Below, piece after piece: positions 1 to 64,000 of a DNA stretch of 64,000 bases; the first letter of the stretch is position 1, and every line of letters starts with the position of its first letter. The translations under genes were made by a program, and so were the position numbers. The stretch lies in the NCBI GenBank assembly GCA_964521185.1, contig CAZFRC010000003.1, forward strand, positions 2,112 through 66,111, in the 5' to 3' direction. The notes under the pieces were generated by a model. It had not been told where the DNA came from. It did no database searches and worked only from the letters and a program-made list of their open reading frames with translations. The DNA is from an uncultured Candidatus Saccharibacteria bacterium. GTDB taxonomy: Bacteria; Patescibacteriota; Minisyncoccia; Phycocordibacterales; UBA12088.

Positions 1-1456
1 TTGGATCATTTCACTTGGCAGAAAAGGCTCAGTGGAACTGGAGATCAAGCAGAGAATGCTTGAGGCGAGAGAGGAAGCAAAAAAGATAATCGAGGAAGCC
101 AAAGAAAAAGGAGAAGCGATCGAAGCAGAAAAACGAGAAGAATTTAAAGAGCGAGAAGAAGATCTGAAAAAGACCGAACAACGCCTTATCAAAAAAGAAG
201 AGCTTCTTGATACACGTCAACTTGATCTCGACAAAGAATCAGAGTCGGTAAAAAAGAAAGCTGTCGAAGTTGAGGTGTTGCACGAAAAGGCCGTTTCCGT
301 TGAAAAACAAAAAGAAACGGAACTTTCTCGGGTTGCCGGATTGTCAAAAGATGAGGCGAAACGAGAACTTATTTCCAGAATCGAAAAAGAATCAGAGGAG
401 GATCTTGCCATCCGTATCCGAAAACTTGATCAAGCTGGTCACGAGCAGTTTGAACGCAGAGCCCAGGAAATACTGACCAGTGTCATTCATCGGTTAGGCA
501 ATTCGGTTGCTTCAGATGTTTTGGCTACCACCATCACAATCCCAAACGATGAACTCAAGGGGAAAATTATCGGCAAGGAAGGGCGCAACATTAAAGCATT
601 CGAGCGCGCGACGGGAGTTGAAGTCATCATCGACGACACGCCGGGAGCAATTACCCTCTCTTCTTTTGATCCTGTCCGCCGACAAATTGCTCGAGTAGCG
701 CTTGAAAACCTTATTATCGACGGCCGTATCCAACCAGCAAAGATTGAGGAAATGGTTGAAAAAGCTAAAGAGGAGATAAACAAGATAATTAAACAAAAAG
801 GGGAAGAAGCTGCCTATGAGGCGGGTGTCTTTAATCTAAATCCGCGAACGCTTGCCATCTTAGGAAGGCTCCATTTCCGTACAAGTTATGGACAGAACGT
901 GCTTCAGCATTCAATTGAGATGGCGCATATCGCAGGTATGCTCGCTGAAGAAATAAAAGCCGACCCCCAAATTGCACGCGCAGGGGCGCTTGTACACGAT
1001 ATTGGCAAAGCCCTCGATCATGAAGTGCAAGGATCCCATGTCGAAATTGGTCGCCGCATTCTTCAAAAATTTGGCGAGGATGAACGCATCGTCAAAGCAA
1101 TGCAGGCGCATCATGAAGAATACCCATACGAAACTCCTGAATCTATTTTGGTTCAAGTGGCTGATGCGATTTCTGGGGCACGGCCAGGAGCGAGACGCGA
1201 CACCGTTGAAAACTATCTAAAAAGACTCTCCGATCTTGAAGGAGTGGCTAATTCTTTTTCCGGTATTGAAAAAGTGTATGCGATTTCCGCAGGCCGTGAA
1301 ATTCGAGTGTTTGTGCGCCACGAAGAAGTCTCCGATATCGAAGCCAGAGAGCTTGCACGAAATATCGCAGTAAAAATTGAACAGGAACTTAAATATCCTG
1401 GCGAAATTAAAGTGGTGGTTATCCGCGAAAACCGCGCCATTGAGTTTGCAAGGTAG
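1..1456 (+). CDS. rny: Ribonuclease Y (5'-partial at window edge; the track ORF begins with GTG at 32 but the frame is open back to base 2)
   Basis: KH motif GKIIGKEGRNIKAFERATGVEVIIDD; HD domain HDIGKA...H; long charged coiled-coil N region typical of RNase Y; the N-terminal TM helix is missing, so the gene is probably truncated by the window. Confidence 0.9.
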   Translation, partial: WIISLGRKGSVELEIKQRMLEAREEAKKIIEEAKEKGEAIEAEKREEFKEREEDLKKTEQRLIKKEELLDTRQLDLDKESESVKKKAVEVEVLHEKAVSVEKQKETELSRVAGLSKDEAKRELISRIEKESEEDLAIRIRKLDQAGHEQFERRAQEILTSVIHRLGNSVASDVLATTITIPNDELKGKIIGKEGRNIKAFERATGVEVIIDDTPGAITLSSFDPVRRQIARVALENLIIDGRIQPAKIEEMVEKAKEEINKIIKQKGEEAAYEAGVFNLNPRTLAILGRLHFRTSYGQNVLQHSIEMAHIAGMLAEEIKADPQIARAGALVHDIGKALDHEVQGSHVEIGRRILQKFGEDERIVKAMQAHHEEYPYETPESILVQVADAISGARPGARRDTVENYLKRLSDLEGVANSFSGIEKVYAISAGREIRVFVRHEEVSDIEARELARNIAVKIEQELKYPGEIKVVVIRENRAIEFAR

Positions 1457-1476
1457 CGCTTCGCTAAAGAATATTG

Positions 1477-2034
1477 TTACCGTGTGGCAGCAATAAACGC
1501 CGTGTAGTTGAATTTCAAATCTTGAATACTTTCTTCAAGAATGTCGAGACCGTACATGGATGCCGCTGTTTTTGACGCAATAACCGCGGTCGTATCCGGC
1601 AAAACGCCGCTTCCTAAATCTGCCGCGGCCTTTGCGGTGTCTGGGTAAGTTTCGATATCAACGCCAGGCCATTTGCGCTTCAAGTACATGCGGCACTGTT
1701 TGATCGCCTGATCGTGCGAGGTGATTTTGGTGATATGATCGGGATTAGTCCCCGAACGAACAAGAAGGTTTTGATGAATATCAATTTCGAACATCTTTTG
1801 AATTGAAAAGGAGTGTTTGGCCATCGCGTACACCGCCTCAATGACAATACCGCCGTTCGAGTTTTCAATAGGGAAAATTCCAAGGTCCACATCCCCCTTT
1901 TCAAGAGAAGTAAGGACGTTTTCCACAGATACTAAATAAAGAATTGCCGCGTCTTTTAGAGCATTTTGGCCAATATAATAGTTGGCAGCTTCTTCTGAAA
2001 AACTTCCTCTAGCTCCAGAAATACCTATCTTCAT
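1477..2034 (-). CDS. Prephenate dehydratase (PDT) domain protein, no ACT domain
   Basis: 185 aa; N-term KIGISGARGSFSEEAA and an ESxxxG-like VENSNGGIVIEAV segment match the PDT family pattern; short form. Confidence 0.6.
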   Translation of the reverse strand: MKIGISGARGSFSEEAANYYIGQNALKDAAILYLVSVENVLTSLEKGDVDLGIFPIENSNGGIVIEAVYAMAKHSFSIQKMFEIDIHQNLLVRSGTNPDHITKITSHDQAIKQCRMYLKRKWPGVDIETYPDTAKAAADLGSGVLPDTTAVIASKTAASMYGLDILEESIQDLKFNYTAFIAATR

Positions 2035-2184
2035 AAAAAAACGGCTTAAAATATACGTTAAATAAACACCCCGAAGTATACCATGTCTATTTCCCCGAAC
2101 TATTCAATGGAGACTAAAGTAGAATTGACTTGGCGCGTATACTGTATTGTAATATATTACCCTCTAGTTTACTCTTTGACGAAG

Positions 2185-2212
2185 TTGCAGCAAAAATGGC
2201 GAAAGATATACT
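2185..2212 (+). promoter_or_regulatory. Candidate sigma70-type promoter for hup: TTGCAG, 16-nt spacer, TATACT
   Basis: -35 at 2185-2190 and -10 at 2207-2212, about 85 nt upstream of the hup start; a short GC hairpin (CTCCGG...CCGGAG) lies in the leader. Confidence 0.35.
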
Positions 2213-2295
2213 TACTTTTAAGGAACGAGCTCCGGCCCCTCTCTGCCCGGAGGCACGCCTAAAGTAACGATTAGTAGATAAGTGAGTTCGAAATT

Positions 2296-2574
2296 ATGAA
2301 CATGAACAAACAAGATATTATCAATAAGGTCCACGAAGTACTCGGAACAACCAAAGCAGATGCAGAGCGCGCAGTTGAGACAATGATTGAATCAATCATT
2401 GATGGCCTTAAAAAAGGTGGCGAAATATCGGTTGCGGGTTTGGGTATCTTTGCAACAAAAATGCGCCCCTCACGGACCGGCCGCAACCCCCGGACAGGAG
2501 AGTCGATTCATATCCCTGCTATGCGGGTTCCAAAGTTCCGTGCAGCTAAGGCATTCAAAGACTCGGTAAAATAA
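2296..2574 (+). CDS. hup: HU-family DNA-binding protein
   Basis: 92 aa; [10 protein letters not shown]...[42 protein letters not shown] is the classic HU/IHF arm. Confidence 0.93.
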   Translation: [92 protein letters not shown]

Positions 2575-2595
2575 TGTGCGCTCGTAATTCCGTAC

Positions 2596-2626
2596 AAAAA
2601 CCCACGTTTCGGGGGTTTTTGTTTTT
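2596..2626. terminator. Bidirectional intrinsic terminator between convergent hup and rarA
   Basis: AAAAACCC-acgtttc-GGGGTTTTT hairpin, A-tract on one side and a T-run (tttttgttttt) on the other. Confidence 0.7.
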
Positions 2627-3749
2627 ATAGCAAATACTTCTTATTTTTTAGTTTTTCCGGCAAATATGATTCTTGGTCGTACATTTCGTATCCTTTACCG
2701 TATTCAAGATCTTTCATGAGTCTGGTTGGCGCATTTCTAATGTTAAGCGGAATCGGAAGATTGCCATACTGAGCAACATCTGCTTGTGCGGCACGAAATG
2801 CGTCGTAGGCAGAACGATCTTTTTTTGCTCCCGAAAGATACGCAGCGCCATGAGCAAGATTGATTGCACATTCAGGATATCCGATAGTTTCACACGCTCG
2901 AAATACCGCATTTGCCACCACTAACGCGGTTGGTTGGGCTAATCCAATATCTTCGGACGCAAATATAACCATACGACGAGCAATAAACAGCGGGTCTTCC
3001 CCCGCATCCACCATGCGCGCAACATAATACAGCGCCGCATCCGCCTGACCAGCGCGCATGCTTTTTATAAATGCCGAAATGGTGTCGTAGTGTTCCTCAC
3101 CCTTTTTGTCATAACGAATAAACTTTGACTGAAGTGCTTCTTTGAGTGTATCCAGAGTGATCTTTCCATAGAGTTCTTTCGCGTTCTCCACGACAGAGAG
3201 GGCAGCGCGCGCGTCGCCATTTGCCATCCCTATCAGCCATTCGATGGCGTCATGCGGAATTTTTAGTTCGGTGCGCGCCAAAATTGTTTCCATGCTTTTT
3301 TCGTCAACTGAATTGAGCACAAACACACAACACCGAGAAAGAAGTGCTGGAATAACTTCAAATGAAGGATTCTCTGTTGTCGCGCCAACGAGCGTGATAT
3401 CTCCCGATTCAACATAAGGAAGAAGAAAATCCTGTTGTGCCTTGCTAAAACGATGGATTTCATCGAGAAATAGCACCCGAGGCCTGTTCGTCTCTTCTTT
3501 TAACAATCTCCTGATATCGTCTTTGCCTGCGGAAACCGCCGAAAGCTCATGGATATGCGCATCGAGCGCGCGAGCGTATATGCGCGCGAGCGTAGTTTTT
3601 CCGCATCCTGGAGGTCCCCACAAAATAAAAGAAAATCGATGTTTTTTTTCAATCGCTTCTCTTAACGGTTTTCCTTGAGCAACAAGATGTTCCTGTCCGA
3701 CAAATCCTTCGAGAGAATCGGGGCGTATGCGCGCTGCAAGCGGTTCCAT
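2625..3749 (-). CDS. rarA: Replication-associated recombination protein A (AAA ATPase RarA/MgsA)
   Basis: Walker A GPPGCGKTTLARIYA; Walker B LFLDEIHRF; canonical N-term MEPLAARIRPDSLEGFVGQEHL. The start is placed at the internal ATG (3747-3749); the track ORF extends to 3806. Confidence 0.9.
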   Translation of the reverse strand: MEPLAARIRPDSLEGFVGQEHLVAQGKPLREAIEKKHRFSFILWGPPGCGKTTLARIYARALDAHIHELSAVSAGKDDIRRLLKEETNRPRVLFLDEIHRFSKAQQDFLLPYVESGDITLVGATTENPSFEVIPALLSRCCVFVLNSVDEKSMETILARTELKIPHDAIEWLIGMANGDARAALSVVENAKELYGKITLDTLKEALQSKFIRYDKKGEEHYDTISAFIKSMRAGQADAALYYVARMVDAGEDPLFIARRMVIFASEDIGLAQPTALVVANAVFRACETIGYPECAINLAHGAAYLSGAKKDRSAYDAFRAAQADVAQYGNLPIPLNIRNAPTRLMKDLEYGKGYEMYDQESYLPEKLKNKKYLL

Positions 3750-3880
3750 AGGAGATAGTGTACGCTTCCTTTGAAACTTTTCGAGCACGAAAACAAATGT
3801 CCCCAATTCTGGAAACAGATCCTGTACGCGTCACCGAGGCGAAGGGAGGGGCAAACGCTAGGTTGGAATTTCTTTTCTGG

Positions 3881-3907
3881 TGCGGGATAGGAGAATCGAC
3901 CCGCTTT
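3881..3907 (-). repeat. Partial copy of the 3' end of tRNA-Gly(UCC) with encoded CCA (T-loop/acceptor fragment)
   Basis: The minus strand reads GCGGGTCGATTCTCCTATCCCGCACCA, and about 18 nt are identical to the 3' end of the intact tRNA-Gly at 4067-4137. No upstream tRNA body is present. Confidence 0.5.
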
Positions 3908-4066
3908 TTCTAAATCACTTCGTCCTAGACGGCGAAGCTCATAAGAACGCTGGCCGCACCTCGCCGACCCCTCGAAGACTCGGGGTGCCCGGCTCCGGCG
4001 TCCGACTCTCCTTTCCTCGTCACAAAATATAGTCGCCAAACGCTTTACGTTTTGCTCTTTATTTTG

Positions 4067-4137
4067 TGCGGGATAGGAGAATCGGACTCCTGCTCTCAGT
4101 TTGGAAAACTGACGTTCTACCATTAAACTAATCCCGC
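4067..4137 (-). tRNA. tRNA-Gly (anticodon UCC)
   Basis: Hand-folded cloverleaf: acceptor GCGGGAT/ATCCCGC, D-arm GTTTAATGGTAGAAC, anticodon loop TTTCCAA, T-arm AGGAG-TCCGATT-CTCCT, discriminator A; no CCA encoded. Confidence 0.85.
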
Positions 4138-4268
4138 CTGCGCTCTTTCCGCACCAGAGGGGCAACTCTAAGCGGTAAGAAGAGCACAACTCCACCTCTT
4201 TCGAAGTGTTCGAATCATCCTAGCAGAATCTTGGAAACCCTACCAATGGCCATGCTATACTCATCGAA

Positions 4269-5573
4269 ATGGATAAATTTTCATTTCCCATCCTTGGCGG
4301 CATACTTATTGGGATTGCAGTTATTGGGGTCGCGATGTTTAGCGCATTACGCACCCCTCCATCGAATAAAGAATCTGTAGAAATTCCTAGAACGAACAAT
4401 GGTTTGAGCACTTCTTCTCCATTTTCAGAGATAGAAGATGGCGATCCTGTTGATGAAATTCGATTATCCCCTTCCAAATCCCCCACGCGACCAGAGGGAA
4501 AAATATCGATCCCTTCGAATCCATCTCAAGAAACACCGTCTAACACCCCGTCATACCCGCCAACACCAACAAATCCTTCAAACACGGAAACGAATAGCAC
4601 GCCGAGCTCTTCGTCTTCCGATGGCGGAGGACGGATAGAAGAAGGAATGACACCTCCTCCGCCTCCACCCTCATTTGCCCCGCCGGGAGGATCTTCGTCA
4701 GCCGCCCCATCCGGGGCGCCTTCCTTTTTTTCGGGGCTAAACGACATCGTGCGCGCATCTGTTGTCAATATTTTATGCGAAACAAACGGTGGAGGATCGC
4801 TTCGCCCCATTTCAGCAAGTGGTGTTATGGTGAGCAAAAAAGGAGTCATCATGACAAACGCCCACGTTGCTCAATATTTTCTCCTCAAAAATTATCCGAC
4901 CCCAAACTATGTGACGTGTATCATTCGAACAGGAAGTCCGGCCGCACCCGCATACACCGCTGAAATTCTGTACATATCTCCCCAATGGATTGAAAAAAAC
5001 GCCTTAAACATACGTTTGTCCGAACCGCGCGGAACCGGTGAACACGATTTTGCATTTTTACGCATTACAGGAAGCATGAGTGGTGCGGCGCTTCCCTCTT
5101 CGTTCCCCTTTGTGCCTCCTGACACTGCGGAAAGCGACATACAGGGAGGTGCCGGCGTACTCATTGCTGGATATCCCGCAAGCTTTGTGGGCGCCTCAAC
5201 GGTAATGAGGGATCTCTACGCAGCGTCCACTTTCTCGACGATTGGAGAAATTTTTACGTTTGTTAAAACAACCGCCGATCTTTTCTCAGTTGGCGGAACG
5301 GTGTTAGCCCAAAAAGGAGCTTCGGGAGGCGCAGTGGTAACGCTTTCGGGAAAATTAATCGGCATGGTCGCAACCGCCCAAAGCGGCGAAACCACCGGTG
5401 AAAGTGACTTACGTGCCCTGTCTCTCTTCTATATCAATCGAGCGCTTGCAGAAGATGCCGGAATTACGATTGACGGGCTTCTTCAGAGTGATCTTGTGGC
5501 GTACGCAAACACGTTCAACGCGACCCGATCACCAGCACTTACTCAGATATTAATAAATGTATTAGGGGAATAA
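4269..5573 (+). CDS. Membrane-anchored trypsin-like (S1/HtrA-type) serine protease with a Pro/Ser/Thr-rich linker
   Basis: N-terminal TM helix (FPILGGILIGIAVIGVAMF); low-complexity P/S/T/G region; C-terminal domain with TNAHV (His) and GASGGAVV (Ser) motifs resembling GNSGGPL of S1C peptidases. Confidence 0.6.
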   Translation: MDKFSFPILGGILIGIAVIGVAMFSALRTPPSNKESVEIPRTNNGLSTSSPFSEIEDGDPVDEIRLSPSKSPTRPEGKISIPSNPSQETPSNTPSYPPTPTNPSNTETNSTPSSSSSDGGGRIEEGMTPPPPPPSFAPPGGSSSAAPSGAPSFFSGLNDIVRASVVNILCETNGGGSLRPISASGVMVSKKGVIMTNAHVAQYFLLKNYPTPNYVTCIIRTGSPAAPAYTAEILYISPQWIEKNALNIRLSEPRGTGEHDFAFLRITGSMSGAALPSSFPFVPPDTAESDIQGGAGVLIAGYPASFVGASTVMRDLYAASTFSTIGEIFTFVKTTADLFSVGGTVLAQKGASGGAVVTLSGKLIGMVATAQSGETTGESDLRALSLFYINRALAEDAGITIDGLLQSDLVAYANTFNATRSPALTQILINVLGE

Positions 5574-5574
5574 A

Positions 5575-5611
5575 GGGATCAAAAACAGCAACACGACCCC
5601 TTGAGGTCGTG
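5575..5611 (-). terminator. Intrinsic terminator oriented for the minus strand (CACGACC-ccttga-GGTCGTG, then a U-tract on the minus strand)
   Basis: 7-bp GC stem at 5592-5611; the minus strand continues TTGCTGTTTTTGATCC. On the plus strand only an A-tract precedes it, so it is directional. Confidence 0.55.
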
Positions 5612-5697
5612 TGATGGTTGGCGGGGAGTGCAAAGAACTTATTTATGCACTCACCCGCCTCCCTGATCTCAGGAACCGCCTGCTAGAGGCGGTTCGA

Positions 5698-5916
5698 CTA
5701 CCGATTCGTCGATATTCGGGCGCGGCTCCGCCGCGGCCGGCTCGAGTTTGGAGGGTTTTCCTGACCCCCCTTGCGGCGGCGCTCGAGCTCGGCAAGCGCC
5801 GCTTCCAAACATGTTCGGAATTCGTCCCGACAGGGTCTTCCTTCGGAACACCGCCGCCTCAAGGTGGCGATGCGCCGGTGAAGCTCGTCGTCGGACAGGA
5901 GCGAAAAAAGATTCAT
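5698..5916 (-). CDS. Hypothetical small Arg-rich protein encoded inside the high-GC island
   Basis: 72 aa, MNLFSLLSDDELHRRIATLRRR...; SD-like GGGGGAG 7 nt upstream of the ATG on the minus strand; third codon positions are strongly G/C, unlike neighbouring genes. High GC gives open frames on every strand, so the coding status is uncertain. Confidence 0.3.
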   Translation of the reverse strand: MNLFSLLSDDELHRRIATLRRRCSEGRPCRDEFRTCLEAALAELERRRKGGQENPPNSSRPRRSRARISTNR

Positions 5917-5946
5917 AAGTCATCTCCCCCACCAAGACCGCCCCAT

Positions 5947-5998
5947 GCGGTCCGGGAATCGAATTTCGATTAAAATCAAAAATCGATTCCCAGACCGC
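5947..5998. repeat. 16-bp inverted repeat (one mismatch) with a 20-nt spacer at the edge of the GC island
   Basis: gcggtccgggaatcga ... tcgattcccagaccgc; an inner tcgaatttcgat palindrome lies in the spacer. Confidence 0.5.
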
Positions 5999-6057
5999 AA
6001 AATTGGAACTCCGGCTGTTCGGGCATTACTTGAACATCCGGAGTAAGTGTACAGCAA

Positions 6058-6294
6058 TCATCGAAAGAGACGCTCTCTTATAAAATGTGCGAACCGATAC
6101 ACATGATACCGCTCCGGAAGACGATTCAGGAGCAGAAGCTCTTGAATGACTTCGTCCGTTGTTTCAAATCCAGCGGCCATAACCCGCCGCAAACACAGAC
6201 AATTTCGAAGCAATTGTATGTTGCCGCCGTTTAAAGCGGAGAAAATTGCTGGGTGTTCCATGCCCCACGCGCGTTCGTGCGAGTGATCGGGCAT
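6058..6294 (-). CDS. Hypothetical small protein, about 78 aa from an internal Met
   Basis: ORF MPDHSHERAWGMEHPAIFSALNGGNIQLL...; the N-terminal extension in the track is only the translation of the 15-bp palindrome at 6308-6352. Confidence 0.25.
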   Translation of the reverse strand: MPDHSHERAWGMEHPAIFSALNGGNIQLLRNCLCLRRVMAAGFETTDEVIQELLLLNRLPERYHVYRFAHFIRERLFR

Positions 6295-6377
6295 CGCTCC
6301 CTCCCTTCTGGTTGGGACACAAATTGCTAAAAGCCGCTTGTGTCCCAACCAGAATTCTTTCAAAGAACTCCTCCTTC

Positions 6378-6409
6378 AAAAAAAACCAGCCCCCGATTCT
6401 CTCGGGGGC
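6378..6409 (-). terminator. Strong intrinsic terminator on the minus strand (GCCCCCGA-ttctc-TCGGGGGC, then TTTTTTTT on minus)
   Basis: 8-bp GC stem at 6389-6409 immediately followed, on the minus strand, by an 8-T run (plus-strand A-run 6378-6385). Confidence 0.7.
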
Positions 6410-6621
6410 TTGGCTTCTTTGATGGAGTTTCGAACCTATTCCACAGAAACACCCGCCCCCGATGTAAGGATGAGGACCCAGAGGACAGATGCTTTGCGGT
6501 ATTGGTTCATATGTTATTGAATGTACTTGTACTGAACATATGTGTCAAGTATTTATTCACAACATTGCCGAACAAAAAGAAACCGCCTCGTCGCGAAGAA
6601 TAGTGCGACGGGCGGACGGAT

Positions 6622-7080
6622 TCATACATCGTCTACCACCGCGACCGGCATATGTCGCGGATCAGCACCGAGCTTAAAATCATCGGCGCTGATAATTCTG
6701 TCATACAACAAACAGGGAGGAAGTTCCGAGTCATGAGCCAATCTCAATCTCAAACTCCTTAGAATATGCGGAAATAGCTTGCGAGCTGTATCCCTTGACA
6801 GCTCGCAACAGGGAATCGTAGGGTGGGGAAAATGGAACCATAATTTCTTTATCTTGCTATCGATCATTATTCATATCCCCTGCATCGCGAGAGATGGAAG
6901 AACTATTTGTATCATTACTTCTTTCCTATATTCTGAATTATCTTTCATGCGGCAAGCTATTTCTTTCCCCAGTATTTGATACAATTTAAATTCTTCCTCA
7001 TCCGATAATTGATGCTCATTATTTAATTTTCTTACAAACCCAAGAATTTTTTTCGCATCTTCACGCGACAAACAAATCAT
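6622..7080 (-). pseudogene. Possible disrupted gene: two same-frame minus-strand ORFs (6871-7080 and 6622-6867) separated by one stop codon
   Basis: Both ORF ends are congruent mod 3, and a single stop lies at 6871-6873. No recognisable domains; low confidence. Confidence 0.2.
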
Positions 7081-7103
7081 TGACCTCCTCCCAAAGAACT
7101 AAT

Positions 7104-7202
7104 CGGACACACCATTGTGTCCGAAGAATATATTTGTTTGAAGGTTCAAATATATTCTTCGGACATCAACCAAAACACCGGCTTTGTGAGCCGGTGTTTT
7201 GG
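7104..7202. repeat. Cluster of three perfect palindromes with 8-bp, 18-bp and 13-bp stems
   Basis: cggacaca/tgtgtccg at 7104-7123; gtccgaagaatatatttg / caaatatattcttcggac at 7119-7164; ccaaaacaccggc / gccggtgttttgg at 7170-7202. Confidence 0.6.
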
Positions 7203-7829
7203 TTGAGGACATGTTGTTTCTTATACGCAAAAACGACCGGCTTCTTTCCTGTCGGTAATAATCGAAATAATGATTGTTGCCTTTTGTATCCCGGTCACAC
7301 TGTTAATGTAAGGCAGCCAGGGACTCCAGTCAAGGTAACTCGCTTCGTATTCTCCTTCTTGCTTTTCATGAAAAATATGCATGAGCTCTTGAACATAAAA
7401 AACTGTTTCGAATTTTAACGTTCTCCATGTGTACTTGAAATGAAATCCGCATGACGCGACAAGAGTTGAACTTGCGCGCCGTGCGGATATCGAGGTTAAC
7501 AAACAAAGACTCTCGCCAAAGGAAAAAGGGGATGGTCGAGAGTAACATTTGACTGTTCCAAATATCTTGCAACGATAATTCTGTCTTTTTCTTTCATTCG
7601 AGAGATAATCTCCATGGGAGAAACCCCCCCTCTTATGAGAGAGGCAACCCCTTCTGTCCATTCACCAAAATTCTCCTCGGTTGGAGACGAATATATTTTG
7701 AAAAATTCATCAACCGTTAACCCATCGTTCACCATCATCTTCTCCTTGCAAGCTCCGACCGCACGAGCTTGCGTTTGTTTGAAAGAACATCTGCGGTCTG
7801 GATTGTGTTCGGGAAATTCCCGCTCACTG

Positions 7830-7866
7830 TCCAAAACACAAAGACCGGCCCTTTCGGGCCGGTCTT
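7830..7866 (-). terminator. Candidate minus-strand terminator downstream of the sigma/anti-sigma operon
   Basis: AAGACCGGCCC-tttc-GGGCCGGTCTT (11-bp stem, 7841-7866), followed on the minus strand by TTGTGTTTTGG. Confidence 0.4.
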
Positions 7867-8182
7867 GATGAAATCTTTAGTGAAGAAGTTACATGCAAGG
7901 AAAATCGACCCAACGATTAGTGTCGGTAAAGAAGAAATAAAACCAGGAAGATCGATTACTCTCCATGAAAAATATCATATCGAGGAAAAGGAAGTATTGT
8001 CAACTGTATACCGCTATCCCCGCTGTTTTTCGAATCATCTCCTTTCACTTCGTGGGGAGAGACTCTACGAACTATCATTGCATATTTGCACGCGAAGCAT
8101 GCACCGCGCGAGAGGAGGATGCCCTTCTCTCGCACGGGAACTTTTTCCTATGAAACAGATTTGAAAGCCTCGGAATCGTAGA

Positions 8183-9421
8183 CTAACGATCATTCTTATC
8201 CCCACGGACATCTTCGCTGCTTTCTTTTTCACGCATGCCCAGTTGTTCCGTCGTATAACGAATATCCATTCCAACACGAATGTGTGTCGTTTGTCGCAAC
8301 ACACCACGAAACGTTTGATAGGCATTGTGCCAATCGCCGTTTCGAATAAACTCTTCGCCAGACTCAAACATGATTTCAATAGCTTCAAGTTTCTTTCTTG
8401 TTTCATCATCAACCAGAGAAATTCGTTTGAGCAGTTGTCCAATTTCACGTCTCGCATGATCTCTAGATCGTTCCACTATGCGAATGAATAATTTTTGTGT
8501 ATCAACTTCTATCGTTTGTGTTGACGATGCATGGTGTACACGAGAAGAATCTGGAGAAGATTCCTCTTTGGCAGCGCCAATGCTTGGTGCCGGAGAATCA
8601 TTTGTTATCGCGCTCGAAACTTTCAGCGCGGTGGGCGGATTTTCGCTATCCCTATTGATCGGGGAAATACCCTGAGCGGTACCCGCAGCTTCTGTTACTA
8701 TTGAAAATGTTCCAAATGAAGATTGTGCCTCTGGAGCATATGCAAGTAACAGAGCCTCCGTATGTATTGCTGTTTTTTCTTGCACATCTCGCATAACTTC
8801 TGATACCCGAGACGCCGCCTGAATTGAGATATCCCCTGCCCCAAGGTGTGCCAAGGCTTCTGTGTGCGCTCGAAGTGCGGCGTCGAAGTTGTCGAAAAAA
8901 TTGACGGCGACATCAGGTGTCCTAATTTCAATTGCAGCAATATGTGCAGTGACTTTTTCCGCCTGTGTTTCAAGCTGAAGCACTATTTTTTCTTCAATGT
9001 CTGGGGTAAGATCCCCCTTAAGCGCTAGCGCATGCACTTCTCTAAGACGTCGTTCCATTCTTTTAGTTTCCCACGACACCCTACTTTCTTCTGTAAAAGA
9101 GAACGCGAGTCGAATTTCTTCGTTGACATGGGTTTTAACAAGATGAAGTAATTCTCCGGGTAATGCGCGTTCTGCCGCATATGATATGCCTCCCCCTGAA
9201 ACGATGAGCGTTATGCCAAGGAACGCGGGGATCAGAGGAGCGCGAAGAATTCCAAAAAACAGAGTCCTGGTATGTTTCGGCGAGCTTATTGACGAAGCGT
9301 CAGGACGTATTGGATGAAGAGATCGGTATTCGCGCAACACATCTCGCATGCGCTTCTTTTCTGCCTCTTGCATTCGCATGGAGAGCGCAGCGTGTGTAAT
9401 GATGTCGGAAAATTTTTTCAT
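8183..9421 (-). CDS. Putative anti-sigma factor / membrane protein: cytoplasmic N-term, one TM helix, large extracytoplasmic domain
   Basis: The start codon overlaps the stop of the upstream ECF sigma gene (ATGA, 9421-9424). TM segment LIPAFLGITLIVSGGGISYAA; helical extracytoplasmic region as in anti-sigma or DUF5667-like partners of ECF sigmas. Confidence 0.5.
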   Translation of the reverse strand: MKKFSDIITHAALSMRMQEAEKKRMRDVLREYRSLHPIRPDASSISSPKHTRTLFFGILRAPLIPAFLGITLIVSGGGISYAAERALPGELLHLVKTHVNEEIRLAFSFTEESRVSWETKRMERRLREVHALALKGDLTPDIEEKIVLQLETQAEKVTAHIAAIEIRTPDVAVNFFDNFDAALRAHTEALAHLGAGDISIQAASRVSEVMRDVQEKTAIHTEALLLAYAPEAQSSFGTFSIVTEAAGTAQGISPINRDSENPPTALKVSSAITNDSPAPSIGAAKEESSPDSSRVHHASSTQTIEVDTQKLFIRIVERSRDHARREIGQLLKRISLVDDETRKKLEAIEIMFESGEEFIRNGDWHNAYQTFRGVLRQTTHIRVGMDIRYTTEQLGMREKESSEDVRGDKNDR

Positions 9422-9423
9422 AT

Positions 9424-10023
9424 CTATTGTTGGAAATGCTTCATCCTCTCTTCAAATGCCGTTTTCAATTTACGCATACTTCGATGAAGTCGAACCGATA
9501 CCACGTTCTCCGACTCCCCCACCAGTTTGGCAATTTCTTTTGGAGAAAAGCCATCAATATACCGAAGCGTCACCATATTCCGATACTGTTCTGGAAGCAC
9601 AGATAAAAGTTCCATAAGTGCTTCCGCATCGAAACGAGTAGCGGCCTCTTCTAATGCCCCATCAATCACAAGATCATCAAAACTTCCTTCCGAAGTAGTT
9701 TCGTCTTCAAGAAGTGCATCGAGAGAAGCGGTCTTCTTTTTTCGATACTCATCGATAATAAGATTGTTGAGCGTCTGATAGAGAAAAGCCCGTAAGTCTT
9801 TTACCGCGTTTCCTTTTTGAAGATAATTCCACACCCGCATGAAAGTTTCCTGTGTTATATCTCGTGCACGTTCTTCGTCGGAAATACGAAAAAATGTGTG
9901 CCGAAACAATGCATCAGCATATTGTTCAAACGCCTCCGTAAAAAGCTCTTCGACACTTTTTAGAACCATGTTCTCCTCGAAATAAAGACGGGTAGTACGC
10001 AAAACGCTTTCATGAGTTTTCAC
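9424..10023 (-). CDS. RNA polymerase sigma-70 family, ECF subfamily
   Basis: 199 aa; region 2 (ETFMRVWNYL) and region 4 HTH (SPKEIAKLVGESENVVSVRLHRSMRKLK). Confidence 0.85.
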   Translation of the reverse strand: MKTHESVLRTTRLYFEENMVLKSVEELFTEAFEQYADALFRHTFFRISDEERARDITQETFMRVWNYLQKGNAVKDLRAFLYQTLNNLIIDEYRKKKTASLDALLEDETTSEGSFDDLVIDGALEEAATRFDAEALMELLSVLPEQYRNMVTLRYIDGFSPKEIAKLVGESENVVSVRLHRSMRKLKTAFEERMKHFQQ

Positions 10024-10170
10024 TATACGCTAGGTATGGTTTCTCTTGCTACTCCTCATCGATAGCATAAAATCTCCCTCGGTTAATACAGAGTGCGGGG
10101 TCATTTCGTATATGAAAAATTTTTTAGCTTTCACAAAAAAGCGCTTTCTCATTTCCAGTTCAGCAAAAAG

Positions 10171-10243
10171 TCGGGGTGCCGGGATTCGAACCCGGAGTCA
10201 CTTGTACCCAAAACAAGTATGTTAGCCGTTACACCACACCCCG
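10171..10243 (-). tRNA. tRNA-Pro (anticodon UGG)
   Basis: Hand fold: acceptor CGGGGTG/CACCCCG, anticodon stem CTTGT/ACAAG with loop TTTGGGT, T-arm CCGGG-TTCGAAT-CCCGG, discriminator A. Confidence 0.8.
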
Positions 10244-10374
10244 ACTTTTGGCTGAACTGTCTTTCCTAACTTAATATGTGGAGAATTTTTTCCCCACAAG
10301 TATCTAAGGCAATACACCAAACCTATGCGTACAATGTTACCTACGAAACTACCCCCCTCTTGAAACAAACGAAA

Positions 10375-10758
10375 TCACACCAGATCCTCAAGAATCGAAC
10401 AATACGCTAATCTCCGGGTAAAATCTATCCTAACAATGATCGCGGAAATACGATAGTCTTTCTGCGCTAACGTAGCGTGCTCAAGCAAGTAACTCTGCAC
10501 GGTGCGGTCTAACTTTTCGAGCTTTTGTGAATGGATATTTTCTTCTGGCCGTATAGCGCTCAAAATATGCTGGCCGGTCTTGACTTCAAAAAAAACTGTT
10601 GTGTCTCCCTTTTGTGCGACTATATCAATTTCCCCCCAAGGTTTTCTATAATTCCTTTCCAAGACAACATATCCTTTACGGCACAAAAATTCCACGGCAA
10701 CATCTTCGCCCATTTTACCCACTGATTGTGTTTTTCCAATCCCGTAATTCCAGGTCAA
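10375..10758 (-). CDS. yraN: YraN/UPF0102 family endonuclease-like protein
   Basis: GEDVAVEFLCRKGYVVLERNYRKPWGEIDIVAQKGDTTVFFEVKTG matches UPF0102; the start may be the internal Met at MGEDV. Confidence 0.7.
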   Translation of the reverse strand: MTWNYGIGKTQSVGKMGEDVAVEFLCRKGYVVLERNYRKPWGEIDIVAQKGDTTVFFEVKTGQHILSAIRPEENIHSQKLEKLDRTVQSYLLEHATLAQKDYRISAIIVRIDFTRRLAYCSILEDLV

Positions 10759-10911
10759 AGTCCTATAATTATCCTTATTTTAAGCCGTTTTAATAAAAAT
10801 CTTCTTTTTTATTTTTAATGTACTTTGTCCTTTATACACTAATCCCCACAGTTATCCCCATACTTTTTATGATAGAGATGTCCTTTGAAAAAGGCTGTTG
10901 TTTAACTTTTG

Positions 10912-10982
10912 TGCGGGTAAGGAGAATCGAACTCCTGTCTCGTCCTTGGCAAGGACGCATTCTACCACTAAACCATACCCGC
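10912..10982 (-). tRNA. tRNA-Gly (anticodon GCC)
   Basis: Hand fold: acceptor GCGGGTA/TACCCGC, anticodon stem CGTCC/GGACG with loop TTGCCAA, T-arm GGAG-TTCGATT-CTCC, discriminator A. Confidence 0.85.
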
Positions 10983-11117
10983 TTTGGCTCTTGGGAAAGG
11001 GTTCGTTCGCCCAAGCTTCGATTCGAAGCGTATCATTTCTCATTATGCTCTTCAAGCGAAGTATTATCGAGCGCACCCGAAAACACGGCGGTCTCCTAAT
11101 TATTTTTTGAACTCCTG

Positions 11118-11189
11118 TGCCCCCGCCAGGACTCGAACCCAGAACAACAGTTCCGAAGACTGCTGTGATATCCATTTCACCACGGGGGC
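11118..11189 (-). tRNA. tRNA-Arg (anticodon UCG)
   Basis: Hand fold: acceptor GCCCCCG/CGGGGGC, D-arm GTGA-AATGGATA-TCAC, anticodon stem GCAGT/ACTGT with loop CTTCGGA; the T-stem has two G-U pairs. Confidence 0.7.
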
Positions 11190-11250
11190 GATACGAAGCA
11201 ATCATACATGGAATACTGCGTAAAAAGCAAAAGTGCCGTAATATGCAGCT

Positions 11251-12726
11251 ATGGAATTTGAGAAGAATCGCATTCCGGAGGAGGTGCGTACAACCGCAGA
11301 AATATTAGAAAACGCTCACTTTAAGGCTTATTTAGTTGGAGGTTGTGTTCGAGATCTCCTTCTCAAAAAAACCCCTAAAGACTGGGATATTGCAACCGAC
11401 GCAACCCCCGAACAAATTCAGCAGGTATTTACCCACTCTTTTTATGATAACAAATTTGGAACAGTTGGAGTCGTGTATGACTCCACCGAAGACCCCACTA
11501 TTAAAGTCATCGAAGTAACACCCTTTCGTGTCGAATCGGGGTACTCAGATTCACGTCGGCCAGATGCAGTATCTTTTAGTTCAGAGATAAAAGACGATTT
11601 AAAACGAAGAGATTTCACCATCAACGCAATGGCGTTTCGCTTATCTAATAATGAATTCATTGACTTTTTTAATGGCGCAGAAGACCTTGAGCGTGGAATA
11701 GTTCGTGCCGTTGGTGATCCAAAAGAGCGCTTTGAAGAAGACGGTCTGCGAGTGCTTCGTGCGATAAGAATAGCTGCTGAACTTGGATTTGCTATAGAAG
11801 CAAACACATTAGTTGCTCTCAGACATTCTTCTTCCGTATTAGGGAAGATTGCGAAAGAAAGAATTAGAGACGAATTTGTGAGAATCATTATGTCTGAAAG
11901 ACCCATGGATGCCATGTTTCTTATGAAACGAGTAGGGATGTTGCCTTACATATCAGCAGAACTAGATAGATCCGACGGTATAGAACAGAACAAATCCCAT
12001 AAATACGATGTTTTTGAGCATATTGTTCGATCTCTTCAACATGCCGCAGAAAAAGGTTTTTCTCTAGAAATTCGTCTTGCCGCCCTTTTCCACGATATAG
12101 GAAAGCCAGAAACTCGACGATTTTCACAAGAAACATCTGACTATACGTTTTATGGTCACGAAGTTATAGGGGCAAGAATAACTAAAAAAGTACTGAAGCA
12201 ACTTCGATTTTCGTCTCAGATAATAGAAAAAGTTGTTTTATTGGTTCGTTGGCATATGTTCTTTTCAGATCCCGACCAAATAACCTTATCGGCTGTCCGA
12301 AGAATTATTCGTCATGTAGGAAGAGAAAATATATGGGATCTTTTAGACATCCGTATATGCGATCGAATTGGTAGCGGCAGGCCAAAAGAACAGCCTTTTC
12401 GTTTCAGAAAATATAAAGCAATGGTAGAAGAGGCACTTAGAGACCCAATATCAGTGGGTATGTTAAATATTAATGGAACGAGGATAATTGAGGTTACACG
12501 TGAAAAACCAGGTCCAAGAATAGGCCATATGCTTCACGCAATTCTAGAGGAAGTAATCGAAGATCCTTCCAAAAATGAGGTTTCGTTTCTTGAGAAACGG
12601 GTACAGGAGCTGTCCATTATGGAAGATAATGATCTTGCCGTATTAGGTAATAAAGGAAGAGAAAGAAAAGATGAAATGGAAGAAGTAGAATTGGATAATA
12701 TAAAGAGGAAATACGGAGTTTTATAG
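11251..12726 (+). CDS. cca: CCA-adding tRNA nucleotidyltransferase (PolyA_pol head plus HD domain)
   Basis: GGCVRDLLLKKTPKDWDIATDA nucleotidyltransferase motif; HD motif LFHDIGKP; 491 aa. Confidence 0.88.
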   Translation: MEFEKNRIPEEVRTTAEILENAHFKAYLVGGCVRDLLLKKTPKDWDIATDATPEQIQQVFTHSFYDNKFGTVGVVYDSTEDPTIKVIEVTPFRVESGYSDSRRPDAVSFSSEIKDDLKRRDFTINAMAFRLSNNEFIDFFNGAEDLERGIVRAVGDPKERFEEDGLRVLRAIRIAAELGFAIEANTLVALRHSSSVLGKIAKERIRDEFVRIIMSERPMDAMFLMKRVGMLPYISAELDRSDGIEQNKSHKYDVFEHIVRSLQHAAEKGFSLEIRLAALFHDIGKPETRRFSQETSDYTFYGHEVIGARITKKVLKQLRFSSQIIEKVVLLVRWHMFFSDPDQITLSAVRRIIRHVGRENIWDLLDIRICDRIGSGRPKEQPFRFRKYKAMVEEALRDPISVGMLNINGTRIIEVTREKPGPRIGHMLHAILEEVIEDPSKNEVSFLEKRVQELSIMEDNDLAVLGNKGRERKDEMEEVELDNIKRKYGVL

Positions 12727-13055
12727 AAAGTTTCACGTAAAACGTTTCTTGAGAAACACTAATCGCCCCGGACTTCTGGGTGGAGAACCGAAATCGCATG
12801 GGGCGACGGTAGAGGAATCCGATGGTATTGAATAGACTAAACAAATACCGCTTTAAAACAAAACTAAAGTACTTCGTGAGAGTATCTGTAGTGTTATTAA
12901 TTTCAATATGATCAGCATCCTCCAAAGAAAGAACTTTTTTGGTGAAATTAAGGAACGCTTATACAACACCTATGATCTAGGGATAATGGTACTCCCGCTA
13001 TAAAGGACATGTAAAGGACATTGTTGTGGATAAATGTCCTTTATAATTATTCTGT

Positions 13056-13856
13056 CTATTTGAGCGATATTTCAGCAAGCACAGGGCAATGATCCGAGCC
13101 CATCACATCTTTGAGTATTTCTGCTTTCCCCACTTTATTACCCAGCTGCGAGCTTACAAAAATATAGTCTATTCTCCAACCAACGTTTCGAGCTCGCGCA
13201 TTGGCAAAATGACTCCACCACGTGTAATGCCCGTTTCCCTTTATAAACAATCGAAATGTATCCAAAAAACCTGCTCCAATGAGTGCTTGTATGCCTTCTC
13301 GTTCTTCTTTGGTAAAACCTTTTTTACCTTCATTTTCTTTTGGACGTGCAAGATCGTCCTCGGTGTGTGCCACGTTCAAATCCCCACAAAAGATAACCGG
13401 TTTTTTCTTTTCAAGACCGGTTACATGGTCCAAAAAAGCAGGGTCCCATTGTGTATGACGAAGAAATAGTCTACTTAAATCATCTTTTGCGTTCGGCGTG
13501 TATACGTTAACAACATAAACATCCTTAAATTCCAAAGTGATGACTCGTCCCTCAGTATTTGGGTTCCCATAGGTATCGCTTTTAAGACGGTATTTAACTT
13601 CCAAATCATTAGAAAGTCCGTTTTCTATTGTGAGAGGTCTGTTCTTAGTAAATACCGCTGTCCCGCTATACCCTTTTTTTTCTGCAGAATTCCAATACTC
13701 GCCATAGTTAAAAAGATCAATAATTGATTCGCTTTTTTCGGCTTTTGTTTCTTGAATACATAAAATGTCTGGGTCGTATTCCTGCACGAACGGCATGAAT
13801 AGACCTTTTTTATGAACTGCGCGTATGCCATTTACATTCCAAGAAATAATTCGCAT
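13056..13856 (-). CDS. xth: Exodeoxyribonuclease III (AP endonuclease, ExoIII/APE1 family)
   Basis: MRIISWNVNGIRA...; EEP-fold motifs LCIQETK, GDLNVAH, SDHCPV. Confidence 0.92.
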   Translation of the reverse strand: MRIISWNVNGIRAVHKKGLFMPFVQEYDPDILCIQETKAEKSESIIDLFNYGEYWNSAEKKGYSGTAVFTKNRPLTIENGLSNDLEVKYRLKSDTYGNPNTEGRVITLEFKDVYVVNVYTPNAKDDLSRLFLRHTQWDPAFLDHVTGLEKKKPVIFCGDLNVAHTEDDLARPKENEGKKGFTKEEREGIQALIGAGFLDTFRLFIKGNGHYTWWSHFANARARNVGWRIDYIFVSSQLGNKVGKAEILKDVMGSDHCPVLAEISLK

Positions 13857-13895
13857 TGACCATAGTGTACCGCAAAGGGAGGTCGTTTTCCCAAC

Positions 13896-14822
13896 TTATT
13901 TTCTCCGTTTCCCGTGAAAAGAGCGGTGTATCTCTCCTAAATGACGATCAGTAACATGTGTGTACACTTGAGTAGTGGAGATATTCGCATGTCCAAGTAA
14001 CGCCTGAACGGACCTTAAGTCTGCGCCATTTTCAAGTAAATCCGTAGCAAAACTGTGTCGAACAACGTGGGGAGTTACTTTTCTGGTAATGCCCGCCCTA
14101 ATCGCATACTGTTTTACAATTCGTTCTACTGAACGAGGGGTTAGACGGAGGCTTTCAGCTTTTGAGGCATTTTTTCCAAGTTGAATAAATAGGGCGTCGT
14201 CAATATCTGTTCGTTTATTTAAATACGATTTCAATATTGCTCTGGCGTCTTCAGAAAGAAATACCACCCGAACTTTGTCTCCTTTACCTCGGATAGGGAA
14301 GGAGTTGCCCGATATATTGAGGTCCCGACCAAGAGAACACAGTTCGGATACACGAAGTCCTGTTGAAAACAAGAGTTCAAGGATCGCGCGGTCTCGAAGG
14401 GCTTTAACGTCGGAACCTTTCGGAGCAGATAGAAGTCGATTGAGCTCTTCGGACGTAATCAGATCGAGCGAACGGTCGCCAACCTTTGCAAGCTCTATAC
14501 GTTCCGGAGAAATCGTCTCCACCCCACGCTTATGCAAATACTTGAGGAACGCTCGGAGCGCTATCAAGTAGTAATTTTGAGTACGGCGTTTTAACGTTTC
14601 CCGTCCACCACCAGGTTTTTTCCCCGCATCTTGGCGGTTAAGCCACAAGCGATATTCACGAATAACCCGATCGTCCAGCTGTCGCGGGGAAGTGATCTTT
14701 GCATACTGTAAAAATCGAGTGAGGTACCGGTCATAGTTTTCTACAGTTTTTATGCTTCGTCCTCGTTCGATTTCAAGATGTTCAAGAAATTCCCGTTGGA
14801 GCGTTTGTATTTGGGACACCAT
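13896..14822 (-). CDS. Tyrosine site-specific recombinase, XerC/XerD type
   Basis: N-term MVSQIQTLQREFLEHLEIERGRS...; C-term RHSFATDLLENGADLRSVQALLGHANISTTQVYTHV with catalytic Tyr. The start is set at the internal ATG (14820-14822); the track ORF extends to 14870. Confidence 0.88.
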   Translation of the reverse strand: MVSQIQTLQREFLEHLEIERGRSIKTVENYDRYLTRFLQYAKITSPRQLDDRVIREYRLWLNRQDAGKKPGGGRETLKRRTQNYYLIALRAFLKYLHKRGVETISPERIELAKVGDRSLDLITSEELNRLLSAPKGSDVKALRDRAILELLFSTGLRVSELCSLGRDLNISGNSFPIRGKGDKVRVVFLSEDARAILKSYLNKRTDIDDALFIQLGKNASKAESLRLTPRSVERIVKQYAIRAGITRKVTPHVVRHSFATDLLENGADLRSVQALLGHANISTTQVYTHVTDRHLGEIHRSFHGKRRK

Positions 14823-15053
14823 GTATGTAGTAGTGTCGCACAATATGTACACAGAGAGAACATAAAACATGGGGTTATACCATTCGGTTCCCCATACGAT
14901 TTAACGTAGGAGTACTAAGAATCGACTGTATGTGTGAGGAAAACAAGAACCTCGGGGTGTTTAAGCCTTCAAATAGTTTGGAACGGAGATTTGCCATCTC
15001 TCACAAGAAGCCGAAGAATCAATGTATGGTAAAAAGGCTACCTAAACGCGGTA

Positions 15054-15081
15054 TTGCAATCCAAAAAAAGCGTGCTATACT
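15054..15081 (+). promoter_or_regulatory. Candidate promoter TTGCAA, 16 nt, TATACT, placed 7 nt upstream of the rpsO ATG (leaderless arrangement)
   Basis: -35 at 15054-15059; -10 at 15076-15081; no SD between the -10 and the ATG at 15088. Confidence 0.4.
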
Positions 15082-15087
15082 CTTTTC

Positions 15088-15354
15088 ATGCTTACCAAGC
15101 GGCAAAAAAGTACTGCAATAAAAGTGGCCAAGCGCCACACCACCGACACTGGCTCTCCGGAGGTTCAGGTGGCGATTTTAACAAAGCGAATCAATGAGCT
15201 TTCGACACACTTGAAAAAAAACGCTCGAGATAATCATTCCCGTCGCGGACTTCTTGGTATGGTTGCTGCACGTCGAACGCATCTTAAGTATCTCGAAAAA
15301 AAAGATAAGCGACGATACAGCGCGCTTGTAAAAAAACTGGAGCTTAAGAAATAG
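15088..15354 (+). CDS. rpsO: 30S ribosomal protein S15
   Basis: 88 aa; [25 protein letters not shown]...[10 protein letters not shown] is the S15 signature. Confidence 0.95.
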
Positions 15355-15378
15355 ATGATGGGGAAACGAGTTCTTTGA

Positions 15379-15963
15379 GTGTTAATAACAGTAATATTTT
15401 TTATGTCAGCAGTAAAACATGCAAACCAGCGTGTCGGCGTTTTTATCGATACGCAAAATCTCTATCATAGTGCGAAAAATCTCTATCGCGCCAAGGTGAA
15501 CTTCGGAAATATGGTGATTGACGCTGTCTCCGATCGCATATTGGTACGTGCCATGGCATACGTGGTCAACACTGAAACCAATGAAGAGCAGGGATTCTTT
15601 GACGCACTCCTTAAACAGGGAATAGAAACGAAAACAAAGGATCTTCAGATATTTGCTGGAGGAGCAAAAAAGGCTGACTGGGATGTCGGACTTGCTATTG
15701 ATGCCGTAAAGATGGCCCCGAAGCTCGACACGGTCATTCTCGCCACCGGCGACGGTGATTTTGTTCCGCTGGTTGAATATTTGAAAACAAAAGAAGGATG
15801 TCAAGTTGAAGTCATTTCATTCGGCCGTTCGACATCTGCTCGCCTTCGAGAGGTCTGCGATGACTTTACCGACATGGATGAAAATCCAAAGAAATTCCTC
15901 ATTGCATACCGAGGAGCCCGTTTTTTGAATGGGGATGAGCGCGCCTTAGAAGAAGGCGAGTAA
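15379..15963 (+). CDS. NYN-domain (LabA-like, PIN-like) protein
   Basis: VGVFIDTQNLYHSAKNL ... LATGDGDFVPLVEYLK..GCQVEVISF; sits between rpsO and pnp. Confidence 0.75.
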   Translation: MLITVIFFMSAVKHANQRVGVFIDTQNLYHSAKNLYRAKVNFGNMVIDAVSDRILVRAMAYVVNTETNEEQGFFDALLKQGIETKTKDLQIFAGGAKKADWDVGLAIDAVKMAPKLDTVILATGDGDFVPLVEYLKTKEGCQVEVISFGRSTSARLREVCDDFTDMDENPKKFLIAYRGARFLNGDERALEEGE

Positions 15964-16149
15964 CAGACACTAGCATGTGCATGGGCGACTTCGCACTGCT
16001 TAAGGCGAAGCTGTGTTTATTGCAAAAATCTGCTACACTGCGTTCAATTATTAAAATAACCGCAGTGGTGGTTGGATAGGTAGATTTGAAATCAAGCATT
16101 GTCGCTCGATTTCAAGTTTAAAATCCAAATACCACGCATAAGTGGTTCC

Positions 16150-18336
16150 ATGCAGAAGAAAACATTTTCAACGGACATTGGCGGAAAAACACTAACCGCA
16201 GAGTTTACTGATCTCGCGGACCAAGCCCATGGTTCAGTGATATTGAGGTACGGAAAGACGGCGATCCTTGCGACTGCGGTCATGTCAGAAAAGTTACGGT
16301 CTGAGATTGATTATTTTCCTCTAACCGTTGATTATGAAGAAAAATTTTACGCTGCAGGCGCCATTCTTGGAAGCCGATTTATGCGAAGGGAAGGCCGACC
16401 ATCGGAAGAAGCTATTTTATCCGGTCGCATAGTTGATCGAACCATTCGACCTCTTTTTGATCATCGAATGCGAAATGAAGTTCAGGTGGTCATCACCATC
16501 CTCTCGATCGACGAGGATGACCCGGATGTTCTTGGCGTTATTGGCGCCTCGCTTGCCCTTTCAACTTCCGATATTCCGTGGGGAGGCCCCGTCTCTGCTA
16601 TACGCATCGGAAAGCAAAAGGATGGGACCGTCGTTATTAATCCAACCTATACTGCCAGAGATTCGGAAGACTACCTTTTTGACGTTCTGGTATGCGGCAA
16701 AGACAACACCATCAACATGATTGAGGTGGGAGCTCGTGAGGCTTCCGAAGAAGCAATCGGGGAAGCATTTGATTTAGCAATTCTTGAGCTTCAAAAAATT
16801 CAACAATTTCAAACGGATGTAATAGCACAGATGGGTCTTCCGAAAAAGAATGTCACCCTTCTTGAAACATCTACCGATTTACAAGCATTATTCCAAGCGT
16901 CATTTACCTCTCGACTACCTCTCGCGGTGATATCAGGAGAACCCGGAAAAAGTAAAATAGCTGCGCTTAAGAAGGAGTGGTTAGATACTGTCGCCGTTAC
17001 GCTTCCAGACGCGCTTTCAGGGGCCGACAGGCTGTTCGAGGAAGAGGTTGATGCGTGTATCCATCGCGAAGCAGTCGAAAATAACCGTCGAGCAGACGGG
17101 CGTGCGTTTGACGAAATTCGCCCTCTGTTCGCCGAAGCCGGAAATATGTCGGAAATACTTCACGGCTCGGGCATATTTTATCGGGGCGGAACGCATGTGT
17201 TTACCGCGCTCACACTTGGAGGACCTGGCGACTCTCAAATTCTTGACTCCATTGAATCTCAAGAAGAAAAGAAGCGGTTCATGCATCATTATAATTTCCC
17301 TCCATTTTCAACGGGAGAAACAGGTCGCCTCGGAGGAATGAACCGTCGAGCAATTGGACATGGAGCGCTTGCAGAAAAAGCACTGGTCGCGGTGATTCCT
17401 TCAAAAGAGATTTTTCCTTACACGATTCGATTGGTATCTGAATGCATGGCCTCAAACGGCTCAACTTCTATGGGATCGGTATGTGCAAGCACGCTCGCGC
17501 TAATGGACGGGGGAGTGCCGATTCTCCGTCCTGTCGCCGGAATTGCTATGGGACTTATGATCATGGGAGATTCCTATCGAATACTTACCGACATCCAAGG
17601 ACCCGAAGACCAGCACGGCGACATGGACTTCAAGGTTGCAGGAACTTCAGAAGGAATCACTGCGGTGCAGCTTGATATAAAATTAGACGGCGTTCGCGTT
17701 CCCATTCTTAAAGAAGCGCTGGCAGCGGCAAAGACGGCTCGTCTTAAAATCCTCAGTACCATTACCGAGGCAATTCCTGCCCCCCGTCCGGACATCTCTC
17801 CACGAGCTCCGAAAATTCTCACTACATTGGTAAAACGAGAACAAATCGGACTTGTGATCGGCCCTGGAGGCAAGACGATCAATGGTATCAAACAAGAAAC
17901 GGGCGTCGACGACATCACTATTGAAGACGACGGCACAGTATTTATCACTGGAAAAAACGGATCGGCCATACTTGCCAAACAAGCGATTGAAGAGTTAACG
18001 CGTGAATACAAAGTAGGGGACCGCTTTGACGGCACCGTCACAAGAATAGTCGATTTTGGCGCATTCGTTCGGATTGGAAAAAATACCGAAGGGTTAGTGC
18101 ACGTATCCGAAATTGCGCCATTTCGCATTGAACGAGTCGCCGACGCCTTATCCGAGGGAGAAACGGTGCCTGTGGTAATTCGAGAAATTGATGAAAAACA
18201 AAGAATTAATCTCTCGATCAAAATGGCAGATCCGTTATTCGCCGAACGAAAAGGACTTGTGGGCATCTCGCGAGAAAATTTGAATCATTCAGGGCATAAT
18301 GGAAGAAATGAAAGAAAACGATTTGAACGACATTAA
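16150..18336 (+). CDS. pnp: Polyribonucleotide nucleotidyltransferase (PNPase)
   Basis: Two RNase PH domains, then KH (GPGGKTINGIKQETGV) and S1 (GDRFDGTVTRIVDFGAFVRI). The start is set at the canonical MQKKTFSTDIGGKTL; the track ORF begins at TTG 16099. Confidence 0.93.
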   Translation: MQKKTFSTDIGGKTLTAEFTDLADQAHGSVILRYGKTAILATAVMSEKLRSEIDYFPLTVDYEEKFYAAGAILGSRFMRREGRPSEEAILSGRIVDRTIRPLFDHRMRNEVQVVITILSIDEDDPDVLGVIGASLALSTSDIPWGGPVSAIRIGKQKDGTVVINPTYTARDSEDYLFDVLVCGKDNTINMIEVGAREASEEAIGEAFDLAILELQKIQQFQTDVIAQMGLPKKNVTLLETSTDLQALFQASFTSRLPLAVISGEPGKSKIAALKKEWLDTVAVTLPDALSGADRLFEEEVDACIHREAVENNRRADGRAFDEIRPLFAEAGNMSEILHGSGIFYRGGTHVFTALTLGGPGDSQILDSIESQEEKKRFMHHYNFPPFSTGETGRLGGMNRRAIGHGALAEKALVAVIPSKEIFPYTIRLVSECMASNGSTSMGSVCASTLALMDGGVPILRPVAGIAMGLMIMGDSYRILTDIQGPEDQHGDMDFKVAGTSEGITAVQLDIKLDGVRVPILKEALAAAKTARLKILSTITEAIPAPRPDISPRAPKILTTLVKREQIGLVIGPGGKTINGIKQETGVDDITIEDDGTVFITGKNGSAILAKQAIEELTREYKVGDRFDGTVTRIVDFGAFVRIGKNTEGLVHVSEIAPFRIERVADALSEGETVPVVIREIDEKQRINLSIKMADPLFAERKGLVGISRENLNHSGHNGRNERKRFERH

Positions 18337-19561
18337 AAAAACAGAGGAGAATACCGACGCACAAACCCCGCTTCTCGTTTCAAATTCGTCCGTGACAGTC
18401 GATAGTGGTCTTGCTCGAAAAAATACTCTGGCATCGCTTCAAAGCGCGCTTACTGAAAATACGTCATCGTCCTTTGTTCACCCGACCTCTACAAAAGATG
18501 CCGTGAACGGGAATTCACCCTTGTCCGTTCCTCAACAAACAGACGCCTCCACAAAAGACGGCGGGGGTGGGCGTGTACCTCTGCCAACAGAGGGCCACGA
18601 AAACCCGAAATCCACTCCTCAAACCCCTCTCGATGCAGTAGCTACGAAGACGGCGTCTGGATCTGTCGTACGTCCTCTTCGCACCTTTCGAACTGACATT
18701 GAAAAAGTGGTTCAAGAAAAAAAAATGTCGGTAGTAAGCGCGATTGCTGCGGAAAGCGAGAAACGGTCACGCGAAAAAAATACAAAAAAAGAGGCGCGGA
18801 TGTCTACAAAAGCGCTCCTTGGTGTTGGCGGTAGTATTCTCCTTCTTGTACTTGCGGTAATCATATTGGGTGGCGCAGTCATTTGGAACGCGAATCGTGC
18901 TCCGATCATTACCACCATTACTTCCGACCAAATACCAGCTCTGATCTTTGTTGACGGCCACGAAGAGTACCGAATGGACACAAAATCCAGCGCAACGATT
19001 TTGAGGGAGCTTGCCGGCGTTGGTCAAAGCATTATGGGAAAGCTTGGATCTATGATTCAAATATATCCTACGGTATTGATACCAAAAACGGATTCAAGCC
19101 CTGAATATAAAAAACTTGTTACCGCTCCTGAATTTTTTGATGCCATAGAAGCACACATCACGAGCTCTTTCAGGCGTTCCATAGAAGAAGATATCACTAT
19201 GGGTTTCCATATCTTTGACGGAAATCAGCCGTTTATTATTATCAAAACCAATTTCTATGAAAATGCGTTTCGCGGAATGATTGCATGGGAAAAAACCATG
19301 GATATCGATCTTGATCCGTGGTTTCTTCCGCCGCAATCACGCAACGCGCAACTCACACAAAACACCGAAGCCACTTCCACCCTTACGTTTTCAAGCGTGG
19401 GGTTTGTTGACCGTCTTATTAAAAACAAAGAAGTGCGTATATATCCAAGGCAGGGCACATACGGTATTCTCTATGGATTTATCGACCGGGAGACGCTTGT
19501 CATTACCACCAACGAATTTACATTTGCAGAAATTGTACGTCGATTCCAATCTACACGGTAG
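18299..19561 (+). CDS. Hypothetical membrane protein: disordered N region, one TM helix, extracytoplasmic domain
   Basis: TM LLGVGGSILLLVLAVIILGGAVIW; no recognised domain; the start overlaps the pnp 3' end by 38 nt, so the true start may be later. Confidence 0.45.
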   Translation: MEEMKENDLNDIKKTEENTDAQTPLLVSNSSVTVDSGLARKNTLASLQSALTENTSSSFVHPTSTKDAVNGNSPLSVPQQTDASTKDGGGGRVPLPTEGHENPKSTPQTPLDAVATKTASGSVVRPLRTFRTDIEKVVQEKKMSVVSAIAAESEKRSREKNTKKEARMSTKALLGVGGSILLLVLAVIILGGAVIWNANRAPIITTITSDQIPALIFVDGHEEYRMDTKSSATILRELAGVGQSIMGKLGSMIQIYPTVLIPKTDSSPEYKKLVTAPEFFDAIEAHITSSFRRSIEEDITMGFHIFDGNQPFIIIKTNFYENAFRGMIAWEKTMDIDLDPWFLPPQSRNAQLTQNTEATSTLTFSSVGFVDRLIKNKEVRIYPRQGTYGILYGFIDRETLVITTNEFTFAEIVRRFQSTR

Positions 19562-19594
19562 CGATAATACAGTTTTTTGATATAGTGAATCCAT

Positions 19595-19972
19595 ATGATT
19601 GATATTGCCGAAGCAAAGAGCTGGTTAGAAGAAGAGAAAGGTCTTCTTGAAAACGAGCTCGCGAGCGTTGGGAAACGAAATCCCTCAAATCCCTCTGACT
19701 GGATGCCGACTTCTGGATCCGTAGTCGGAGACACTGCGGAAGAAAGCGAGATGGCTGACGAAATGGAGGAGTTGGGTACTAATGCGGCTATCTTAAACGA
19801 TCTAGAAATTCGGTATCATGCCGTGCTTCGTGCACTTTCCAAAATTGAGGCTGGCACATATGGCATGTGTGAAATCTCGGACCATCCCATTGAAGACGAT
19901 CGTCTGCGCGCAAATTTTGCCGCACGTACCTGCACCGCACACATGCACAACGAGGAATCGCTCCCCGAGTAA
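19595..19972 (+). CDS. DksA/TraR-family protein with a degenerate C4 zinc finger (C-x2-S ... C-x2-H)
   Basis: GTYGMCEISDHPIEDDRLRANFAARTCTAHMH aligns to the DksA C-terminal finger; coiled-coil N region. Confidence 0.6.
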   Translation: MIDIAEAKSWLEEEKGLLENELASVGKRNPSNPSDWMPTSGSVVGDTAEESEMADEMEELGTNAAILNDLEIRYHAVLRALSKIEAGTYGMCEISDHPIEDDRLRANFAARTCTAHMHNEESLPE

Positions 19973-19973
19973 G

Positions 19974-21509
19974 ATGTTCGCGAAAGTTTACAGCGCACAA
20001 CCATTATTTCTTGATTCTGCACACATTACCGTTGAAGCCGATTTATCGAGAGGTTTGTATTCGTTTTCCATAGTGGGTCTTCCCGATAAAGCGGTTGAAG
20101 AGGCGCGCGATCGCGTATCAAGTGCCATAAAAAACTCCGGGTTCCCATCACCCAAAAGCCAAAATCGTAAAGTAGTCGTGTCTCTCGCCCCTGCGGATAT
20201 CAAAAAAGAAGGCGCTGCTTTTGATCTTCCCATTGCGCTTGCATATCTTGCCGCGAGTGAAAATATTACCTTTAATCCGGAACGCCGAGCATTTCTAGGA
20301 GAACTTTCGCTTGAAGGAGAAATTCGTCCTGTTCGTGGAACGCTTTCCGCAGCGCGATCACTGAAGATCGCCGGATTTCGTGAATTGTACGTGCCAAAAG
20401 CAAATGCGGCGGAAGCTGCTTTGGTCGATGGAATTGAAATATACGGAGTACAGACATTGAGAGAACTTGTGGAGCATCTCCACACCAAGAAAGGTGGTGG
20501 CGTGCGATCAGTTCGAATATCGCCTACCGCCCACACGTCTTTTTCTCCCACACTTCAAAATGAAACATTGTTGGATTTTGGTGATATACGAGGACAAGAA
20601 ACAGCAAAACGTGGTCTTGAGATAGCGGCGGCAGGTCGTCACAATATAGTGCTCTATGGTCCTCCCGGAACAGGGAAGACATTGCTTGCTCGTGCATTTA
20701 CTGGAATCCTCCCTCCGCTGTCGTTTGAAGAGGCGCTCGAAGTTACGGCGATACATTCGATGTCTGGTACTTTATCCGGAAGCGTGATGGGGGTCGCACC
20801 GTTTCGATCGCCTCACCACACCGCGTCATATGTGGCGCTTGTCGGCGGAGGACAAAATGTACGGCCCGGAGAAATCACTTTGGCGCATCGAGGAGTTTTA
20901 TTTCTCGATGAATTTCCTGAATTCGACCGTCGTGCCATCGACGCGCTACGCGAACCCCTTGAGGCGGGGGTAGTGACCGTATCGAGAGCACGAGGCAGCA
21001 TATCATTTCCTGCCAATTTTATTCTTATCGCTGCAATGAACCCTTCCCGCGGCCACGAACATGAACATGATGCCATCGCCGTACGAGAACGGCTTCGATA
21101 CCAACAAAAAATCTCAGGACCCATAGCAGACCGTATTGATATGTGGATCGAAGTGCCCCACGTTCCTCACGACACGTTATCAAAGAAACGCGCCTCGAAC
21201 GAAGTGGAATCCCCAAAAATTCGAGACCGGGTCGCCGAATCAAGAAACCGCCAACGGGAGCGGCTTGGCGAAACAAAAACAAATAGCGATATGACAGTGA
21301 AAGACATCGATCGCCACATCGTTCTTTCTCCAACCGTGGCGCAACTGCTCGATGATTCTGCACGGACACTTTCCCTATCGCCACGATCATATCATCGCGT
21401 TATCAAATTGGCGCGAACCATTGCTGATCTGTCCGGAAAAGAAACGATAGACAGTTCGCACATACTTGAAGCGCTCCATTACCGTCCAAAAAAATTATTT
21501 GATTCGTAG
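19974..21509 (+). CDS. comM: Mg-chelatase-like AAA+ protein, ComM/YifB family
   Basis: N-term Lon-like ChlI region (SFSIVGLPDKAVEEARDRV); Walker A GPPGTGKT; Walker B LFLDEFPEF; C-terminal Mg_chelatase_C. The ATG at 19974 starts 1 nt after the DksA-like stop; the track ORF extends further upstream. Confidence 0.88.
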   Translation: MFAKVYSAQPLFLDSAHITVEADLSRGLYSFSIVGLPDKAVEEARDRVSSAIKNSGFPSPKSQNRKVVVSLAPADIKKEGAAFDLPIALAYLAASENITFNPERRAFLGELSLEGEIRPVRGTLSAARSLKIAGFRELYVPKANAAEAALVDGIEIYGVQTLRELVEHLHTKKGGGVRSVRISPTAHTSFSPTLQNETLLDFGDIRGQETAKRGLEIAAAGRHNIVLYGPPGTGKTLLARAFTGILPPLSFEEALEVTAIHSMSGTLSGSVMGVAPFRSPHHTASYVALVGGGQNVRPGEITLAHRGVLFLDEFPEFDRRAIDALREPLEAGVVTVSRARGSISFPANFILIAAMNPSRGHEHEHDAIAVRERLRYQQKISGPIADRIDMWIEVPHVPHDTLSKKRASNEVESPKIRDRVAESRNRQRERLGETKTNSDMTVKDIDRHIVLSPTVAQLLDDSARTLSLSPRSYHRVIKLARTIADLSGKETIDSSHILEALHYRPKKLFDS

Positions 21510-21623
21510 AGCCAGTGGTCGATATTACCTAACATTCTACGACCGTGAACAATTAGGTAATGCGTGTCCCGTTCAAATATCGAAAGATTCAAACGAAAAC
21601 ACTCACTGAAACGGAGAATATTT

Positions 21624-22769
21624 TTAGAACGGATTCTTAGCTCCGCGAATCTCAAAATGGAGATGAGATCCCGTGGCACGTCCCGTTGCCCCCACATATC
21701 CAACCACTTCTCCCTGTTCAACCACTGCTCCAGTCGAGACGGCATTTTGGCTGTGATGAGCATACAGCGTCTGCGTACCGTTTGCGTGCGACACAACCAC
21801 ATAATTACCATACCCACCATTCCATCCTCCGGATCGGCTCACGACCACTGTTCCAGCAGCAGACGCGCGAACCGGCGTCCCAACTGGAGCGGCAATGTCA
21901 ATACCGTTATATCCGTGAATTCCTTGCGTTTTTCTGCCAATCGGAAGTGGGTGCATAAAGAATCCAACCAACTCAGGTCCGCTTGTGCCTCGTATGATCG
22001 AACGGCTCGACCCTGAATATGTTGTCACCACTGGAGCAACTTCGCCGTAAGGAATAATGAGAACATCTCCCACCGAAAGCGAAGATCCCTCTTCAAGCCC
22101 GTTGTAGGAGAGCACTTCTTCGAGATCACCTTTGTATTTTTTGACGATTCCGGCAATAGTTTCCCCTTTCACCACCGTATGTCGAACCCCTGTAACTGGC
22201 AATATGACCAGCATTTCTCCTTCTTTAATCAAAGTGCCTCGTTTAATGTCATTTGCCCATAAAATAGTATTGACTGAAACACCATACATTTCTGCAATTT
22301 CAGATAACGAGTCTCCGGACCGGACTACGTAAATACTGACCTGGTCAGTCTTTGGCGTTTCGTCTACAAAAGTGCCCGAGGGTCCTTCGGAGGGAAGAAT
22401 AAGAGCCCCATCAACTACAGTAATATCGCCTCCTCCTCGAGGAAGCAGCCGCTCTGGTGTGCGAAGCGCAAATAACAGTGGAATGTTTTGAGAGTTGTAT
22501 GCTGTTCCTTCTTGAGACACGGAAGATGAAAATGCTACCTCGGAAAAAAAGCGGCGAAGTGAAAACGCTTCAGGAATAAAGCCTGCATGAGCAAGAAGAG
22601 GCACGCCGACAAAAAGCACGAGCGTAAAAAAACCTACAATATATGTTCCCATGGACGGCTCTCGCCGAGAACTCAAGAAAGAGCTGGGATTTTTTGTATG
22701 AGAAGTGATACGCAATGTATTAAATGGTAATGTCACGAGTCCAGTATATAAATGGCTTAACAAAGCCAT
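21624..22769 (-). CDS. M23-family metallopeptidase with two LysM domains
   Basis: LysM repeats YVVRSGDSLSEIAEMYGVS and HTVVKGETIAGIVKKYKGD; M23 motifs HxGIDIAAPVGTPV and HLHFEIR; an alternative start at internal Met 22652 gives an N-terminal signal anchor. Confidence 0.88.
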   Translation of the reverse strand: MALLSHLYTGLVTLPFNTLRITSHTKNPSSFLSSRREPSMGTYIVGFFTLVLFVGVPLLAHAGFIPEAFSLRRFFSEVAFSSSVSQEGTAYNSQNIPLLFALRTPERLLPRGGGDITVVDGALILPSEGPSGTFVDETPKTDQVSIYVVRSGDSLSEIAEMYGVSVNTILWANDIKRGTLIKEGEMLVILPVTGVRHTVVKGETIAGIVKKYKGDLEEVLSYNGLEEGSSLSVGDVLIIPYGEVAPVVTTYSGSSRSIIRGTSGPELVGFFMHPLPIGRKTQGIHGYNGIDIAAPVGTPVRASAAGTVVVSRSGGWNGGYGNYVVVSHANGTQTLYAHHSQNAVSTGAVVEQGEVVGYVGATGRATGSHLHFEIRGAKNPF

Positions 22770-22947
22770 TTATTTAAGAAAGCATCCACGGAGTACCCCC
22801 CAACTATACTTACCTGGAGGCGAGAGTCAATCACTTATCCACAAAGCTATCCACTTGCATACTATTTGACAAGATGGCTGTTTTGTCGTCATACTATGGT
22901 TAGTAAATATCCGGCCACAATCCCGCGGCCCCAGGAAGGAGGTTCCG

Positions 22948-23328
22948 ATGAAGAAGATGGTGCGGTACTTCTGCATCTACCTAGTCATTTTCTTATCAAT
23001 TTTTTTCTCCGGGACACCATACGGTGTTCCACCCCCTACTATAGAACTAAAATACTATTCGGAAGTGGAGATATTTTACCTGGATGAAACAAGCACCCCA
23101 AGACCCACACAATGTGGGGTGAAGGGGGTTTTTCACGTATTATATCTCGAAGAAAGACAGAGAGTACTGTTGGCATCCACGGAGAATTCAGAGATTGTTT
23201 GCCTGTCAGGCAAACACAAAATTTTCATCGTGAATCCATTAAATCTAGAAATAATGTTTAACAAAAAAGTAATTCAGGCACAGAGAATTACTCTCAAAGA
23301 GTTGATAAAAAGAATGGGGGGGAAATGA
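22948..23328 (+). CDS. Hypothetical small secreted protein (signal peptide)
   Basis: Strong SD AGGAAGGAGGT upstream of the ATG; N-term MKKMVRYFCIYLVIFLSIFFSG; terminator-like structure downstream. Confidence 0.55.
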   Translation: MKKMVRYFCIYLVIFLSIFFSGTPYGVPPPTIELKYYSEVEIFYLDETSTPRPTQCGVKGVFHVLYLEERQRVLLASTENSEIVCLSGKHKIFIVNPLNLEIMFNKKVIQAQRITLKELIKRMGGK

Positions 23329-23337
23329 TGAATAGGA

Positions 23338-23390
23338 GGCGCCGCTTGCAGTTGTCAATTTTCTGACACCAAGGGCGCTTTTTTGTTTTT
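23338..23390 (+). terminator. Candidate terminator after the small secreted-protein gene
   Basis: GGCGCC ... GGCGC stem with a long loop, followed by TTTTTTGTTTTT. Confidence 0.4.
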
Positions 23391-23439
23391 ATAGAAAAAA
23401 TTTTAGAAAATTCGTGGGAATAGATGCTATAGTGCCGAT

Positions 23440-25341
23440 GTGCTTGATTATTTACATACACTAAACCATGAACAGCGAAAGGCTGTCGAACATACTGATG
23501 GGCCGATTTTGATACTCGCGGGAGCGGGAGCGGGAAAGACAAAAACGATCACGCATAGGATACTCCATTTGATCCATAGGGGTGTTGAACCGGATCAGAT
23601 ATTGGCTATTACCTTTACGAACAAAGCCGCTCGAGAGATGCGTGAGCGGGTCAATTCGCTCGTTCCTGAAAAACTCCGTGACGGCCGCGGTCCGTTTTTG
23701 TCCACCTTCCACGCGCTTGGCGCGATGATTCTTCGAGAAAATGCGCAGAAGATTGGGTTGACCAGACATTTCACCATCCTCGACCGAGGAGATTCTTTGA
23801 AGGTGGTGAAAGATACTCTTATCCAGCTTGGATATGATCCGAAGCAGTTTGAACCAAGAAAAATTTTGGCGGGAATTTCGCGCGCAAAAGGAGACGGCAA
23901 GTCACTGGAGACTTTTTTTGAAGTCGTTCACAGCTTTCAGAATCGGCTCATAGGATCAGTATGGGAAAAGTACGACGCCACACTACGCAAAGAAAAGGCG
24001 CTCGATTTTGATGATCTTCTCTTCAAAATGCTTACGCTCCTTCGCGAGAATCCTGATTTACGAAGCCATTACCAGACGCGATGGAACTATATCCACGTTG
24101 ATGAATATCAGGATACGAACGGCGTGCAGTATGAAATTATCCAGGTTTTGGGAGCAAAGCATAGAAACATTTGTGTTGTGGGAGATCTCGATCAGTCAAT
24201 CTACAGCTGGAGAGGCGCAACCATTGACAACATTCTTTCGTTTGAGAAGGATTATCCGGATGCCGCCGTACATGTACTTGAACAAAACTACCGATCCACC
24301 AAAACCATCCTTGCGGTCTCAAACGATATTATTGAAAAAAACATCAAGCGACGAAAAAAACGGATGTTTACAGACAACGCGGACGGGGAATCCGTGTCAC
24401 TGTTTGCCGCGTATGACGAAAAAGATGAGGCGGCGTTTATCGCAACGAAAGCGAAGCGCCTCATAGAAAATGGTGTGTCTCCGAAAGACATCGCGGTTTT
24501 ATACCGAACAAACTTTCAATCACGCGCCATTGAAGAAGCGTGTCTTGCTCTCGGCATCCCGTATCACGTAATCGGCACGCGTTTTTTTGAACGAAAGGAA
24601 GTAAAGGATGTCATGTCGTTTATTCGTGCCGCATTAAACCCAGGTGGTACGAACGATATTGCTCGTATCGCCAACGTGCCGCCGCGAGGCATTGGCAAAG
24701 TAACGCTTCTGAAAATGCTTTCGGGACAGACGGTTTCGGGAGCAGCGGGGGAGAAAGTGCGGGAGCTTACAGAGTTGCTTCGTGGGATTGAGAACACTGC
24801 GCGAAGTGAAAAACCTTCTGCAACACTTCGATACATCGTAGGGAAAACTGGGCTCGATGCCTATTACAAAAAAGGAGGCAATGAGGATCTCGAGCGTTTA
24901 AAAAACATCGAAGAGCTGGCAACCATCGCCTCATCGTACGATGAACTGCCTCCGGAAGAAGGCATTCTCGCGTTTCTTGAACATGTAGCGCTCCATAGCG
25001 ATCAGGACGACATGCCGGATAAACCGGAAGGCATCGCGCTCCTCACCGTACACGCGGCAAAAGGGCTTGAATTTTCCTATGTGTTTATTACCGGACTTGA
25101 AGCGGGGCTCTTTCCTATAGAACGAGATCCTGATGAAGATGGAGAAGAAGAGCGGCGATTATTTTATGTGGCGCTCACCCGCGCAAAACAAAAATTGTTT
25201 CTTTCGTTCGCGTCCGCAAGAACCATTTTTGGTTCAAGAACCCTTACGGTGCCATCAGAATTTCTTTCCGATATTGATCCTGTCCATCTTGTGGAAGAAG
25301 AGCGTCCACACGGACTCGGTAAAGTGATATATCTTGAGTAA
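23440..25341 (+). CDS. ATP-dependent DNA helicase, UvrD/PcrA family (SF1)
   Basis: Walker A ILAGAGAGKTKTITHRI; motifs TFHALG, VDEYQDTN, VGDLDQSIY, YRS, VALTRAK. Confidence 0.9.
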   Translation: MLDYLHTLNHEQRKAVEHTDGPILILAGAGAGKTKTITHRILHLIHRGVEPDQILAITFTNKAAREMRERVNSLVPEKLRDGRGPFLSTFHALGAMILRENAQKIGLTRHFTILDRGDSLKVVKDTLIQLGYDPKQFEPRKILAGISRAKGDGKSLETFFEVVHSFQNRLIGSVWEKYDATLRKEKALDFDDLLFKMLTLLRENPDLRSHYQTRWNYIHVDEYQDTNGVQYEIIQVLGAKHRNICVVGDLDQSIYSWRGATIDNILSFEKDYPDAAVHVLEQNYRSTKTILAVSNDIIEKNIKRRKKRMFTDNADGESVSLFAAYDEKDEAAFIATKAKRLIENGVSPKDIAVLYRTNFQSRAIEEACLALGIPYHVIGTRFFERKEVKDVMSFIRAALNPGGTNDIARIANVPPRGIGKVTLLKMLSGQTVSGAAGEKVRELTELLRGIENTARSEKPSATLRYIVGKTGLDAYYKKGGNEDLERLKNIEELATIASSYDELPPEEGILAFLEHVALHSDQDDMPDKPEGIALLTVHAAKGLEFSYVFITGLEAGLFPIERDPDEDGEEERRLFYVALTRAKQKLFLSFASARTIFGSRTLTVPSEFLSDIDPVHLVEEERPHGLGKVIYLE

Positions 25342-26224
25342 AATGCACAAGCGAATATTACGGAAAAAAATTGGACGAGGAAGGCATGTCCCCCACACAA
25401 GATTGGGTCAGCATTTTCTTACTGCCGCATCGGTGCTTACAGAAATCGTTAATACCGCTTCGATCAATCCAAATGAGATTGTGTTAGAGGTAGGACCCGG
25501 AAAGGGAATCCTTACCGAAGTACTCCTCACAAAAACGCGGCAGGTGGTTGCCGTGGAAAAAGATACCGGTCTTGTTTCGTATCTTTCCAAAAAATTTATG
25601 GGGGAAATTTCTAGCGGGCAACTCAAACTAATCGAGGGCGACATACGGAATATTAATCTGTCTCCGCTTTTCTCCGCAGAGCATCCTTTCATTGTCGTTG
25701 CAAATATCCCCTATTATCTAACCGGAGAGTTGCTGCGGCAGTTGTTGTCCGGCTCTCCCAAACCTTCTCGCATGGTGCTGTTGGTCCAAAAAGAAGTTGC
25801 GATACGTATTGCACGGTCAAAAAAAGAATCCGTACTTTCACTTTCGGTCAAAGCCTTTGGAGAGCCTCGATACGTGCGTACCGTGCGAAAGGGAAGCTTC
25901 AGTCCGCCTCCCAAAATAGATTCGGCGATTATCGCAATAGAACACATCCGAAACTATCTTACGCCAAAAGAAGAAAGGGTATATTTTGATCTTATTCATG
26001 CCGCGTTTTCAAAAAAACGCGGCATCGCCATTCGCCGCTTTGAGTCAGAATTTCCCTCGATACCTTTTGCCGCTGTTTTTGAAACCTTGCAGCTCCCTCG
26101 CACAGTCCGCCCTGAGGATATGGTGTTTGAGCAGTGGATACGCCTAACCCGCATCATCACAAAAAACAAACACAGGAGGAAAAACGCATTTGGCGCTCTC
26201 ACGAGTCATCGGTATACTTACTAA
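25334..26224 (+). CDS. rsmA: 16S rRNA (adenine1518/1519-N6)-dimethyltransferase RsmA/KsgA
   Basis: GQHFLTAASVLTEIV...VLEVGPGKGILTEVLL SAM-binding motif; overlaps the helicase gene by 8 nt. Confidence 0.88.
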   Translation: MSKMHKRILRKKIGRGRHVPHTRLGQHFLTAASVLTEIVNTASINPNEIVLEVGPGKGILTEVLLTKTRQVVAVEKDTGLVSYLSKKFMGEISSGQLKLIEGDIRNINLSPLFSAEHPFIVVANIPYYLTGELLRQLLSGSPKPSRMVLLVQKEVAIRIARSKKESVLSLSVKAFGEPRYVRTVRKGSFSPPPKIDSAIIAIEHIRNYLTPKEERVYFDLIHAAFSKKRGIAIRRFESEFPSIPFAAVFETLQLPRTVRPEDMVFEQWIRLTRIITKNKHRRKNAFGALTSHRYTY

Positions 26225-26227
26225 GCA

Positions 26228-27226
26228 ATGCGACGCAATTCATACAAATGGCTCCCTAGCCGGTCGGTGGGCATTTCACTCGTTTTGGTTGGCGTATTGA
26301 TAACGGGAAGCGCGTGGTACACCACTTACGGTCACAACCTTTTTGCATTGAACACGGAAAGCATACCTGAATCCGGAAGCGTCGAAAGAGTTCTTGATTC
26401 CGATAACGACGGACTCAAAGACTGGGAAGAAACACTTTGGAACACCGATCCAAACCTCCCCGATTCTGATAATGACGGCATGTCTGACGGTGAAGAAGTG
26501 TCTCTGGGTACTGCCCCAAACGGAGAAGAATCGAGCAGCTTGGTAAATGAAATAATGGCAACGTCTTCCGAGTTTGTCGCCTCCGCCTCATCCCCCCTGA
26601 CCCCCACCGATCAATTTTCCCGCTTGTTTTTCAAGCATTTTATTGAATCCCAAAACACACAAGACCCGAGCGGACGCTTTAGTGATCCAAGAGAAATTGA
26701 GATCTTAATTGCAGAGGCTGATACGATTCGAAACAAACCTCCCAAATACACGAGAAGCGATATTTTGATAGTTCCAGACGTAACGCCTAAAGAACTTCGC
26801 GTCTACGGAAATGCGGTTAGCCACGCATACGCAATCCACACGAAACCGGGAGCTGAAGCGGAATTCGTGGTTTTAAACCGAGCGCTTGTCACAAACAACA
26901 AAGCGGATTTTGCGAAGCTTGCCGACGCCGCCGACATGTACTGGAACGGAGCTCAGGAGCTTCTGAAACTTCCAGCACCGGAATCATTGGCCGGGTTCCA
27001 GCTCGCGATCATTAACAGCACGGTGGGCCTTTCCTACGCCATCCGAGATTTGAGCGTGATGCCCGATGATCCTCTTCGAGGAGTGCTCGGATTGCGCTCA
27101 TATTATGAACGGTTTCAGTCGCTCGTGAGCAGCATATCTGCAATGTCCCGATATTTTGCCGCTTTTAACATACACTTTTCACCAACAGAAGACGGGTACA
27201 TGTTTGAAATCCTCAAAATCAAGTGA
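26228..27226 (+). CDS. Membrane-anchored or secreted protein with thrombospondin-type-3-like Ca-binding repeats
   Basis: N-terminal TM helix (SLVLVGVLITGSAW); two DSDNDGxxDxEE repeats (DSDNDGLKDWEE, DSDNDGMSDGEE); starts 4 nt after the rsmA stop; first gene of the T4SS-like block. Confidence 0.5.
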   Translation: MRRNSYKWLPSRSVGISLVLVGVLITGSAWYTTYGHNLFALNTESIPESGSVERVLDSDNDGLKDWEETLWNTDPNLPDSDNDGMSDGEEVSLGTAPNGEESSSLVNEIMATSSEFVASASSPLTPTDQFSRLFFKHFIESQNTQDPSGRFSDPREIEILIAEADTIRNKPPKYTRSDILIVPDVTPKELRVYGNAVSHAYAIHTKPGAEAEFVVLNRALVTNNKADFAKLADAADMYWNGAQELLKLPAPESLAGFQLAIINSTVGLSYAIRDLSVMPDDPLRGVLGLRSYYERFQSLVSSISAMSRYFAAFNIHFSPTEDGYMFEILKIK

Positions 27227-27304
27227 GCCTCCATCACACCGAGCTGTTATTCACAGCTACGCTACCGACTTTCGCCCTAAATCGCCCTATACTTAAGCTA
27301 CGTC

Positions 27305-28762
27305 ATGTATCAAGGGCAATTTCTTTCCCATTTTTTTGGGCATGAGCTGGTTAAAAGGATATTGACCGCCTGCGTGGTCATATCATTTGTCGCTCCGTCA
27401 ATATTTTCGAGCTTCGCTCCAAAAAAAGCCGACGCGTATTGGCTCGTTGAAGACCCCCTTCATATTGTCGAAACAGTCTACAACGGAGTGCTACTTGCGC
27501 TTAAATATGCCGAAAGCATACGGGCAAACTTTAAAGAGTATGTACTCGACCCCGCGGCGTATTTTCTTGCGCACGCCCTGCTGCAGCAAGTGACTCTTTC
27601 CGTAGTTGACTGGATAAATAGCGATTTTGAGGGTTGGCCTCGATTCGTTGACGATCCGGCCGTCTTTTTCACCAATGTCGCCGATCAGGCCGCGGGAGGA
27701 TTTATCCTCGAAAAAAGCGGGGACGACCCTTTGCTCAAAAAGAGTCTGGACTTTTTATGCAACCCGAGACTCCTCCGATTCGCGCTCGCAAACAATTATG
27801 TGCGCGGATTTTCCGACCGATACGCGTGCACCCTTTCAACCATTTCCGCCAATTGGGAAAATTTTACGACAAACATAGAAAATGGAGGGTGGGCTATGTG
27901 GTTTCAAATGAGCCAGCGGGGGCAGAATCCTTATGATGAATATGTAGTGTCAGCAGAGGAACTTTCTCGAAGAATACTGGGGGCGCAAAAAACGATTGAG
28001 AATCAGGCTAATCAGGGAAGCGGGTTTCTCCCTCAGTGGATGAAAGACTGTATCTATGCAGATCCAGAGAGTCCGGAAGCCCTAAACAAGGAAGGGACGC
28101 TCGCGAACTGTCCGGTTGTTGGTCCGGGACACACGGTATCCAGGCTTCTTGACAAAGCTTTGGGATCAAGCATTTTCGATGAGAAAAATTTTGCGGATGA
28201 GTTTGGAGAATCTATTTCCCTCATTTTTAACGCTCTTCTATCTAAAATATTCGAATGGGGTATCGCCGCGCTAGGTCAAGCCGGCACAGGTTCCAGCCCG
28301 ACAGGAGGATCGTTCTTGGACGATTTTCGTGGAACGGTTTCAGACAGTTTTACAGAGGTTGAAGATACTCTGGAAGAAAGAATGAGGCAGCAGCGCGCCC
28401 TTGAGGTTGAGTACCGATCAGAACTTGGATGCGAACCTGAACCTCCGCCAGCCGGATCCCCTTCCGCAACCGCAGAAAGCGAGGAGTGCCAGAAAGCCGC
28501 CAATAACATTAGAAAAATCGACGAGCTCCTTGATAAACTTGCCTCCGCAGAAGCATCCGAAGACCAAGAAGAATTGATTCGCGTGACGCAAGAAGTAAGC
28601 GCTGAATATTCTGAGCTTCTCCCAGACCTTACCAACCAAGGCAACATATTACGTGAGAATCAGGAATCCTCAAGTTCTGGCGGCGGCACTCCCCTTAACC
28701 CGCCACCAACCGGTACTGGTAGTAGCGAAAAACCGGGAACACCTCCAAATCCGGCTAACTGA
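27305..28762 (+). CDS. Hypothetical membrane-anchored protein with a Gly/Ser/Pro-rich C-terminus
   Basis: N-terminal TM helix (ILTACVVISFVAPSIFSSFA); no recognised domain; C-term SSSSGGGTPLNPPPTGTGSSEKPGTPPNPAN. Confidence 0.45.
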   Translation: MYQGQFLSHFFGHELVKRILTACVVISFVAPSIFSSFAPKKADAYWLVEDPLHIVETVYNGVLLALKYAESIRANFKEYVLDPAAYFLAHALLQQVTLSVVDWINSDFEGWPRFVDDPAVFFTNVADQAAGGFILEKSGDDPLLKKSLDFLCNPRLLRFALANNYVRGFSDRYACTLSTISANWENFTTNIENGGWAMWFQMSQRGQNPYDEYVVSAEELSRRILGAQKTIENQANQGSGFLPQWMKDCIYADPESPEALNKEGTLANCPVVGPGHTVSRLLDKALGSSIFDEKNFADEFGESISLIFNALLSKIFEWGIAALGQAGTGSSPTGGSFLDDFRGTVSDSFTEVEDTLEERMRQQRALEVEYRSELGCEPEPPPAGSPSATAESEECQKAANNIRKIDELLDKLASAEASEDQEELIRVTQEVSAEYSELLPDLTNQGNILRENQESSSSGGGTPLNPPPTGTGSSEKPGTPPNPAN

Positions 28763-28774
28763 TAATCCCATACA

Positions 28775-31324
28775 ATGGAAATGGAATACGCGCCGACACC
28801 CAGCGATCCCTCAACGGGACACTCTCGACAAAAAAAACTTTTTTTAAAGAAGGTGTTTATCAACTTTTTAACCTTCTTTTTCTTTTTTAATATTTCTTTT
28901 GTCTTTTTCCACATTATCTCGAGTGACCCAAAAGGACCGGGGTATGTAAGCGCGGACCCAACGAATCAAAATCAAAATATTGCTGTAACGGTAAGCAACG
29001 CAGCACAACCCGGAGCTGTTTATAGCTGTTATTGGTGGTTTCTTCTCGATTGTCATTTAAGAACAGGATTGGTAGGTATTGGTTCAATGGTTGTGTATGT
29101 GGGCGCACTTATCTTTAATCTCGCCATGGAATTCACCGTTATCAAAATGGGCTATTACATCAATGGAAACACGGGCATAGAAGCGGCGTGGATTGTCCTT
29201 CGTGATTTAGCCAATTTGGGCCTTGTGTACGCCCTTCTGCTTATCGGCATATCCACCATTCTCCGCATTAACCGATATGGATATCGAGTCCTTCTCGCAA
29301 GGATCATTATCGTCGCGCTTCTGGTAAATTTCAGTTTGTTTTTAACCAAGGGTGTGGTCGAGGTTTCCAACGTATTGGCGAATGGAGTATATAAGTTGAT
29401 CGCGGAACCAACAGGACCAGGGTGTAATGGGGGAGTTTCTACGGTTTCGAGCCGAATTTCCGAATGCTCCAACGCCGGAATTTCGGCCGCGATCGTTCAA
29501 ACTACCAGAATATCCTCTATATATGATGGAACCCCTATTGTTGAGAATAGCAACGTAGGTGGCGTTCAAAATATTTCCCAAGGATTTTTAGTGATGGTAT
29601 TTCTGATTATTACGGCCTTTGTGCTTTTGGGAGGAGCTCTTATGCTGATTACCCGCTACATTATACTGATATTCCTTATGATACTCTCGCCTTTAGCCTT
29701 TGTTGCGTGGACGCTACCCAAAACTGAACACTACGCGAAAGAATGGTGGGGAAAGCTCATTAACCAAAGCTTTTTTGCGCCTTTCTATTTGCTTATGATT
29801 TGGGTGTCGCTTAGCGTTTTAAGCGGCATTTCACCAAACCTTACCGGCTCTCTAGGGCAAGCCTTCTCTGGATCAGGTATTGCTGACGTGCTTCTTAATT
29901 TTTGCATCGTCACCGGACTTATGGTTGGTTCGCTTGTTGTCTCAAAAAAATTAGGAGCGTACGGCGCTGACACAGCAATAAACTGGACATCAAGATCAGG
30001 AGGCCGTGCCACGTTTGGGACTCTTGCATTTCTCCAACGCCATACAGTGGGTCGGCTTGCAAACCGAATGGCCACATGGCAAAGGCCGCGCGCATTTCTT
30101 CAAGGAAGCGTTCTTGGCCGATCCGTGCTCAAAGGAATACGCACGGTTGGAAGTTCGAGCTTTGACGTGCGCAACACCGAACTCGGCAGAGGGATAAGCA
30201 GATCGCTTGGAGGAGCAAATCTTGGAAAAGTTGGAGGGGAAGGTGGATATTCCGGACTTCAAAAACGAAGACAAGACGAAAGGGAGGCGGCGAGACGCGA
30301 CGCGATAAGGGAAGCGGAAAGGGTTCACAGCGGAGCCCTCAGCGCAACTCGTCGTCGCGAAATCGCAGGTAACATCGGAAATACGGCTGTAGCTCAAAAC
30401 CTGCGTCAAAGATATGTGGACAGAGCGGTACAAGAAGCGTCTTTAATAGCCGAATCTAAGGCTATTGAAATTGAGGAGCTTGAAAGGCGGCTTGAGGCAA
30501 ACAGGGCAAGAATGCAACTATCAGATACGCCCGAGAGACAGCAGGAGCTAGAGGCAGAAGCAAATCAAATCCAGAACCAGCTTCAAAGCGCGAGGGCAGC
30601 CATTCCTAATATAGACCAGGTTCGAATAAGAGCAACGCAAGAAGCTTCTGAAATGCAGTTCGATGAAAGACGCGTTGCTTCAACGCTTTCCACCATCGAA
30701 GAAACTTTTAGAAATATTCAAAACACCGTTGCTCGAAATGCAGAGGAAGTACAGAGGAGTTCACAAGAAGTACGAAGAACAGAAGAACAGCTGGCAGAGC
30801 TCCAAGCGGAAAATTCAAGACAAGACCTGACTCCTGAACAAAGAAATGCCTCACGTGCACAGCTTGAGAGTGCCACGCGCGCGCACCAAGAAGCACAAGA
30901 AAGACTGAGGCAAATGCAAAACAGACTGAGAGAAAGGCAGGTTGAACTTTCAAGAACGTGGACAGATCTCCAAGAGTGGAGAGGGCACTTACAGCAATAC
31001 ACTGAACCCGGAAATCGCGCGCGCAGAGAGTATTTGGACCGAATACGAAGAGGCGGGCAGTTTATGGAAAGAGTTGTAACGGGTAATTATCTCGCACCGA
31101 ACTCACAAACCCTTGATACTTATTTTAATCCCGTTGACCCTATCGCTCGAGCATTTTTGACACCGAATGAATACGAAGAACAGATTGCTGCGATTGAAAG
31201 GCATTGGAACCGTTCAGACTCCGAAAGATTAGCAGACGCAATAATGCAGCGTCTTGCAAGTCAAGGACAAGGAAATCGCCCTGGAAATCAGACGCCGCCA
31301 GCACAGCCAGCACAACCTCGTTAA
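28775..31324 (+). CDS. VirB6/TrbL-like polytopic membrane protein with a roughly 400-aa coiled-coil C-terminal extension
   Basis: At least 6 predicted TM helices between aa 105 and 400. The C-terminal half is Q/E/R-rich heptad-like (RLEANRARMQLSDTPERQQELEAEANQIQNQLQ...). An AT-rich non-coding-looking stretch at 28820-28920 lies inside the annotated N-terminus, so the true start may be the internal Met near 29088. Confidence 0.5.
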   Translation: MEMEYAPTPSDPSTGHSRQKKLFLKKVFINFLTFFFFFNISFVFFHIISSDPKGPGYVSADPTNQNQNIAVTVSNAAQPGAVYSCYWWFLLDCHLRTGLVGIGSMVVYVGALIFNLAMEFTVIKMGYYINGNTGIEAAWIVLRDLANLGLVYALLLIGISTILRINRYGYRVLLARIIIVALLVNFSLFLTKGVVEVSNVLANGVYKLIAEPTGPGCNGGVSTVSSRISECSNAGISAAIVQTTRISSIYDGTPIVENSNVGGVQNISQGFLVMVFLIITAFVLLGGALMLITRYIILIFLMILSPLAFVAWTLPKTEHYAKEWWGKLINQSFFAPFYLLMIWVSLSVLSGISPNLTGSLGQAFSGSGIADVLLNFCIVTGLMVGSLVVSKKLGAYGADTAINWTSRSGGRATFGTLAFLQRHTVGRLANRMATWQRPRAFLQGSVLGRSVLKGIRTVGSSSFDVRNTELGRGISRSLGGANLGKVGGEGGYSGLQKRRQDEREAARRDAIREAERVHSGALSATRRREIAGNIGNTAVAQNLRQRYVDRAVQEASLIAESKAIEIEELERRLEANRARMQLSDTPERQQELEAEANQIQNQLQSARAAIPNIDQVRIRATQEASEMQFDERRVASTLSTIEETFRNIQNTVARNAEEVQRSSQEVRRTEEQLAELQAENSRQDLTPEQRNASRAQLESATRAHQEAQERLRQMQNRLRERQVELSRTWTDLQEWRGHLQQYTEPGNRARREYLDRIRRGGQFMERVVTGNYLAPNSQTLDTYFNPVDPIARAFLTPNEYEEQIAAIERHWNRSDSERLADAIMQRLASQGQGNRPGNQTPPAQPAQPR

Positions 31325-31342
31325 TGTAATCTTTATGTAACT

Positions 31343-32008
31343 ATGCGATACCAAACAGATTCTAGAGAAACAGCGACCGTCATTCTTCGAGAACGGTTCA
31401 AAGAGCTTCCAAAGCCGATTCAAGATATTATTTCTTCGACAGACATCAGAAACGCGCTTCAAACAGTTTCAAACAAACACCGCCTCCATATTGATCAAGG
31501 GGGGATGCTCGAGAACGTTACCATGATGACTCTCATTGGACTCTACCGAATCGACGAATTTGAAACACGTCTTGCGCACACGCTCCAAATAGACACCGCT
31601 CTTGCAACGGCAATTGCAAACGATATTAATGCGTCGGTTTTTGCTCCCATCAGAGAACAGATACGGAATTATACCGATGCGTCCGCCAAAGAAGCTCCGG
31701 GGACTCCGGCGCAGACGACTTTTGAAGATAAGCCCGAAATCCCCAAACCAAATATCCCCCCTCAAACGATGCCCGCAAACACCTCCAACACGCCCAAGAT
31801 ATCGGAAGAGTCTAAGCAATCGCAGCCGAAAGATATGTCCGAACAAAAAGCAAAACAGGACGTAGCAACAATAAAGCTTGGTCTTACGTCTCCTCAAGAA
31901 ATAAATCTCGCCTCCTCTCAACGTCCGGTGCCACCAGATTCAAACCAGGAAGCCTCCAAAAAACCTTTGCAATCTCGAACAGATCCTTATCGGGAACCGC
32001 CTGAATAG
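31343..32008 (+). CDS. Hypothetical soluble protein with a Pro-rich C-terminus
   Basis: 221 aa; no TM helix and no recognised domain; co-directional with and tightly linked to the T4SS-like genes. Confidence 0.4.
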   Translation: MRYQTDSRETATVILRERFKELPKPIQDIISSTDIRNALQTVSNKHRLHIDQGGMLENVTMMTLIGLYRIDEFETRLAHTLQIDTALATAIANDINASVFAPIREQIRNYTDASAKEAPGTPAQTTFEDKPEIPKPNIPPQTMPANTSNTPKISEESKQSQPKDMSEQKAKQDVATIKLGLTSPQEINLASSQRPVPPDSNQEASKKPLQSRTDPYREPPE

Positions 32009-32095
32009 TGGGACTATAGAGATTTTGGAGCAGCGCACACTCGATACCTTCGGCGCGCTTCAAATTATGAATAGGCAGCATAATACACACACTCT

Positions 32096-32536
32096 ATGCG
32101 ATACCAAGTTCCTCAATTTATTGACATAGAAGATAAGATATTCGGTCCCCTTACCGGCAAGCAATTTGTATACCTTGCGGGTGCGGGAGGATTTTTCGTG
32201 GCGATCTATACATTGTACGGGCTATTTGTGGCGATTTTGGTAAGTCTCCCTATCGTTGCCCTTGCGGTTGCTCTGGCATTTCTTCGGATAAATGAGCTTC
32301 CGTTTGCAACCATACTTGAGTCCGCAATCTATTTTTACATCCGACGAAAAATTTTTCTTTGGAAGAAAAATCGGCCTTCAAATCCAACACAAGGTTCAAA
32401 TGTAAAGACTTCCCCGGAAGGGGTGGCCCCCTATGTTCCAAAATTGTCCGAGAGCCGGCTTAAAGATATTTCTTGGAGTCTGGATATTCATGAGCGTCTC
32501 GACGAAAGTGATCGGACACATAGCCCAAATGAATAA
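32096..32536 (+). CDS. VirB3-like small two-TM membrane protein
   Basis: 146 aa; two adjacent TM helices (FVYLAGAGGFFVAIYTLYGLFVAILV / LPIVALAVALAFL); lies immediately upstream of the VirB4 homolog, the typical VirB3-VirB4 order. Confidence 0.4.
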   Translation: MRYQVPQFIDIEDKIFGPLTGKQFVYLAGAGGFFVAIYTLYGLFVAILVSLPIVALAVALAFLRINELPFATILESAIYFYIRRKIFLWKKNRPSNPTQGSNVKTSPEGVAPYVPKLSESRLKDISWSLDIHERLDESDRTHSPNE

Positions 32537-32561
32537 AAGGATATAGCATTGTATAAGTCCT

Positions 32562-33224
32562 ATGACTACCACTAACCCGTTGCAGAAAGAAAACACTACG
32601 CAAGATTTTGTTCCTATTCAAGAGGTGCGTGACGGAGTCGTTATTCTGAAAGACGGGGGATTACGCGGAGTATTCATGGCATCATCAATCAATCTTGCAC
32701 TTAAATCAGAAGACGAACAGCGGGCAATTTTGGAACAATTTGCGCAAATGCTCGATTCGGTGGATTTCTCCGTTCAGTTTGTTGTGCAATCAAGAAAACT
32801 TGATATCAGACCCTATATTGCGCTACTTGAAAAACGGTATACTGAGGTTGTTGGCGATTTACTTAAGATTCAGGTTCGAGAATACATTGAATTTGTTAAG
32901 ACGTTTTCGGAAAATTCTAATATCATGACGAAAAGTTTTTTTATTGTAGTTCCTTATACGCCAATCCCGCTTGAAGGAGGCGTTGCAGGGCTTCTTTCCC
33001 TGACGAAAAAGAAAACGCCCCAACAAAAAATACAGGGAACAGGAACGGCGTTTGAAGAAAGCCGTTCCCAACTCGAACAACGGATGTCTGTGGTCGAACA
33101 AGGTCTTGCGCGATGCGGGGTCCGTGTTGCACGGCTTGGCACCGAAGAAGTGATCGAGCTGTTTTACCGTCTTTTTAACCTTGGAGAGCTCGAACGGCCG
33201 ATTCCACTTGATAATCGAGCGTAA
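32562..33224 (+). CDS. VirB4 N-terminal (CagE/TrbE/VirB4-type) domain, separate ORF ending in TAA, in frame with the ATPase ORF
   Basis: FVPIQEVRDGVVILKDGGLRGVFMASSINLALKSEDEQRAILEQFAQMLDSV resembles the VirB4 N-domain consensus; same reading frame as 33231-35102, and a single TAA at 33222-33224 separates them. Confidence 0.5.
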   Translation: MTTTNPLQKENTTQDFVPIQEVRDGVVILKDGGLRGVFMASSINLALKSEDEQRAILEQFAQMLDSVDFSVQFVVQSRKLDIRPYIALLEKRYTEVVGDLLKIQVREYIEFVKTFSENSNIMTKSFFIVVPYTPIPLEGGVAGLLSLTKKKTPQQKIQGTGTAFEESRSQLEQRMSVVEQGLARCGVRVARLGTEEVIELFYRLFNLGELERPIPLDNRA

Positions 33225-33230
33225 ATCACC

Positions 33231-35102
33231 ATGGGACTTCTTGATTTTATCACAAAGAAAAAAGAGCCTGAATCCCGCATAGAGGCGGTTCTTCCGCAGG
33301 AAATTTACCAAGCGGGGACACTTGAACTCAAAGACGTGTTGGCGCCTTCGGCGCTTCAAATAACTCCACGCGAACTGAATTTGGGAGATAAAATAGTGCG
33401 TACATTTTTTATTATTTCTTATCCTCGCTACCTAAACGATGGATGGTTCTCCCCGATTATCAATCTGGATAAGGTGTTTGATATTTCTATTTTCGCCCAT
33501 CCGATCGATACTGCGCAGATTCTTCGGAAATTCCAAAAGCGCGTAGCGGAAGTGGAAAGTCAAATTCACACGCGAGAAGAGAAAGGCCTCGTGAGAGATC
33601 CAAAACTGGATACTTCATACGAAGATCTTGAACAGCTCCGAGATCGGCTACAACAAGCCCAAGAACGATTGTTTGATGTTGGGGTATACATTTCAATTTA
33701 CGGAGACTCGAAAGACGAGCTTGACAAGGCGGAGTCGGAAATCAAATCGATTCTTGAGGCGCAGCTCGTATACATCAAACCGGCGCTATTTCAGCAAGAA
33801 CAAGGGTATCGAAGCGTCATTCCGACAGCAACCGATGAACTGAAAGTGCATTCAAAACTCGACTCGTCCCCATTTTCAAGCCTGTTTCCGTTCATATCTT
33901 TCGATCTTACCGCTGACAGAGGAATTCTATACGGAATTAATCGCCACAACTCATCGCTGATTCTCTTCGATAGATTTTCGCTTGAAAACTATAATTCCGT
34001 AACGTTTGCAAAATCCGGTTCAGGAAAATCCTATGCAATAAAACTCGAGATTCTTCGGACGCTTATGTTTGACGTCGACATTATTATTATTGATCCTGAG
34101 CGAGAATACGAGTATTTGGCTGAAGCGGTGGGAGGAAGGTATTTCAATATTTCACTATCCTCCGGTCACACCATTAATCCTTTTGATTTGCCCCCTCTTG
34201 GAGAAGACGAAACCCCGACGAACGTGCTGCGTTCCAACATCATAAACCTTGTCGGGCTTTTTCGAATCATGCTTGGCGGCCTCACCCCCGAAGAAGACGC
34301 GATTATTGATCGCGCCATCACCGAAACGTACGCGCTTAAAGATATCACCGGGAATAACGATTTTACAAACCTCACGCCCCCCCTCCTTTCCGATTTTGAA
34401 TTGGTGCTTGGAGGCATGGAAGGAAGCGAGTCCTTGGTGCAACGTCTTAGTAAATACACGAAAGGAACGTGGGCGGGATTCATTAATCGGCCAACGAACA
34501 TCGATATCAACAAAAAACTTGTCGTGTTTTCCATTAGAGACATGGAAGACGACCTGAAGCCGGTCGCCATGTATATCATCACGAAATACATTTGGACGGC
34601 CATCCGTCGAGAACTTAAAAAACGGATTCTCGTGGTGGATGAGGCGTGGTGGATGATGAAGTATGAAGATACGGCGTCTTTTCTTTACTCTATCGCAAAA
34701 CGTGGTCGCAAATACTATTTGGGGCTCGCCACGATCACCCAAGACGTGGATGATTTTATGAAATCGCCCTACGGCATTCCCATGCTTACGAACTCATCGA
34801 TTCAGCTTCTGCTTAAACAGTCACCAACATCGATTGATGTTCTTCAAAAAACATTTAACCTCACCGACGAAGAAAAATACCTCCTGCTTGAATCCGGCGT
34901 GGGAGAGGGCATATTTTTTGCCGGCCTAAAACATGTGGCTATTAAAATTATTGCCTCGTACACAGAAGACCAGATTATTACCTCGGACCCTTCCCAAATT
35001 CTCCTTATTCAAAAAGCCCGGCAAGCACAAGAAGACGCCCTTGGTACAAGCAATGAATCTCCTTCACGCGCAAAAGCACGTAACGAGATGCCTATCAAAT
35101 AG
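33231..35102 (+). CDS. VirB4/TraC/CagE-family T4SS ATPase (C-terminal ATPase portion)
   Basis: Walker A FAKSGSGKSYAIK; Walker B ILVVDEAWWMM; RGRKYYLGLATITQ motif; 623 aa. Confidence 0.8.
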   Translation: MGLLDFITKKKEPESRIEAVLPQEIYQAGTLELKDVLAPSALQITPRELNLGDKIVRTFFIISYPRYLNDGWFSPIINLDKVFDISIFAHPIDTAQILRKFQKRVAEVESQIHTREEKGLVRDPKLDTSYEDLEQLRDRLQQAQERLFDVGVYISIYGDSKDELDKAESEIKSILEAQLVYIKPALFQQEQGYRSVIPTATDELKVHSKLDSSPFSSLFPFISFDLTADRGILYGINRHNSSLILFDRFSLENYNSVTFAKSGSGKSYAIKLEILRTLMFDVDIIIIDPEREYEYLAEAVGGRYFNISLSSGHTINPFDLPPLGEDETPTNVLRSNIINLVGLFRIMLGGLTPEEDAIIDRAITETYALKDITGNNDFTNLTPPLLSDFELVLGGMEGSESLVQRLSKYTKGTWAGFINRPTNIDINKKLVVFSIRDMEDDLKPVAMYIITKYIWTAIRRELKKRILVVDEAWWMMKYEDTASFLYSIAKRGRKYYLGLATITQDVDDFMKSPYGIPMLTNSSIQLLLKQSPTSIDVLQKTFNLTDEEKYLLLESGVGEGIFFAGLKHVAIKIIASYTEDQIITSDPSQILLIQKARQAQEDALGTSNESPSRAKARNEMPIK

Positions 35103-35105
35103 AAT

Positions 35106-35909
35106 ATGGGCGACACGGAAGCCTTAGAGAGGCGGGCAAAGAACGAAGACAAACTCAAACTACGGATCTCTCCTGAAGTGGGGGCTCTGATGTTTGGCGT
35201 TGCCCTCTTTGTTGACGGTCTTCAGGGGGTCATAGGGATTTTCGGATTAATACCGTTTGTTGGTTTTTTGTTTTCCTTAGTGGGCGCAATGATTTGGCTG
35301 TTGTACACCCTTGGTTTTTGGCTTTGGTTTCACATTCTTGGAGTAACATTTTTTGAGGCCATTGATCAGTCGGGATGGAAGGGCGTAGCCTTATCTTTAG
35401 CAAAAAATATAGTTCGAAGCGTCATCCCTTTAGTTATGTTTTTTCTCAGCTTCATTCCTTTTTTTGGACCTTTACTGACTGGCATTGTGCCAGACGTTGC
35501 GGTTGCGGTAGGCGCGACGATTTTAATTTCTTGGGCGCAAGATAAAGCGCTTTCTGCAGAAACGAAAATGAAAATAGCCCAACAAAAAATGGCACGGATG
35601 GTCCGTCAACGCCAAATGGAAGAAGAAATGGAAGAAGAAGAGGCACAAGCAGAAATGGAAAAGATTGCCGAGGAGGAATATCGACAAAGAGAAGAAGAGA
35701 ATGAGGAACGGGAGAACGACGAGGAGAAAAGTGTAGCAGTGGAATACCTAAAGAGGGAAGAGGAGGAAATGCGCGCTAACGCGCTTCATCAAGGAAATTC
35801 TGCGGTCACGCCAAATGGAGCGGAAGAGTTGTCGCAATATCCAAACCCGCCGCGCCGTACAAAAAGCGGCCGCGTGAATTCCCCATCGTCCTTCCGACAA
35901 CAAACATGA
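35106..35909 (+). CDS. Hypothetical polytopic membrane protein with an acidic coiled-coil tail
   Basis: Four or more TM helices in aa 25-150; E-rich C-terminus (EEEMEEEEAQAEMEKIAEEEYRQREEENEERENDEE); 4 nt after the VirB4 stop. Confidence 0.45.
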   Translation: MGDTEALERRAKNEDKLKLRISPEVGALMFGVALFVDGLQGVIGIFGLIPFVGFLFSLVGAMIWLLYTLGFWLWFHILGVTFFEAIDQSGWKGVALSLAKNIVRSVIPLVMFFLSFIPFFGPLLTGIVPDVAVAVGATILISWAQDKALSAETKMKIAQQKMARMVRQRQMEEEMEEEEAQAEMEKIAEEEYRQREEENEERENDEEKSVAVEYLKREEEEMRANALHQGNSAVTPNGAEELSQYPNPPRRTKSGRVNSPSSFRQQT

Positions 35910-35990
35910 TGCGCAAGATTTTCAGGTGGACCATGGGGTGTGGAGTAGTGGAACATATTGATTGAATGAGGATATATAATACGAAGTACT

Positions 35991-37070
35991 ATGGGGCATT
36001 ATGCGCGTTTGTTTGGAATACTGACTGGGATCTTACTTTTTTCCACTGTACAGGTCGGCGTCGTACTGTCTCAAGCATACATTGACGCTTCTTACGGTTC
36101 TTCATATCAAGATTCTTATTCTGGGTTTTCGATAAGCCCTTTTTCATCTGAAAACGGGCAGTTGATTGGTGCGGCTGAAGGGACACTTTTTTCCATATCC
36201 ACCAAACCCTCAAGACCTCGCGGCCTTGAGCCGGTTACTCTGACCCTTGAAGGGCCTCCTTCGGTAATAAAAAATTCGTATATAGATTGGTTTATCAACC
36301 GAACCCTGACCGCAGAGGGATATGGGAAAACCTTCCTGAAGGTCACGGCTCCTCAGGTTGGGGCCAATATGGAAATTGTGGTTCATATTACTGAACAAAA
36401 TGGAACCACGCATGTGAGCTCATACACGATGATACCCTCGGAAGTCGAGCTCCTATGGAGCACGGAAACTTACGTTCCCCCCATGTTCAAAGGAAAGGCT
36501 CTTGCTTCCTACATGGCACCCGTCCGAGTAACGGCAATTCCTTTTATTCCAGAGGAAGACGGGTTGGCGAAACCAGAAACCCTGATGTACCAGTGGAGCG
36601 TAAATGGGCGCGTCCGAAAAGAATCGGGCATCGGCTCGGATCATATTGACATCCTTCCGGGGCTTCGACAGGCGGTTACCGTTGCTGTTGTCGTATCAAA
36701 CCCTCGAAACCGAGGCGTCGCAAGTATGCAAATTAATATTCCTCGGCTTTCCTCTTTTGTCCAGTTTTATGAAGTCGATCCGATCTTTGGGCTACGGCTC
36801 GAACGTACGCTTGGGGCCGCACATTCATTTAGAACCCCGGAAAGCAGCATTGCGGCAGTGCCTTATTACATGGGAACCCCTACGACGGCCGACGCGTTGT
36901 TTGAATGGAGTATTGATGGCCGCACGTTAGACACGGCCATAGGAGACACCCTAACGCTCCGGCCTTTCCAAGAAGAGCGCGTTGGGCAACGCTCAACGGT
37001 GTCGGTTAGGGTAACCAACCAGAATGATTTTATGACGTGGGCAAACAAGTCAATCGTGGTTCAGTATTAA
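35991..37070 (+). CDS. Hypothetical secreted protein (signal peptide), beta-rich
   Basis: N-term MGHYARLFGILTGILLFSTVQVGVVLSQA; no recognised domain. Confidence 0.45.
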   Translation: MGHYARLFGILTGILLFSTVQVGVVLSQAYIDASYGSSYQDSYSGFSISPFSSENGQLIGAAEGTLFSISTKPSRPRGLEPVTLTLEGPPSVIKNSYIDWFINRTLTAEGYGKTFLKVTAPQVGANMEIVVHITEQNGTTHVSSYTMIPSEVELLWSTETYVPPMFKGKALASYMAPVRVTAIPFIPEEDGLAKPETLMYQWSVNGRVRKESGIGSDHIDILPGLRQAVTVAVVVSNPRNRGVASMQINIPRLSSFVQFYEVDPIFGLRLERTLGAAHSFRTPESSIAAVPYYMGTPTTADALFEWSIDGRTLDTAIGDTLTLRPFQEERVGQRSTVSVRVTNQNDFMTWANKSIVVQY

Positions 37071-37637
37071 ATGAATATGAAAATTTTTCAAAATATTCGA
37101 AACCGTAAAAAGAAGATTTCGTTTTTCCTTGGTGTGGCAAACACCCTGATACTCGCAATGCCGTTTGTTGCATTTGGAGAAGCGCCTACCTCATACATAC
37201 ATCTTGTTCCTCTTCCGGGAGTTACTGCAGGGATTATTGAAAATGTGCCGGCGTTTCTGAACCAGCTTGTGGGAATAACGATTGGCGCGGGCTCTATTCT
37301 CGCAGTCATCATGATTGGAGTCGGCGGCATAGAATACATGGCAAGCGACGCGGTTTTCAGCAAAGACGAAGCACGAAAAAGAATGAGCGACGCGGTTATC
37401 GGCTTATTGATACTTCTCGGCTCTTATGTTCTCCTCTACACTATCAATCCCGACATTGTGAATCTGAACATTTTTCGAAACGCGGAACAATTGGATCCGC
37501 TAAATCTGAGCGCCCCTTCTCCGGGAGGGGCTATCCAGCCACGACCATACCAGGCTACCCCCGAAGGACACTGTCTATATGGGGGGGCATACTATGCTGG
37601 TAAATGTATAGATAAATCCTTAATCCCCAATTTATAA
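37071..37637 (+). CDS. Pilin-like (TrbC/VirB2-like) protein: signal peptide plus two hydrophobic helices
   Basis: Starts directly after the preceding stop (TAAATG); signal and hydrophobic segments ISFFLGVANTLILAMPFVAFG and VGITIGAGSILAVIMIGVGGIEYMA; size and topology resemble conjugative or CPR pilin-like proteins. Confidence 0.5.
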   Translation: MNMKIFQNIRNRKKKISFFLGVANTLILAMPFVAFGEAPTSYIHLVPLPGVTAGIIENVPAFLNQLVGITIGAGSILAVIMIGVGGIEYMASDAVFSKDEARKRMSDAVIGLLILLGSYVLLYTINPDIVNLNIFRNAEQLDPLNLSAPSPGGAIQPRPYQATPEGHCLYGGAYYAGKCIDKSLIPNL

Positions 37638-38944
37638 TGAACACTTCTAAGAAAAAAATAATTGCGGGAGCGGGCGCGTTGGGAATCGTGATCATGTTGT
37701 TATTCGCTTATCTTTTTTGGATTCAAGATGCAGAAGAAATAAATGTTGTTGTCGATGGAACGTTCCCTACGAAAGAAGCGCCCGTGAACCCCGACGGCAG
37801 TCCTCGAACGGAAACAGGTTCCGAAGAGTTTTTGCTTCCCGATAACACAGAAATTCCGTTCGAACGAGTACCCCTTATTCAAGTCTCAGAAACTGCGGGA
37901 GCGGGTGCTGGATTTTACACCGACTCCACGGGGCATGAGTTTGTTCGATACGTAGATCGGGAAAATGGGCACATATTCCAGTTCGATCTTAAAACCGAAG
38001 CGCGCCAAAAAATATCTGGAGTGACGCTTCCCGGAGTAATCGAAGCGGTTTGGAACTCAAAAGGTACCGACGTAGCCCTTCGCTACCTTGACGAGACCTT
38101 CATGGTTCGCACGTTTATCGCGTCTTTGTCTCCCAAAAGCGATGGCACGGTTACCATTACTGGCCAATTCCTTCCAGACAGCGTCACTTCTATTGCTCCT
38201 TATTCTGCGAAAAATGTTACCGGGTTCGCCTACACGAGAGTCTTTGGAGGGGGCGCTTCCTTGTTTATACAAGAAGAGAGCGGTGTGGCCAAAGAGGTGT
38301 TTCGTTCTCCGTTTCCGGAATGGATTATAGTCTCTTCTTTGCACGGAGCGATACTGCTTGGGTCACGGGCTTCAACAAAAGAGACTGGCGTAGTGCTCAA
38401 AATTGACGGGGAATCAGGTGGGGTCACGAAAATGGCTTCCGGAGCGCTTGGCATGTCGGCAACAATAGATCCAACCGGAACATGGCTCCTTACTTCTGAG
38501 TATGCTGATGGCTCCATGCGTACATTTGTTCAAAACACACGAGCCCCAATGATTTCGGAGCCCGTTCAAACTTCCATAAACACTTTGGCAGAAAAATGTG
38601 TGTGGGGGGTTAAAAATGCGGCATCGTCAACCCCACGGGTGTTTTGCGCTTCCCCCATTAATTGGAGCGAGGTGGGTGTTGACGTTCCAGACAGCTGGTA
38701 TCGAGGAGAGGTGTCTTTCTCGGACGAGTTTGTCTATTTTGACCCTATAACCAACACTCCCTTTCCCCTTCTGGTGCCAGAACTCGGCATGAACATGCCT
38801 GTTGACGCAGTGCATCCCATAGCAAACCATACAGGAGAATATGTGGTTTTCAAAAATAAACCGGACGGGATCATTTGGGCGCTCCCCGTTCACAAGGCCG
38901 AAGCAGCAGTGAATAAGTTTATAGAGGCGCACGAAGGCGAGTAG
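37637..38944 (+). CDS. Hypothetical membrane-anchored extracytoplasmic protein
   Basis: Start overlaps the previous stop (TAATG); TM helix IIAGAGALGIVIMLLFAYLFW; beta-rich body; last gene of the cluster. Confidence 0.45.
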   Translation: MNTSKKKIIAGAGALGIVIMLLFAYLFWIQDAEEINVVVDGTFPTKEAPVNPDGSPRTETGSEEFLLPDNTEIPFERVPLIQVSETAGAGAGFYTDSTGHEFVRYVDRENGHIFQFDLKTEARQKISGVTLPGVIEAVWNSKGTDVALRYLDETFMVRTFIASLSPKSDGTVTITGQFLPDSVTSIAPYSAKNVTGFAYTRVFGGGASLFIQEESGVAKEVFRSPFPEWIIVSSLHGAILLGSRASTKETGVVLKIDGESGGVTKMASGALGMSATIDPTGTWLLTSEYADGSMRTFVQNTRAPMISEPVQTSINTLAEKCVWGVKNAASSTPRVFCASPINWSEVGVDVPDSWYRGEVSFSDEFVYFDPITNTPFPLLVPELGMNMPVDAVHPIANHTGEYVVFKNKPDGIIWALPVHKAEAAVNKFIEAHEGE

Positions 38945-38952
38945 CTGTTCGC

Positions 38953-39438
38953 CTAAAAAGTAAGTGGCCCTTTAAATTTAAGGACGACCCTACGAAACTT
39001 TCCCTCACCCAAAGACTCGGTTTTGATTTCCGGATCGTCAGTAAAATATGTATGGACGACCATCCTCTCGTAGGGATTCATTGGGGGCATTTCAACATCG
39101 GCACGAAAAACCCGCACCCTCTCCGCAAGCATCTTTGCCGAGTTTTCAATCTCATGAATTTTTCGCTCGTGATACCCGTTTACGTCAACGATACATTCGC
39201 TACCCCCGAACTTTTTTTCAGCAATTTTTTTTATAACATGATTCAGGGCGCGCAGATTTTCTCCACCCTGCCCGATGAGGAGCGCTGAATCGGGGCCTTC
39301 AACCACGACAAACGGATGCGGGATTCGTTCTTTGTACTCAATACGGGTGGTTACGATGCCAAGACGCGCGAGAACATCGGACACAAGTTGGACCGCGTCA
39401 TTTGGACTCATGGGGCTTGTTGCTAGGATTTCGGACAT
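38953..39438 (-). CDS. jag: Jag-like KH/R3H RNA-binding protein
   Basis: KH GxxG (IGQGGENLRALNHV) and R3H (ERMVVHTYFTDD) motifs; position downstream of yidC. Confidence 0.8.
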   Translation of the reverse strand: MSEILATSPMSPNDAVQLVSDVLARLGIVTTRIEYKERIPHPFVVVEGPDSALLIGQGGENLRALNHVIKKIAEKKFGGSECIVDVNGYHERKIHEIENSAKMLAERVRVFRADVEMPPMNPYERMVVHTYFTDDPEIKTESLGEGKFRRVVLKFKGPLTF

Positions 39439-40123
39439 ACCATTCTTGGAGGATTGCCACCATATTACTCGTCACCAAATAGAGTGCAACTGCCGACGAA
39501 ATTGTGTAAGCAACGATTCCCACGATGAGGGGGAGAACGTACCTCGCTTGAATATGCATGCTCCGCGCAAATTCTTCGGCAAATCCCGCCTCTGCTGTGC
39601 GGGGAGGGGATTCCGGCATAGCAAAATATGCCTGCACGAACTGACTCCCTCCGGCAAACAGAGAGAGAAAGAGACTTCTGCCTGCCATGTCAATTCCAAG
39701 AAACATCATGGACACGTTCTCTGGAACAGAAATAAATGAATACAACAAATCTTCATTGATCGTGGGAAGTCCTCCTTTGAAAAACACGAAATAGAGAGCG
39801 AAGAATATGGGGAGCTGTGCTAACAAAACGAGAATGCTTGCAAAGGGATTAATCTTGTTGGTCCGATAAAGCTCCATGATGTGGCGCGCCTGTTCTTCAC
39901 GTTTCGGATATTTCTTTTTGATCGCCGATACTTCGGGCTCAATTTTTTTCATTTCTATTTGGGTTTTCGATGCCCTAACAGAAAGAGGCAAGAGAAGCAC
40001 CTTGACTCCGATGGTAAGAATAACCACCGCAAATCCAACGCTTCCTCCAGGAACAATGTCAATTAGCCCGATGAGGGCATTATAGAGAGGAACATAAAAA
40101 AGGGTCCTGAATATTTCTATCAT
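39398..40123 (-). CDS. yidC: Membrane protein insertase YidC/Oxa1 (short form)
   Basis: 241 aa, multi-TM; conserved YidC core (PLYNALIGL...PLSVRASK...MKKIEPEV..IKKKY); between rnpA and jag. Confidence 0.85.
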   Translation of the reverse strand: MIEIFRTLFYVPLYNALIGLIDIVPGGSVGFAVVILTIGVKVLLLPLSVRASKTQIEMKKIEPEVSAIKKKYPKREEQARHIMELYRTNKINPFASILVLLAQLPIFFALYFVFFKGGLPTINEDLLYSFISVPENVSMMFLGIDMAGRSLFLSLFAGGSQFVQAYFAMPESPPRTAEAGFAEEFARSMHIQARYVLPLIVGIVAYTISSAVALYLVTSNMVAILQEWYVRNPSNKPHESK

Positions 40124-40482
40124 TGACCCATTCTACGAGGCTGTGCCTTCGTGAGCAAATGGAGAGCTTTTTGGATTGCTTCGCGCGCGTCCATCACAAG
40201 ATCTTCAAATGATATTGAGTCTGTTTCTTTAGATCGCACAATTACAAATGCCTGAGGGGAAAAATCGTCAGGCATTGCCCTACGAAAAGCCGCTGCCATT
40301 CGTCTTCGGATGGCGTTTCGACGTGTTGCTTTCGTTTCTATCTTTTTTGAGACACTGCAAGAAACGCGCGGATTTCCTTCGTTTTTTGCAAAGAGTACCG
40401 TAACGTGCGGAGTAGTCACCCGAACTCCCGAATTAATCAATCTGCTAATGTCCTCCCTTGAAAGCCTCTTGCGTTTGGGCAT
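40120..40482 (-). CDS. rnpA: Ribonuclease P protein component
   Basis: VSCSVSKKIETKATRRNAIRRRMAAAFR RNR motif; 120 aa; overlaps the yidC start by 4 nt. Confidence 0.85.
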   Translation of the reverse strand: MPKRKRLSREDISRLINSGVRVTTPHVTVLFAKNEGNPRVSCSVSKKIETKATRRNAIRRRMAAAFRRAMPDDFSPQAFVIVRSKETDSISFEDLVMDAREAIQKALHLLTKAQPRRMGQ

Positions 40483-40494
40483 TTATATAGACGT

Positions 40495-40632
40495 TTATAC
40501 GGAAAGGCGCGATCGTCCTTTCCGACGTCGGCGAACGAGCACCCTCTTCCCTGCGGGGGTTCTTGACCGAACTCGAAATCCGTGTGTAGTATTCCTTTTT
40601 TTCTTTTTTGGTTGGTAGATGCGTTTTGGCAT
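40495..40632 (-). CDS. rpmH: 50S ribosomal protein L34
   Basis: Hand translation of the minus strand gives [45 protein letters not shown], the L34 consensus. It is absent from the ORF track because it is under 60 aa; the 83-aa track ORF is in another frame. Confidence 0.85.
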
Positions 40633-40728
40633 ATAAGAAATGTACCAGAATCAATTCCAAGTGTCTACTAAACGCGCCCATCAACAAGTAATACACAGCA
40701 TGTGAACATATAGAATCGTTTTCGGGAA

Positions 40729-42117
40729 GTGTCGAGTTTGTTTATGAAAGATATAATTGTCGGAATGGAAGCGATTGACACCAGACAATTATGGGAAAAT
40801 GTATTGGTTGATATCGAACTATCGATTCCGCGCGCAACGTTTAACACCTGGTTTCGCGGAACTCGCATCGTCCGCTACGAGGAGGGGACGGTATACGTGG
40901 GAGTGCCGAACAATCTTGCGCGCGACTGGTTTAAGGATAAATACCATAAACTTATTCTCCGCGCGCTGCGAACACTTGCCGAAGACGTCCGTTCTGTTGA
41001 ATATATCATCGCAAAACAGGAATCCAGCCGCGAACACGCCGAACGCATCATACGGAAAACTCCCACAAACGAGCTGCCGTTTCAAGAGCTTTATATTGAT
41101 CGTAGAGATCATTTGAACCCCCGGTACACGTTTGAAACTCTCGTGGTGGGGCCTTTTAACGAACTTGCACACGCGGCCGCCCAAGCAATCGTGAAAAGCC
41201 CCGCAATCACCTATAACCCCCTCTATATCTATGGAAATACCGGATATGGAAAAACTCATCTGGCACAGGCTGTAGGAAATCAGATTAAAAAAATTAGTCC
41301 AGGGAAAAAAATTTATTACGTCACTTCAGAAAAGTTCACTATCGACGTATTAAACGGCATACAAACCAACTCTATGCCAAACTTTAAAGACCGCTACCGA
41401 CAGTATGACGTTCTGATTATGGACGACGTACAGTTTGTTTCAGGAAAAGAAAAAACCCAAGAAGAGCTTTTTCATCTTTTTAACGTACTCTATGACAATA
41501 ATAAACAGATTATCTTTACCTCTGACAAACATCCTGGATATCTTCAAAATATCGAAGAGCGCCTGAAATCCCGCTTTAAACAAGGAATGGTGGTTGATAT
41601 TTCAGATCCGGATTTTGAATCCCGCCTTGCAATTATTATGACCAAAGCCGCTGCAAATAATTTTACCCTAACCCCCGAAATTGCCGAACACTTGGCAAGA
41701 TCTATCGACGGAAATATTCGGGAACTTGAGGGTGCATTAAATGCGGTGATGCTCCAGTCTCAGATACACGATCGAACACTCACCATTGCAGACGTTCGAA
41801 ATCTTATAAAAGATAGTGGAAAAACCAAAAAAACAATCTCAACCAAGGAAATAGTTAAGAAAGTTGCCGAATTTTACAATATTGAAGAACAAATCATTTA
41901 CGACAAGACACGAAAAAAAGAAGTGGTGCGTCCACGACAAATCATTATGTTTATTTTGAGAGAGGATTTTCGTGAATCTTTCCCTTCGATTGGAGAAAAG
42001 CTTGGAGGTCGCGACCATACTACCGTTATCCATTCCTGTGAAAAGATTAGAGGGGATATTCAAACCGATTCCCTTCTTCTCCAGGAAATTAACCAGATCC
42101 GTGCGATGCTTAAGTAG
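40729..42117 (+). CDS. dnaA: Chromosomal replication initiator DnaA
   Basis: Domain I ...LWENVLVDIELSIPRATFNTWF; AAA+ Walker A GNTGYGKTHLAQA; box VII; C-terminal HTH HTTVIHSC. The track begins with GTG 40729; canonical N-termini suggest ATG 40744 or 40765. Confidence 0.93.
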   Translation: MSSLFMKDIIVGMEAIDTRQLWENVLVDIELSIPRATFNTWFRGTRIVRYEEGTVYVGVPNNLARDWFKDKYHKLILRALRTLAEDVRSVEYIIAKQESSREHAERIIRKTPTNELPFQELYIDRRDHLNPRYTFETLVVGPFNELAHAAAQAIVKSPAITYNPLYIYGNTGYGKTHLAQAVGNQIKKISPGKKIYYVTSEKFTIDVLNGIQTNSMPNFKDRYRQYDVLIMDDVQFVSGKEKTQEELFHLFNVLYDNNKQIIFTSDKHPGYLQNIEERLKSRFKQGMVVDISDPDFESRLAIIMTKAAANNFTLTPEIAEHLARSIDGNIRELEGALNAVMLQSQIHDRTLTIADVRNLIKDSGKTKKTISTKEIVKKVAEFYNIEEQIIYDKTRKKEVVRPRQIIMFILREDFRESFPSIGEKLGGRDHTTVIHSCEKIRGDIQTDSLLLQEINQIRAMLK

Positions 42118-42394
42118 GGTTCCTCGGTAGGAAGTAAGAAAGCGTGCGAAGTATGTGTGAATATTCCGTGTATAACTTGAAAACTTTTCTGGAAATTTAT
42201 TGTTTTCAAGCCATTCAACCCCAATACCATAACGGCTCTCATTTAGAAATGGGCATTTTCTCCCCAGCTTCTCCGATTTCGATGGATAAAAATACTTTGA
42301 AAAATATAGCGCCCAGGGGTTTGTCCCCATATCCACACTAATAATAGTAATAGTAAAGTATCTTTCCTTTTAAATAATAAGTACTGTTATACCC
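42118..42394. promoter_or_regulatory. Candidate oriC (dnaA-dnaN spacer): DnaA-box-like sites and an AT-rich unwinding element
   Basis: aTATCCACA at 42329-42337 (one mismatch to TTATCCACA); degenerate boxes gaTGGATAA (42282-42290) and TGTGtGAat (42154-42162); an AT-rich run at 42338-42390 precedes dnaN. Confidence 0.5.
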
Positions 42395-43495
42395 ATGAAG
42401 TTTGAAGCTTCCAAACCCGCCTTATTAGACGCAGTAGCAACCGCCGAAAGAGCCAGTGGGAAAAACTTGCCTCTTGCTGTTCTAAACGACGTGGTTGTGT
42501 CTGCTCAAGAGGGGAAGATATTCGTTCGCGCGACCAATCTTGATCTTGCAATAGAAATACAGGTTCCAGGCAAAATACTGCGAGAAGGGGATGTGGCGGT
42601 GCCGGGGGCAATATTTCGCGACACCATAGCCGCTTCTAGAGAAGATTCAGTGATTAAGGTTGAGTCTGATGATCGGTTTCTTTCAGTTACCATGAGGGGA
42701 GGTAGTGCTCGTATTGCCGCTCGTCCAACAGATGATTTTCCTAATTTCCCAAATTTAGAAAAAGCCCCTATGGTTTCCATTCCCGCTAATGATTTAGTGA
42801 AGGGATTTCGTTCGGTCGCTTTTAGCTCCTCGGTTTCAACGATACGGCCAGAACTTGGAACCGTTGCGATTTTTCCAGGGTCTGGATCTTTGGTATTTGT
42901 TGCAACAGATTCATTTCGTTTGGCAGAAAAAACCATTCAATTAGAGCGGCCCCCTAAAATTGACCCTTTTCTCGTTCCTATTCGCAATGTAACTGAAATT
43001 ATACGCGCTCTTGAGGGTCTTGAGGGTAATGTTGAGTTTCGATATGCAGAACATCACGCATGTATTTCCCATGGATCACTGGCAATCGCAACGAGACTTG
43101 TTGACGGTAATTTTCCGGATTATAAACAGATTATTCCGAAAGATCATCAGACGACAATTACAGCTCTGTCAGGTGATGTTCTCCACACACTTAAAACGGC
43201 GGGTATTTTTTCGGACAAACTTGCTCACATTCGGTTATCTCTTAAAAAAGGGGGAGATACTTTAATGGTGAGTGCCCAGACTCCCGAAAGAGGGGAAATT
43301 ACCGCAAGTCTTCCGGCAAAAATAAGCGGGGAGTCAATCGAAATAAGTTTCAATCAAAAATATCTACTAGACGCATTTCAATCCATTCATACAGACTCAA
43401 TTACGCTTAAACTACACGGTCCCGGACGTCCGGTGATTGTTGAGGGTGTGGGAGACATGACATTTCTCTATCTGGTAATGCCGATGAATCGATAA
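42395..43495 (+). CDS. dnaN: DNA polymerase III beta sliding clamp
   Basis: 366 aa; three-domain clamp pattern; conserved termini MKFEASKPALLDAVATAER and ...LYLVMPMNR. Confidence 0.9.
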   Translation: MKFEASKPALLDAVATAERASGKNLPLAVLNDVVVSAQEGKIFVRATNLDLAIEIQVPGKILREGDVAVPGAIFRDTIAASREDSVIKVESDDRFLSVTMRGGSARIAARPTDDFPNFPNLEKAPMVSIPANDLVKGFRSVAFSSSVSTIRPELGTVAIFPGSGSLVFVATDSFRLAEKTIQLERPPKIDPFLVPIRNVTEIIRALEGLEGNVEFRYAEHHACISHGSLAIATRLVDGNFPDYKQIIPKDHQTTITALSGDVLHTLKTAGIFSDKLAHIRLSLKKGGDTLMVSAQTPERGEITASLPAKISGESIEISFNQKYLLDAFQSIHTDSITLKLHGPGRPVIVEGVGDMTFLYLVMPMNR

Positions 43496-43500
43496 TAACC

Positions 43501-43764
43501 ATGTTTCAAAATTTGAGCGGGTATCTTGCACGATTTAAAACAATCTTCCAGACGCCGAATCTTTTGAAGCACGAAGTTATTTTAGCCATTCAAGAACACA
43601 CCGCACTGGAGTTTTTGCCGTCAGAAATAAAAATAGATCGAGGGATCATTCGAGTTACAAGTTCTCCTGCTGCAAGAAGCGAAGTTATACTCAAAAAAGG
43701 GGCGATTTTAAGATCTCTACGAGATCGAGGCATTTCAAAAGATATAGCCCGGGATATTCTCTAA
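43501..43764 (+). CDS. DUF721-like small protein (possible DciA-like) downstream of dnaN
   Basis: 87 aa; IRVTSSPAARSEVILKKGAILRSL resembles the DUF721 core pattern; position after dnaN is typical for this family. Confidence 0.4.
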   Translation: MFQNLSGYLARFKTIFQTPNLLKHEVILAIQEHTALEFLPSEIKIDRGIIRVTSSPAARSEVILKKGAILRSLRDRGISKDIARDIL

Positions 43765-43804
43765 TCCAATTATAGAACCCTAGGACTTTTCTAAAGTTAT
43801 TTTT

Positions 43805-46108
43805 CTAAGGTATGGGAATTGGAGAGGGCAGGTCGATTATTCCTTGCTGTTCTTTCCACCTCGAGACTCCATATTCCCAGTATAGATACTGAGAATCTTC
43901 ATCTGGTCTCTCTGGCTTTGGTCCTCGAGGATTGTTTCTGTCCACCCAATGGAGAATAGAGTGAACTCCTCCTCCAAAAATTTCAACACGATTCTCTGCC
44001 AATGTTTTTTCCGTGGCACGAACACCCGTAGTTTTATCCAAGATATATCCATCGCTTCCTTGCCATATTCCCCGAAACACGGCCTTGATGTCGAAAGGAA
44101 TTATCGGAGGACTACCAAAAACCTCTTCAGGAAATGTGGGAAGGGCAGCTTCCATAAACTCATGCCATAAGGGGGCAATAATGAATCCAGCCACACGTTT
44201 TTCCATCGAAGAATTGTCGTTATTGCCTGCCCATGCTCCGACTGTAATGGAGGGGGTGTATCCAACCACCCACGCGTCCTTGTATTCGTTTGTAGTCCCT
44301 GTTTTTGCCGCAATGTCTCGACCGGGGAAGTATAAATACGACCGTTCTCCAAAGGCGGGGGTTCTCGCCGCATTATCAGACAAAATATCTGAAATACTTC
44401 GCGCAATGTCAGACTCGAGAACGCGAGTTCCTCGACCTTGGTACTCTTCAATAACCTCGCCACTTGAGTCTTCTATTCGAAGAATTGAAACGGGTTCAAA
44501 ACGAATTCCTTCCGTTGCAAAGACTCCATATGCACTGGTTATGTCAAGGAGGGTAACTTCTCCGCCTCCGAGTACAAGAGTAAGTCCGTATCTCGACATG
44601 TCGGATAATGTGCTGATCCCCATCGATTTTGCGAGGCGGATTGAATCAGCGATTCCTGCAAGATATAACACCTTAACGGCAGGAATGTTAATAGATTGGG
44701 CAAGTGCATTTCGTAACGTAACCGGTCCACGGAATATTGAGTCGTAGTTACTTGGATAATAACAAGGATCAGTGTCGCGGGTGTCTTCAGGGGTACAGGC
44801 CGTTGAGAATTGTGTGGGAACGTCAAATACTACAGTTTCTGATGTGTACCCCTTGCGAAGAGCTTCTGCGTAGACGAAAGGTTTAAAAGCGGATCCCGGC
44901 TGGCGTTTTGCGAGCGCAATGTTATAAGCTCCATCAATTTCAGTATCAAAATAATCTCTTGATCCGACCATAACCAATATTTGTCCGGTCTTGGGATCAA
45001 TAGCCGTGAGCGCCGCGTTAGTGGCGTTAAACTTCTCTGCATTTTCTTTGGCGTGGCGGCTTACAATTTCTTGCGCGATTGATTGGAGGCGGTAATCGAG
45101 TGTCGTGATTACCCTGAATCCGCGCTCTTCGATCGCACGTTCTCCGTATTTTTTTTCCAAATAGTCTCTCACATAGAAGACGAAATGAGGGGCTTTAATG
45201 CCGCGATCCCCCCTAGGGAGGAACACCACTTCCTCGTTTGTTGCGTTCATGTATTCCTCTTCAGAAATAAAGTCCATATCAACCATTCGTTTCAATACCG
45301 TATTTTTTCGTTCCACCAAGGCCTCTCGGTTGTTTCCATAGGGGGAGTAGTATGAGGGTGCTTGGGGAAGCGCGGCCAGATAAGCAGCTTCTCCGAGAGT
45401 GACATCAGACGCCGACTTTCCAAAATACGCCTGACTCGCTTCTTCAACCCCATACAGCGTGCCTCCATAGGGCACTTCATTTAAATAGAACCCCAATATT
45501 TCGTCCTTGCTGTACGCCTGTTCGAGTTTTACTGCGAGCACCCACTCTTTTATTTTTCGTGCGATTGTTTTCTCGTCCACCAAAACAGCTTTTTTGATTA
45601 CTTGCTGGGTAATGGTGGATCCTCCTTGTGAAAACTCCAGCCGCATTATGTTAACGAGCGCTGCTCGCAGGAACGCGATCGGGCGAACTCCTTTGTGTTG
45701 ATAAAATTCCGTATCCTCGATGGCAACCGTCGCATTTTTTATGTGGCGAGAAATATTTTCAAACGGTATCAATGTACGCTGGATGTTTTCGTGAAGGTCG
45801 TACAATACTATTTCTCCTGTGCGGTCGTATATTTTTGTCGATTGGCTGATACGACGTCCGGCGAACACCGAGAGATCGGGTGTGGTAAGCGTTGCCGCCC
45901 ACAAAAAGACACCCCCGCTTCCTATAAAAAAACATGTTCCGGCAAGGAATAGAAGCGTGCGAAATAAACGCGACCAACCTTTTTGCCGTTTTCCTTTTTT
46001 GTGCGCATGCATGCTTTTAAACAATACGACCAGTGAGTGCATGGTAACACGAACGGAAGTCTGAAACATCTCTTTCATTACAAAACCCCGGTGTATGGAA
46101 TGCTCCAT
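43805..46108 (-). CDS. Class A penicillin-binding protein (transglycosylase plus transpeptidase)
   Basis: GT51 motifs EDTEFYQHKGV and GGSTITQQ; transpeptidase SAFK (Ser-x-x-Lys), SIN, KTGT; N-terminal TM helix; the start may be an internal Met (46012-46078). Confidence 0.88.
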   Translation of the reverse strand: MEHSIHRGFVMKEMFQTSVRVTMHSLVVLFKSMHAHKKGKRQKGWSRLFRTLLFLAGTCFFIGSGGVFLWAATLTTPDLSVFAGRRISQSTKIYDRTGEIVLYDLHENIQRTLIPFENISRHIKNATVAIEDTEFYQHKGVRPIAFLRAALVNIMRLEFSQGGSTITQQVIKKAVLVDEKTIARKIKEWVLAVKLEQAYSKDEILGFYLNEVPYGGTLYGVEEASQAYFGKSASDVTLGEAAYLAALPQAPSYYSPYGNNREALVERKNTVLKRMVDMDFISEEEYMNATNEEVVFLPRGDRGIKAPHFVFYVRDYLEKKYGERAIEERGFRVITTLDYRLQSIAQEIVSRHAKENAEKFNATNAALTAIDPKTGQILVMVGSRDYFDTEIDGAYNIALAKRQPGSAFKPFVYAEALRKGYTSETVVFDVPTQFSTACTPEDTRDTDPCYYPSNYDSIFRGPVTLRNALAQSINIPAVKVLYLAGIADSIRLAKSMGISTLSDMSRYGLTLVLGGGEVTLLDITSAYGVFATEGIRFEPVSILRIEDSSGEVIEEYQGRGTRVLESDIARSISDILSDNAARTPAFGERSYLYFPGRDIAAKTGTTNEYKDAWVVGYTPSITVGAWAGNNDNSSMEKRVAGFIIAPLWHEFMEAALPTFPEEVFGSPPIIPFDIKAVFRGIWQGSDGYILDKTTGVRATEKTLAENRVEIFGGGVHSILHWVDRNNPRGPKPERPDEDSQYLYWEYGVSRWKEQQGIIDLPSPIPIP

Positions 46109-46433
46109 ACACCGGGGTTTTGCTCAGGAACTAACTTTCGTCGTCTGCGTCAAATCCTTCGTATTCAGAAACGTCCTCTTCTTCGGAGAGTTCAGGAAAC
46201 TCACTATCATCAGGTTCCGTTTCGTCTACATCATCATCTACCTCATCGTCTGCTGCAACAAAAGGCAGTACCACATCATCGTTAGTATATGAACGAACCA
46301 TACTACACGTTAACAAAGCTCATAAATATTCGTCCGCCGTGGACCGTGCCTCATTTGTATCAAAGTTGGCACAGGTTTAAAGAGGGTGTGCCCCCTACGC
46401 TGGGGATAATTCTTTTCGGCTGCCGAGGATACG

Positions 46434-46916
46434 TTACCGAAGTGACTGTTCCGATGCAAGGGCCGTCAAAGCAATAGCAATTGCATCGTATTCGTCGTCA
46501 AGACGAGGGGCCTTTTTTAACGCAAGCAGGCGGGGGATCATTTTTTGAATATCTTGTTTGTTTCCGCGGCCACTTCCCGAAATCGCTACTTTGATTTGGG
46601 GAGGAGTGTATTCAAATATAGGAAGGTTATGTTGAGAGGCAACAAACAACAGTACCCCCCGAGCCTCACTTACGCGCATCGCCGTGCGATGGTTGTTTGT
46701 GAGGTACAAAGTTTCAAGGGCTACTGCGTGAGGACGGTAAGTATTTAGGCATTCTTCGAAAGCACTTCCGATTTGGTGTAAACGTTTTTCAAACGGCGCT
46801 GTTGTTCGTGTGCGCACACAAGAAGAATACACAAGGACATCCTTGGTGTGGGGCAGGCGTTCGACAACTGCAATCCCCATACGCTCGTATCCGGGGTCGA
46901 TTCCAAGTACACGCAT
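46434..46916 (-). CDS. ruvC: Crossover junction endodeoxyribonuclease RuvC
   Basis: MRVLGIDPGYERMGIAVVE...; RNase H-like fold; 160 aa. Confidence 0.9.
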   Translation of the reverse strand: MRVLGIDPGYERMGIAVVERLPHTKDVLVYSSCVRTRTTAPFEKRLHQIGSAFEECLNTYRPHAVALETLYLTNNHRTAMRVSEARGVLLFVASQHNLPIFEYTPPQIKVAISGSGRGNKQDIQKMIPRLLALKKAPRLDDEYDAIAIALTALASEQSLR

Positions 46917-46946
46917 AGAGGTGGGACAGTAATTGATAACGTACGA

Positions 46947-47948
46947 TTAATGTAATACGGATCTGACTTGTTCTAGGTGCTCGTAAGTTCTTGGTGTTAC
47001 TATGCGCCCTCTCGGTGTACGCTCGATCAATCCTTGTCGCATAAGATAGGGTTCGTACACCTCCTCAATGGTTGATTCCTCTTCTGAGCTTGCTGCTGCA
47101 AGTGTGGAAAGACCAACCGGCCCTCCAGAAAATTTTTCAATAAGAATTGAAAGAATTCGACGATCAGAATCTGTCAGTCCAAGACGGTCAACGCCAAGCA
47201 TCGAAAGAGTGCGGTCAACCAGTACGCCGTCTAAGGGGGCTTTTTCAACCTGAGCAACGTCTCGGCAGCGTTTCAATAGATAATTTGCGGTACGAGGGGT
47301 CGCGCGACTTCTGCTTGAAATGGCCACAAGCGCGTCTTCGGTCGGGTCAACAAATAATATTTTCGCGCTCCGCGCGATAATTTTTTTCAGTTCTTCGTGG
47401 GTATAAAAATCAAGACGGAATGTTCCCCCCGAAAATCGAGAACGAAGAGGTCCTGACAGCATTCCGATTCGCGTAGTTGCGGCGACTAATGTGAACGGAG
47501 GAAGTTCAAGTTGGATTGAGCGTGCCGATGGTCCTTTTCCGATTATTATGTCGAGCGTTCCTGATTCAAGCGCGGGATACAATACTTCTTCAACCGATTT
47601 GGGCAGGCGATGAATTTCGTCAATAAACAGGATGTCTCCAGATCCTAAATTGGTGATAAGAGCTGCCAAATCGCCAACACGTTCGATGGCGGGCCCCGAA
47701 GTTATTCGAATTTGAGAGCCGATTTCTTTTGCCACGAGGTGTGCCAGTGTTGTTTTTCCAAGTCCGGGTGGGCCATACAGCAAAATGTGTTCCGGAGCAT
47801 GTCCCCGTTCTTTTGCTGCGGCAAGAAGTATTTGAAGATTCTTTTTTATAGGCTCTTGCCCGATATATTCGTTCCATGTGTCTGGACGCAACGTTCGATC
47901 AAGAGACAGGTCTTGTCGAGGAGAGGGATCAATAGGGGGGGTTGACAT
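46947..47948 (-). CDS. ruvB: Holliday junction branch-migration helicase RuvB
   Basis: Walker [16 protein letters not shown]; Walker [10 protein letters not shown]; winged-helix C-terminus. Confidence 0.93.
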
Positions 47949-48248
47949 AACAATTATTGTATGCTAGATTCTCGCGAGTTTTTGGTCGTGTTGGGAAGCC
48001 ATTACTACTCCTTACATGGCATATGTAGCTCCGACGTAGAATCCTCTAAGCAAAAGGCCCTAGCGGTTTTGGTCATTTCTCAAGGACTTCCTGGTATCCG
48101 TTTCGGCGGATCTTGCTGGGAATATCCCAAGAGTTACTGACCGACTTTCCATCCCGTATGAAAAGTGTTGCTTAGAGGATTCTACTTCGGAACACAATGG
48201 GCTTTCTAAGCTCGTGTGTTTACGAAACACTGAATCCTATCCGGTATC

Positions 48249-49925
48249 TTACGACTCGAACTTGGTCACATCAAGAACGCGACGTACTTCGGAAAGAGAG
48301 GTGACCCCCTGTAAAGCCTTGACAACAGCATCTTGTATCATTGTGAGCGTTTTTTGTGTACGAGCAATCTCTTGAATTTCGTGTTCGCCGGACTGAGCCT
48401 CAACCGCTGCCTCAATGTCAGGATTCATTTTAATTACTTCAAACACGCCGAGACGGCCTGAGTAAGCTAGGTTTTCGTTCCCATCAATCAATGACGGCTC
48501 CCATATCACGCTTTTGTTCTCTGGAATATACGCGGGGTCACTAATACTTGATAATACTCGATTAACAAATTCTGCGTCCTTTCCTTCGAGCTTCTTTTCG
48601 ACTCGGCTTTCTTTGCGAAGAATCCGCACCAGACGTTGGGCAATAACAACATTGACTGACGACCCGATCGTTTTTGCGTTAATGCCGAGGTCAACCAAAC
48701 GAGGGAACGCTCCAGCGGCCGAATTAGTGTGGAGCGTTGAAAATACCAGGTGCCCTGTAAGCGCGGCGTTGATCGCCGTTTCTGCCACTTCAGGATCTCT
48801 AATTTCACCGATCATGATGACATCAGGGTCCTGGCGAAGGGAAGCGCGAAGTCCCTGTGCGAAGGTGTAATGTTTTTCCACTTGGGTTTGCACGATGCCC
48901 GACAAATGGTATTCGACGGGGTCTTCTATTGTGATTATTTTGATGTCTGGCGAATGGATTTTTCGAAGGAACGCGTATAGCGTGGTTGTTTTTCCTGAAC
49001 CTGTGGGGCCTGTATTTAAAATCATGCCGTTCGGCCGTTTGATCTCTGTTTCAAGCAGGTCATAGAGGCGTTTTTCAATACCAAGTTCTTCCATTGATAC
49101 GGCGATTGTCGAAGGGTCGAGGAGGCGCATGACAATTGATTCCGCGTAGTTTCCAGGAAGCACCGATGTGCGGATTTCAATATCAGAATTATCAAGACGT
49201 ACACTGAAGCGTCCGTCTTGTGCGGAGTCGTGAACGTTGAGTTTAAGTCCCGAAAGAAGTTTTATGCGGGACAGAAGGAGGTCGTGCGTCTCGCGGTCAA
49301 AAAAGAGGACATCAATTAATACGCCATCCATTCGGTATCGAAGACGGACGTTCCCTTCCTCAGGCTCGATATGAATATCGGATGCTCCAAGAGCAAAAGC
49401 ACCGGCAAGCACCGTTTCCAGTATGCGAGAAGTGCGCAGCACGCGTTTCATGCCGAGTACCTCTTCGATTGCGTGTTTTGCGTCAGTAAGCGTTTTGATT
49501 ATCGCTTTCAGGTTTCCAATTTCTTCTGCTGAAATGTCGAGAATGCCGGCTTTTGTTTCGGTGGCGAACGAAAGATCTTTGTATCGATCCCACGCACGAC
49601 TAAGTCCTTGCATGGACGTCATATACAAAACCGGTTCATATCCGCGCGCCGCCAGGTCGTCTACAACCTCTTTTACTTCGGCGGTCTGGGGACTTTTTAC
49701 CGCAACAGAAACTTTTTTGTTAATACGCGCAAATACCGCCACAAGGGCCGCGCGAGCATTTGCTTCAGACACAAGGCGAAGCGCGTCGGTGTCAATAGAA
49801 TGCTGTGTAAGGTCTACATACCCAATCCCATACTTTTGAGACAATATACGGGCCAGCTCCTCCTCCTCTTTCTTTTTGAGAAATTCAATTTGCTGATTTT
49901 GTTTGTCTTCTTTAAAAATAGGCAT
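48249..49925 (-). CDS. pilB: Type IV pilus / type II secretion assembly ATPase, GspE/PilB family
   Basis: N-terminal GSPII_E_N region (ILSQKYGIGYVDL); Walker A LNTGPTGSGKTTTLYA; Asp and His boxes. The start is set at internal ATG 49923-49925 (MPIFKEDK...); the longer track N-terminus has no homolog-like sequence. Confidence 0.88.
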   Translation of the reverse strand: MPIFKEDKQNQQIEFLKKKEEEELARILSQKYGIGYVDLTQHSIDTDALRLVSEANARAALVAVFARINKKVSVAVKSPQTAEVKEVVDDLAARGYEPVLYMTSMQGLSRAWDRYKDLSFATETKAGILDISAEEIGNLKAIIKTLTDAKHAIEEVLGMKRVLRTSRILETVLAGAFALGASDIHIEPEEGNVRLRYRMDGVLIDVLFFDRETHDLLLSRIKLLSGLKLNVHDSAQDGRFSVRLDNSDIEIRTSVLPGNYAESIVMRLLDPSTIAVSMEELGIEKRLYDLLETEIKRPNGMILNTGPTGSGKTTTLYAFLRKIHSPDIKIITIEDPVEYHLSGIVQTQVEKHYTFAQGLRASLRQDPDVIMIGEIRDPEVAETAINAALTGHLVFSTLHTNSAAGAFPRLVDLGINAKTIGSSVNVVIAQRLVRILRKESRVEKKLEGKDAEFVNRVLSSISDPAYIPENKSVIWEPSLIDGNENLAYSGRLGVFEVIKMNPDIEAAVEAQSGEHEIQEIARTQKTLTMIQDAVVKALQGVTSLSEVRRVLDVTKFES

Positions 49926-50040
49926 AATAGCATGATACCGTTTCTCGCATGTTTTCGGAACGGTCTGGGGTGGGCGGGTTAAAATTCTTTTTATTTCGCA
50001 GGATGTATATCGGTTTGAGAGAGAGGTATACAATGGCGTT

Positions 50041-50478
50041 ATGGGTACCATATCCCTTGATGATTTGAATGAAGTAAGTGCTCGCATAGTAGAGAGCCTT
50101 CCGAAAGGATCAGCAAAGGCCGTGTGTCTTGCTCTTGTGGGAGATTTAGGGAGCGGAAAAACCACCCTCACGCAGCACATTGCCAGACATCTGGGTGTCA
50201 CCGTTCCGCTCCCTAGCCCCACCTTCCTCCTTCTTAGGAGTTACGAAATTCCCAACGAATTTTTTAATAAACTTATACACATCGACGCGTATCGAATTGA
50301 AGACAATAAAGAGCTCCAGCGGATTGGTTTTACCGAGTTAGCGCAAAGACCAAAAACGCTTATTGTGGTTGAGTGGGCGGACCGAGTTTCGGACACCATT
50401 CCAAAAGACGCTTTCTGGCTCCAGCTTTCTCACAGAGACAACGATACACGATATATTGAAGCACCATGGCTCGAATAA
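50041..50478 (+). CDS. tsaE: tRNA threonylcarbamoyladenosine biosynthesis protein TsaE
   Basis: P-loop LVGDLGSGKTTLTQHIARHLGV; 145 aa. Confidence 0.85.
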   Translation: MGTISLDDLNEVSARIVESLPKGSAKAVCLALVGDLGSGKTTLTQHIARHLGVTVPLPSPTFLLLRSYEIPNEFFNKLIHIDAYRIEDNKELQRIGFTELAQRPKTLIVVEWADRVSDTIPKDAFWLQLSHRDNDTRYIEAPWLE

Positions 50479-52880
50479 AATCAGAACCCCAATCAAACAG
50501 TCGAAAGAATGCGGCGCGAGAACGTCTGGTTCTTTTGGATGCACATGCAATTTTACACCGTGCGTATCATGCGCTTCCTGAATTTACCTCGCCTAAAGGT
50601 GAGCCAACCGGAGCATTGTTTGGTCTTTCCACCATGCTTATGCGTATTGTGGAAGATTTGCATCCCACGTACCTCGTTGCCTGTTTTGATCTCCCCAAAC
50701 CAACCTATCGGCACGCCGTGTACAAAGCATACAAGGCAAAGCGGCCAAGGCTCGACGAAGCTCTTGTTGCGCAAATTACCCGTTCTCGCGACGTCTTTGC
50801 CGCCTTTTCCATTCCTATCTATGAATGTGAGGGGTTTGAGGCGGATGATATATTAGGGACTATTGTTACCGATCTTGCTAAAAAACCAGTTGACATTGTT
50901 ATAGCGTCGGGCGATATGGATACCCTCCAGCTGGTTCGCGGGGCCACGGTGCAGGTATATACCCTTAAAAAAGGCCTTACAGATACGGTGATGTATGACG
51001 AGGCAGGGGTTGTTGCTCGGTTTGGATTTCCACCAAACCTTCTTCCTGACTACAAAGGGCTTCGGGGCGATCCGTCCGACAACATTATCGGTGTTCCAGG
51101 CATTGGAGAAAAAACCGCCACAGAATTGATTAAAGAATTTGGCACTATTGAGTCGATGTATGAAGCCTTAAAAAAACATCCAGAAAAACTTATTAAAAAG
51201 GGAATCAAGCCCCGCATCATCGAGATCCTTCGTGAACACGAAGAAAGCGCTTTGTTTTCAAAAGAACTTGCAACAATACGCAGAGACGCCCCAATTCATT
51301 TTGTATTTCCTCCAGCCCTTGCCGCCAAAGACAACACAGAGACGCTTCGAGCGCTATTTCAAGAGCTTGGCTTCCGATCACTCATGGAGCGGGCAAAAAA
51401 TGTGTTTGGGAATAAAGACGGGGGGCATAAGCATACAGTCACTGAAATAGTAGGTCCTTATGAAATGCCTATAGACCGGCAGATGTTTCGTGAATTACAG
51501 GTTGCCACATGGCTTCTTAATTCCGAACTCACCGACCCATCTCTTGATGACATTAAAAAAACAGCAGGAACAGAGGATCCTCTTAAAGCCAAAACCATCC
51601 TTGAAGAGCGTCTTCAGAAAGAAGGATTATACCGAATATATCGGGAAATAGAACTCCCGCTTCTCCCTGTCATGGATCGCATGAAAGAGCGTGGAGTACT
51701 CATTGACGTGTCGTATTTAAAAACGCTTGCCGCTCAGTATCGAAGAACACTCGAAACGCTCGAGCAACAAATTACGGCGATGGCAGGCACCACCTTTAAC
51801 ATAAACTCGCCGCGCCAACTTGGGGAGGTGTTGTTCGACAAACTCGGCCTTTCGACGAAGGGTCAGAAAAAAACCTCAACCGGAATGCTTTCAACTCGGG
51901 AGTCGGAACTCCTTAAGCTTCGCGGCGCACACCCGATCGTCGACCTTATTTTTTCGTACAGGGAATTGCAAAAGCTTCTTTCGACATATATTGAAACCAT
52001 CCCTACTATGGTTGACGTCGATAACCGGTTGCACGCCGATTTCACTCCGACAGGAACCACCACGGGACGCATGTCATCGCAAAATCCGAATCTCCAAAAT
52101 ATTCCCATTCGAACAGATCTCGGCAGGAGAATTCGAGAAGGTTTCGTGGCCCCTTTGGGATTTGTGCTTGTTGCGCTTGATTATTCGCAGATTGAGCTTC
52201 GTATTGCCGCAATTCTTTCACGAGACGAAAAACTCATTCAGATTTTTCAAGGCGGGGGAGATATTCATCGTGCGGTGGCTGCCGAGGTGTTTGGAGTCCC
52301 TCCCGAAATGGTAGATGCCGAAATGCGCCGCCGAGCAAAAATAATAAATTTCGGGATTCTCTATGGTATGGGAGTGAATGCGCTTCGAGAAAATCTGGGA
52401 ACGACAAGGAGCGAGGCGCAACAATTTTACGACGAATACTTTAAAAATTTTTCTGGATTAGCAAGATATTTGGAACACACCAAACGCGAAGCGTCTCGAC
52501 TGGGTTATACCAGCACCCTGTTTGGAAGAAAACGCCACTTTCCCGGCATTCGCTCACCGATACCCTATATTCGCGCACAAGCGGAACGCATGGCTATCAA
52601 TGCTCCTATACAAGGGACACAGGCTGATATCATTAAACGCGCAATGATTGATATCGATACTCTGTTTCAAAAGGAGAAAGGAAACGCATACCTTTTGCTT
52701 CAGGTTCATGATGAGCTGGTGTTTGAGGCGGATTCGTCACACGCCGATCGTTTGGCTGGTGCGGCGAAGCGCATCATGGAATCAGTGCTTTCGGATGACG
52801 AACGACAGGGCGTTCCCATAATTGCGGAAGTTTCAAAAGGGACGACATGGGGAAATATGGAGAAAACATCACGGACATGA
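50466..52880 (+). CDS. polA: DNA polymerase I
   Basis: 5'-3' exo domain (LLDAHAILHRAYHA, GIGEKTA); family-A polymerase motifs RRAAKIINFGILYGMG and LLQVHDELVFE; 804 aa. Confidence 0.92.
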   Translation: MARIKSEPQSNSRKNAARERLVLLDAHAILHRAYHALPEFTSPKGEPTGALFGLSTMLMRIVEDLHPTYLVACFDLPKPTYRHAVYKAYKAKRPRLDEALVAQITRSRDVFAAFSIPIYECEGFEADDILGTIVTDLAKKPVDIVIASGDMDTLQLVRGATVQVYTLKKGLTDTVMYDEAGVVARFGFPPNLLPDYKGLRGDPSDNIIGVPGIGEKTATELIKEFGTIESMYEALKKHPEKLIKKGIKPRIIEILREHEESALFSKELATIRRDAPIHFVFPPALAAKDNTETLRALFQELGFRSLMERAKNVFGNKDGGHKHTVTEIVGPYEMPIDRQMFRELQVATWLLNSELTDPSLDDIKKTAGTEDPLKAKTILEERLQKEGLYRIYREIELPLLPVMDRMKERGVLIDVSYLKTLAAQYRRTLETLEQQITAMAGTTFNINSPRQLGEVLFDKLGLSTKGQKKTSTGMLSTRESELLKLRGAHPIVDLIFSYRELQKLLSTYIETIPTMVDVDNRLHADFTPTGTTTGRMSSQNPNLQNIPIRTDLGRRIREGFVAPLGFVLVALDYSQIELRIAAILSRDEKLIQIFQGGGDIHRAVAAEVFGVPPEMVDAEMRRRAKIINFGILYGMGVNALRENLGTTRSEAQQFYDEYFKNFSGLARYLEHTKREASRLGYTSTLFGRKRHFPGIRSPIPYIRAQAERMAINAPIQGTQADIIKRAMIDIDTLFQKEKGNAYLLLQVHDELVFEADSSHADRLAGAAKRIMESVLSDDERQGVPIIAEVSKGTTWGNMEKTSRT

Positions 52881-53584
52881 TCTATCTTATTCTTGGCACC
52901 GATCGGACTAAAGCATTACAAGAGGCACACCGTCTGTCGCGTAAGCTTGCGGACGAATATCGTGCCACCCACGTGCTTCGTTTTGACGGAGAAGGCGCGA
53001 TTCGCGATGAAATTGAAAGACTGCCCCTCGCACAAGGTTTATTCGAGGCGCGTCTCGTTGTCATCATGGACCGTCTCGGGGCCAATGACGAATACCATTC
53101 ATGGATTATCCCTCTCGTTGAGGATCTTGCGAGTTCTTCCAATATGTTTGTGGTAATCGAGGAAGCCCTTTCAAGGCCGCTTGAGTTGCTTGAAACAAAA
53201 GCCGAAAAAACATACCGATTTGATGTTTCTCTATCGAAAACAGATTCGTTCAACATATTTGAGCTGTCGGATGCTTTTGGCGCGCGCGACAAAAAAAAGC
53301 TATGGGTGTTGTATCAAAAAGCACTTCGCCGCCATCTGTCTCCCGAAGAAATACACGGAACGCTTTCGTGGCAATCAAGAATGATGCTTGGGGCGAGCGT
53401 GGGAACGAGTGCAGAGGAGGTCGGGCAAAAGCCTTTCGTATTTAGCAAGGCGACACGTTACCAAAAAAAATACCCAAATAACACTCCCCATATTGCGAAA
53501 TCTCTCGTGAAGATTTTTCACGAAGCAAGGAGGGGGAGATTTGACCTCGATCTTGCTCTCGAACACTTTATATTGTCGTTGTGA
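52877..53584 (+). CDS. holA: DNA polymerase III delta subunit-like (HolA), short form
   Basis: MIYLILGTDRTKALQEAHRL... resembles delta N-termini; ATG overlaps the polA stop (ATGA at 52877-52880); the track ORF starts at 52847. Confidence 0.5.
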   Translation: MIYLILGTDRTKALQEAHRLSRKLADEYRATHVLRFDGEGAIRDEIERLPLAQGLFEARLVVIMDRLGANDEYHSWIIPLVEDLASSSNMFVVIEEALSRPLELLETKAEKTYRFDVSLSKTDSFNIFELSDAFGARDKKKLWVLYQKALRRHLSPEEIHGTLSWQSRMMLGASVGTSAEEVGQKPFVFSKATRYQKKYPNNTPHIAKSLVKIFHEARRGRFDLDLALEHFILSL

Positions 53585-53678
53585 TGTCTGTGTGTCCAGT
53601 ATTCTTGAAATAGCGCGAACTGTTTTCACCGCCGAGCGAAGCGAGGCGGCTACCTCCGGCTTGCGTTTTACTGAAGTG

Positions 53679-53751
53679 TCCGCCCAGAAGGACTTGAACC
53701 TTCGACCGTCTCCTTAAAAGGGAGCTGCTCTACCAACTGAGCTATGGGCGG
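53679..53751 (-). tRNA. tRNA-Lys (anticodon UUU)
   Basis: Hand fold: acceptor CCGCCCA/TGGGCGG, D-arm GCTC-AGTTGGTA-GAGC, anticodon loop CTTTTAA, T-arm GAAGG-TTCAAGT-CCTTC, discriminator A. Confidence 0.8.
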
Positions 53752-53776
53752 ATGAATGGAGGCACTATACCGTTTT

Positions 53777-54154
53777 TTATAGCGACAGGTCAAAAGCGAA
53801 ATGCCCAGCACCGGTTACTAAGAGTGAAAGGTATATCGCTCCAGCAAGGATATAAAACGCAGCAGGGAATTGAATAATTTCTGGATGGCGGCGGCCCATT
53901 ATGGAAATCCATCCGATTTCCAAAAGTCCAAGGAGTGCCCCAAGCTGGGTATAGTAGCCAAAAAGGATTGAAAGTCCAACTAAGGTTTGGATCAAAGCCA
54001 TGCCGTACATCAGGTATCCCCCATGTGTCCGCGCTCCTCGTGCATACACGACACTTCCTGATAAGAGGAATAATCCAAGTGGAACCCGAAGGATGAAAGG
54101 CGCCACATGCTCAAGAAACAGAAGACTTTCAAAAGGATTAAGCGGCGTGAACAT
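53777..54154 (-). CDS. DoxX-family membrane protein
   Basis: 125 aa; 3-4 TM helices; RVPLGLFLLSGSVVYARG-type DoxX N-terminal pattern. Confidence 0.45.
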   Translation of the reverse strand: MFTPLNPFESLLFLEHVAPFILRVPLGLFLLSGSVVYARGARTHGGYLMYGMALIQTLVGLSILFGYYTQLGALLGLLEIGWISIMGRRHPEIIQFPAAFYILAGAIYLSLLVTGAGHFAFDLSL

Positions 54155-54186
54155 AAAAGTAGTATATCATTTGGGTACGTGTTTCT

Positions 54187-54657
54187 ATGCACACAGTATT
54201 CCTCGTACTCGAAAACGTTAGAAGTGCTGAAAATGTTGGCAGTATTTTTCGTACGGCCGATGGTTTTGGTGTACAAAAAATATACCTAGTGGGATATACC
54301 CCATCCCCAATAGACCGTTTTGGCCGCAAGCGAAAAGATATTCAAAAAACGGCGCTCGGCGCAGAGGAAAGTGTTGCTTATGAATCGGTAGAAACGATCG
54401 GGGAACTACTCTCGCGATTTAAACAGAAAGGAATTTCAGTCGTAAGCGTCGAACAGTCAGGCACATCGATAATGCTTCGCGATTTCATTCCACAATTTCC
54501 GCTCGCGCTTATTCTTGGAAATGAGGTGCATGGAGTTTCGGGAATTGCGCTCGAACAGTCTGATAGCGTTGTTGAAATTCCAATGGGCGGATCAAAAGAG
54601 TCGTTTAACGTTGGGGTTGCGGCAGCGCTTGTTCTCTATCATGTCAACACCTTTTGA
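54187..54657 (+). CDS. SPOUT (SpoU/TrmH-family) RNA 2'-O-methyltransferase
   Basis: ENVRSAENVGSIFRTADGFGV and LILGNEVHGVS motifs. Confidence 0.8.
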   Translation: MHTVFLVLENVRSAENVGSIFRTADGFGVQKIYLVGYTPSPIDRFGRKRKDIQKTALGAEESVAYESVETIGELLSRFKQKGISVVSVEQSGTSIMLRDFIPQFPLALILGNEVHGVSGIALEQSDSVVEIPMGGSKESFNVGVAAALVLYHVNTF

Positions 54658-55557
54658 CTAATACGAAGCCCTGTCCACTACGACACCGGTTGGATCAATA
54701 AGCTCAAGATATTCTCGCCGATCTCTCCACAGAGGAGACTCCCTTGCAAGATACACACGCCACTCGTTTTTGTAAAAATCAGCGTCATTTTTGTGGGCGG
54801 TAATGCATCCGTTGTAATGAATGCGGGTATCAAGAAATTGTTGGCATGCGCGCGAATAGGATGGAGCGAGAGGTTTTGTGACAATCTGACACTGGGGTTG
54901 TTTTTGCACAAGATCAATACAGGCGTCTCCATATGTTCGAATTAATTCAGGGGTAATGTTTCCAAGTTCATCTCTTGGTTTTGGGCACTGACGTGGCAGT
55001 GATGGAGAAAAATCTTGAAATTGCTCAAAATACCCGGTGCATTTATTAAGACGGAATGATTCGCCAATCGGGGATCGTCCCGTCACGATAATAGCCTTTC
55101 CCCCCGGGGGAAGACTGAAAGGTTGGCGCGCGTTTACTGTTCCGATAAAGGGAAGCTCAACTGCTTCAGGAAGCGAAACGCCTTCTCCAGATACCGCTGA
55201 TCGAATGTACCAGTTGGTGAGCACCACTGATTCAGAATTATTTTTGTCTGCTTCAATCACAAGATATTCAGTCCCTACATTTGACCGCCGCCCCTCCGAG
55301 ACATTCTGAAAGCGAATTATGGGACGCATAGAAGGTCTGATCGGCGTTTTTGGAGACTGCGTATCGTCTGTCGAAGAAGACTTTACTTGAGAAACAAGAG
55401 TTCTCTCTGAAGGAGTTTTGAGAATACTGCTTGAAAGCGAGGGAGTGTCCTCGGGAAGCCCTATCCACGAAAGGATGAGCACGATCGCAACCAGAATGAT
55501 GAACGGGAGGTCCGATCCTCCCGATGACTTCGATCCTTCAGCCATAGATAGCATCAA
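54658..55557 (-). CDS. Membrane-anchored extracytoplasmic protein with a possible lamin-tail-like (LTD) domain
   Basis: N-terminal TM helix ILVAIVLILSWIGL; segment YLVIEADKNNSESVVLTNWYIRSAVSGEGVSLPEAVELP resembles the LTD pattern; stop adjacent to the TrmH stop. Confidence 0.4.
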   Translation of the reverse strand: MMLSMAEGSKSSGGSDLPFIILVAIVLILSWIGLPEDTPSLSSSILKTPSERTLVSQVKSSSTDDTQSPKTPIRPSMRPIIRFQNVSEGRRSNVGTEYLVIEADKNNSESVVLTNWYIRSAVSGEGVSLPEAVELPFIGTVNARQPFSLPPGGKAIIVTGRSPIGESFRLNKCTGYFEQFQDFSPSLPRQCPKPRDELGNITPELIRTYGDACIDLVQKQPQCQIVTKPLAPSYSRACQQFLDTRIHYNGCITAHKNDADFYKNEWRVYLARESPLWRDRREYLELIDPTGVVVDRASY

Positions 55558-55565
55558 TCATAGGA

Positions 55566-56840
55566 CTACTTTATGCTCGCGTGAAGTACCTCTAATTCTT
55601 CACGTGCAACATCAGCATCGCTCCATGGTATCTTTGAATTTTGAGGCCCCATGATATAGGGGTCGGTTCCTTTTCCAGTGATAAGCACGGCAGATTTTGC
55701 TTCGGCGTACGAAAGGGCAGTACGAATTGCGGTTCGGCGATCAAGGATGATTTCAGGTTTTTTTTCACTCATACCTCCCGCCATTTCTAAAAGTATGGCG
55801 TTCGGATCTTCGTCGTAAGGATCTTCGTTCGTCAAAATCACTCGATCGCAATAACGTTCCGCAATGCGCGCCATTTCAGGTCTTTTCCACTTGTCACGTC
55901 CGCCTCCGGTGTTTCCAAGAACACAAATCTTCTGGTGATTTGGAAACGCTTGGTATAGCTTTTCAAGCGAATCAGGAGTGTGTGCGTAATCAACCACAAC
56001 GCGATATTTCTGTCCGACTTCAATATATTGCACACGTCCAGGAATACCGGGAATTTTCTGAATAGCACGGCTAATTGTGTCTGGAGAAATTCCAAGTGCG
56101 CGAGCAGTCTTCCACGCCGCCATGATATTCATAATGTTGAACAATCCGACAAGATGCGATTGCAGAGTTTTTCCCTCCACCGTCATTAATGTTCCACGAT
56201 CATTTGAGGCATAAGGCGCGGCTTCAGCTAACGAGAAGGGTATGGGAGCAATTCCATGTGGCACACTGAGAAACAGTGCACCATGAACATCATCTTGGTT
56301 TGCGATCATGTATCGGAAGCGTTTCCGAGATGATTCAAGCGATTTCTTCAGTTCCAATTTTGCCGCAAGGTAATTTTCAAATGATCCGTGAGATTCAATG
56401 TGTTCGGGGCTTATGTTTGTGAATACCAAAGCATCGAGCTCTATGTGTCGATGTCGGGATTGTACAACTCCCTCAGACGACATTTCAATGACGGCATGCG
56501 TACAACCCTCCGTAACTGCTTTTCGGAGGAAGCGTTCTATAAAGAATCGTCCGGGCATGGTCATTTTAAAGAGGTTTCGTTCCTCAGTATTACCCCTAAC
56601 AAAATGAATCGTATTTAGTAGCGCCACAGAGTAACCCGCCTCACGAAGTATTGCAGCAATGAGTTCAGTGGTGGTTGTTTTACCTTTAGTTCCTGTGACA
56701 CCGATCACTACCAGCTTGCGCGAGGGAAAACGGTATCGCACGGCTCCAATATCGGAAAGTATACGATGGTACAAAGGTCGAATTGCGTTTCCGAACCGAT
56801 TTGGAACGATGCGCCGAATGAAGGAGAATAAATGCTCCAT
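55566..56840 (-). CDS. Mur ligase family protein (MurE-like)
   Basis: P-loop VIGVTGTKGKTTTTELIAAIL; Mur ligase middle and C-terminal domain patterns; 424 aa. Confidence 0.75.
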   Translation of the reverse strand: MEHLFSFIRRIVPNRFGNAIRPLYHRILSDIGAVRYRFPSRKLVVIGVTGTKGKTTTTELIAAILREAGYSVALLNTIHFVRGNTEERNLFKMTMPGRFFIERFLRKAVTEGCTHAVIEMSSEGVVQSRHRHIELDALVFTNISPEHIESHGSFENYLAAKLELKKSLESSRKRFRYMIANQDDVHGALFLSVPHGIAPIPFSLAEAAPYASNDRGTLMTVEGKTLQSHLVGLFNIMNIMAAWKTARALGISPDTISRAIQKIPGIPGRVQYIEVGQKYRVVVDYAHTPDSLEKLYQAFPNHQKICVLGNTGGGRDKWKRPEMARIAERYCDRVILTNEDPYDEDPNAILLEMAGGMSEKKPEIILDRRTAIRTALSYAEAKSAVLITGKGTDPYIMGPQNSKIPWSDADVAREELEVLHASIK

Positions 56841-56847
56841 ACGTATC

Positions 56848-57429
56848 TTACGCTTTACTTAAAATACGAAGTGCCGCCTTAATGCGTTCGTTTGATCCCA
56901 CCACGCCGGAAGGCACGTGTTTCAACGCTTCACGACTTTCGGAAGGCGAGTACCCAAGAGTTTTCAGCGCTTCAATTACGTCAGCTTCTTCTGCAAGGAG
57001 GTCGTCTGAAGCAGCAACGCCGAAGGAACTTACTTTTTCTTGAAGCTCAACTACGATTTTTTCTGCGGTTCGTTTGCCAATACCGGACACGCTGGTCAGA
57101 TAGGCAGCATTTTTCGATGCAATCGCGCGCGCGAGAGTTTCTATGTCAGAGATGTTTAAGATTGCCAGGGCCGATTTTGGTCCAATGCCCGATACCGTGA
57201 GCAGCAGGCGAAAAAAACTGCGCTCTCGAATACTCTCAAACCCGTACAGTTCAAACGCATCCTCTCGTACTGCCAAATGAGTGTATAAGGACACTTCCTT
57301 TCCGCGCCCCAATGACAAAGAGTGCAGGGTGTTGGAAGAAACAGCCACGTCATATCCCACGCCGTGCACATCAAGGAGGGCATGGGTTCCGGTGGTTGCT
57401 TCGAGTGTTCCTCTTAAAAAACCAATCAT
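56848..57429 (-). CDS. ruvA: Holliday junction DNA helicase RuvA
   Basis: MIGFLRGTL...; two HhH motifs (LLTVSGIGPKSALAIL; LTSVSGIGKRTAEKIV); domain III. Confidence 0.9.
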   Translation of the reverse strand: MIGFLRGTLEATTGTHALLDVHGVGYDVAVSSNTLHSLSLGRGKEVSLYTHLAVREDAFELYGFESIRERSFFRLLLTVSGIGPKSALAILNISDIETLARAIASKNAAYLTSVSGIGKRTAEKIVVELQEKVSSFGVAASDDLLAEEADVIEALKTLGYSPSESREALKHVPSGVVGSNERIKAALRILSKA

Positions 57430-57504
57430 ATTTTAATCATACTCCAGATGGAACTGTTTTTCGAAGTTGCGTTTTTTTAAAAATACGGTACTATCCCTTT
57501 TGTT

Positions 57505-57759
57505 ATGCCAATCACATCATCGGCAAAAAAAGCGTTGCGAGCCTCCTTCAAGAAAAGAGCGTTTAATCTTCGTCGTAAGAGCACGATGCAACAGCGCATG
57601 AAGGCAGTCGAAAGGGAATCGTCGGAAGGGAAAAAAGAAGCAGCGGCAGAGGCAGTTCGGTTTGCGTATAAAGCAATCGACAAAGCAGTAAAAAGAGGAC
57701 TTATCAAAAAGAATACTGCCGCAAGAAAAAAATCTCGAATGGCGCGACTTTTGAAATAG
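57505..57759 (+). CDS. rpsT: 30S ribosomal protein S20
   Basis: MPITSSAKKALRASFKKRAFNLRRKS... S20 signature; 84 aa. Confidence 0.9.
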   Translation: MPITSSAKKALRASFKKRAFNLRRKSTMQQRMKAVERESSEGKKEAAAEAVRFAYKAIDKAVKRGLIKKNTAARKKSRMARLLK

Positions 57760-57774
57760 GATTTTTTCTCTTTG

Positions 57775-57846
57775 TCCCCTCGGCAGGAATCGAACCTGCA
57801 TTACGAGATCCGCAATCTCGCGTTCTATCCATTGAACTACGAGGGG
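57775..57846 (-). tRNA. tRNA-Arg (anticodon GCG)
   Basis: Hand fold: acceptor CCCCTCG/CGAGGGG, D-arm GTTC-AATGGATA-GAAC, anticodon stem CGAGA/TCTCG with loop TTGCGGA, T-arm GCAGG-TTCGATT-CCTGC, discriminator A. Confidence 0.7.
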
Positions 57847-57923
57847 ATGAAGTGCGTCTGTATGACCGCCTTCGAATGACAATCTAACAGAGGAGGGCGA
57901 ATTGCGCCAGAACGATGACCAGC

Positions 57924-58508
57924 CTAAAAACCAAGTTGGTCGAGTATATGGTGCGCCAGAGGCTCCTGGAGGTGTTCTTCTTCGAGTACGCGAAGGAGAA
58001 AACGGCGAACCAGTTCGGGATCGACGCCAACCAGGGGGATAACAATAATTGGTATTAACGCTTTTTTTGATCGAATGAGCAGTTTTGGGGTCGTGTAAGG
58101 GATAACGGCATTTTCGTCTTCGTGGGTGATCCAAAAAGAATTGAATGTTTGATACGGAAAAAGTTGGCGATTGATCGTAAGTCCACGTTCTGATAGTACA
58201 AACCGTGAAATCTCTGGACCTCGGCTAGCTAAAAGTGCCAACACAAACGCAGCCATAATGACCAGAAGTCCAAACAGTACATTTCCAAGTATGAACGCGG
58301 CAATTGCAGAGGAAAGAGCAAAAAAACCTACACCCCAAAACCAATCCGTACTCCGTACACGATGTTCGTACTCGTATCCATGCCATTCGACAGATCGTGG
58401 AAGCGGTGGGCGTTTGTTTTGAGTATCGCCCGCATGTGATGGTTGGGGAGGCATTACTGGTAGTGTATCACTGAAAAAATAATTATTGCAGAAGAAATTC
58501 ACACACAC
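57924..58508 (-). CDS. Hypothetical membrane protein (two TM helices)
   Basis: WFWGVGFFALSSAIAAFILGNVLFGLLVIMAAFVLALLA; no recognised domain; the start may be an internal Met. Confidence 0.4.
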   Translation of the reverse strand: MCVNFFCNNYFFSDTLPVMPPQPSHAGDTQNKRPPLPRSVEWHGYEYEHRVRSTDWFWGVGFFALSSAIAAFILGNVLFGLLVIMAAFVLALLASRGPEISRFVLSERGLTINRQLFPYQTFNSFWITHEDENAVIPYTTPKLLIRSKKALIPIIVIPLVGVDPELVRRFLLRVLEEEHLQEPLAHHILDQLGF

Positions 58509-59191
58509 CCACCTCGAGCTCTAAGAGCCTCGGTGGCTTTTGGGATGTCTTCTGGATATCCAACATCCATCCAGAATGAGGCTGTTTCCACTTTAACAGG
58601 ATAGTCGCGTGCCATTGCCGCCACCATTGTGGGAATATATGTTTCTCCTTTTGCGCCAACACCCGCTTCGTAGTTAAAAATACGCTCATCAAGCACCATG
58701 GCTCCTGTTGACACCAAGTTCGTCTTTGGATGCTCCGGCTTTTCATTGAAAGCGGTTAATATCCCTTCAGAACTGGTCTCAATCACCCCAAAACGTTCAG
58801 GGTGTTCGTGGGGATGTGCGAGGACGGCAAGATCGTGAGATATCATCCGAGTCAGGCTGTCTTTGTCGAGGAGGCTGTCGCCAAGCACAATCAAAAATTT
58901 TCCAGCAGAAAGGAATGGTCGGGCTAGAATCATCGCGTCAGCGGTCCCTTTGGGAATGTGTTGCGTTACATACACCACAGGATGTCCGCAAAAATGATCG
59001 CCGCAGTACGCGCGTATCATTTCTTCTTTATATCCAACTACCATTATTATCCGTTCAATGCAGTTTGGAAGTGCGTGGACGATATGCTCAACAAGAGGAT
59101 GTCCGCAGATCTCAATGAATGGTTTTGGGCGCTCCAAAGTAAGCGGTCGCATCCGAGTCCCTTCTCCGGCAGCCAATATAAGCGCGTCCAT
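58499..59191 (-). CDS. Sugar-phosphate nucleotidyltransferase (NTP_transferase family)
   Basis: MDALILAAGEGTRMRPLTLERPKPFIEI is the G-x-G-T-R signature; start set at internal ATG 59189-59191. Confidence 0.8.
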   Translation of the reverse strand: MDALILAAGEGTRMRPLTLERPKPFIEICGHPLVEHIVHALPNCIERIIMVVGYKEEMIRAYCGDHFCGHPVVYVTQHIPKGTADAMILARPFLSAGKFLIVLGDSLLDKDSLTRMISHDLAVLAHPHEHPERFGVIETSSEGILTAFNEKPEHPKTNLVSTGAMVLDERIFNYEAGVGAKGETYIPTMVAAMARDYPVKVETASFWMDVGYPEDIPKATEALRARGGCV

Positions 59192-59677
59192 GGGGTTTCG
59201 ATAATAGCCACAGTAAACAAATTTGAGCAACCAAGTCAACCTTGCTGTTTTCATACACAGCGAAACCCGCACACAAGCAAGAATGTTGCGTGCGGGTTAT
59301 TTTCTATCCCACGTTGTCAGGCACTAAATTTTTTGGTTCTCTGCAATGTATCTCCGTAATTCTGTACCCCTCTGGGGGTTTTATTATTGTGAGGGAAATA
59401 AGAGTGTCGATCATCATCTGTGTGCCATTACCTGGACTATTGCAAAGTCTAAATATCTCAATATATTTTGCTGGTTGCTTTTTTAAAGAAAACCCACGAT
59501 CTTCAAAAAAACAATGATTTAATAGAATTGAGCAAATCTTTATTGAAATAACAATTTCAACCATCGTAGCCCTCCTTTTTCATTTTCGACTACGGCTATA
59601 GTATTCTTAATTATTCAAACACACAAGACCTTTTTAGTCGTGCCACGCAGGGCTTTGAAAATCTGAATTTCTGATTT

Positions 59678-59765
<88 letters not shown>

Positions 59766-59877
59766 GAGAGCGTATCGCCATCCTAGCCCACACATGCGTA
59801 TTTCGTCCAGTTTTGATCCGGAGGAGCGCTTGCTGTCTATAGCCTCTAAGATATTGAATTGCTATGCTAGTGGCTAA

Positions 59878-60660
59878 TTGGAACATCATATACGCATGTC
59901 AATCGGCAACTTTTTTAAAGGAGAGAAAAAACCTTCTACCGCGGAACCAGTACCAGAACTATTCCTTCCTTGGGATGTGAGGTATGCCATTCAATATAAA
60001 GAGGGACTGCTTGGAGCTTCAGAGATGAAAGACTTGGTTAATAATGGATTTAAAGACCTCGGTCTCTATCTTTGTCTTAAAGCAAGCGCGAATGATCCGG
60101 AGCTACAACGGGCCATCATTAGTAAACTCGCCAAGGCTATTGCCGATCATCACAAGAGTGGAGAAAATTTGGAAACAAGCATCACAGCCCTTGCGGAAGA
60201 AAGCATTGACGCTCTTCCTGAGCACACAACAGTACAGGGCGCAAAGCTTGCCCTGATTTCCCGACAAGGTATTAATTTGTGGAGAAGATACTACAGAGAG
60301 GCCGCCGAGAAATATGCCAAAGAATCTTCGGTGCGCACATTTATCGTAGGGCACGCAACATTTATAGGACTTTCTGAATTTTTACGCTTTCACGAAGAAC
60401 ATCAAAAACCTCTCCACATTCTTATACCTAATTTTATTGATGATAATAATCGTGAGATATGCGGGTATCGTGTTGTCGGTGCCGATGCGGTATTTTTGCC
60501 AAAAAACTTTGATAGGGATTCTCTCGCGGTGGTGGTGGACGATATTTTTCATACAGGTGATTCGAATAAAAAGATAAAATATTTCTGGTCAGACGGAAGC
60601 ATTCATCCATTACCGAGGTTCGATTTTCTTTACAAGACTACCGACCACACTAACGTCTGA
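59878..60660 (+). CDS. Hypothetical protein with a C-terminal type-I phosphoribosyltransferase-like motif
   Basis: LAVVVDDIFHTGDS matches the PRPP-binding loop of PRTases; the helical N-terminal region has no ComF-type zinc finger. Confidence 0.45.
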   Translation: MEHHIRMSIGNFFKGEKKPSTAEPVPELFLPWDVRYAIQYKEGLLGASEMKDLVNNGFKDLGLYLCLKASANDPELQRAIISKLAKAIADHHKSGENLETSITALAEESIDALPEHTTVQGAKLALISRQGINLWRRYYREAAEKYAKESSVRTFIVGHATFIGLSEFLRFHEEHQKPLHILIPNFIDDNNREICGYRVVGADAVFLPKNFDRDSLAVVVDDIFHTGDSNKKIKYFWSDGSIHPLPRFDFLYKTTDHTNV

Positions 60661-60662
60661 GT

Positions 60663-61058
60663 ATGAAAATTCTTGCGATTGACTATGGAGGGAAGAGGAT
60701 TGGTCTTGCAACATCTGACGATACCGGAACTGTTGCGTTTCCGCGCGCTATTATCCCAAACGATGACGGTGCTCTCCGACGTATTCTCGATATGATCCAA
60801 GAAGAGCATATCTCCGAGATCGTTGTTGGCGAGTCAACGGACTATCGCCACGTCCCAAATCCAATTATGAAAAAGATCAATAATGTTATCGATGTTCTTA
60901 AAGAACGTACACGCATTCCGATATATCTTGAGTGGGAGGTACTTACTTCGTCTGAAGCGAGAAGAGGAAGGGAATCGAGGATAAACATTGATGCGGCGGC
61001 AGCGGCGATCCTCCTTCAAACTTTTTTGGATCGCCGTCGCAACACAAAAGACGTATAA
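60663..61058 (+). CDS. ruvX: Putative pre-16S rRNA nuclease / Holliday-junction resolvase-like YqgF (RuvX)
   Basis: MKILAIDYGGKRIGLATSD...; RNase H-like; 131 aa. Confidence 0.85.
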   Translation: MKILAIDYGGKRIGLATSDDTGTVAFPRAIIPNDDGALRRILDMIQEEHISEIVVGESTDYRHVPNPIMKKINNVIDVLKERTRIPIYLEWEVLTSSEARRGRESRINIDAAAAAILLQTFLDRRRNTKDV

Positions 61059-61068
61059 TCGATATCAT

Positions 61069-61407
61069 ATGACAAATCACATTTCTATTGACGAATTTAA
61101 GAAGCTTTCAATCGGCATCGGCTGTATTCAATCGGCGGAGATAGTGGAAGGCGCCGATAAACTTCTCCGCCTTGTGGTGGATTTTGGAGAAGAAACACCC
61201 CGCCAAATAATTTCTGGTATCCGCGCGTATTTTCCTGATCCTGCTGCTCTCGTTGGCACTAAATGCGCATTTGCAACCAATCTTGAACCGCGCACCATTC
61301 GCGGATTCGAATCAAACGGCATGATACTTGCTGTTTCAACTGATGACGGACTCTTCTCTCTGCTTACCGTCTCACCCCCGATTCCTCCAGGGGCACGGGT
61401 TAAATAA
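61069..61407 (+). CDS. tRNA-binding domain protein (CsaA / MetRS C-terminal-like OB fold)
   Basis: IGIGCIQSAEIVEGADKLLRLVVDFGEE...GMILAV matches the tRNA_bind (Myf) domain; start set at ATG 61069; the track ORF starts at 60988, overlapping ruvX. Confidence 0.75.
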   Translation: MTNHISIDEFKKLSIGIGCIQSAEIVEGADKLLRLVVDFGEETPRQIISGIRAYFPDPAALVGTKCAFATNLEPRTIRGFESNGMILAVSTDDGLFSLLTVSPPIPPGARVK

Positions 61408-61410
61408 CGT

Positions 61411-62004
61411 ATGGGAGAGCATTCGATGGTGCGTCGCTCGTGGGAGTGGTTTCGAATGCGGGCACATGGCACGCACGCGAAAGCATGGCTGTTTGTCCTT
61501 TGTTATACCGAAGCATTCATTTCACTCATTGTGCCAGATCCGCTACTCGCGCTCATGGCTTCTGCCGTACCGAATAAATGGCTTCGCGCTACTCTTATTG
61601 CCACCCTTGCAGCAACGCTCGGCGCCATTACCGGCTATCTTGTTGGTGCTCTGATGTTTGATTCGATAGGCGAACGCCTTATTGAATGGTATGGGCTTCA
61701 AAGTGAAGCTGCATACGCAAGTGAGCTCCTTGGACGAAGCGTGTTTTGGGTAACCCTGATTGTTGCGTTTACCCCCTTTCCCGACAAAGTGTTCGTTATT
61801 CTTGCTGGTTTTCTTGGGTTAAATCCAGTTGTAATGACCATAGCGTTTGCGATTGGTCGGGGTGCACGTTTTGGGCTTGTAGGATATTTTTCTGCAAAAT
61901 ATGGGGAACGGCTGATGCTCATTATGTTGCGCGTGTTTGAGAATCCACTGTTCGCAATTATTGGAATCTTGTTTCTCGTGCTCATTTTTTTGTGGTATGC
62001 ATAA
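61411..62004 (+). CDS. DedA-family (SNARE-associated) membrane protein
   Basis: 197 aa; multi-TM; DedA core pattern (FISLIVPDPLL...GYLVGALMF). Confidence 0.75.
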   Translation: MGEHSMVRRSWEWFRMRAHGTHAKAWLFVLCYTEAFISLIVPDPLLALMASAVPNKWLRATLIATLAATLGAITGYLVGALMFDSIGERLIEWYGLQSEAAYASELLGRSVFWVTLIVAFTPFPDKVFVILAGFLGLNPVVMTIAFAIGRGARFGLVGYFSAKYGERLMLIMLRVFENPLFAIIGILFLVLIFLWYA

Positions 62005-62059
62005 TGATGCATCATATTAAGTAGCTTCCCACATATTAGAGGAGGTATACTAATAAGTA

Positions 62060-63160
62060 ATGGAATTGTTAGATCGAAATACGCCGACGCCATTTCGTGT
62101 GCGCGCGCTGTCGTTATTCCCTCCGCCAAAGATCATGCGTATGCATGCTGTGGGTATCGATATTTCTGATGCATCGCTTAAATACATTTTGTTTAATCGA
62201 AAAGGGAATGGTGTGCAGATTGCTGCCTACGGAAGTAAGGATATCCCCCTGGGGTTAATTGAAAAGGGTCGTATTACTGATGTTTCCGCGCTCTCAAATG
62301 TATTAATAAAGCTTCGAAAACAGCACGGATTTGAATTTGCTCATGTGGCACTTCCGGAAGAGCACGCCTATTTATTTGAAACCGATGTGCCGCGTTCCAT
62401 ATCGTCTGTTTCGGAAATGAAAACGGTCATTGAATTTCGGCTGAAAGAGAATGTTCCGCTTCCACCCGAAGAAACAGTTTTTGATTTTATAGAAATTGGC
62501 AAGAATGTTGAGGGAAATACGATTGTGATTGTGTCCGCGTACGCTCGATCAATTCTTGAGGAATATCAAAAAGTTTTTTTGCAAAGCGGCATCCATCCAA
62601 TATCGTTCGAGGTGGAAGGACAGGCTGTTGGACGAGCGGTTGTGCCTTATAACGATGCGGGAACATACATGCTTGTTGATCTTGGCAAGAGACAAACCGG
62701 AATTTCGATTATCCGGTCCGGAGCACTTGCGTTTGCCGTTAATATTGGATTAGGCGGAGACCATCTCACAAGTTCCATAGCAAAAGCGTTGAAAAAGAAC
62801 GAAGAGGAAGCAGAGCTCATAAAACAAAAAGCAGGTTTTGTTCCCCGGGAAGCAGATGATGAAGTGGCATTTGCTCTTGCCACTACGATGGCCGCGCTTC
62901 GTGACGAAATCAACCAACATTACCTATATTGGCATGCACATCACGAAGGAGATGATACGTCGGTCATTTCATGTGTATATCTTGTCGGGGGAGGCGCAGG
63001 CCTTATGGGGTTTGCCGAATACTTATCAAACGCGCTCCCTGTTCCTGTTAAGCGTGCGGACGTGTGGACGAATGTGCTTTTCAACGATGTGCCCGATATT
63101 GATCGAAGCCGTTCATTTCAGTATGGAACCGCGATCGGGCTTGCTCTCCGTTCAATCTGA
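62060..63160 (+). CDS. pilM: Type IV pilus assembly protein PilM (actin-like ATPase fold)
   Basis: GIDISDASLKYILF...; ASKHD-like fold pattern; followed by pilN and pilO-like genes; the start may be internal ATG 62135 or 62141. Confidence 0.8.
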   Translation: MELLDRNTPTPFRVRALSLFPPPKIMRMHAVGIDISDASLKYILFNRKGNGVQIAAYGSKDIPLGLIEKGRITDVSALSNVLIKLRKQHGFEFAHVALPEEHAYLFETDVPRSISSVSEMKTVIEFRLKENVPLPPEETVFDFIEIGKNVEGNTIVIVSAYARSILEEYQKVFLQSGIHPISFEVEGQAVGRAVVPYNDAGTYMLVDLGKRQTGISIIRSGALAFAVNIGLGGDHLTSSIAKALKKNEEEAELIKQKAGFVPREADDEVAFALATTMAALRDEINQHYLYWHAHHEGDDTSVISCVYLVGGGAGLMGFAEYLSNALPVPVKRADVWTNVLFNDVPDIDRSRSFQYGTAIGLALRSI

Positions 63161-63173
63161 TGCACCACCTATA

Positions 63174-63728
63174 ATGAAAACAGATATGACCAATCTTCTC
63201 CCATATAAAAACATGCGCTCAATCCAGATGGAATATTGGTGCCGAGTAGGAATAGTTGTCGGAATTTCATTCACGATCGTGCTGTGCATCGGCATAATAC
63301 TCCTTGTGCCCTCCTACCTATCTTCAAAAGAACATCTCCGCCTAGTTACTGAACAGGAGGCAACGATTGTGGCAGAAATTTCTGCAACTGATGACGCGGA
63401 GTTACAGAAATTGCTTGATAAGATTGAGGATCAAATGGCATCGGTGATGTCACATAGACCAACATTATTTCGTGGAATAAGCGACGTGTTGAGAGAAATT
63501 CCACGTGGGATACAGATCACTGACTTTGTTATGACGACTGAGAAAAGTCGCGAAGTCCGTTTATATGGGATAGCCGATCGTCGAGACACACTCATTCGTT
63601 TTCGAGAGAATTTGGAAGCTTCTCAAAAGTTTGCTGACATTGTTTTGCCGTTATCGGACTTGGCTGCTTCAGAAGACATTTCTTTTGATATTGCGATGAA
63701 ATTTGTGACGCCCTCCATTTCGCCATGA
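63174..63728 (+). CDS. pilN: PilN-like type IV pilus assembly protein
   Basis: Short cytoplasmic N-term, one TM helix (VGIVVGISFTIVLCIGIILLV), then a periplasmic coiled-coil/ferredoxin-like region; the track ORF from 62838 overlaps pilM in another frame. Confidence 0.65.
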   Translation: MKTDMTNLLPYKNMRSIQMEYWCRVGIVVGISFTIVLCIGIILLVPSYLSSKEHLRLVTEQEATIVAEISATDDAELQKLLDKIEDQMASVMSHRPTLFRGISDVLREIPRGIQITDFVMTTEKSREVRLYGIADRRDTLIRFRENLEASQKFADIVLPLSDLAASEDISFDIAMKFVTPSISP

Positions 63729-64000
63729 TCCAGGATATTCATAGACATACATTAATCCGGTTTGCCATTGTGTTTACCGCCCTCTGTGTTTCGGGAAGTT
63801 TTTTCATATTCGAAGCGTTGTCCATTGGACGACACGAGGCTCAAGCCACGAAGATCCAAGAATCCATTGCGGTGTTAAATAATCAGGCTCAAAAAAAAGA
63901 AGCGGCAATATTTACCGTAAAAACCACCGATGAGCTCCAAAAACAAATAGACGCTTTTTTTGTTTCTGAAGAAAAAGTTCCAAGTCTGCTTGCGTTCATT
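63725..64000 (+). CDS. PilO-like protein (3'-partial at window end)
   Basis: ATG overlaps the pilN stop (ATGA); TM helix FAIVFTALCVSGSFFIF followed by a helical region. Confidence 0.5.
   Translation, partial: MIQDIHRHTLIRFAIVFTALCVSGSFFIFEALSIGRHEAQATKIQESIAVLNNQAQKKEAAIFTVKTTDELQKQIDAFFVSEEKVPSLLAFI

Follow-up and report, generated by a model that had tools for sequence, protein, structure and literature searches.

A predicted gene for a 72-aa protein, flanked by a conserved leader hairpin and a conserved terminator, in a GC-rich patch of a candidate phyla radiation genome

The GC-rich patch that stands out in the 64-kb window (the whole stretch of DNA that was analysed) is predicted to be a self-contained transcription unit on the minus strand, encoding a protein of 72 aa. 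We put the probability that the patch carries a genuine conserved protein gene, whose leader hairpin and terminator are conserved as well, at about 0.8. The protein belongs to a small-protein family that was previously undescribed and has two known members, both encoded in genomes of uncultured Paceibacterota (candidate phyla radiation, CPR). The family is new and very narrowly distributed, and of an ordinary kind.

The gene lies on the minus strand at positions 5698–5916, with the stop codon TAG at 5700–5698, and its assignment draws on the list of open reading frames, an orthologue, synteny and codon usage. The ORF is present with the translation given in the first-pass annotation of this DNA. 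According to an exact look-up, its product has never previously been called as a gene, and word-indexed protein searches with the ORF returned nothing. When 1.84 billion representative proteins were scanned exhaustively with HMMER, the 72-aa query gave exactly one match, a protein of 78 aa (P0003; E = 8e-4, 36% identity) that is colinear with the query over residues 6–64. Pairwise BLASTP between the two proteins gave E = 5e-12, and a two-sequence profile in the word-indexed searches had no match beyond the protein itself and P0003.

P0003 is encoded in another Paceibacterota genome, GCA_964411375.1, at a locus referred to here as L084. The gene order at L084 is UPF0102, tRNA-Pro, sigma factor, DUF5667, a spacer of ∼2 kb, P0003, convergent protease, RarA, HU and PDT. 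The shared neighbours have identities between L084 and the window of 57% (sigma), 33% (DUF5667), 54% (protease) and 75% (RarA). Since the marginal E-value is combined with exact synteny, P0003 is very likely the positional orthologue of the 72-aa protein. Read from Met6, P0003 would be 73 aa long, and a GGAG motif is found 9 nt upstream of this Met.

A codon alignment of the 72-aa gene with the L084 copy runs end to end, with 25 of the 72 residues identical, one single-codon (3-nt) gap and coinciding stop codons. The two genes differ at 40, 33 and 51 sites at codon positions 1, 2 and 3, respectively. The value of pN (0.51) is below that of pS (0.77), in a single pairwise comparison of two members with saturated synonymous sites. 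When all frame pairs were compared, the ORF frame scored 105 and shuffled sequences 25 on average (sd 4.7), which corresponds to z = 16.9. Between the two loci blastn found no DNA-level match in the spacer, small genes included, while tblastx showed the 72-aa gene as the sole conserved item between the DUF5667 gene and the protease gene. Frame, length and both ends of the ORF are conserved, and the similarity is higher for protein than for DNA. Judged by this pattern, the ORF on the minus strand genuinely encodes a protein.

Both genomes present the same order of elements around the gene: a terminator-like hairpin, a leader stem-loop that ends in GCAUGGGGC, a GGAG motif, the ORF, the motif AUCAGGGAGG with a 3′-UTR hairpin and finally a terminator. 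The first-pass annotation had described an inverted repeat of 16 bp with a 20-nt spacer upstream of the ORF. This repeat is present and proved to be longer, with two arms of 26 nt (5946–5971 and 5974–5999) that are 88% complementary. As minus-strand RNA, the leader stem-loop (5946–5999) folds into an outer stem of 17 bp and an inner stem of 7 bp, as seen from folding and from the alignment to L084. Two of the pairs in the minus-strand RNA are G-U pairs, which correspond to C-A mismatches on the plus strand, and the stem-loop is therefore better on the minus strand.

The counterpart of the leader hairpin at L084 is a perfect 28-bp hairpin (9921–9987). Aligned to each other, the two hairpins retain 23 pairs and break none; in seven of the 23 both partners have changed in compensation, and in two a G-U pair is exchanged for G-C. 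The sequence GCAUGGGGC at the 3′ foot of the hairpin (5940–5948, minus strand) is identical in both genomes. No U-run follows the hairpin on either strand in the window, nor does one in L084. A covariance model of the leader, run against 1.3 Mb of relatives' loci, matched in the genomes of the window and of L084 only. Conserved through compensatory changes, the leader hairpin acts, as far as can be seen from the aligned pairs, like a conserved RNA structure. About 8 nt before it, another minus-strand inverted repeat forms a 13-bp hairpin followed by UCCAAUUUU (6008–6044), and L084 has an analogue of 12 bp (9881–9908) 12 nt ahead of its own leader hairpin. This upstream hairpin is likely to be a weak terminator or the boundary of the preceding unit.

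The ribosome-binding motif GGGGGAG is found as reported, 7 nt before the ATG at positions 5930–5924 of the minus strand. Motifs resembling Shine-Dalgarno sequences precede only two of the 38 long ORFs in the window, and because they are so rare ahead of its genes the motif alone is weak evidence for the gene. The GGAG motif of the L084 orthologue stands at the aligned position. No sigma-70-type promoter was detected ahead of the unit in either the window or L084.

On the 3′ side, the intrinsic terminator that had been proposed was recovered by the terminator scan on the minus strand (5581–5612). It has a stem of 9 bp (5612–5591), five of them G-C pairs, followed by UGCUGUUUUU, in which the earlier claim of a minus-strand U-tract was borne out (TGCTGTTTTT). 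A stem-loop with a U-run on the minus strand is what is expected of a Rho-independent terminator. It is located 8–39 nt beyond the stop codon of the convergent trypsin-like protease gene, and the terminator adjoins the stop codon of this gene in both genomes. The equivalent hairpin at L084 (10337–10357) has T-runs on both sides and is bidirectional there. Between gene and terminator, folding showed a 3′-UTR hairpin (5620–5667, minus strand, with arms at 5620–5632 and 5646–5659). The conserved motif AUCAGGGAGG (5667–5658) leads into it, and both motif and hairpin are shared with L084 (10241–10295). A perfect 9-bp hairpin right after the stop codon (5673–5695, minus strand) was also seen in the folds; it is absent from the L084 alignment and is specific to this genome.

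The leader stem-loop probably works at the RNA level. The mRNA would start at or just before it, and the stem-loop could then be a 5′ stabiliser, or a processing site at which a double-strand-specific RNase (RNase III type) separates the small mRNA from upstream transcription. A role at the DNA level, for example as the operator of a dimeric regulator, is less favoured, and the two G-U pairs are the only feature that speaks against it. Our best guess is that the unit encodes a small binding or regulatory protein whose mRNA is stabilised or processed via the 5′ stem-loop, although we hold both the mechanism of the hairpin and the role of the protein as tentative. As a separate observation, a hairpin inside the coding region (GGGUCAG..AAACCCUC) is common to both genomes at the nucleotide level, and the coding region may have an extra role as RNA.

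The neighbours of the unit in the window are RarA/MgsA (2625–3806, minus strand), a membrane-anchored trypsin-like protease (4269–5573, plus strand), a DUF5667 membrane protein (8183–9421, minus strand), a group-4-type sigma factor (9424–10023, minus strand) and tRNA-Pro(tgg) (10170–10243, minus strand). A tRNA-Gly(tcc) between RarA/MgsA and the protease and a UPF0102 protein are also among the neighbours. Relatives of the RarA protein at 64–76% identity all come from Paceibacterota/Parcubacteria MAGs. Fourteen of the relatives share the order tRNA-Arg, tRNA-Gly, UPF0102, tRNA-Pro, convergent protease, tRNA-Gly and RarA. The distance from tRNA-Pro to the stop codon of the protease is 10–1100 bp in these 14 and 4.6 kb in the window, and where the gap is long in the relatives it is filled by unrelated cargo genes. 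The GC-rich patch accordingly lies at the protease end of a variable slot.

Neither the DNA of the patch, nor the protein, nor the hairpin was found at the RarA loci of 80 relatives using blastn, tblastn, nhmmer and a six-frame HMM search. A scan of JGI metagenomes with the protease gave only two distant loci (45–47% identity), and the module is absent from both. The 2.2 kb beside the patch (6000–8180) have no homologues. The sigma factor and DUF5667 genes lie 2–4 kb upstream of the small gene on the same strand in both genomes, and the small protein may be linked to the products of these two neighbours, a sigma factor of the ECF type and a membrane protein. A search of the literature found no papers on DUF5667.

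The composition of the patch is exceptional for the window, which has a mean G+C of 46.1%. In 334-nt windows across the 64 kb the mean G+C is 0.461 (sd 0.037), and the highest value (0.620) belongs to the window starting at 5620, with 0.56 as the runner-up anywhere. The segment 5612–5945 has a G+C of 0.611 (z ≈ 4.3), and the windowed analysis that had been proposed as a check identified it as the GC-richest 334-nt stretch of the 64 kb. The earlier description of this segment as roughly two-thirds G+C is right for its core (5660–5900, 0.647) and for positions 5701–5760 (0.667, identical to the hand count) but too high for the segment as a whole. In the same way, the flanks were correctly described as more AT-rich, although the degree was overstated, since the flanking genes have 46–50% GC. 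A Logan assembly of SRR10095373 contains one contig that is identical to positions 236–11146 of the window (10.9 kb), and the GC-rich segment is therefore no artefact of a single assembler.

The deviation extends to codon usage, which was likewise analysed as had been suggested. The 72-aa coding sequence has a GC content of 63.4%, with 0.62, 0.58 and 0.70 at codon positions 1, 2 and 3, so that the third positions are G/C-rich as claimed. Its GC3 of 0.694 compares with 0.425 ± 0.047 (maximum 0.517) for 32 long ORFs of the host. Written in host codon usage, the same protein would have 53.9% GC and a GC3 of 0.431. The 17 Arg codons are eight CGG, five CGC, two CGA, one AGG and one AGA, whereas CGG makes up 11% of Arg codons in the host. 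About 45% of the GC excess is accounted for by the amino-acid make-up, which is rich in Arg, Ala, Gly and Pro (17 Arg in 72 aa), and about 55% by synonymous codons ending in G or C. The 3′ UTR (56.5% GC) and the 5′ leader (62% GC) also differ from the host non-ORF mean of 42%, and the untranslated parts of the unit are 15–20 points above the intergenic GC of the host. GC is host-like in the leader hairpin (44%) and in the terminator (50%). Composition and codon usage of the patch thus both deviate as expected for horizontally acquired DNA.

The gene of the orthologue P0003 has a GC content of 49% and a GC3 of 0.44, in a genome that also has 46% GC. The calculated pI is 11.3 for the 72-aa protein and 5.4 for the orthologue. 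As P0003 is acidic and its gene has ordinary GC, the high GC and the basicity are peculiar to the copy in the window and are no trait of the family; basicity had been the feature that hinted most at a function. The proposal of a micro-island encoding a small basic protein therefore survives in part: the gene is confirmed by its orthologue and the composition is foreign, whereas basicity does not characterise the family and the unit is not an inserted island. The slot and the hairpin-gene-terminator module are common to L084, whose copy has ordinary GC, and because they are shared any horizontal transfer would have been the replacement of a resident gene.

On compositional grounds alone, the simplest and most likely account, which we offer tentatively, is that the allele of a GC-richer relative replaced the resident copy. 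The allele in the window would long have resided in a genome of the same clade with roughly 58–62% GC, before recombination, in the stretch from the conserved hairpin to the terminator, put it in the place of the resident copy. Relatives within the clade with up to 59% GC are possible donors. The search for a match in a high-GC lineage, another check that had been proposed, found no donor sequence, and neither a donor nor a further homologue was present in the 80 relatives, IMG/VR, the JGI metagenomes or 15 billion proteins. This negative result agrees with another explanation, which we regard as rather doubtful, namely that the high GC arose in place, through GC-biased repair or conversion in a segment bounded by hairpins or through selection for a stable mRNA or for the Arg-rich tail. 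An origin in place would also fit the position of the small gene in an ancestral slot and the host-like GC of the flanking hairpin and terminator. It is less easily reconciled with the joint shift of all three codon positions and of the untranslated regions, with Arg codons (CGG/CGC) so strongly unlike those of the host, with the lack of anything similar elsewhere in the 64 kb, or with the existence of GC-richer members of the clade.

Two other kinds of mobile DNA were considered and rejected. A tRNA-targeted integrative island would be expected to show att repeats and an integrase; the 3′ half of tRNA-Pro is repeated nowhere else in the window, there is no integrase among the ORFs of 5575–10170, and the partial tRNA-Pro copy at L084 sits right beside the tRNA itself and is no boundary of the block. 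A repeated element or MITE was discarded as neither the patch nor its hairpins occur a second time in the window.

The structure of the 72-aa protein was predicted with AlphaFold2 from the two-sequence alignment (mean pLDDT 72, and 79–89 within the helices). The model has a helix at residues 9–24, a loop, a second helix at residues 31–51 and a disordered Arg-rich tail. The loop has the sequence GRPCRD and is conserved as GRPxRD. The 25 invariant positions include L12, R14, R15, I16, A17, L19, R20, C23, G26 and R27 as well as P28, R30, D31, L37, A39, E43, R46, R47, G51 and Q52. With this antiparallel hairpin of two helices and its disordered tail, the protein would probably bind a partner protein or nucleic acid and not act as an enzyme.

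No family for the protein was found in Pfam or PADLOC, and none above threshold in PHROGs (best match E = 0.061). The best NCBIfam match was NF047331 (E = 5.9e-4, 19.5 bits), a phage head-tail joining protein, which was rejected since the score is under the curated cut-off of 33 bits and the match is not colinear. Foldseek against the PDB gave only matches with E > 1 and TM-scores of 0.4–0.6, the top ones being helical hairpins such as uL29, and the best PDB profile match was a designed helical protein. Similarities to PAS/LOV and HPF in the PDB searches (E ≈ 0.1) were judged to be noise. Phage and plasmid collections contained no DNA-level match, and IMG/VR had no match to the protein profile. 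The conserved 16-mer CCGGAYYGCATGGGGC has 39 matches in IMG/VR, none of them accompanied by the protein, and these were ascribed to chance.

A bolder version combines these elements into an exchangeable cassette, in which a small regulatory protein acts on its own leader or on the sigma factor and DUF5667 protein, and in which the whole unit is swapped, by recombination at its structured ends, between Paceibacterota genomes of very different GC. We consider this a long shot. If true, it would be a rare datable case of recent gene flow between CPR lineages.

The first-pass annotation had also offered a structured non-coding RNA as the identity of the patch, which would make the ORF incidental in stop-poor, GC-rich DNA and the product a structured or dual-function minus-strand RNA from the long hairpin to the terminator. 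Several features lend themselves to this reading. The unit of 426 nt folds far better than its shuffles (z = −7.45), as does the L084 unit (z = −10.3), and the coding parts alone are mildly structured (z = −2.35 in the window and −3.34 in L084). The leader hairpin covaries, the two genomes share a 15-nt internal hairpin whose loop differs by an indel of 2 nt irrespective of the codon register, and structural RNAs typically have high GC in AT-richer genomes. The fold signal, however, is no weaker on the plus strand (z = −7.73) and has its main source in the hairpins on either side, and the orthologue is not GC-rich. The body of the unit cannot be aligned with L084 as DNA, yet it is clearly similar as protein in one frame only, with start and stop aligned and an indel of 3 nt.

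Rfam does not help the RNA reading either. At the gathering threshold, Rfam 15 found only seven tRNAs in the whole window. In the region 5400–6200 at E ≤ 10 it gave only hairpin-type matches to miRNA models, with 10–24 bits against thresholds of 48–90. In the first-pass annotation no motifs of tmRNA, RNase P RNA, SRP RNA or 6S RNA had been recognised in the patch, and the cmscan bore this out. The patch turned out to be neither a housekeeping RNA nor part of a longer conserved gene, the two outcomes that had been named there as refuting. With no Rfam match, no DNA similarity and a strong, frame-specific protein similarity, an RNA gene is not supported for the body of the patch, and only the 5′ hairpin looks like a conserved RNA structure. 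We therefore regard an RNA with an incidental ORF as very unlikely.

It is hardly credible that the patch has no function and is left over from foreign or decaying DNA, free of selection, in the variable hotspot beside tRNA-Pro. The slot between tRNA-Pro and the protease is indeed variable in the 14 relatives, the neighbouring 2.2 kb (6000–8180) have no relatives of their own, and the composition is foreign. Against this, nothing in the spacer is conserved except the ORF, its leader hairpin and the elements on its 3′ side, between genomes in which even the protease is just 54% identical, and purifying selection is therefore indicated. The missing att-type tRNA repeats and integrase in the window also argue against this reading.

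There is next to no chance that the real gene is the plus-strand ORF at 5611/5614–5973 (119–120 aa; P0001 in the NCBI and Logan calls), which is the longest in the patch, was chosen by the gene callers and has a GAGG motif 7 nt ahead of its ATG at 5614, but which has no homologue except itself among 5.8 billion proteins, scores at background in its frame against L084 (23), begins inside the terminator stem, crosses the first arm of the leader hairpin at its 3′ end, encodes a Pro/Arg/Ala-rich product typical of the antisense strand of a GC-rich gene and has no long equivalent at L084, where the corresponding strand is split into pieces of 60 and 34 aa. By these signs, the annotated plus-strand ORF is an artefact of stop-poor GC-rich DNA.

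The minus-strand protein gene matters for annotation. Public records carry an antisense ORF of 119 aa instead of the conserved 72-aa gene, which is an error typical of GC-rich patches, and the family was hidden from the protein databases because the gene callers chose this ORF. The composition of one allele suggests an exchange among CPR lineages that differ in GC. Current understanding is unchanged by these results, and they are relevant mainly to those who catalogue CPR small proteins and gene flow.

With its atypical composition and its place in a variable slot 3′ of tRNA-Pro(tgg), the patch resembles tRNA-linked genomic islands. Unlike these islands, the segment lacks an integrase and is not bounded by a direct repeat of the tRNA end, and its GC-rich part is only 330 bp long and located 4.2 kb from the tRNA. 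The protein itself shares with the gpW-like NF047331 its small size, its helical nature and an LSxxELxxRIAxL helix. The match is, however, limited to 20 residues and pairs helix 1 of the 72-aa protein with the C-terminal helix of the model, and there are neither phage genes near the 72-aa gene nor relatives in IMG/VR. With uL29 it has in common a similar size and the antiparallel two-helix hairpin (predicted here), but at E > 1 this is a generic resemblance in fold only.

Lineage-restricted (orphan) small proteins that are annotated as 'hypothetical protein' in CPR/Patescibacteria genomes are comparable: they have a short ORF, no family in Pfam, NCBIfam, PHROG or PADLOC, a presence in very few genomes and a location in a variable region, as does the gene described here. 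It differs from them in having a syntenic orthologue that supports coding, conserved RNA structures on both sides and public calls on the wrong strand. Stem-loops that stabilise the 5′ end of mRNAs and hairpins processed by RNase III are known from the ompA and aprE leaders and from intercistronic sites in phages T7 and lambda. The leader described here is similar in that a near-perfect stem of 24–28 bp heads a short (predicted) mRNA, has no U-run, leaves the ribosome-binding site free and is kept by compensatory changes. It differs from the ompA, aprE, T7 and lambda hairpins in being predicted from sequence.

The stretch between tRNA-Pro and the convergent protease stop (window 5574-10169; loci L007-L079 in related Paceibacterota genomes) is a variable hotspot in the clade. 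In 9 of the 14 syntenic relatives this slot measures 10-200 bp, while in the remaining five it is ≈0.5-1.1 kb long and holds unrelated cargo ORFs of 132-335 aa. It reaches ≈4.5 kb in the window and in L084, the locus of GCA_964411375.1 that carries the sole homologue of the 72-aa ORF among 1.84 billion representative proteins, and here it contains a sigma factor gene, the gene for a DUF5667 membrane protein, a spacer and the small gene itself.

No gene call exists for the conserved 72-aa ORF. Both the NCBI record and the Logan gene calls instead give P0001, a non-conserved antisense ORF of 119 aa on the plus strand (window 5611-5973). In both the window and L084, a short upstream ORF starts from the AUG within GCAUGGGGC, a conserved motif at the leader hairpin's foot. 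The window version (5946-5920, minus strand) has 8 codons, encodes MGRSWWGR and stops 3 nt ahead of the main ATG, and the L084 version (9985-10026) has 13 codons and overlaps the Met6 start. No ribosome-binding motif was found ahead of the upstream ORF. Across the whole window, with start sites taken as the uncurated first ATG of each ORF, GGAG, GAGG or AGGA occurs at -18 to -5 ahead of only 2 of 38 long ATG-initiated ORFs. As this frequency is lower than the 10% seen at random positions, the sequence suggests that Shine-Dalgarno pairing plays only a small part in this organism.

The coding sequence of the small gene also contains a small hairpin, GGGUCAG(G)AAA(A)CCCUC (window 5750-5770, minus strand; about 10164-10181 in L084), which is a near-exact nucleotide match between the two loci. 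They differ here by a 2-nt loop indel that is out of codon register, and the amino acid sequences around the hairpin diverge. The shared hairpin could be due to chance or could be an RNA-level element.

The 2.2 kb spacer (window 6000-8180) has short ORFs only, for which neither a homologue nor a family match was found. It carries a strong minus-strand terminator (6410-6388) and three perfect 17-19-bp hairpins (6306-6354, 7118-7165, and 7166-7206). The 64 kb as a whole has roughly six long hairpins with perfect or near-perfect pairing, these three among them. The L084 spacer (7900-10000) is not homologous to that of the window and is just as rich in hairpins.

At the other end of the slot, the tRNA-Pro(tgg) of the window (10170-10243, minus strand) lies inside a 23-nt inverted repeat with 96% complementary arms (10156-10178 and 10237-10259), and the leader and trailer would therefore lengthen the acceptor stem by ≈14 bp. 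Such an extension by a flanking repeat is absent from the L084 tRNA-Pro. A partial copy of the tRNA-Pro 3'-half, with 21/21 and 13/14 nt identical and the T-loop replaced, was observed in L084 (5971-6021) and has no counterpart in the window. This copy comes ≈40 nt after the intact tRNA and ahead of the sigma factor gene, and it may be the scar of an integration or excision at that tRNA.

Follow-up and report, generated by a model that had tools for sequence, protein, structure and literature searches.

A type IV secretion platform of Patescibacteria encoded beside dnaA and the conserved proteins interleaved with it

Does a block of genes resembling a type IV secretion system (T4SS), lying among the core housekeeping genes of a Patescibacteria chromosome, encode a conjugation apparatus or another machine, and do the unrecognised proteins encoded between its T4SS genes belong to that machine? 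These questions were addressed in a 64-kb stretch of DNA, hereafter the window.

Layout and conservation of the cluster

The interval 26228-38944 holds eleven tightly packed plus-strand open reading frames (ORFs; o1 to o11, Table 1), which do not overlap except for a single 1-nt overlap; the twelve ORFs counted in the first-pass annotation of this DNA were a miscount. The same annotation gave gaps of 0-90 bp, against a measured range of -1 to 87 nt across the cluster, and several start/stop overlaps of 1-4 nt. The junction positions that it quoted are correct, but only TAATG (37635-37639) is a true overlap, of 1 nt; stop and start abut without overlap in TAAATG (37068-37073), and a 3-nt gap separates the ORF pair at 35102/35106. 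The window ORF annotation bears out that uvrD and rsmA lie directly upstream, with rsmA (= ksgA) abutting the cluster. The gene context reads comM, an M23 peptidase gene on the minus strand, uvrD, rsmA, the cluster, jag, yidC, rnpA, rpmH, dnaA and dnaN, the last four within 3.5 kb downstream of the cluster. Only housekeeping functions were found over about 26 kb upstream and about 25 kb downstream, and the GC content is flat (0.44-0.49) over the cluster and its flanks, with no compositional break. The type IV pilus genes pilB and pilM, said to be encoded separately, were both found elsewhere in the window.

Table 1 Coordinates and features of the cluster ORFs and of the nearby M23 peptidase gene
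ORF	Coordinates	Strand	Product	Profile or feature
o1	26228..27226	+	332-aa membrane-anchored protein, two Ca-binding TSP3-type repeats, unassigned ~220-aa C-terminal domain	
o2	27305..28762	+	485-aa exported or anchored protein	
o3	28775..31324	+	849-aa extended VirB6/TrbL-like polytopic membrane protein, ~460-aa charged hydrophilic tail	
o4	31343..32008	+	221-aa cytoplasmic protein without TM segment	
o5	32096..32536	+	146-aa PrgI/VirB3-like small membrane protein	PF12666
o6	32562..33224	+	220-aa TrsD-like protein, equivalent of the VirB4 N-terminal domain	NF041427
o7	33231..35102	+	623-aa VirB4 ATPase, middle and C-terminal P-loop domains	NF045971, PF19044
o8	35106..35909	+	267-aa polytopic membrane protein, acidic tail, variable slot	
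o9	35991..37070	+	359-aa signal-peptide protein, three Ig-like beta-sandwich repeats	
o10	37071..37637	+	188-aa VirB2-like T4SS pilin, short Cys-containing C-terminal extension	PF18895
o11	37637..38944	+	435-aa N-terminally membrane-anchored protein	invariant Cys pair near C-terminus
M23	21624..22769	-	M23 peptidase with LysM domains	PF01551 9.4e-30; LysM 1.4e-19

For synteny in related genomes, a check proposed by the first-pass annotation, the loci compared were 43 full-length ones from genomes and 23 long ones from metagenomes, each bearing a Parcubacteria/Paceibacteria-type label. Gene order and strand were identical in all 66 of these long related loci, and such a recurrence of the eleven-slot arrangement is far beyond chance. 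The synteny extends to the neighbouring housekeeping genes comM, M23, uvrD, rsmA, yidC and dnaA. In the 43 genome loci, all of which contain o7, the median identity was 77% for VirB4 as compared with 57% for DnaA, 52% for UvrD and 39% for DnaN; the higher conservation of VirB4 indicates very strong purifying selection.

Motor, platform and pilin

The cluster encodes a T4SS membrane platform, composed of a split VirB4, a PrgI/VirB3 protein and an extended, probably VirB6-like protein, together with one VirB2-like pilin, beside oriC. Both the Walker A (GSGKS) and Walker B (ILVVDEAWW) motifs attributed to VirB4 were found in the 623-aa product, and an HMM check confirmed the homology, since o7 exceeded the curated cut-off of the CD1110 family (NCBIfam NF045971 conju_CD1110, 6.1e-110, 368.6 bits, cut-off 325) and covered model positions 183-733 of 752. 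It also matched PF19044 of Pfam (1.3e-22) and PrgJ of pCF10 (25% identity, 3e-37, PrgJ residues 215-772). Its best curated scores were those for two MPF-FATA types, CD1110 and, at 261.6 bits, the Mycoplasma ICE family; the F-type model (176.9 bits) and the VirB4/CagE model (116.7) gave lower scores, and the score for TcpF (15), a clostridial conjugation ATPase, was negligible. C. difficile CTn2 has been called an MPF-FATA prototype (PMC12102498). More than 8000 homologues of o7 were found, and among the matches listed these are 77-83% identical and, where they bear a taxon name, are all Patescibacteria (CPR) proteins.

An equivalent of the VirB4 N-terminal domain is encoded by o6. This protein matched NF041427 TrsD/TraD (2.6e-11) as well as, at their N-terminal ends, two VirB4 models, NF045975 (7.6e-11) and NF045971 (1.4e-5), in each case under the full-length cut-off; the TrsD and VirB4 alignments cover about the first 120-130 model positions. 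VirB4 is therefore split as had been proposed, with o6 as the N-terminal end of the model and o7 as the remainder, and the split was found in 43/43 full-length genome loci (median identity of o6, 59%). The VirB3-like assignment of o5 also held, as this protein matched PF12666 PrgI (3.4e-12, 47.2 bits) above the Pfam cut-off of 27. It shows a single broad, hairpin-sized hydrophobic stretch and was present in all 43 loci (median identity 45%); only the TrsD-like gene lies between it and the VirB4 gene.

The VirB6/TrbL assignment of o3 gained support at the family level, with 14 of 55 orthologues matching TrbL (best 1.9e-7), but the window copy fell below the cut-off (PF04610, E 0.0022, 18.2 bits, cut-off 25.9). 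This copy also matched NF046089 (CD3337/EF1877) weakly (20 bits, cut-off 120), and pCF10 PrgH was its top pairing by hhalign, yet a weak one (probability 7.8%). The gene lies upstream of the VirB3 gene, as in pCF10, and was found in 41 of the 43 loci. The o3 protein is probably a true VirB6/TrbL homologue. The six or more TM helices ascribed to it are consistent with the eight hydrophobic segments seen here, which are followed by a 459-aa hydrophilic tail; as for the coiled coil ascribed to this tail, only weak SMC-type matches hint at such a structure. From residue 441 onward, R, E and Q make up 14%, 11% and 10% of the residues, respectively. Across the orthologues the tail is kept as a feature (median 366 aa), but its sequence is not conserved.

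The pilin-like topology claimed for the 188-aa protein, o10, was confirmed as a signal/TM segment plus two hydrophobic helices. Its match to PF18895 (1.4e-5, 25.5 bits) is just under the cut-off of 26.6, and 55 of 58 orthologues matched this family (best 4.7e-10), with seven matching TrbC/VirB2. The gene was present in 41/43 loci and is the sole one of its kind in the window, where no paralogue was found.

Absent conjugation genes and relation to known systems

The cluster had been described as lacking a relaxase, VirD4 and VirB11, and our scan agrees: among 43 ORFs of the 64-kb window searched against Pfam, including every ORF of at least 250 aa, there was no relaxase, coupling protein (T4CP; VirD4 or TcpA), VirB11 or flanking integrase. 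VirB8-like and VirB1-like proteins are normally core to Gram-positive T4SSs. Inside the cluster no VirB1-like hydrolase was recognised, and no cluster protein or family profile matched VirB8 (NTF2), PrgL, PrgD or TraM in searches with Pfam, NCBIfam, PDB profiles and hhalign. VirB8 is almost exclusively found in class ABY1 (PMC12102498). The genome may encode a T4CP at another place, far from virB4; VirD4-like genes occur in most Patescibacteria genomes, usually distant from virB4 (PMC12102498). Outside the cluster coordinates, the M23/LysM gene, whose position and orientation are kept in 23/23 long metagenome loci, possibly encodes an associated cell-wall hydrolase and is a candidate stand-in for VirB1. 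VirB1 homologues with M23/LysM domains are known, and lie near virB4 chiefly in Paceibacteria (PMC12102498).

A rival explanation would be an integrated conjugative element, either decayed or ordinary, with its relaxase and coupling-protein genes immediately beyond the window. The CD1110 family of VirB4 has been typed on conjugative elements, and a tyrosine recombinase is encoded at 13896-14870; however, this gene is 11 kb away from the cluster, past uvrD, comM, PNPase and other core genes. Moreover, the housekeeping flanks, the lack of a GC break, the unchanged chromosomal position in 66 related loci and the conservation of VirB4 above DnaA all speak against such an element, as does the finding that no more than 103 of about 3000 genomes contain relaxases (PMC12102498). 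Because the flanks are core housekeeping genes beside dnaA, we do not regard the cluster as an integrated conjugative element, and consider that explanation extremely unlikely.

Instead, the cluster is very probably a chromosomal, vertically inherited T4SS locus of Patescibacteria (Paceibacteria/Parcubacteria-type), derived from the MPF-FATA conjugation machinery of single-membrane bacteria and devoid of DNA-processing and coupling parts in the locus. This supports the first-pass reading of a non-conjugative T4SS of episymbiotic small-genome bacteria. The same system has been reported (PMC12102498, PMC10633639), so that reading is right but not new; this kind of T4SS was already described in 2023-2025 (Wang 2023; Quinonero-Coronel 2025). 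The Patescibacteria T4SS contains VirB4, TrsD, PrgI, VirB6 and a PF18895 pilin, with the relaxase absent and a T4CP rarely nearby, and in Paceibacteria it adjoins dnaA, dnaN, rnpA, ksgA and rpmH (PMC12102498). In Southlakia epibionticum, the homologous cluster SEML1_0006-0019, essential for epibiotic growth by Tn-seq, has the order VirB6-PrgI-TrsD-VirB4; its VirB6-like proteins measure about 1000 aa, and an exported Ig-like protein accompanies them (PMC10633639). The present cluster resembles these systems in its components (including the separate TrsD and the PF18895 VirB2-like pilin) and lack of a relaxase, in its gene order, in its very long VirB6-like protein, in its exported Ig-like protein and in its chromosomal neighbours. 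It differs in having one pilin gene rather than the arrays of 2-11 in Saccharimonadia and Microgenomatia, and neither the lysozyme-type VirB1 nor the NTF2-type VirB8-like protein of Southlakia (SEML1_0006 and SEML1_0012) is recognised inside it. Its o1, o2, o4 and o11 proteins are not described in PMC12102498 or PMC10633639.

With the MPF-FATA system of pCF10 (Prg/Pcf), the cluster shares a CD1110/PrgJ-type VirB4, a PrgI-family VirB3 and the order VirB6, VirB3, VirB4, while its free-standing TrsD-like protein is like that of pGO1 Trs. The T4CP (PcfC), the relaxase (PcfG), the PrgK hydrolase, the VirB8-like PrgL and PrgD and the PrgB adhesin of pCF10 are missing here; conversely, a VirB2-like pilin is present, which Gram-positive systems lack. 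In contrast to MPF-FATA conjugative systems, this one resides on the chromosome at a constant site and is passed on vertically. The VirB6-like protein is about three times longer than PrgH of pCF10 (849 versus 266 aa). Extended VirB6 proteins (Tn916 Orf15/CD3337-EF1877 of MPF-FA; Rickettsiales), 700-900 aa in total, have a polytopic N-terminal domain and a large hydrophilic or unstructured C-terminal region (PMC12857230), as does o3. It differs in that its match to the corresponding model is far under the cut-off (20 versus 120 bits), the partner VirB4 is of MPF-FATA rather than MPF-FA type, and the tail is charged (R/E/Q-rich) and conserved in presence only.

Accessory proteins and possible functions of the machine

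The six other ORFs matched neither pCF10 Prg/Pcf proteins (hhalign) nor T4SS families (HMM), had no paralogues elsewhere in the window and have no counterpart in any characterised T4SS. The topologies assigned to them beforehand (G/S/P-rich tail, acidic tail, signal peptide, membrane anchor) were as claimed, as were the DxDxDG Ca-binding repeats of o1 (PF18884 TSP3_bac, 2.1e-11). This protein has one N-terminal hydrophobic segment, the PDB matches of its family profile were confined to Ca-binding loops (Bap, calmodulin), and it occupies the same slot in 29/43 genome loci (median identity 26%). The o2 protein, for which no known family or fold match was found, combines a conserved all-alpha domain bearing four near-invariant cysteines and the motif WINSGFxGxPxF with a tail that is helical and G/S/P-rich; its family comprises at least 3800 clusters at 50% identity and is encoded adjoining the VirB6 gene. 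In o4, which had no family matches in Pfam, NCBIfam or profile searches, a small N-terminal helical domain and a proline-rich disordered linker precede an invariant C-terminal DPYRE(P) peptide (DPYREPPE* at 31982), and in 55 of 63 loci an ORF shortly before the PrgI gene ends in DP[YF]R[ED], counted over its last 12 residues. The o8 protein has three hydrophobic segments and no family matches in Pfam or NCBIfam, and is poorly conserved (1/43 loci by tblastn); between the VirB4 and o9 genes, many loci carry a 110-340-aa membrane ORF that often begins in a similar way (FFDxxQ...IPxxG), and about 13 have no ORF there. The family consensus of o9 contains three copies of an LxYxWxxNG motif. Its orthologues matched BiPBP_C (11/62) and Ig_3 (4/62), and its profile weakly matched the Ig-like phage protein Hoc (E 0.009). 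Its median identity is 27%. The o11 protein is probably a membrane-anchored beta-propeller. Both o9 and o11 were found in all 43 loci, and their genes flank the pilin gene. The conserved o2, o9, o11, o1 and o4 families, previously unrecognised, are newly inventoried here.

Are these proteins parts of the machine? As the housekeeping neighbours are equally syntenic, synteny alone is no proof of this. The six could be unrelated envelope proteins, interspersed because the origin-proximal region is collinear, with o3, o5, o6, o7 and o10 constituting the T4SS proper; the non-specific gene order and the lack of matches to pCF10 or T4SS families would fit this. However, the six genes are interleaved with T4SS genes on one strand at gaps of -1 to 87 nt, o9 and o11, present in all 43 loci, lie on either side of the pilin gene, the window holds no paralogue of any of the six, and the Southlakia cluster, too, has an exported Ig-like protein as well as large essential proteins that are unassigned. 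We therefore consider unrelated proteins unlikely, and give slightly less than an even chance to the six being true subunits of an extracytoplasmic and regulatory module specific to Patescibacteria. If so, they would define a parts list for an essential machine.

F-type systems show that VirB4 (TraC) can power pilus biogenesis without VirB11. By analogy, VirB4 docked on VirB3 and VirB6 could pull the pilin out of the membrane and build a conjugative-type pilus or a short conduit on the VirB6 platform, although we know of no Patescibacteria T4SS for which pilus formation has been observed so far. The six unrecognised proteins would then meet the extramembrane needs of a walled cell without an outer membrane. 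Outside the membrane, the Ca-binding o1, Cys-rich all-alpha o2, Ig-like o9 and beta-propeller o11 could provide a scaffold across the wall, form a pilus tip or act as an adhesin, or recognise the host surface: o2 might serve at the pilus tip or in its stalk in the manner of VirB5, and o11 with o9 might form a wall-spanning or host-binding part replacing VirB7, VirB9 and VirB10. On the cytoplasmic side, o4 and the charged VirB6 tail may act, with the tethered DPYRE peptide docking onto the VirB4 motor or onto that tail. Instead of conjugation, such a machine would mediate exchange with the host cell upon contact.

What is exchanged, and in which direction, could be envisaged in two further ways. 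The machine may import host DNA, nucleotides or other macromolecules that the cell cannot make, working inward like archaeal Ced or Helicobacter pylori ComB, which likewise have a VirB4-type motor without relaxase or coupling protein; the organism, too, depends on external nucleotides. Import has been favoured or raised before (PMC12102498, PMC11665869), no relaxase or T4CP was found among the 43 window ORFs scanned, and o7 has a weak partial match to CedB (1.5e-8). But this match is marginal and far under the cut-off (33.8 versus 700 bits), no CedA-like partner (CedA, CedA1, CedA2) was matched in the cluster, and ComB-type VirB7-10 components are not present. Furthermore, transformation of Southlakia is comEC-dependent and non-essential, whereas its T4SS is essential, and the sequence gives no sign of transport direction. 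We thus hold import to be rather unlikely. It competes with the contact-dependent exchange machine in substrate and direction only, not in identity.

Alternatively, the machine may export effector proteins that subvert the host bacterium, delivered into it or onto its surface; we consider this just as doubtful as import. T4SSs that translocate effectors without a T4CP exist, e.g., Bordetella Ptl and Brucella VirB (PMC12102498, PMC12857230), protein export or an alternative role was suggested by Wang 2023 (PMC10633639), and the exported o1, o2 and o9 could be substrates or tip factors. On the other hand, HMM scans turned up no effector candidate in or beside the cluster that bears a recognisable toxin or enzyme domain, and the exported members hold fixed slots across more than 40 species, a pattern that suits structural components better than effectors, which evolve fast.

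Core components of the cluster

The block of co-directional genes between uvrD-rsmA and jag-yidC is almost certainly a Patescibacteria-type chromosomal type IV secretion system (T4SS). Eleven ORFs (o1-o11) were found in it, not the twelve counted in the first-pass annotation, with intergenic gaps of -1 to 87 nt. The junctions quoted there were correctly positioned and TAATG at 37635 is indeed a 1-nt overlap, but TAAATG at 37068 is abutting and 35102/35106 is a 3-nt gap. Promoter and terminator scans gave matches no commoner than chance.

The 623-aa product of o7 contains both motifs described earlier, Walker A (GSGKS) and Walker B (ILVVDEAWW), and its VirB4 homology was established by a match to NCBIfam CD1110 (6e-110; 368.6 bits against a curated cut-off of 325) covering model positions 183-733 of 752. 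It also matches the Pfam TraG P-loop family (1.3e-22) and aligns with PrgJ of pCF10 (residues 215-772, 25% identity, 3e-37), the only match in pairwise BLAST against pCF10 proteins. The preceding o6 matches TrsD/TraD (2.6e-11) as well as the opening ~120-130 positions in each of two VirB4 models, and o6 (the N-terminal model part) and o7 together make up one VirB4, as the earlier call of a split VirB4 had it. A frameshifted or pseudogenised VirB4 was ruled out, because the two-gene form occurs in 43/43 related genome loci with differing frames and spacings; it is a genuine two-gene split with no readthrough or frameshift site. In the window, the two genes share one frame and are separated by TAA and two codons (ATC ACC) before the ATG.

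The proposed VirB3 was confirmed as PrgI/VirB3 (o5, scoring 47.2 bits where the cut-off is 27). For the VirB6-like o3, the window protein itself scores below the TrbL threshold (18.2 versus 25.9 bits), but 14 of 55 orthologues match TrbL, the best with 1.9e-7. Similarly, the pilin-like o10 falls just short of PF18895 (25.5 versus 26.6 bits), but 55 of its 58 orthologues match (best 4.7e-10), and seven match TrbC/VirB2. A simple hydropathy scan reproduced the earlier topology calls: eight hydrophobic segments followed by a 459-aa hydrophilic tail in o3 (849 aa), a signal/TM segment plus two helices in o10 (188 aa), one N-terminal anchor or signal peptide each in o1, o2, o9, and o11, and no hydrophobic segment in o4, o6, or o7. 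The o3 tail (R 14%, E 11%, and Q 10% from residue 441) persists in relatives as a charged feature, median length 366 aa, without conservation of the sequence itself; o3 fits the 'extended VirB6' proteins, which carry large hydrophilic regions (review PMC12857230).

The o10 orthologues (loci L001-L080, alignment A5) range from 125 to 483 aa, and individual members carry C-terminal Peptidase_M15_3, VanY, 3D, CHAP, or He_PIG domains (peptidoglycan-hydrolase or Ig-like). This suggests that the pilin C-terminus is exposed and able to carry wall-cutting modules. The 64-kb window holds a single T4SS pilin gene, whereas arrays of 2-11 pilin genes are reported in Saccharimonadia and Microgenomatia.

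Genomic setting, relatives, and published counterparts

The cluster is flanked by comM, an M23/LysM peptidase gene (minus strand), uvrD, and rsmA on the 5' side and by jag, yidC, rnpA, rpmH, dnaA, dnaN, a class A PBP gene, ruvC, ruvB, pilB, and polA on the 3' side; other large window ORFs encode RNase Y, MgsA, a trypsin-like protease, a Mur ligase, PilM, and similar proteins. A Pfam scan of 43 window ORFs, including all those of at least 250 aa, found no relaxase, coupling protein (T4CP), or VirB11, in agreement with the first-pass annotation, and the sole T2SSE-family ATPase was PilB. The pilus genes pilB and pilM are, as noted earlier, encoded apart from the cluster. No match at the thresholds used was obtained for four ORFs of 126-420 aa (table).

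The window's only tyrosine recombinase, with XerC/D-like domains, lies 11 kb away behind core genes, and GC is flat (0.44-0.49) across the cluster and its flanks. An integrated conjugative element was ruled out by the housekeeping flanks, the flat GC, and a site fixed in 66 related loci, and the lack of a relaxase, T4CP, VirB11, or nearby integrase among the 43 scanned window ORFs likewise stands against it. An exo/endonuclease-phosphatase family protein gene adjoins the recombinase, and GC falls to 0.39 at 12001-14000. No consensus DnaA-box cluster was found in the rpmH-dnaA and dnaA-dnaN intergenic regions, and matches to TTATCCACA with at most one mismatch were no commoner than chance in the whole window; the search did not pinpoint the origin.

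At least 8000 VirB4 homologues are present in the protein collection. Among the 120 matches listed, identity was 77-83% and all taxon-named ones belonged to Parcubacteria/Paceibacteria-type CPR (Kaiserbacteria, Campbellbacteria, Paceibacterota); a genome scan added Taylorbacteria and Zambryskibacteria. Gene order and strand were identical across the 43 genome loci whose 10-kb flanks were complete. The same arrangement recurred in 23 long metagenome loci retrieved by the o2 motif WIN[SNT]GFxGxP, with upstream comM, M23(-), and uvrD also syntenic. Median identities (table) make the VirB4 motor the best-conserved protein of the neighbourhood, above DnaA. All related loci retrieved share one clade and one context, and a search of metagenome contigs for the o2 family elsewhere recovered only that clade and context. 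Synteny within this clade reaches the housekeeping neighbours too and so cannot count as evidence specific to the accessory genes.

Features of the window, with presence in the 43 genome loci and median protein identity (cluster ORFs are on the plus strand)
Feature	Position (strand)	Loci of 43	Median identity (%)
Exo/endonuclease-phosphatase family protein	13056-13856 (-)
Tyrosine recombinase	13896-14870 (-)
ORF without Pfam match	18299-19561
M23 peptidase with LysM domains	21624-22769 (-)
ORF without Pfam match	22948-23328
UvrD			52
RsmA		39	42
Cluster o1-o11	26228-38944 (+)
o1, TSP3 Ca-binding protein		29	26
o2, four-Cys all-alpha exported protein		38	30
o3, VirB6/TrbL-like		41	28
o4, DPYRE-ending protein	31343-32008	21 (tblastn)
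DPYRE motif of o4	31982-31996
o5, PrgI/VirB3		43	45
o6, TrsD-like	32562-33224	43	59
o6-o7 junction	33222-33233
o7, VirB4	33231-35102	43	77
o8, acidic-tailed polytopic protein
o9, triple Ig-like protein		43	27
o10, VirB2-like pilin	37071-37637	41	37
o11, membrane-anchored probable beta-propeller		43	27
YidC		42	44
rpmH-dnaA intergenic region	40482-40729
DnaA	40729-42117	42	57
dnaA-dnaN intergenic region	42117-42395
DnaN		40	39
ORF without Pfam match	54658-55557
ORF without Pfam match	59878-60660

The same system has been described in the literature. VirB4 was reported in 2417 of 3035 Patescibacteria genomes, forming a monophyletic clade nested in MPF-FATA, with TrsD, PrgI/VirB3, VirB6, and VirB2-like pilins (PF18895/PF04956) nearby; relaxases occurred in only 103 genomes, T4CP homologues were mostly distant from virB4, and the Paceibacteria locus adjoins dnaA, dnaN, rnpA, ksgA, and rpmH (Quinonero-Coronel et al. 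2025, PMC12102498). Tn-seq by Wang et al. (2023, PMC10633639) found the homologous cluster of Southlakia epibionticum (SEML1_0006-0019) to be essential for epibiotic growth; in their Table S2 it has the same VirB6-PrgI-TrsD-VirB4 order as the window, with VirB6-like proteins of about 1000 aa, and further includes genes for a lysozyme, an NTF2-like protein, and an Ig-like (PEGA) exported protein, besides an array of six pilin genes. The earlier T4SS interpretation is therefore supported by both the component HMM matches and these reports, but the phenomenon is already published: the cluster is no new kind of system but an ordinary member of a recently described one. To our knowledge, no T4SS other than that of Patescibacteria is essential to its own carrier.

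Conserved partner families

What is new here is an inventory of six conserved partner families left unannotated by published HMM-based surveys. The Ca-binding repeats noticed earlier in o1 were identified as bacterial TSP3 (2e-11). Three repeats of an LxYxWxxNG motif make up o9, whose orthologues match the Ig-like families BiPBP_C (11/62) and Ig_3 (4/62). In the TM-free o4, a small helical domain at the N-terminus is joined by a disordered, proline-rich linker to a C-terminal peptide, DPYRE(P)(I/L)(E), which is invariant. An ORF with this ending lies directly 5' of the PrgI gene in 55 of 63 loci (set L001-L080), indicating that tblastn under-counted o4. The o4 end resembles a short linear docking motif on a tether; the literature searched for DPYRE yielded nothing relevant. 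The o8 slot is variable: many loci have a polytopic ORF of 110-340 aa there, often beginning with an FFDxxQ...IPxxG-like motif, and it is empty in about 13 loci. Structure prediction for o11 from a single sequence gave a poor result. Local hhalign of the accessory families against pCF10 Prg/Pcf proteins gave no match except a weak o3-PrgH pairing, and no paralogues of the unassigned families were found elsewhere in the window.

Proposed assembly and candidate roles

The locus encodes the inner-membrane platform of a T4SS (VirB3, split VirB4, and a probable VirB6) and a VirB2-like pilin, and carries no DNA-processing or coupling functions. Established T4SS biology includes the R388 T4SS structure and F-type systems, which work without VirB11. 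By analogy, VirB4 docked on VirB3 and VirB6 would dislocate the pilin from the membrane, and the pilin would then be polymerised on the VirB6 platform; the exported o1, o2, o9, and o11 may supply wall-spanning, tip, or host-binding roles in a cell that lacks an outer membrane. We moderately favour the view that the cluster builds a pilus-like surface structure, and regard true subunit status for the accessory families as a tentative proposal, slightly on the doubtful side. Effector export and macromolecule import are both candidates for what this T4SS transports; two later papers (review PMC12857230, perspective PMC11665869) leave its function open and name effector delivery and DNA/nutrient import as the candidates. 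The window offers a clean, compact, single-pilin Paceibacteria version of the Patescibacteria T4SS, valuable less for the T4SS itself than for its inventory of conserved partner proteins, and the six families offer concrete targets for pull-down and cryo-ET work and for complex structure prediction in cultivable relatives.

Neither a VirB8-like nor a VirB1-like protein could be recognised within the cluster. The M23 peptidase gene with LysM domains lies 5' of uvrD, 3.5 kb upstream of the cluster, and is found at this position, in this orientation, in 23/23 long metagenome loci; its product is a candidate replacement for the missing VirB1-type wall hydrolase but may equally be a housekeeping enzyme.

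Follow-up and report, generated by a model that had tools for sequence, protein, structure and literature searches.

Separate genes for a TrsD-like protein and a VirB4 ATPase adjoin in a chromosomal T4SS cluster of Patescibacteria

Two neighbouring open reading frames (ORFs) of the window, i.e., of the whole stretch of 64,000 nucleotides analysed here, very probably represent two separate, co-transcribed genes of a chromosomal T4SS of the Paceibacteria-type Patescibacteria: one for a TrsD/TraD-like protein of 220 aa and one for a VirB4 ATPase of 623 aa. In a preliminary description, they had been read as a VirB4 homologue interrupted by a single in-frame TAA, and four explanations had been offered: a naturally split two-chain VirB4, a recent nonsense mutation, a sequencing or assembly error, or readthrough of the stop codon. 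Overall, this interpretation is partly supported. Among the four options, only the natural split turned out to be the right one, with the two genes separated in all 79 related loci. The picture of an interruption had to be given up in favour of two separate conserved genes, which are out of frame with each other in 67 of these loci. The other three options are contradicted by the relatives, which use three different stop codons at this position, are mostly out of frame, and show overlaps and inserted genes. The features of the cluster are collected in Table 1.

Table 1. Genes of the T4SS cluster and the junction under study, in window coordinates.
Feature	Coordinates	Strand	Basis
VirB6/TrbL-like polytopic membrane protein, 849 aa	28775..31324	+	TrbL and CD3337/EF1877 matches below cutoff; hydrophobic segments
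PrgI / VirB3-like small membrane protein, 146 aa	32096..32536	+	Pfam PF12666 PrgI, 47.2 bits vs cutoff 27
TrsD/TraD-like protein, 220 aa	32562..33224	+	NCBIfam matches; homologue lengths; Foldseek matches to TrwK/VirB4
Gene junction	33222..33230	+	TAA (33222-33224) and 6-nt spacer ATCACC, then ATG at 33231
VirB4-like T4SS ATPase, 623 aa, CD1110 family type	33231..35102	+	NCBIfam, Pfam, Walker motifs, BLASTP
T4SS pilin-like (VirB2-like) protein, 188 aa	37071..37637	+	Pfam PF18895 T4SS_pilin, 25.5 bits, cutoff 26.6

Re-reading the sequence confirmed the positions of both ORFs as well as their common frame, as they had been described. The 220-aa ORF runs from an ATG to a TAA, and two further codons, ATC ACC, lead to the ATG of the 623-aa ORF, which is closed by a TAG. 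Translation across the junction gives ...PLDNRA(stop)ITMGLLDF..., and both ORFs together amount to 845 codons. For adjacent genes, the probability of sharing a frame by chance is one in three. Taken alone, the shared frame thus has no statistical weight and is not evidence of an interruption; the stop and the start after it fall into one frame by a coincidence of spacing. A reassigned stop codon was also considered and ruled out: all three stop codons terminate genes of the window (TAA 23, TAG 15 and TGA 12 times among 50 likely genes) and occur at the junction of the relatives, and with TAA being the commonest of them, there is no hint of codon reassignment. No Shine-Dalgarno site was found before the ATPase ORF. 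This is uninformative, since motifs of this kind precede only 8 of the 50 genes.

The 623-aa product passes the NCBIfam model conju_CD1110 (NF045971), whose cutoff is 325 bits, with a score of 368.6 bits (E = 6.1e-110), covering only positions 183-733 of the 752 in the model; in the VirB4_plasma model, it occupies positions 289-893 of 894. Pfam matches were obtained for P-loop_TraG, AAA_10 and DUF87. The Walker A motif, FAKSGSGKSYAIK, has the core GSGKS, and the Walker B motif reads RILVVDEAWW. By BLASTP, the stretch matched in a fused VirB4 of 796 aa from Enterococcus faecalis spans residues 215-772 (E = 1e-37). Because the alignments begin near position 183 of the 752 in CD1110 and at residue 215 of the 796 in the enterococcal protein, the ORF still contains the remainder of the part that precedes the P-loop domain on its N-terminal side. 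The earlier statement that the ATPase would be produced without its membrane-associated N-domain was imprecise, and no transmembrane segment is predicted in the 220-aa protein.

On the grounds of model matches and fold comparison, we regard the 220-aa protein as TrsD/TraD-like and as a remote homologue of the N-terminal part of fused VirB4. The NCBIfam TrsD/TraD model (NF041427) was matched with 43.7 bits (E = 2.6e-11), where residues 9-130 align to model positions 11-142 of 201. The curated cutoff of this model, 200 bits, is not reached; judged by these scores, the protein is homologous to TrsD/TraD but falls outside the curated NF041427 subfamily. The genomic setting is of the NF041427 type: the protein is free-standing, within the usual size of approximately 200-230 aa, and its gene is flanked by a VirB3-like gene on one side and the gene of a VirB4-like ATPase on the other. 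This setting recurs in all 79 relatives. Two models of fused VirB4 proteins were matched as well, VirB4_plasma at positions 99-233 of 894 (E = 7.6e-11) and CD1110 at positions 2-118 of 752 (E = 1.4e-5). Every one of the NCBIfam scores lies far under the curated cutoff, and the homology to the VirB4 N-terminus must hence be called remote. Even so, the two ORFs map onto the fused models in a colinear way, the stretches matched by the 220-aa protein being followed, in either model, by those matched by the ATPase. The similarity of the upstream ORF to the N-terminal part of VirB4, which had been noticed before, is thus borne out, albeit remotely.

The fold search points in the same direction. AlphaFold gave a model of mediocre quality for the 220-aa protein, with a pLDDT of 61.6. 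The top 14 Foldseek matches of this model in the PDB all belong to TrwK/VirB4 of R388, with E-values from 8e-4 to 7e-2 and TM-scores of only approximately 0.4. Sequence searches of the PDB with the profile of the 220-aa family returned no match, even at E = 10. With hhalign, the family gave no match to one fused enterococcal VirB4 and a weak one to TrsD of Staphylococcus aureus (E = 0.004), which is why the homology claim rests on the NCBIfam models and the fold search. The identical protein P0001 and each of the 120 listed homologues carry a precomputed PF26593 ("TraC-like") annotation; our local Pfam scan of the 220-aa protein did not recover PF26593, even at E = 10. An internal duplication, which would make the 220-aa protein a paralogue of residues 1-240 of the ATPase, was considered separately and rejected, as hhalign returned a probability of 0.16% for two family alignments of 77 and 76 sequences.

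Relatives of the 220-aa protein are abundant. A search of a collection of 5.8 billion proteins scored 7,894 homologues, and the best 120 of these are all 210-242 aa long, share 60-70% identity with the query and come from Patescibacteria wherever the source is named. An alignment of 16 sequences of the family holds 70 invariant columns, and the C-terminal ends are conserved. We fetched 80 related loci, all from metagenome-assembled genomes of Patescibacteria, and used the 79 with enough downstream DNA for the junction counts. Whether the split position is conserved in related genomes, a question raised in the preliminary description, can be answered from the comparison of these loci: it is, without exception. 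In each of them, the TrsD-like gene closes with a stop codon (TAA in 54, TAG in 17 and TGA in 8 loci), the VirB4 ATPase gene follows downstream, and its ATG is aligned with residue 1 of the ATPase ORF of the window (M-G/S-L/I-F-D...). Both proteins are strongly conserved across the loci, with 58-66% and 64-81% identity, respectively.

The spacing of the two genes varies considerably more. The ATPase gene lies in the frame of the TrsD-like gene in 12 loci, in frame +1 in 37 and in frame +2 in 30, so that in-frame pairs are scarcer than the approximately 26 expected by chance among 79. The median spacer measures 5 nt; five junctions overlap (four as ATGA, one as TAATG), and nine spacers exceed 100 nt. 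In at least four loci, another gene is located between the two; in L007, L009, L017 and L031, it is a whole ORF for a 23S-rRNA-intervening-sequence protein (four-helix bundle), a family assignment that Pfam confirmed in both ORFs tested. The closest relative, with 70% identity and from a different sample, continues after the same ...PLDNRA end with TAA TAA tta ccc ATG.

The remaining genes of the cluster agree with the gene set of a Patescibacteria T4SS, which comprises VirB4, TrsD and PrgI/VirB3 and is completed here by a VirB6-like protein and a VirB2-like pilin, the last two with matches below threshold. Directly upstream of the TrsD-like gene, the PrgI/VirB3-like protein shows one strongly hydrophobic stretch at approximately residues 27-71. 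The 849-aa protein has multiple hydrophobic segments and weak matches to TrbL in Pfam (E = 0.0022) and to CD3337/EF1877 in NCBIfam (E = 2.4e-4), both under the curated cutoffs. Hydrophobic segments are also found in the pilin-like protein, whose PF18895 score falls just short of the cutoff. The genes dnaA and dnaN (40729-43495) follow 1.8 kb downstream of the cluster, and the T4SS cluster of the window is chromosomal.

How the two chains might work together can be outlined from these data. The TrsD-like protein is the counterpart of the first 200 or so residues of the VirB4 that other monoderm systems make as a single chain; here and throughout the lineage, it is made separately. As a soluble chain, it may dock in trans on both the ATPase and the PrgI/VirB3 protein encoded just upstream, and would then stand in for the N-terminal segment of VirB4 by tethering and organising the ATPase at the membrane translocon. 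Such docking in trans is suggested by the fusion patterns of the module, by the strict adjacency of the two genes and by their colinearity with fused VirB4. A joint action of TrsD and VirB3/PrgI is likewise suggested by a PrgI-TrsD fusion on an Embleya plasmid (see below). Junctions that are 1-8 nt long or overlapping suggest that the TrsD-like gene and the ATPase gene could moreover be translationally coupled, which would keep the amounts of the two chains matched.

Several other readings of the junction have to be weighed against two separate genes. A recent nonsense mutation could have cut a once-single virB4 gene and left a pseudogene or a decaying operon; the common frame, with just a TAA and two codons in between, fits such an event, and so does the combined length, which resembles that of fused VirB4 (796 aa in E. 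faecalis). We give this reading next to no credence, as the split sits at the same protein position in all 79 loci and thereby in many lineages of the Patescibacteria, with three different stop codons and 67 loci out of frame, while both proteins and the start codon of the ATPase are strongly conserved and the remainder of the T4SS cluster is intact. The chances of a false stop codon from sequencing or assembly are just as negligible. Apart from the source probably being a metagenome-assembled genome, there is no specific point in its favour, and NCBI and Logan both record the exact 220-aa and 623-aa products on one contig; the nearest relative, which stems from a different sample, stops after the same residues with two stop codons, and every other relative stops here, too. 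Programmed or low-level readthrough, by which some fused 845-aa VirB4 would be made beside the separate chains, finds a little more to build on, namely the in-frame arrangement with a linker of two codons, its recurrence in 12 of the 79 relatives and in the closest one, and the likeness of the fused product to a natural single-chain VirB4. It is still very improbable. Because the two genes are out of frame or overlap in 67 of the 79 relatives, fusion of the chains is ruled out as a requirement conserved in the group. The closest relative carries a tandem TAA TAA, in-frame pairs are depleted rather than enriched, and the stop codon in question is the one most used in the window. Taken together, the data on the relatives exclude, for all practical purposes, that the stop arose by a recent mutation or by misassembly, or that its readthrough is a conserved mechanism. 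Only with great reserve would we entertain the bolder idea that the in-frame junction, here and in the nearest relative, yields the 845-aa isoform at a low level, or, in a weaker form, that the deficit of in-frame pairs among the relatives reflects selection against fusion. If true, readthrough would supply a third functional isoform of the ATPase beside the two separate chains, and selection against in-frame junctions would mean that the physical separation of the chains matters for function.

A further alternative concerns the role of the TrsD-like protein and not the junction. The protein could be an independent accessory factor of the T4SS, e.g., for assembly or regulation, that shares its ancestry with the VirB4 N-terminus and does not act as a domain bound to the ATPase. 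This is in line with the remoteness of the homology, with the genes that can intervene between the pair, and with TrsD homologues of Gracilibacteria that are reportedly not associated with virB4 (PMC12102498). Against it stand the adjacency and order of the pair, kept in all 79 loci and in plasmids of Bacillota, the colinearity of both ORFs with fused VirB4 models, the PrgI-TrsD fusion in Embleya, and structural matches that are restricted to VirB4. We consider an independent factor unlikely, though less so than any of the readings of the junction discussed above.

With two separate genes as the preferred reading, the pair of TrsD-like gene and ATPase gene is to be regarded as normal T4SS architecture of Patescibacteria. 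Annotators should neither mark it as a pseudogene or a frameshifted VirB4 nor merge the ORFs. The TrsD-like module stands alone in Patescibacteria, in pGO1-type plasmids and in megaplasmids of Bacillota, forms one chain with the ATPase in proteins of the PrgJ/CD1110 type, and is joined to VirB3/PrgI on an actinomycete plasmid. These varied fusions point to TrsD as a link between VirB3 and the ATPase and provide a testable hypothesis for its role; the comparative picture of the module is mildly useful in this regard.

Among known systems, the conjugative plasmids of staphylococci and enterococci (MPF-FATA class) encode TrsD (pGO1) or TraD (pSK41, pIP501-type) together with TrsE/TraE in the same order as the window. 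Shared by the window and the pGO1-type plasmids is a VirB3-like gene, followed by the gene of a free-standing protein of approximately 220 aa and by that of a VirB4-like ATPase of 620-670 aa. On the pGO1-type plasmid SAP069A of S. aureus, for instance, a VirB3-like gene precedes trsD (227 aa), a spacer of 14 nt and an ATPase of 672 aa. The window differs from these plasmids in its TrsD, which is only remotely similar (43.7 bits against the cutoff of 200; E = 0.004 in hhalign), and in its chromosomal location near dnaA; its T4SS cluster showed neither a relaxase nor a coupling protein. Megaplasmids of Pontibacillus and Clostridium perfringens carry a TrsD-like gene (274-312 aa) and then a VirB4 of 621-641 aa; the gene upstream of the TrsD-like gene is annotated as PrgI in C. 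perfringens and codes for a small hypothetical protein in Pontibacillus.

In the single-chain VirB4 proteins of monoderms, i.e., PrgJ of the pCF10 type and the CD1110 and Mbov_0397 families, the N-terminal segment of approximately 200 residues belongs to the same chain as the ATPase, whereas it is a separate polypeptide in the window. The ORFs of the window are colinear with these fused models; in the Mbov_0397 model (894 positions), they cover positions 99-233 and 289-893. A third arrangement was found on a plasmid of Embleya (Actinomycetota), where a 349-aa "PrgI family protein" contains a TrsD-like module fused to PrgI, in contrast to the free-standing form of the window. The 220-aa family aligns to its residues 136-245 in hhalign (probability 96.9%, E = 1.8e-10), and a separate ATPase gene adjoins. 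Such PrgI-TrsD fusions of Actinomycetota are related to proteins of the SCO6880 family.

The closest correspondence is with the T4SS of the Patescibacteria themselves. TrsD was reported as the T4SS component most abundantly recovered in this group, with 1,664 out of its 2,272 homologues located next to virB4, and as a remote homologue of the VirB4 N-terminus; it was described there as being without an experimentally assigned function (Quinonero-Coronel et al. 2025, PMC12102498). In the same study, the TrsD homologue of Southlakia epibionticum ML1 is listed as essential, and the T4SS of Patescibacteria is noted to lie often near the replication origin. In S. epibionticum, the one strain of Patescibacteria tested, epibiotic growth was shown to require the T4SS (Wang et al. 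2023, PMC10633639). Compared with these systems (PMC12102498, PMC10633639), the window has the same components and the same position near the origin, with no difference of substance. As the pairing of TrsD and VirB4 has already been reported (PMC12102498), the window provides a further instance of a documented architecture, and the arrangement is known and does not constitute a new kind of system. What is added here is the detail of the junction only, i.e., the frames, the spacers, the inserted genes and the tandem stops.

At the junction between the TrsD-like gene and the ATPase gene virB4, both genes share a reading frame in 12 of the 79 related Patescibacteria loci that reach far enough downstream, which is less than the one third expected (binomial p 0.0005); since these loci are phylogenetically related, the p-value exaggerates the deficit. 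The deficit could stem from common descent, from a preferred distance for coupling, or from avoidance of in-frame readthrough. The commonest spacers among the relatives are 1 and 4 nt. The TrsD-like gene most closely related to that of the window (locus L086) is likewise in frame with its ATPase gene, and a tandem TAA TAA precedes the ATPase start there (4649-4663). In the window, a Shine-Dalgarno-like motif precedes only 8 of 50 likely genes, and initiation of translation in this genome appears mostly independent of Shine-Dalgarno sequences.

In four related genomes, the TrsD-like gene and virB4 are separated by an ORF of 114-134 aa (see the table below), which resembles a small insertion of mobile or opportunistic nature. 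Two relatives encode VirB4 ORFs of 1,264-1,266 aa, each with an intein of approximately 660 aa that carries a LAGLIDADG homing endonuclease and lies near the P-loop region. At 760 aa, the VirB4 of another relative (L008, 6675-8954) exceeds the family median (about 604 aa). The difference points to approximately 150 additional residues at the C-terminus; the extra part has no Pfam match.

Positions of the gene clusters and ORFs discussed (L007, L009, L017, L031, L036 and L058 are loci of related Patescibacteria genomes)
Feature	Sequence	Position	Remark
T4SS gene cluster	window	26228-38944	chromosomal
dnaA-dnaN	window	40729-43495	downstream of T4SS cluster
Intervening ORF	L007	4312-4757	23S-rRNA-intervening-sequence protein by motif resemblance only
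Intervening ORF	L009	6619-7043	Pfam: 23S-rRNA-intervening-sequence protein (PF05635)
Intervening ORF	L017	6646-7113	23S-rRNA-intervening-sequence protein by motif resemblance only
Intervening ORF	L031	6631-7045	Pfam: 23S-rRNA-intervening-sequence protein (PF05635); bAvd-like match
VirB4 ATPase ORF with intein	L036	6629-10426	Pfam Intein_splicing and LAGLIDADG_3
VirB4 ATPase ORF with intein	L058	6634-10425	Pfam Intein_splicing and LAGLIDADG_3

Housekeeping genes for PNPase, a UvrD-type helicase and the rRNA adenine dimethylase RsmA/KsgA flank the window's T4SS cluster. Since 1.8 kb separates its end from dnaA-dnaN downstream, the cluster adjoins the presumed replication origin. This is in agreement with the location beside the origin reported for Patescibacteria T4SS loci (PMC12102498). 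Within the cluster, the genes at 27305-28762, 31343-32008, 35106-35909, 35991-37070 and 37637-38944 received no Pfam or NCBIfam assignment; hydrophobic N-terminal segments were observed in those starting at 35106, 35991 and 37637. The unassigned genes may encode the lineage-specific T4SS components that the literature mentions, e.g., VirB8-like proteins or cell-wall hydrolases.

A different arrangement was found on the Embleya sp. plasmid NZ_CP108778 (L083), where residues 136-245 of a 349-aa 'PrgI family protein' (4596-5645) form a TrsD-like region (hhalign probability 96.9%). The ATPase is encoded by a gene of its own downstream, with one small gene in between. The TrsD-like module is fused to the VirB3-like membrane protein on the Embleya plasmid, whereas it is free-standing in the window.
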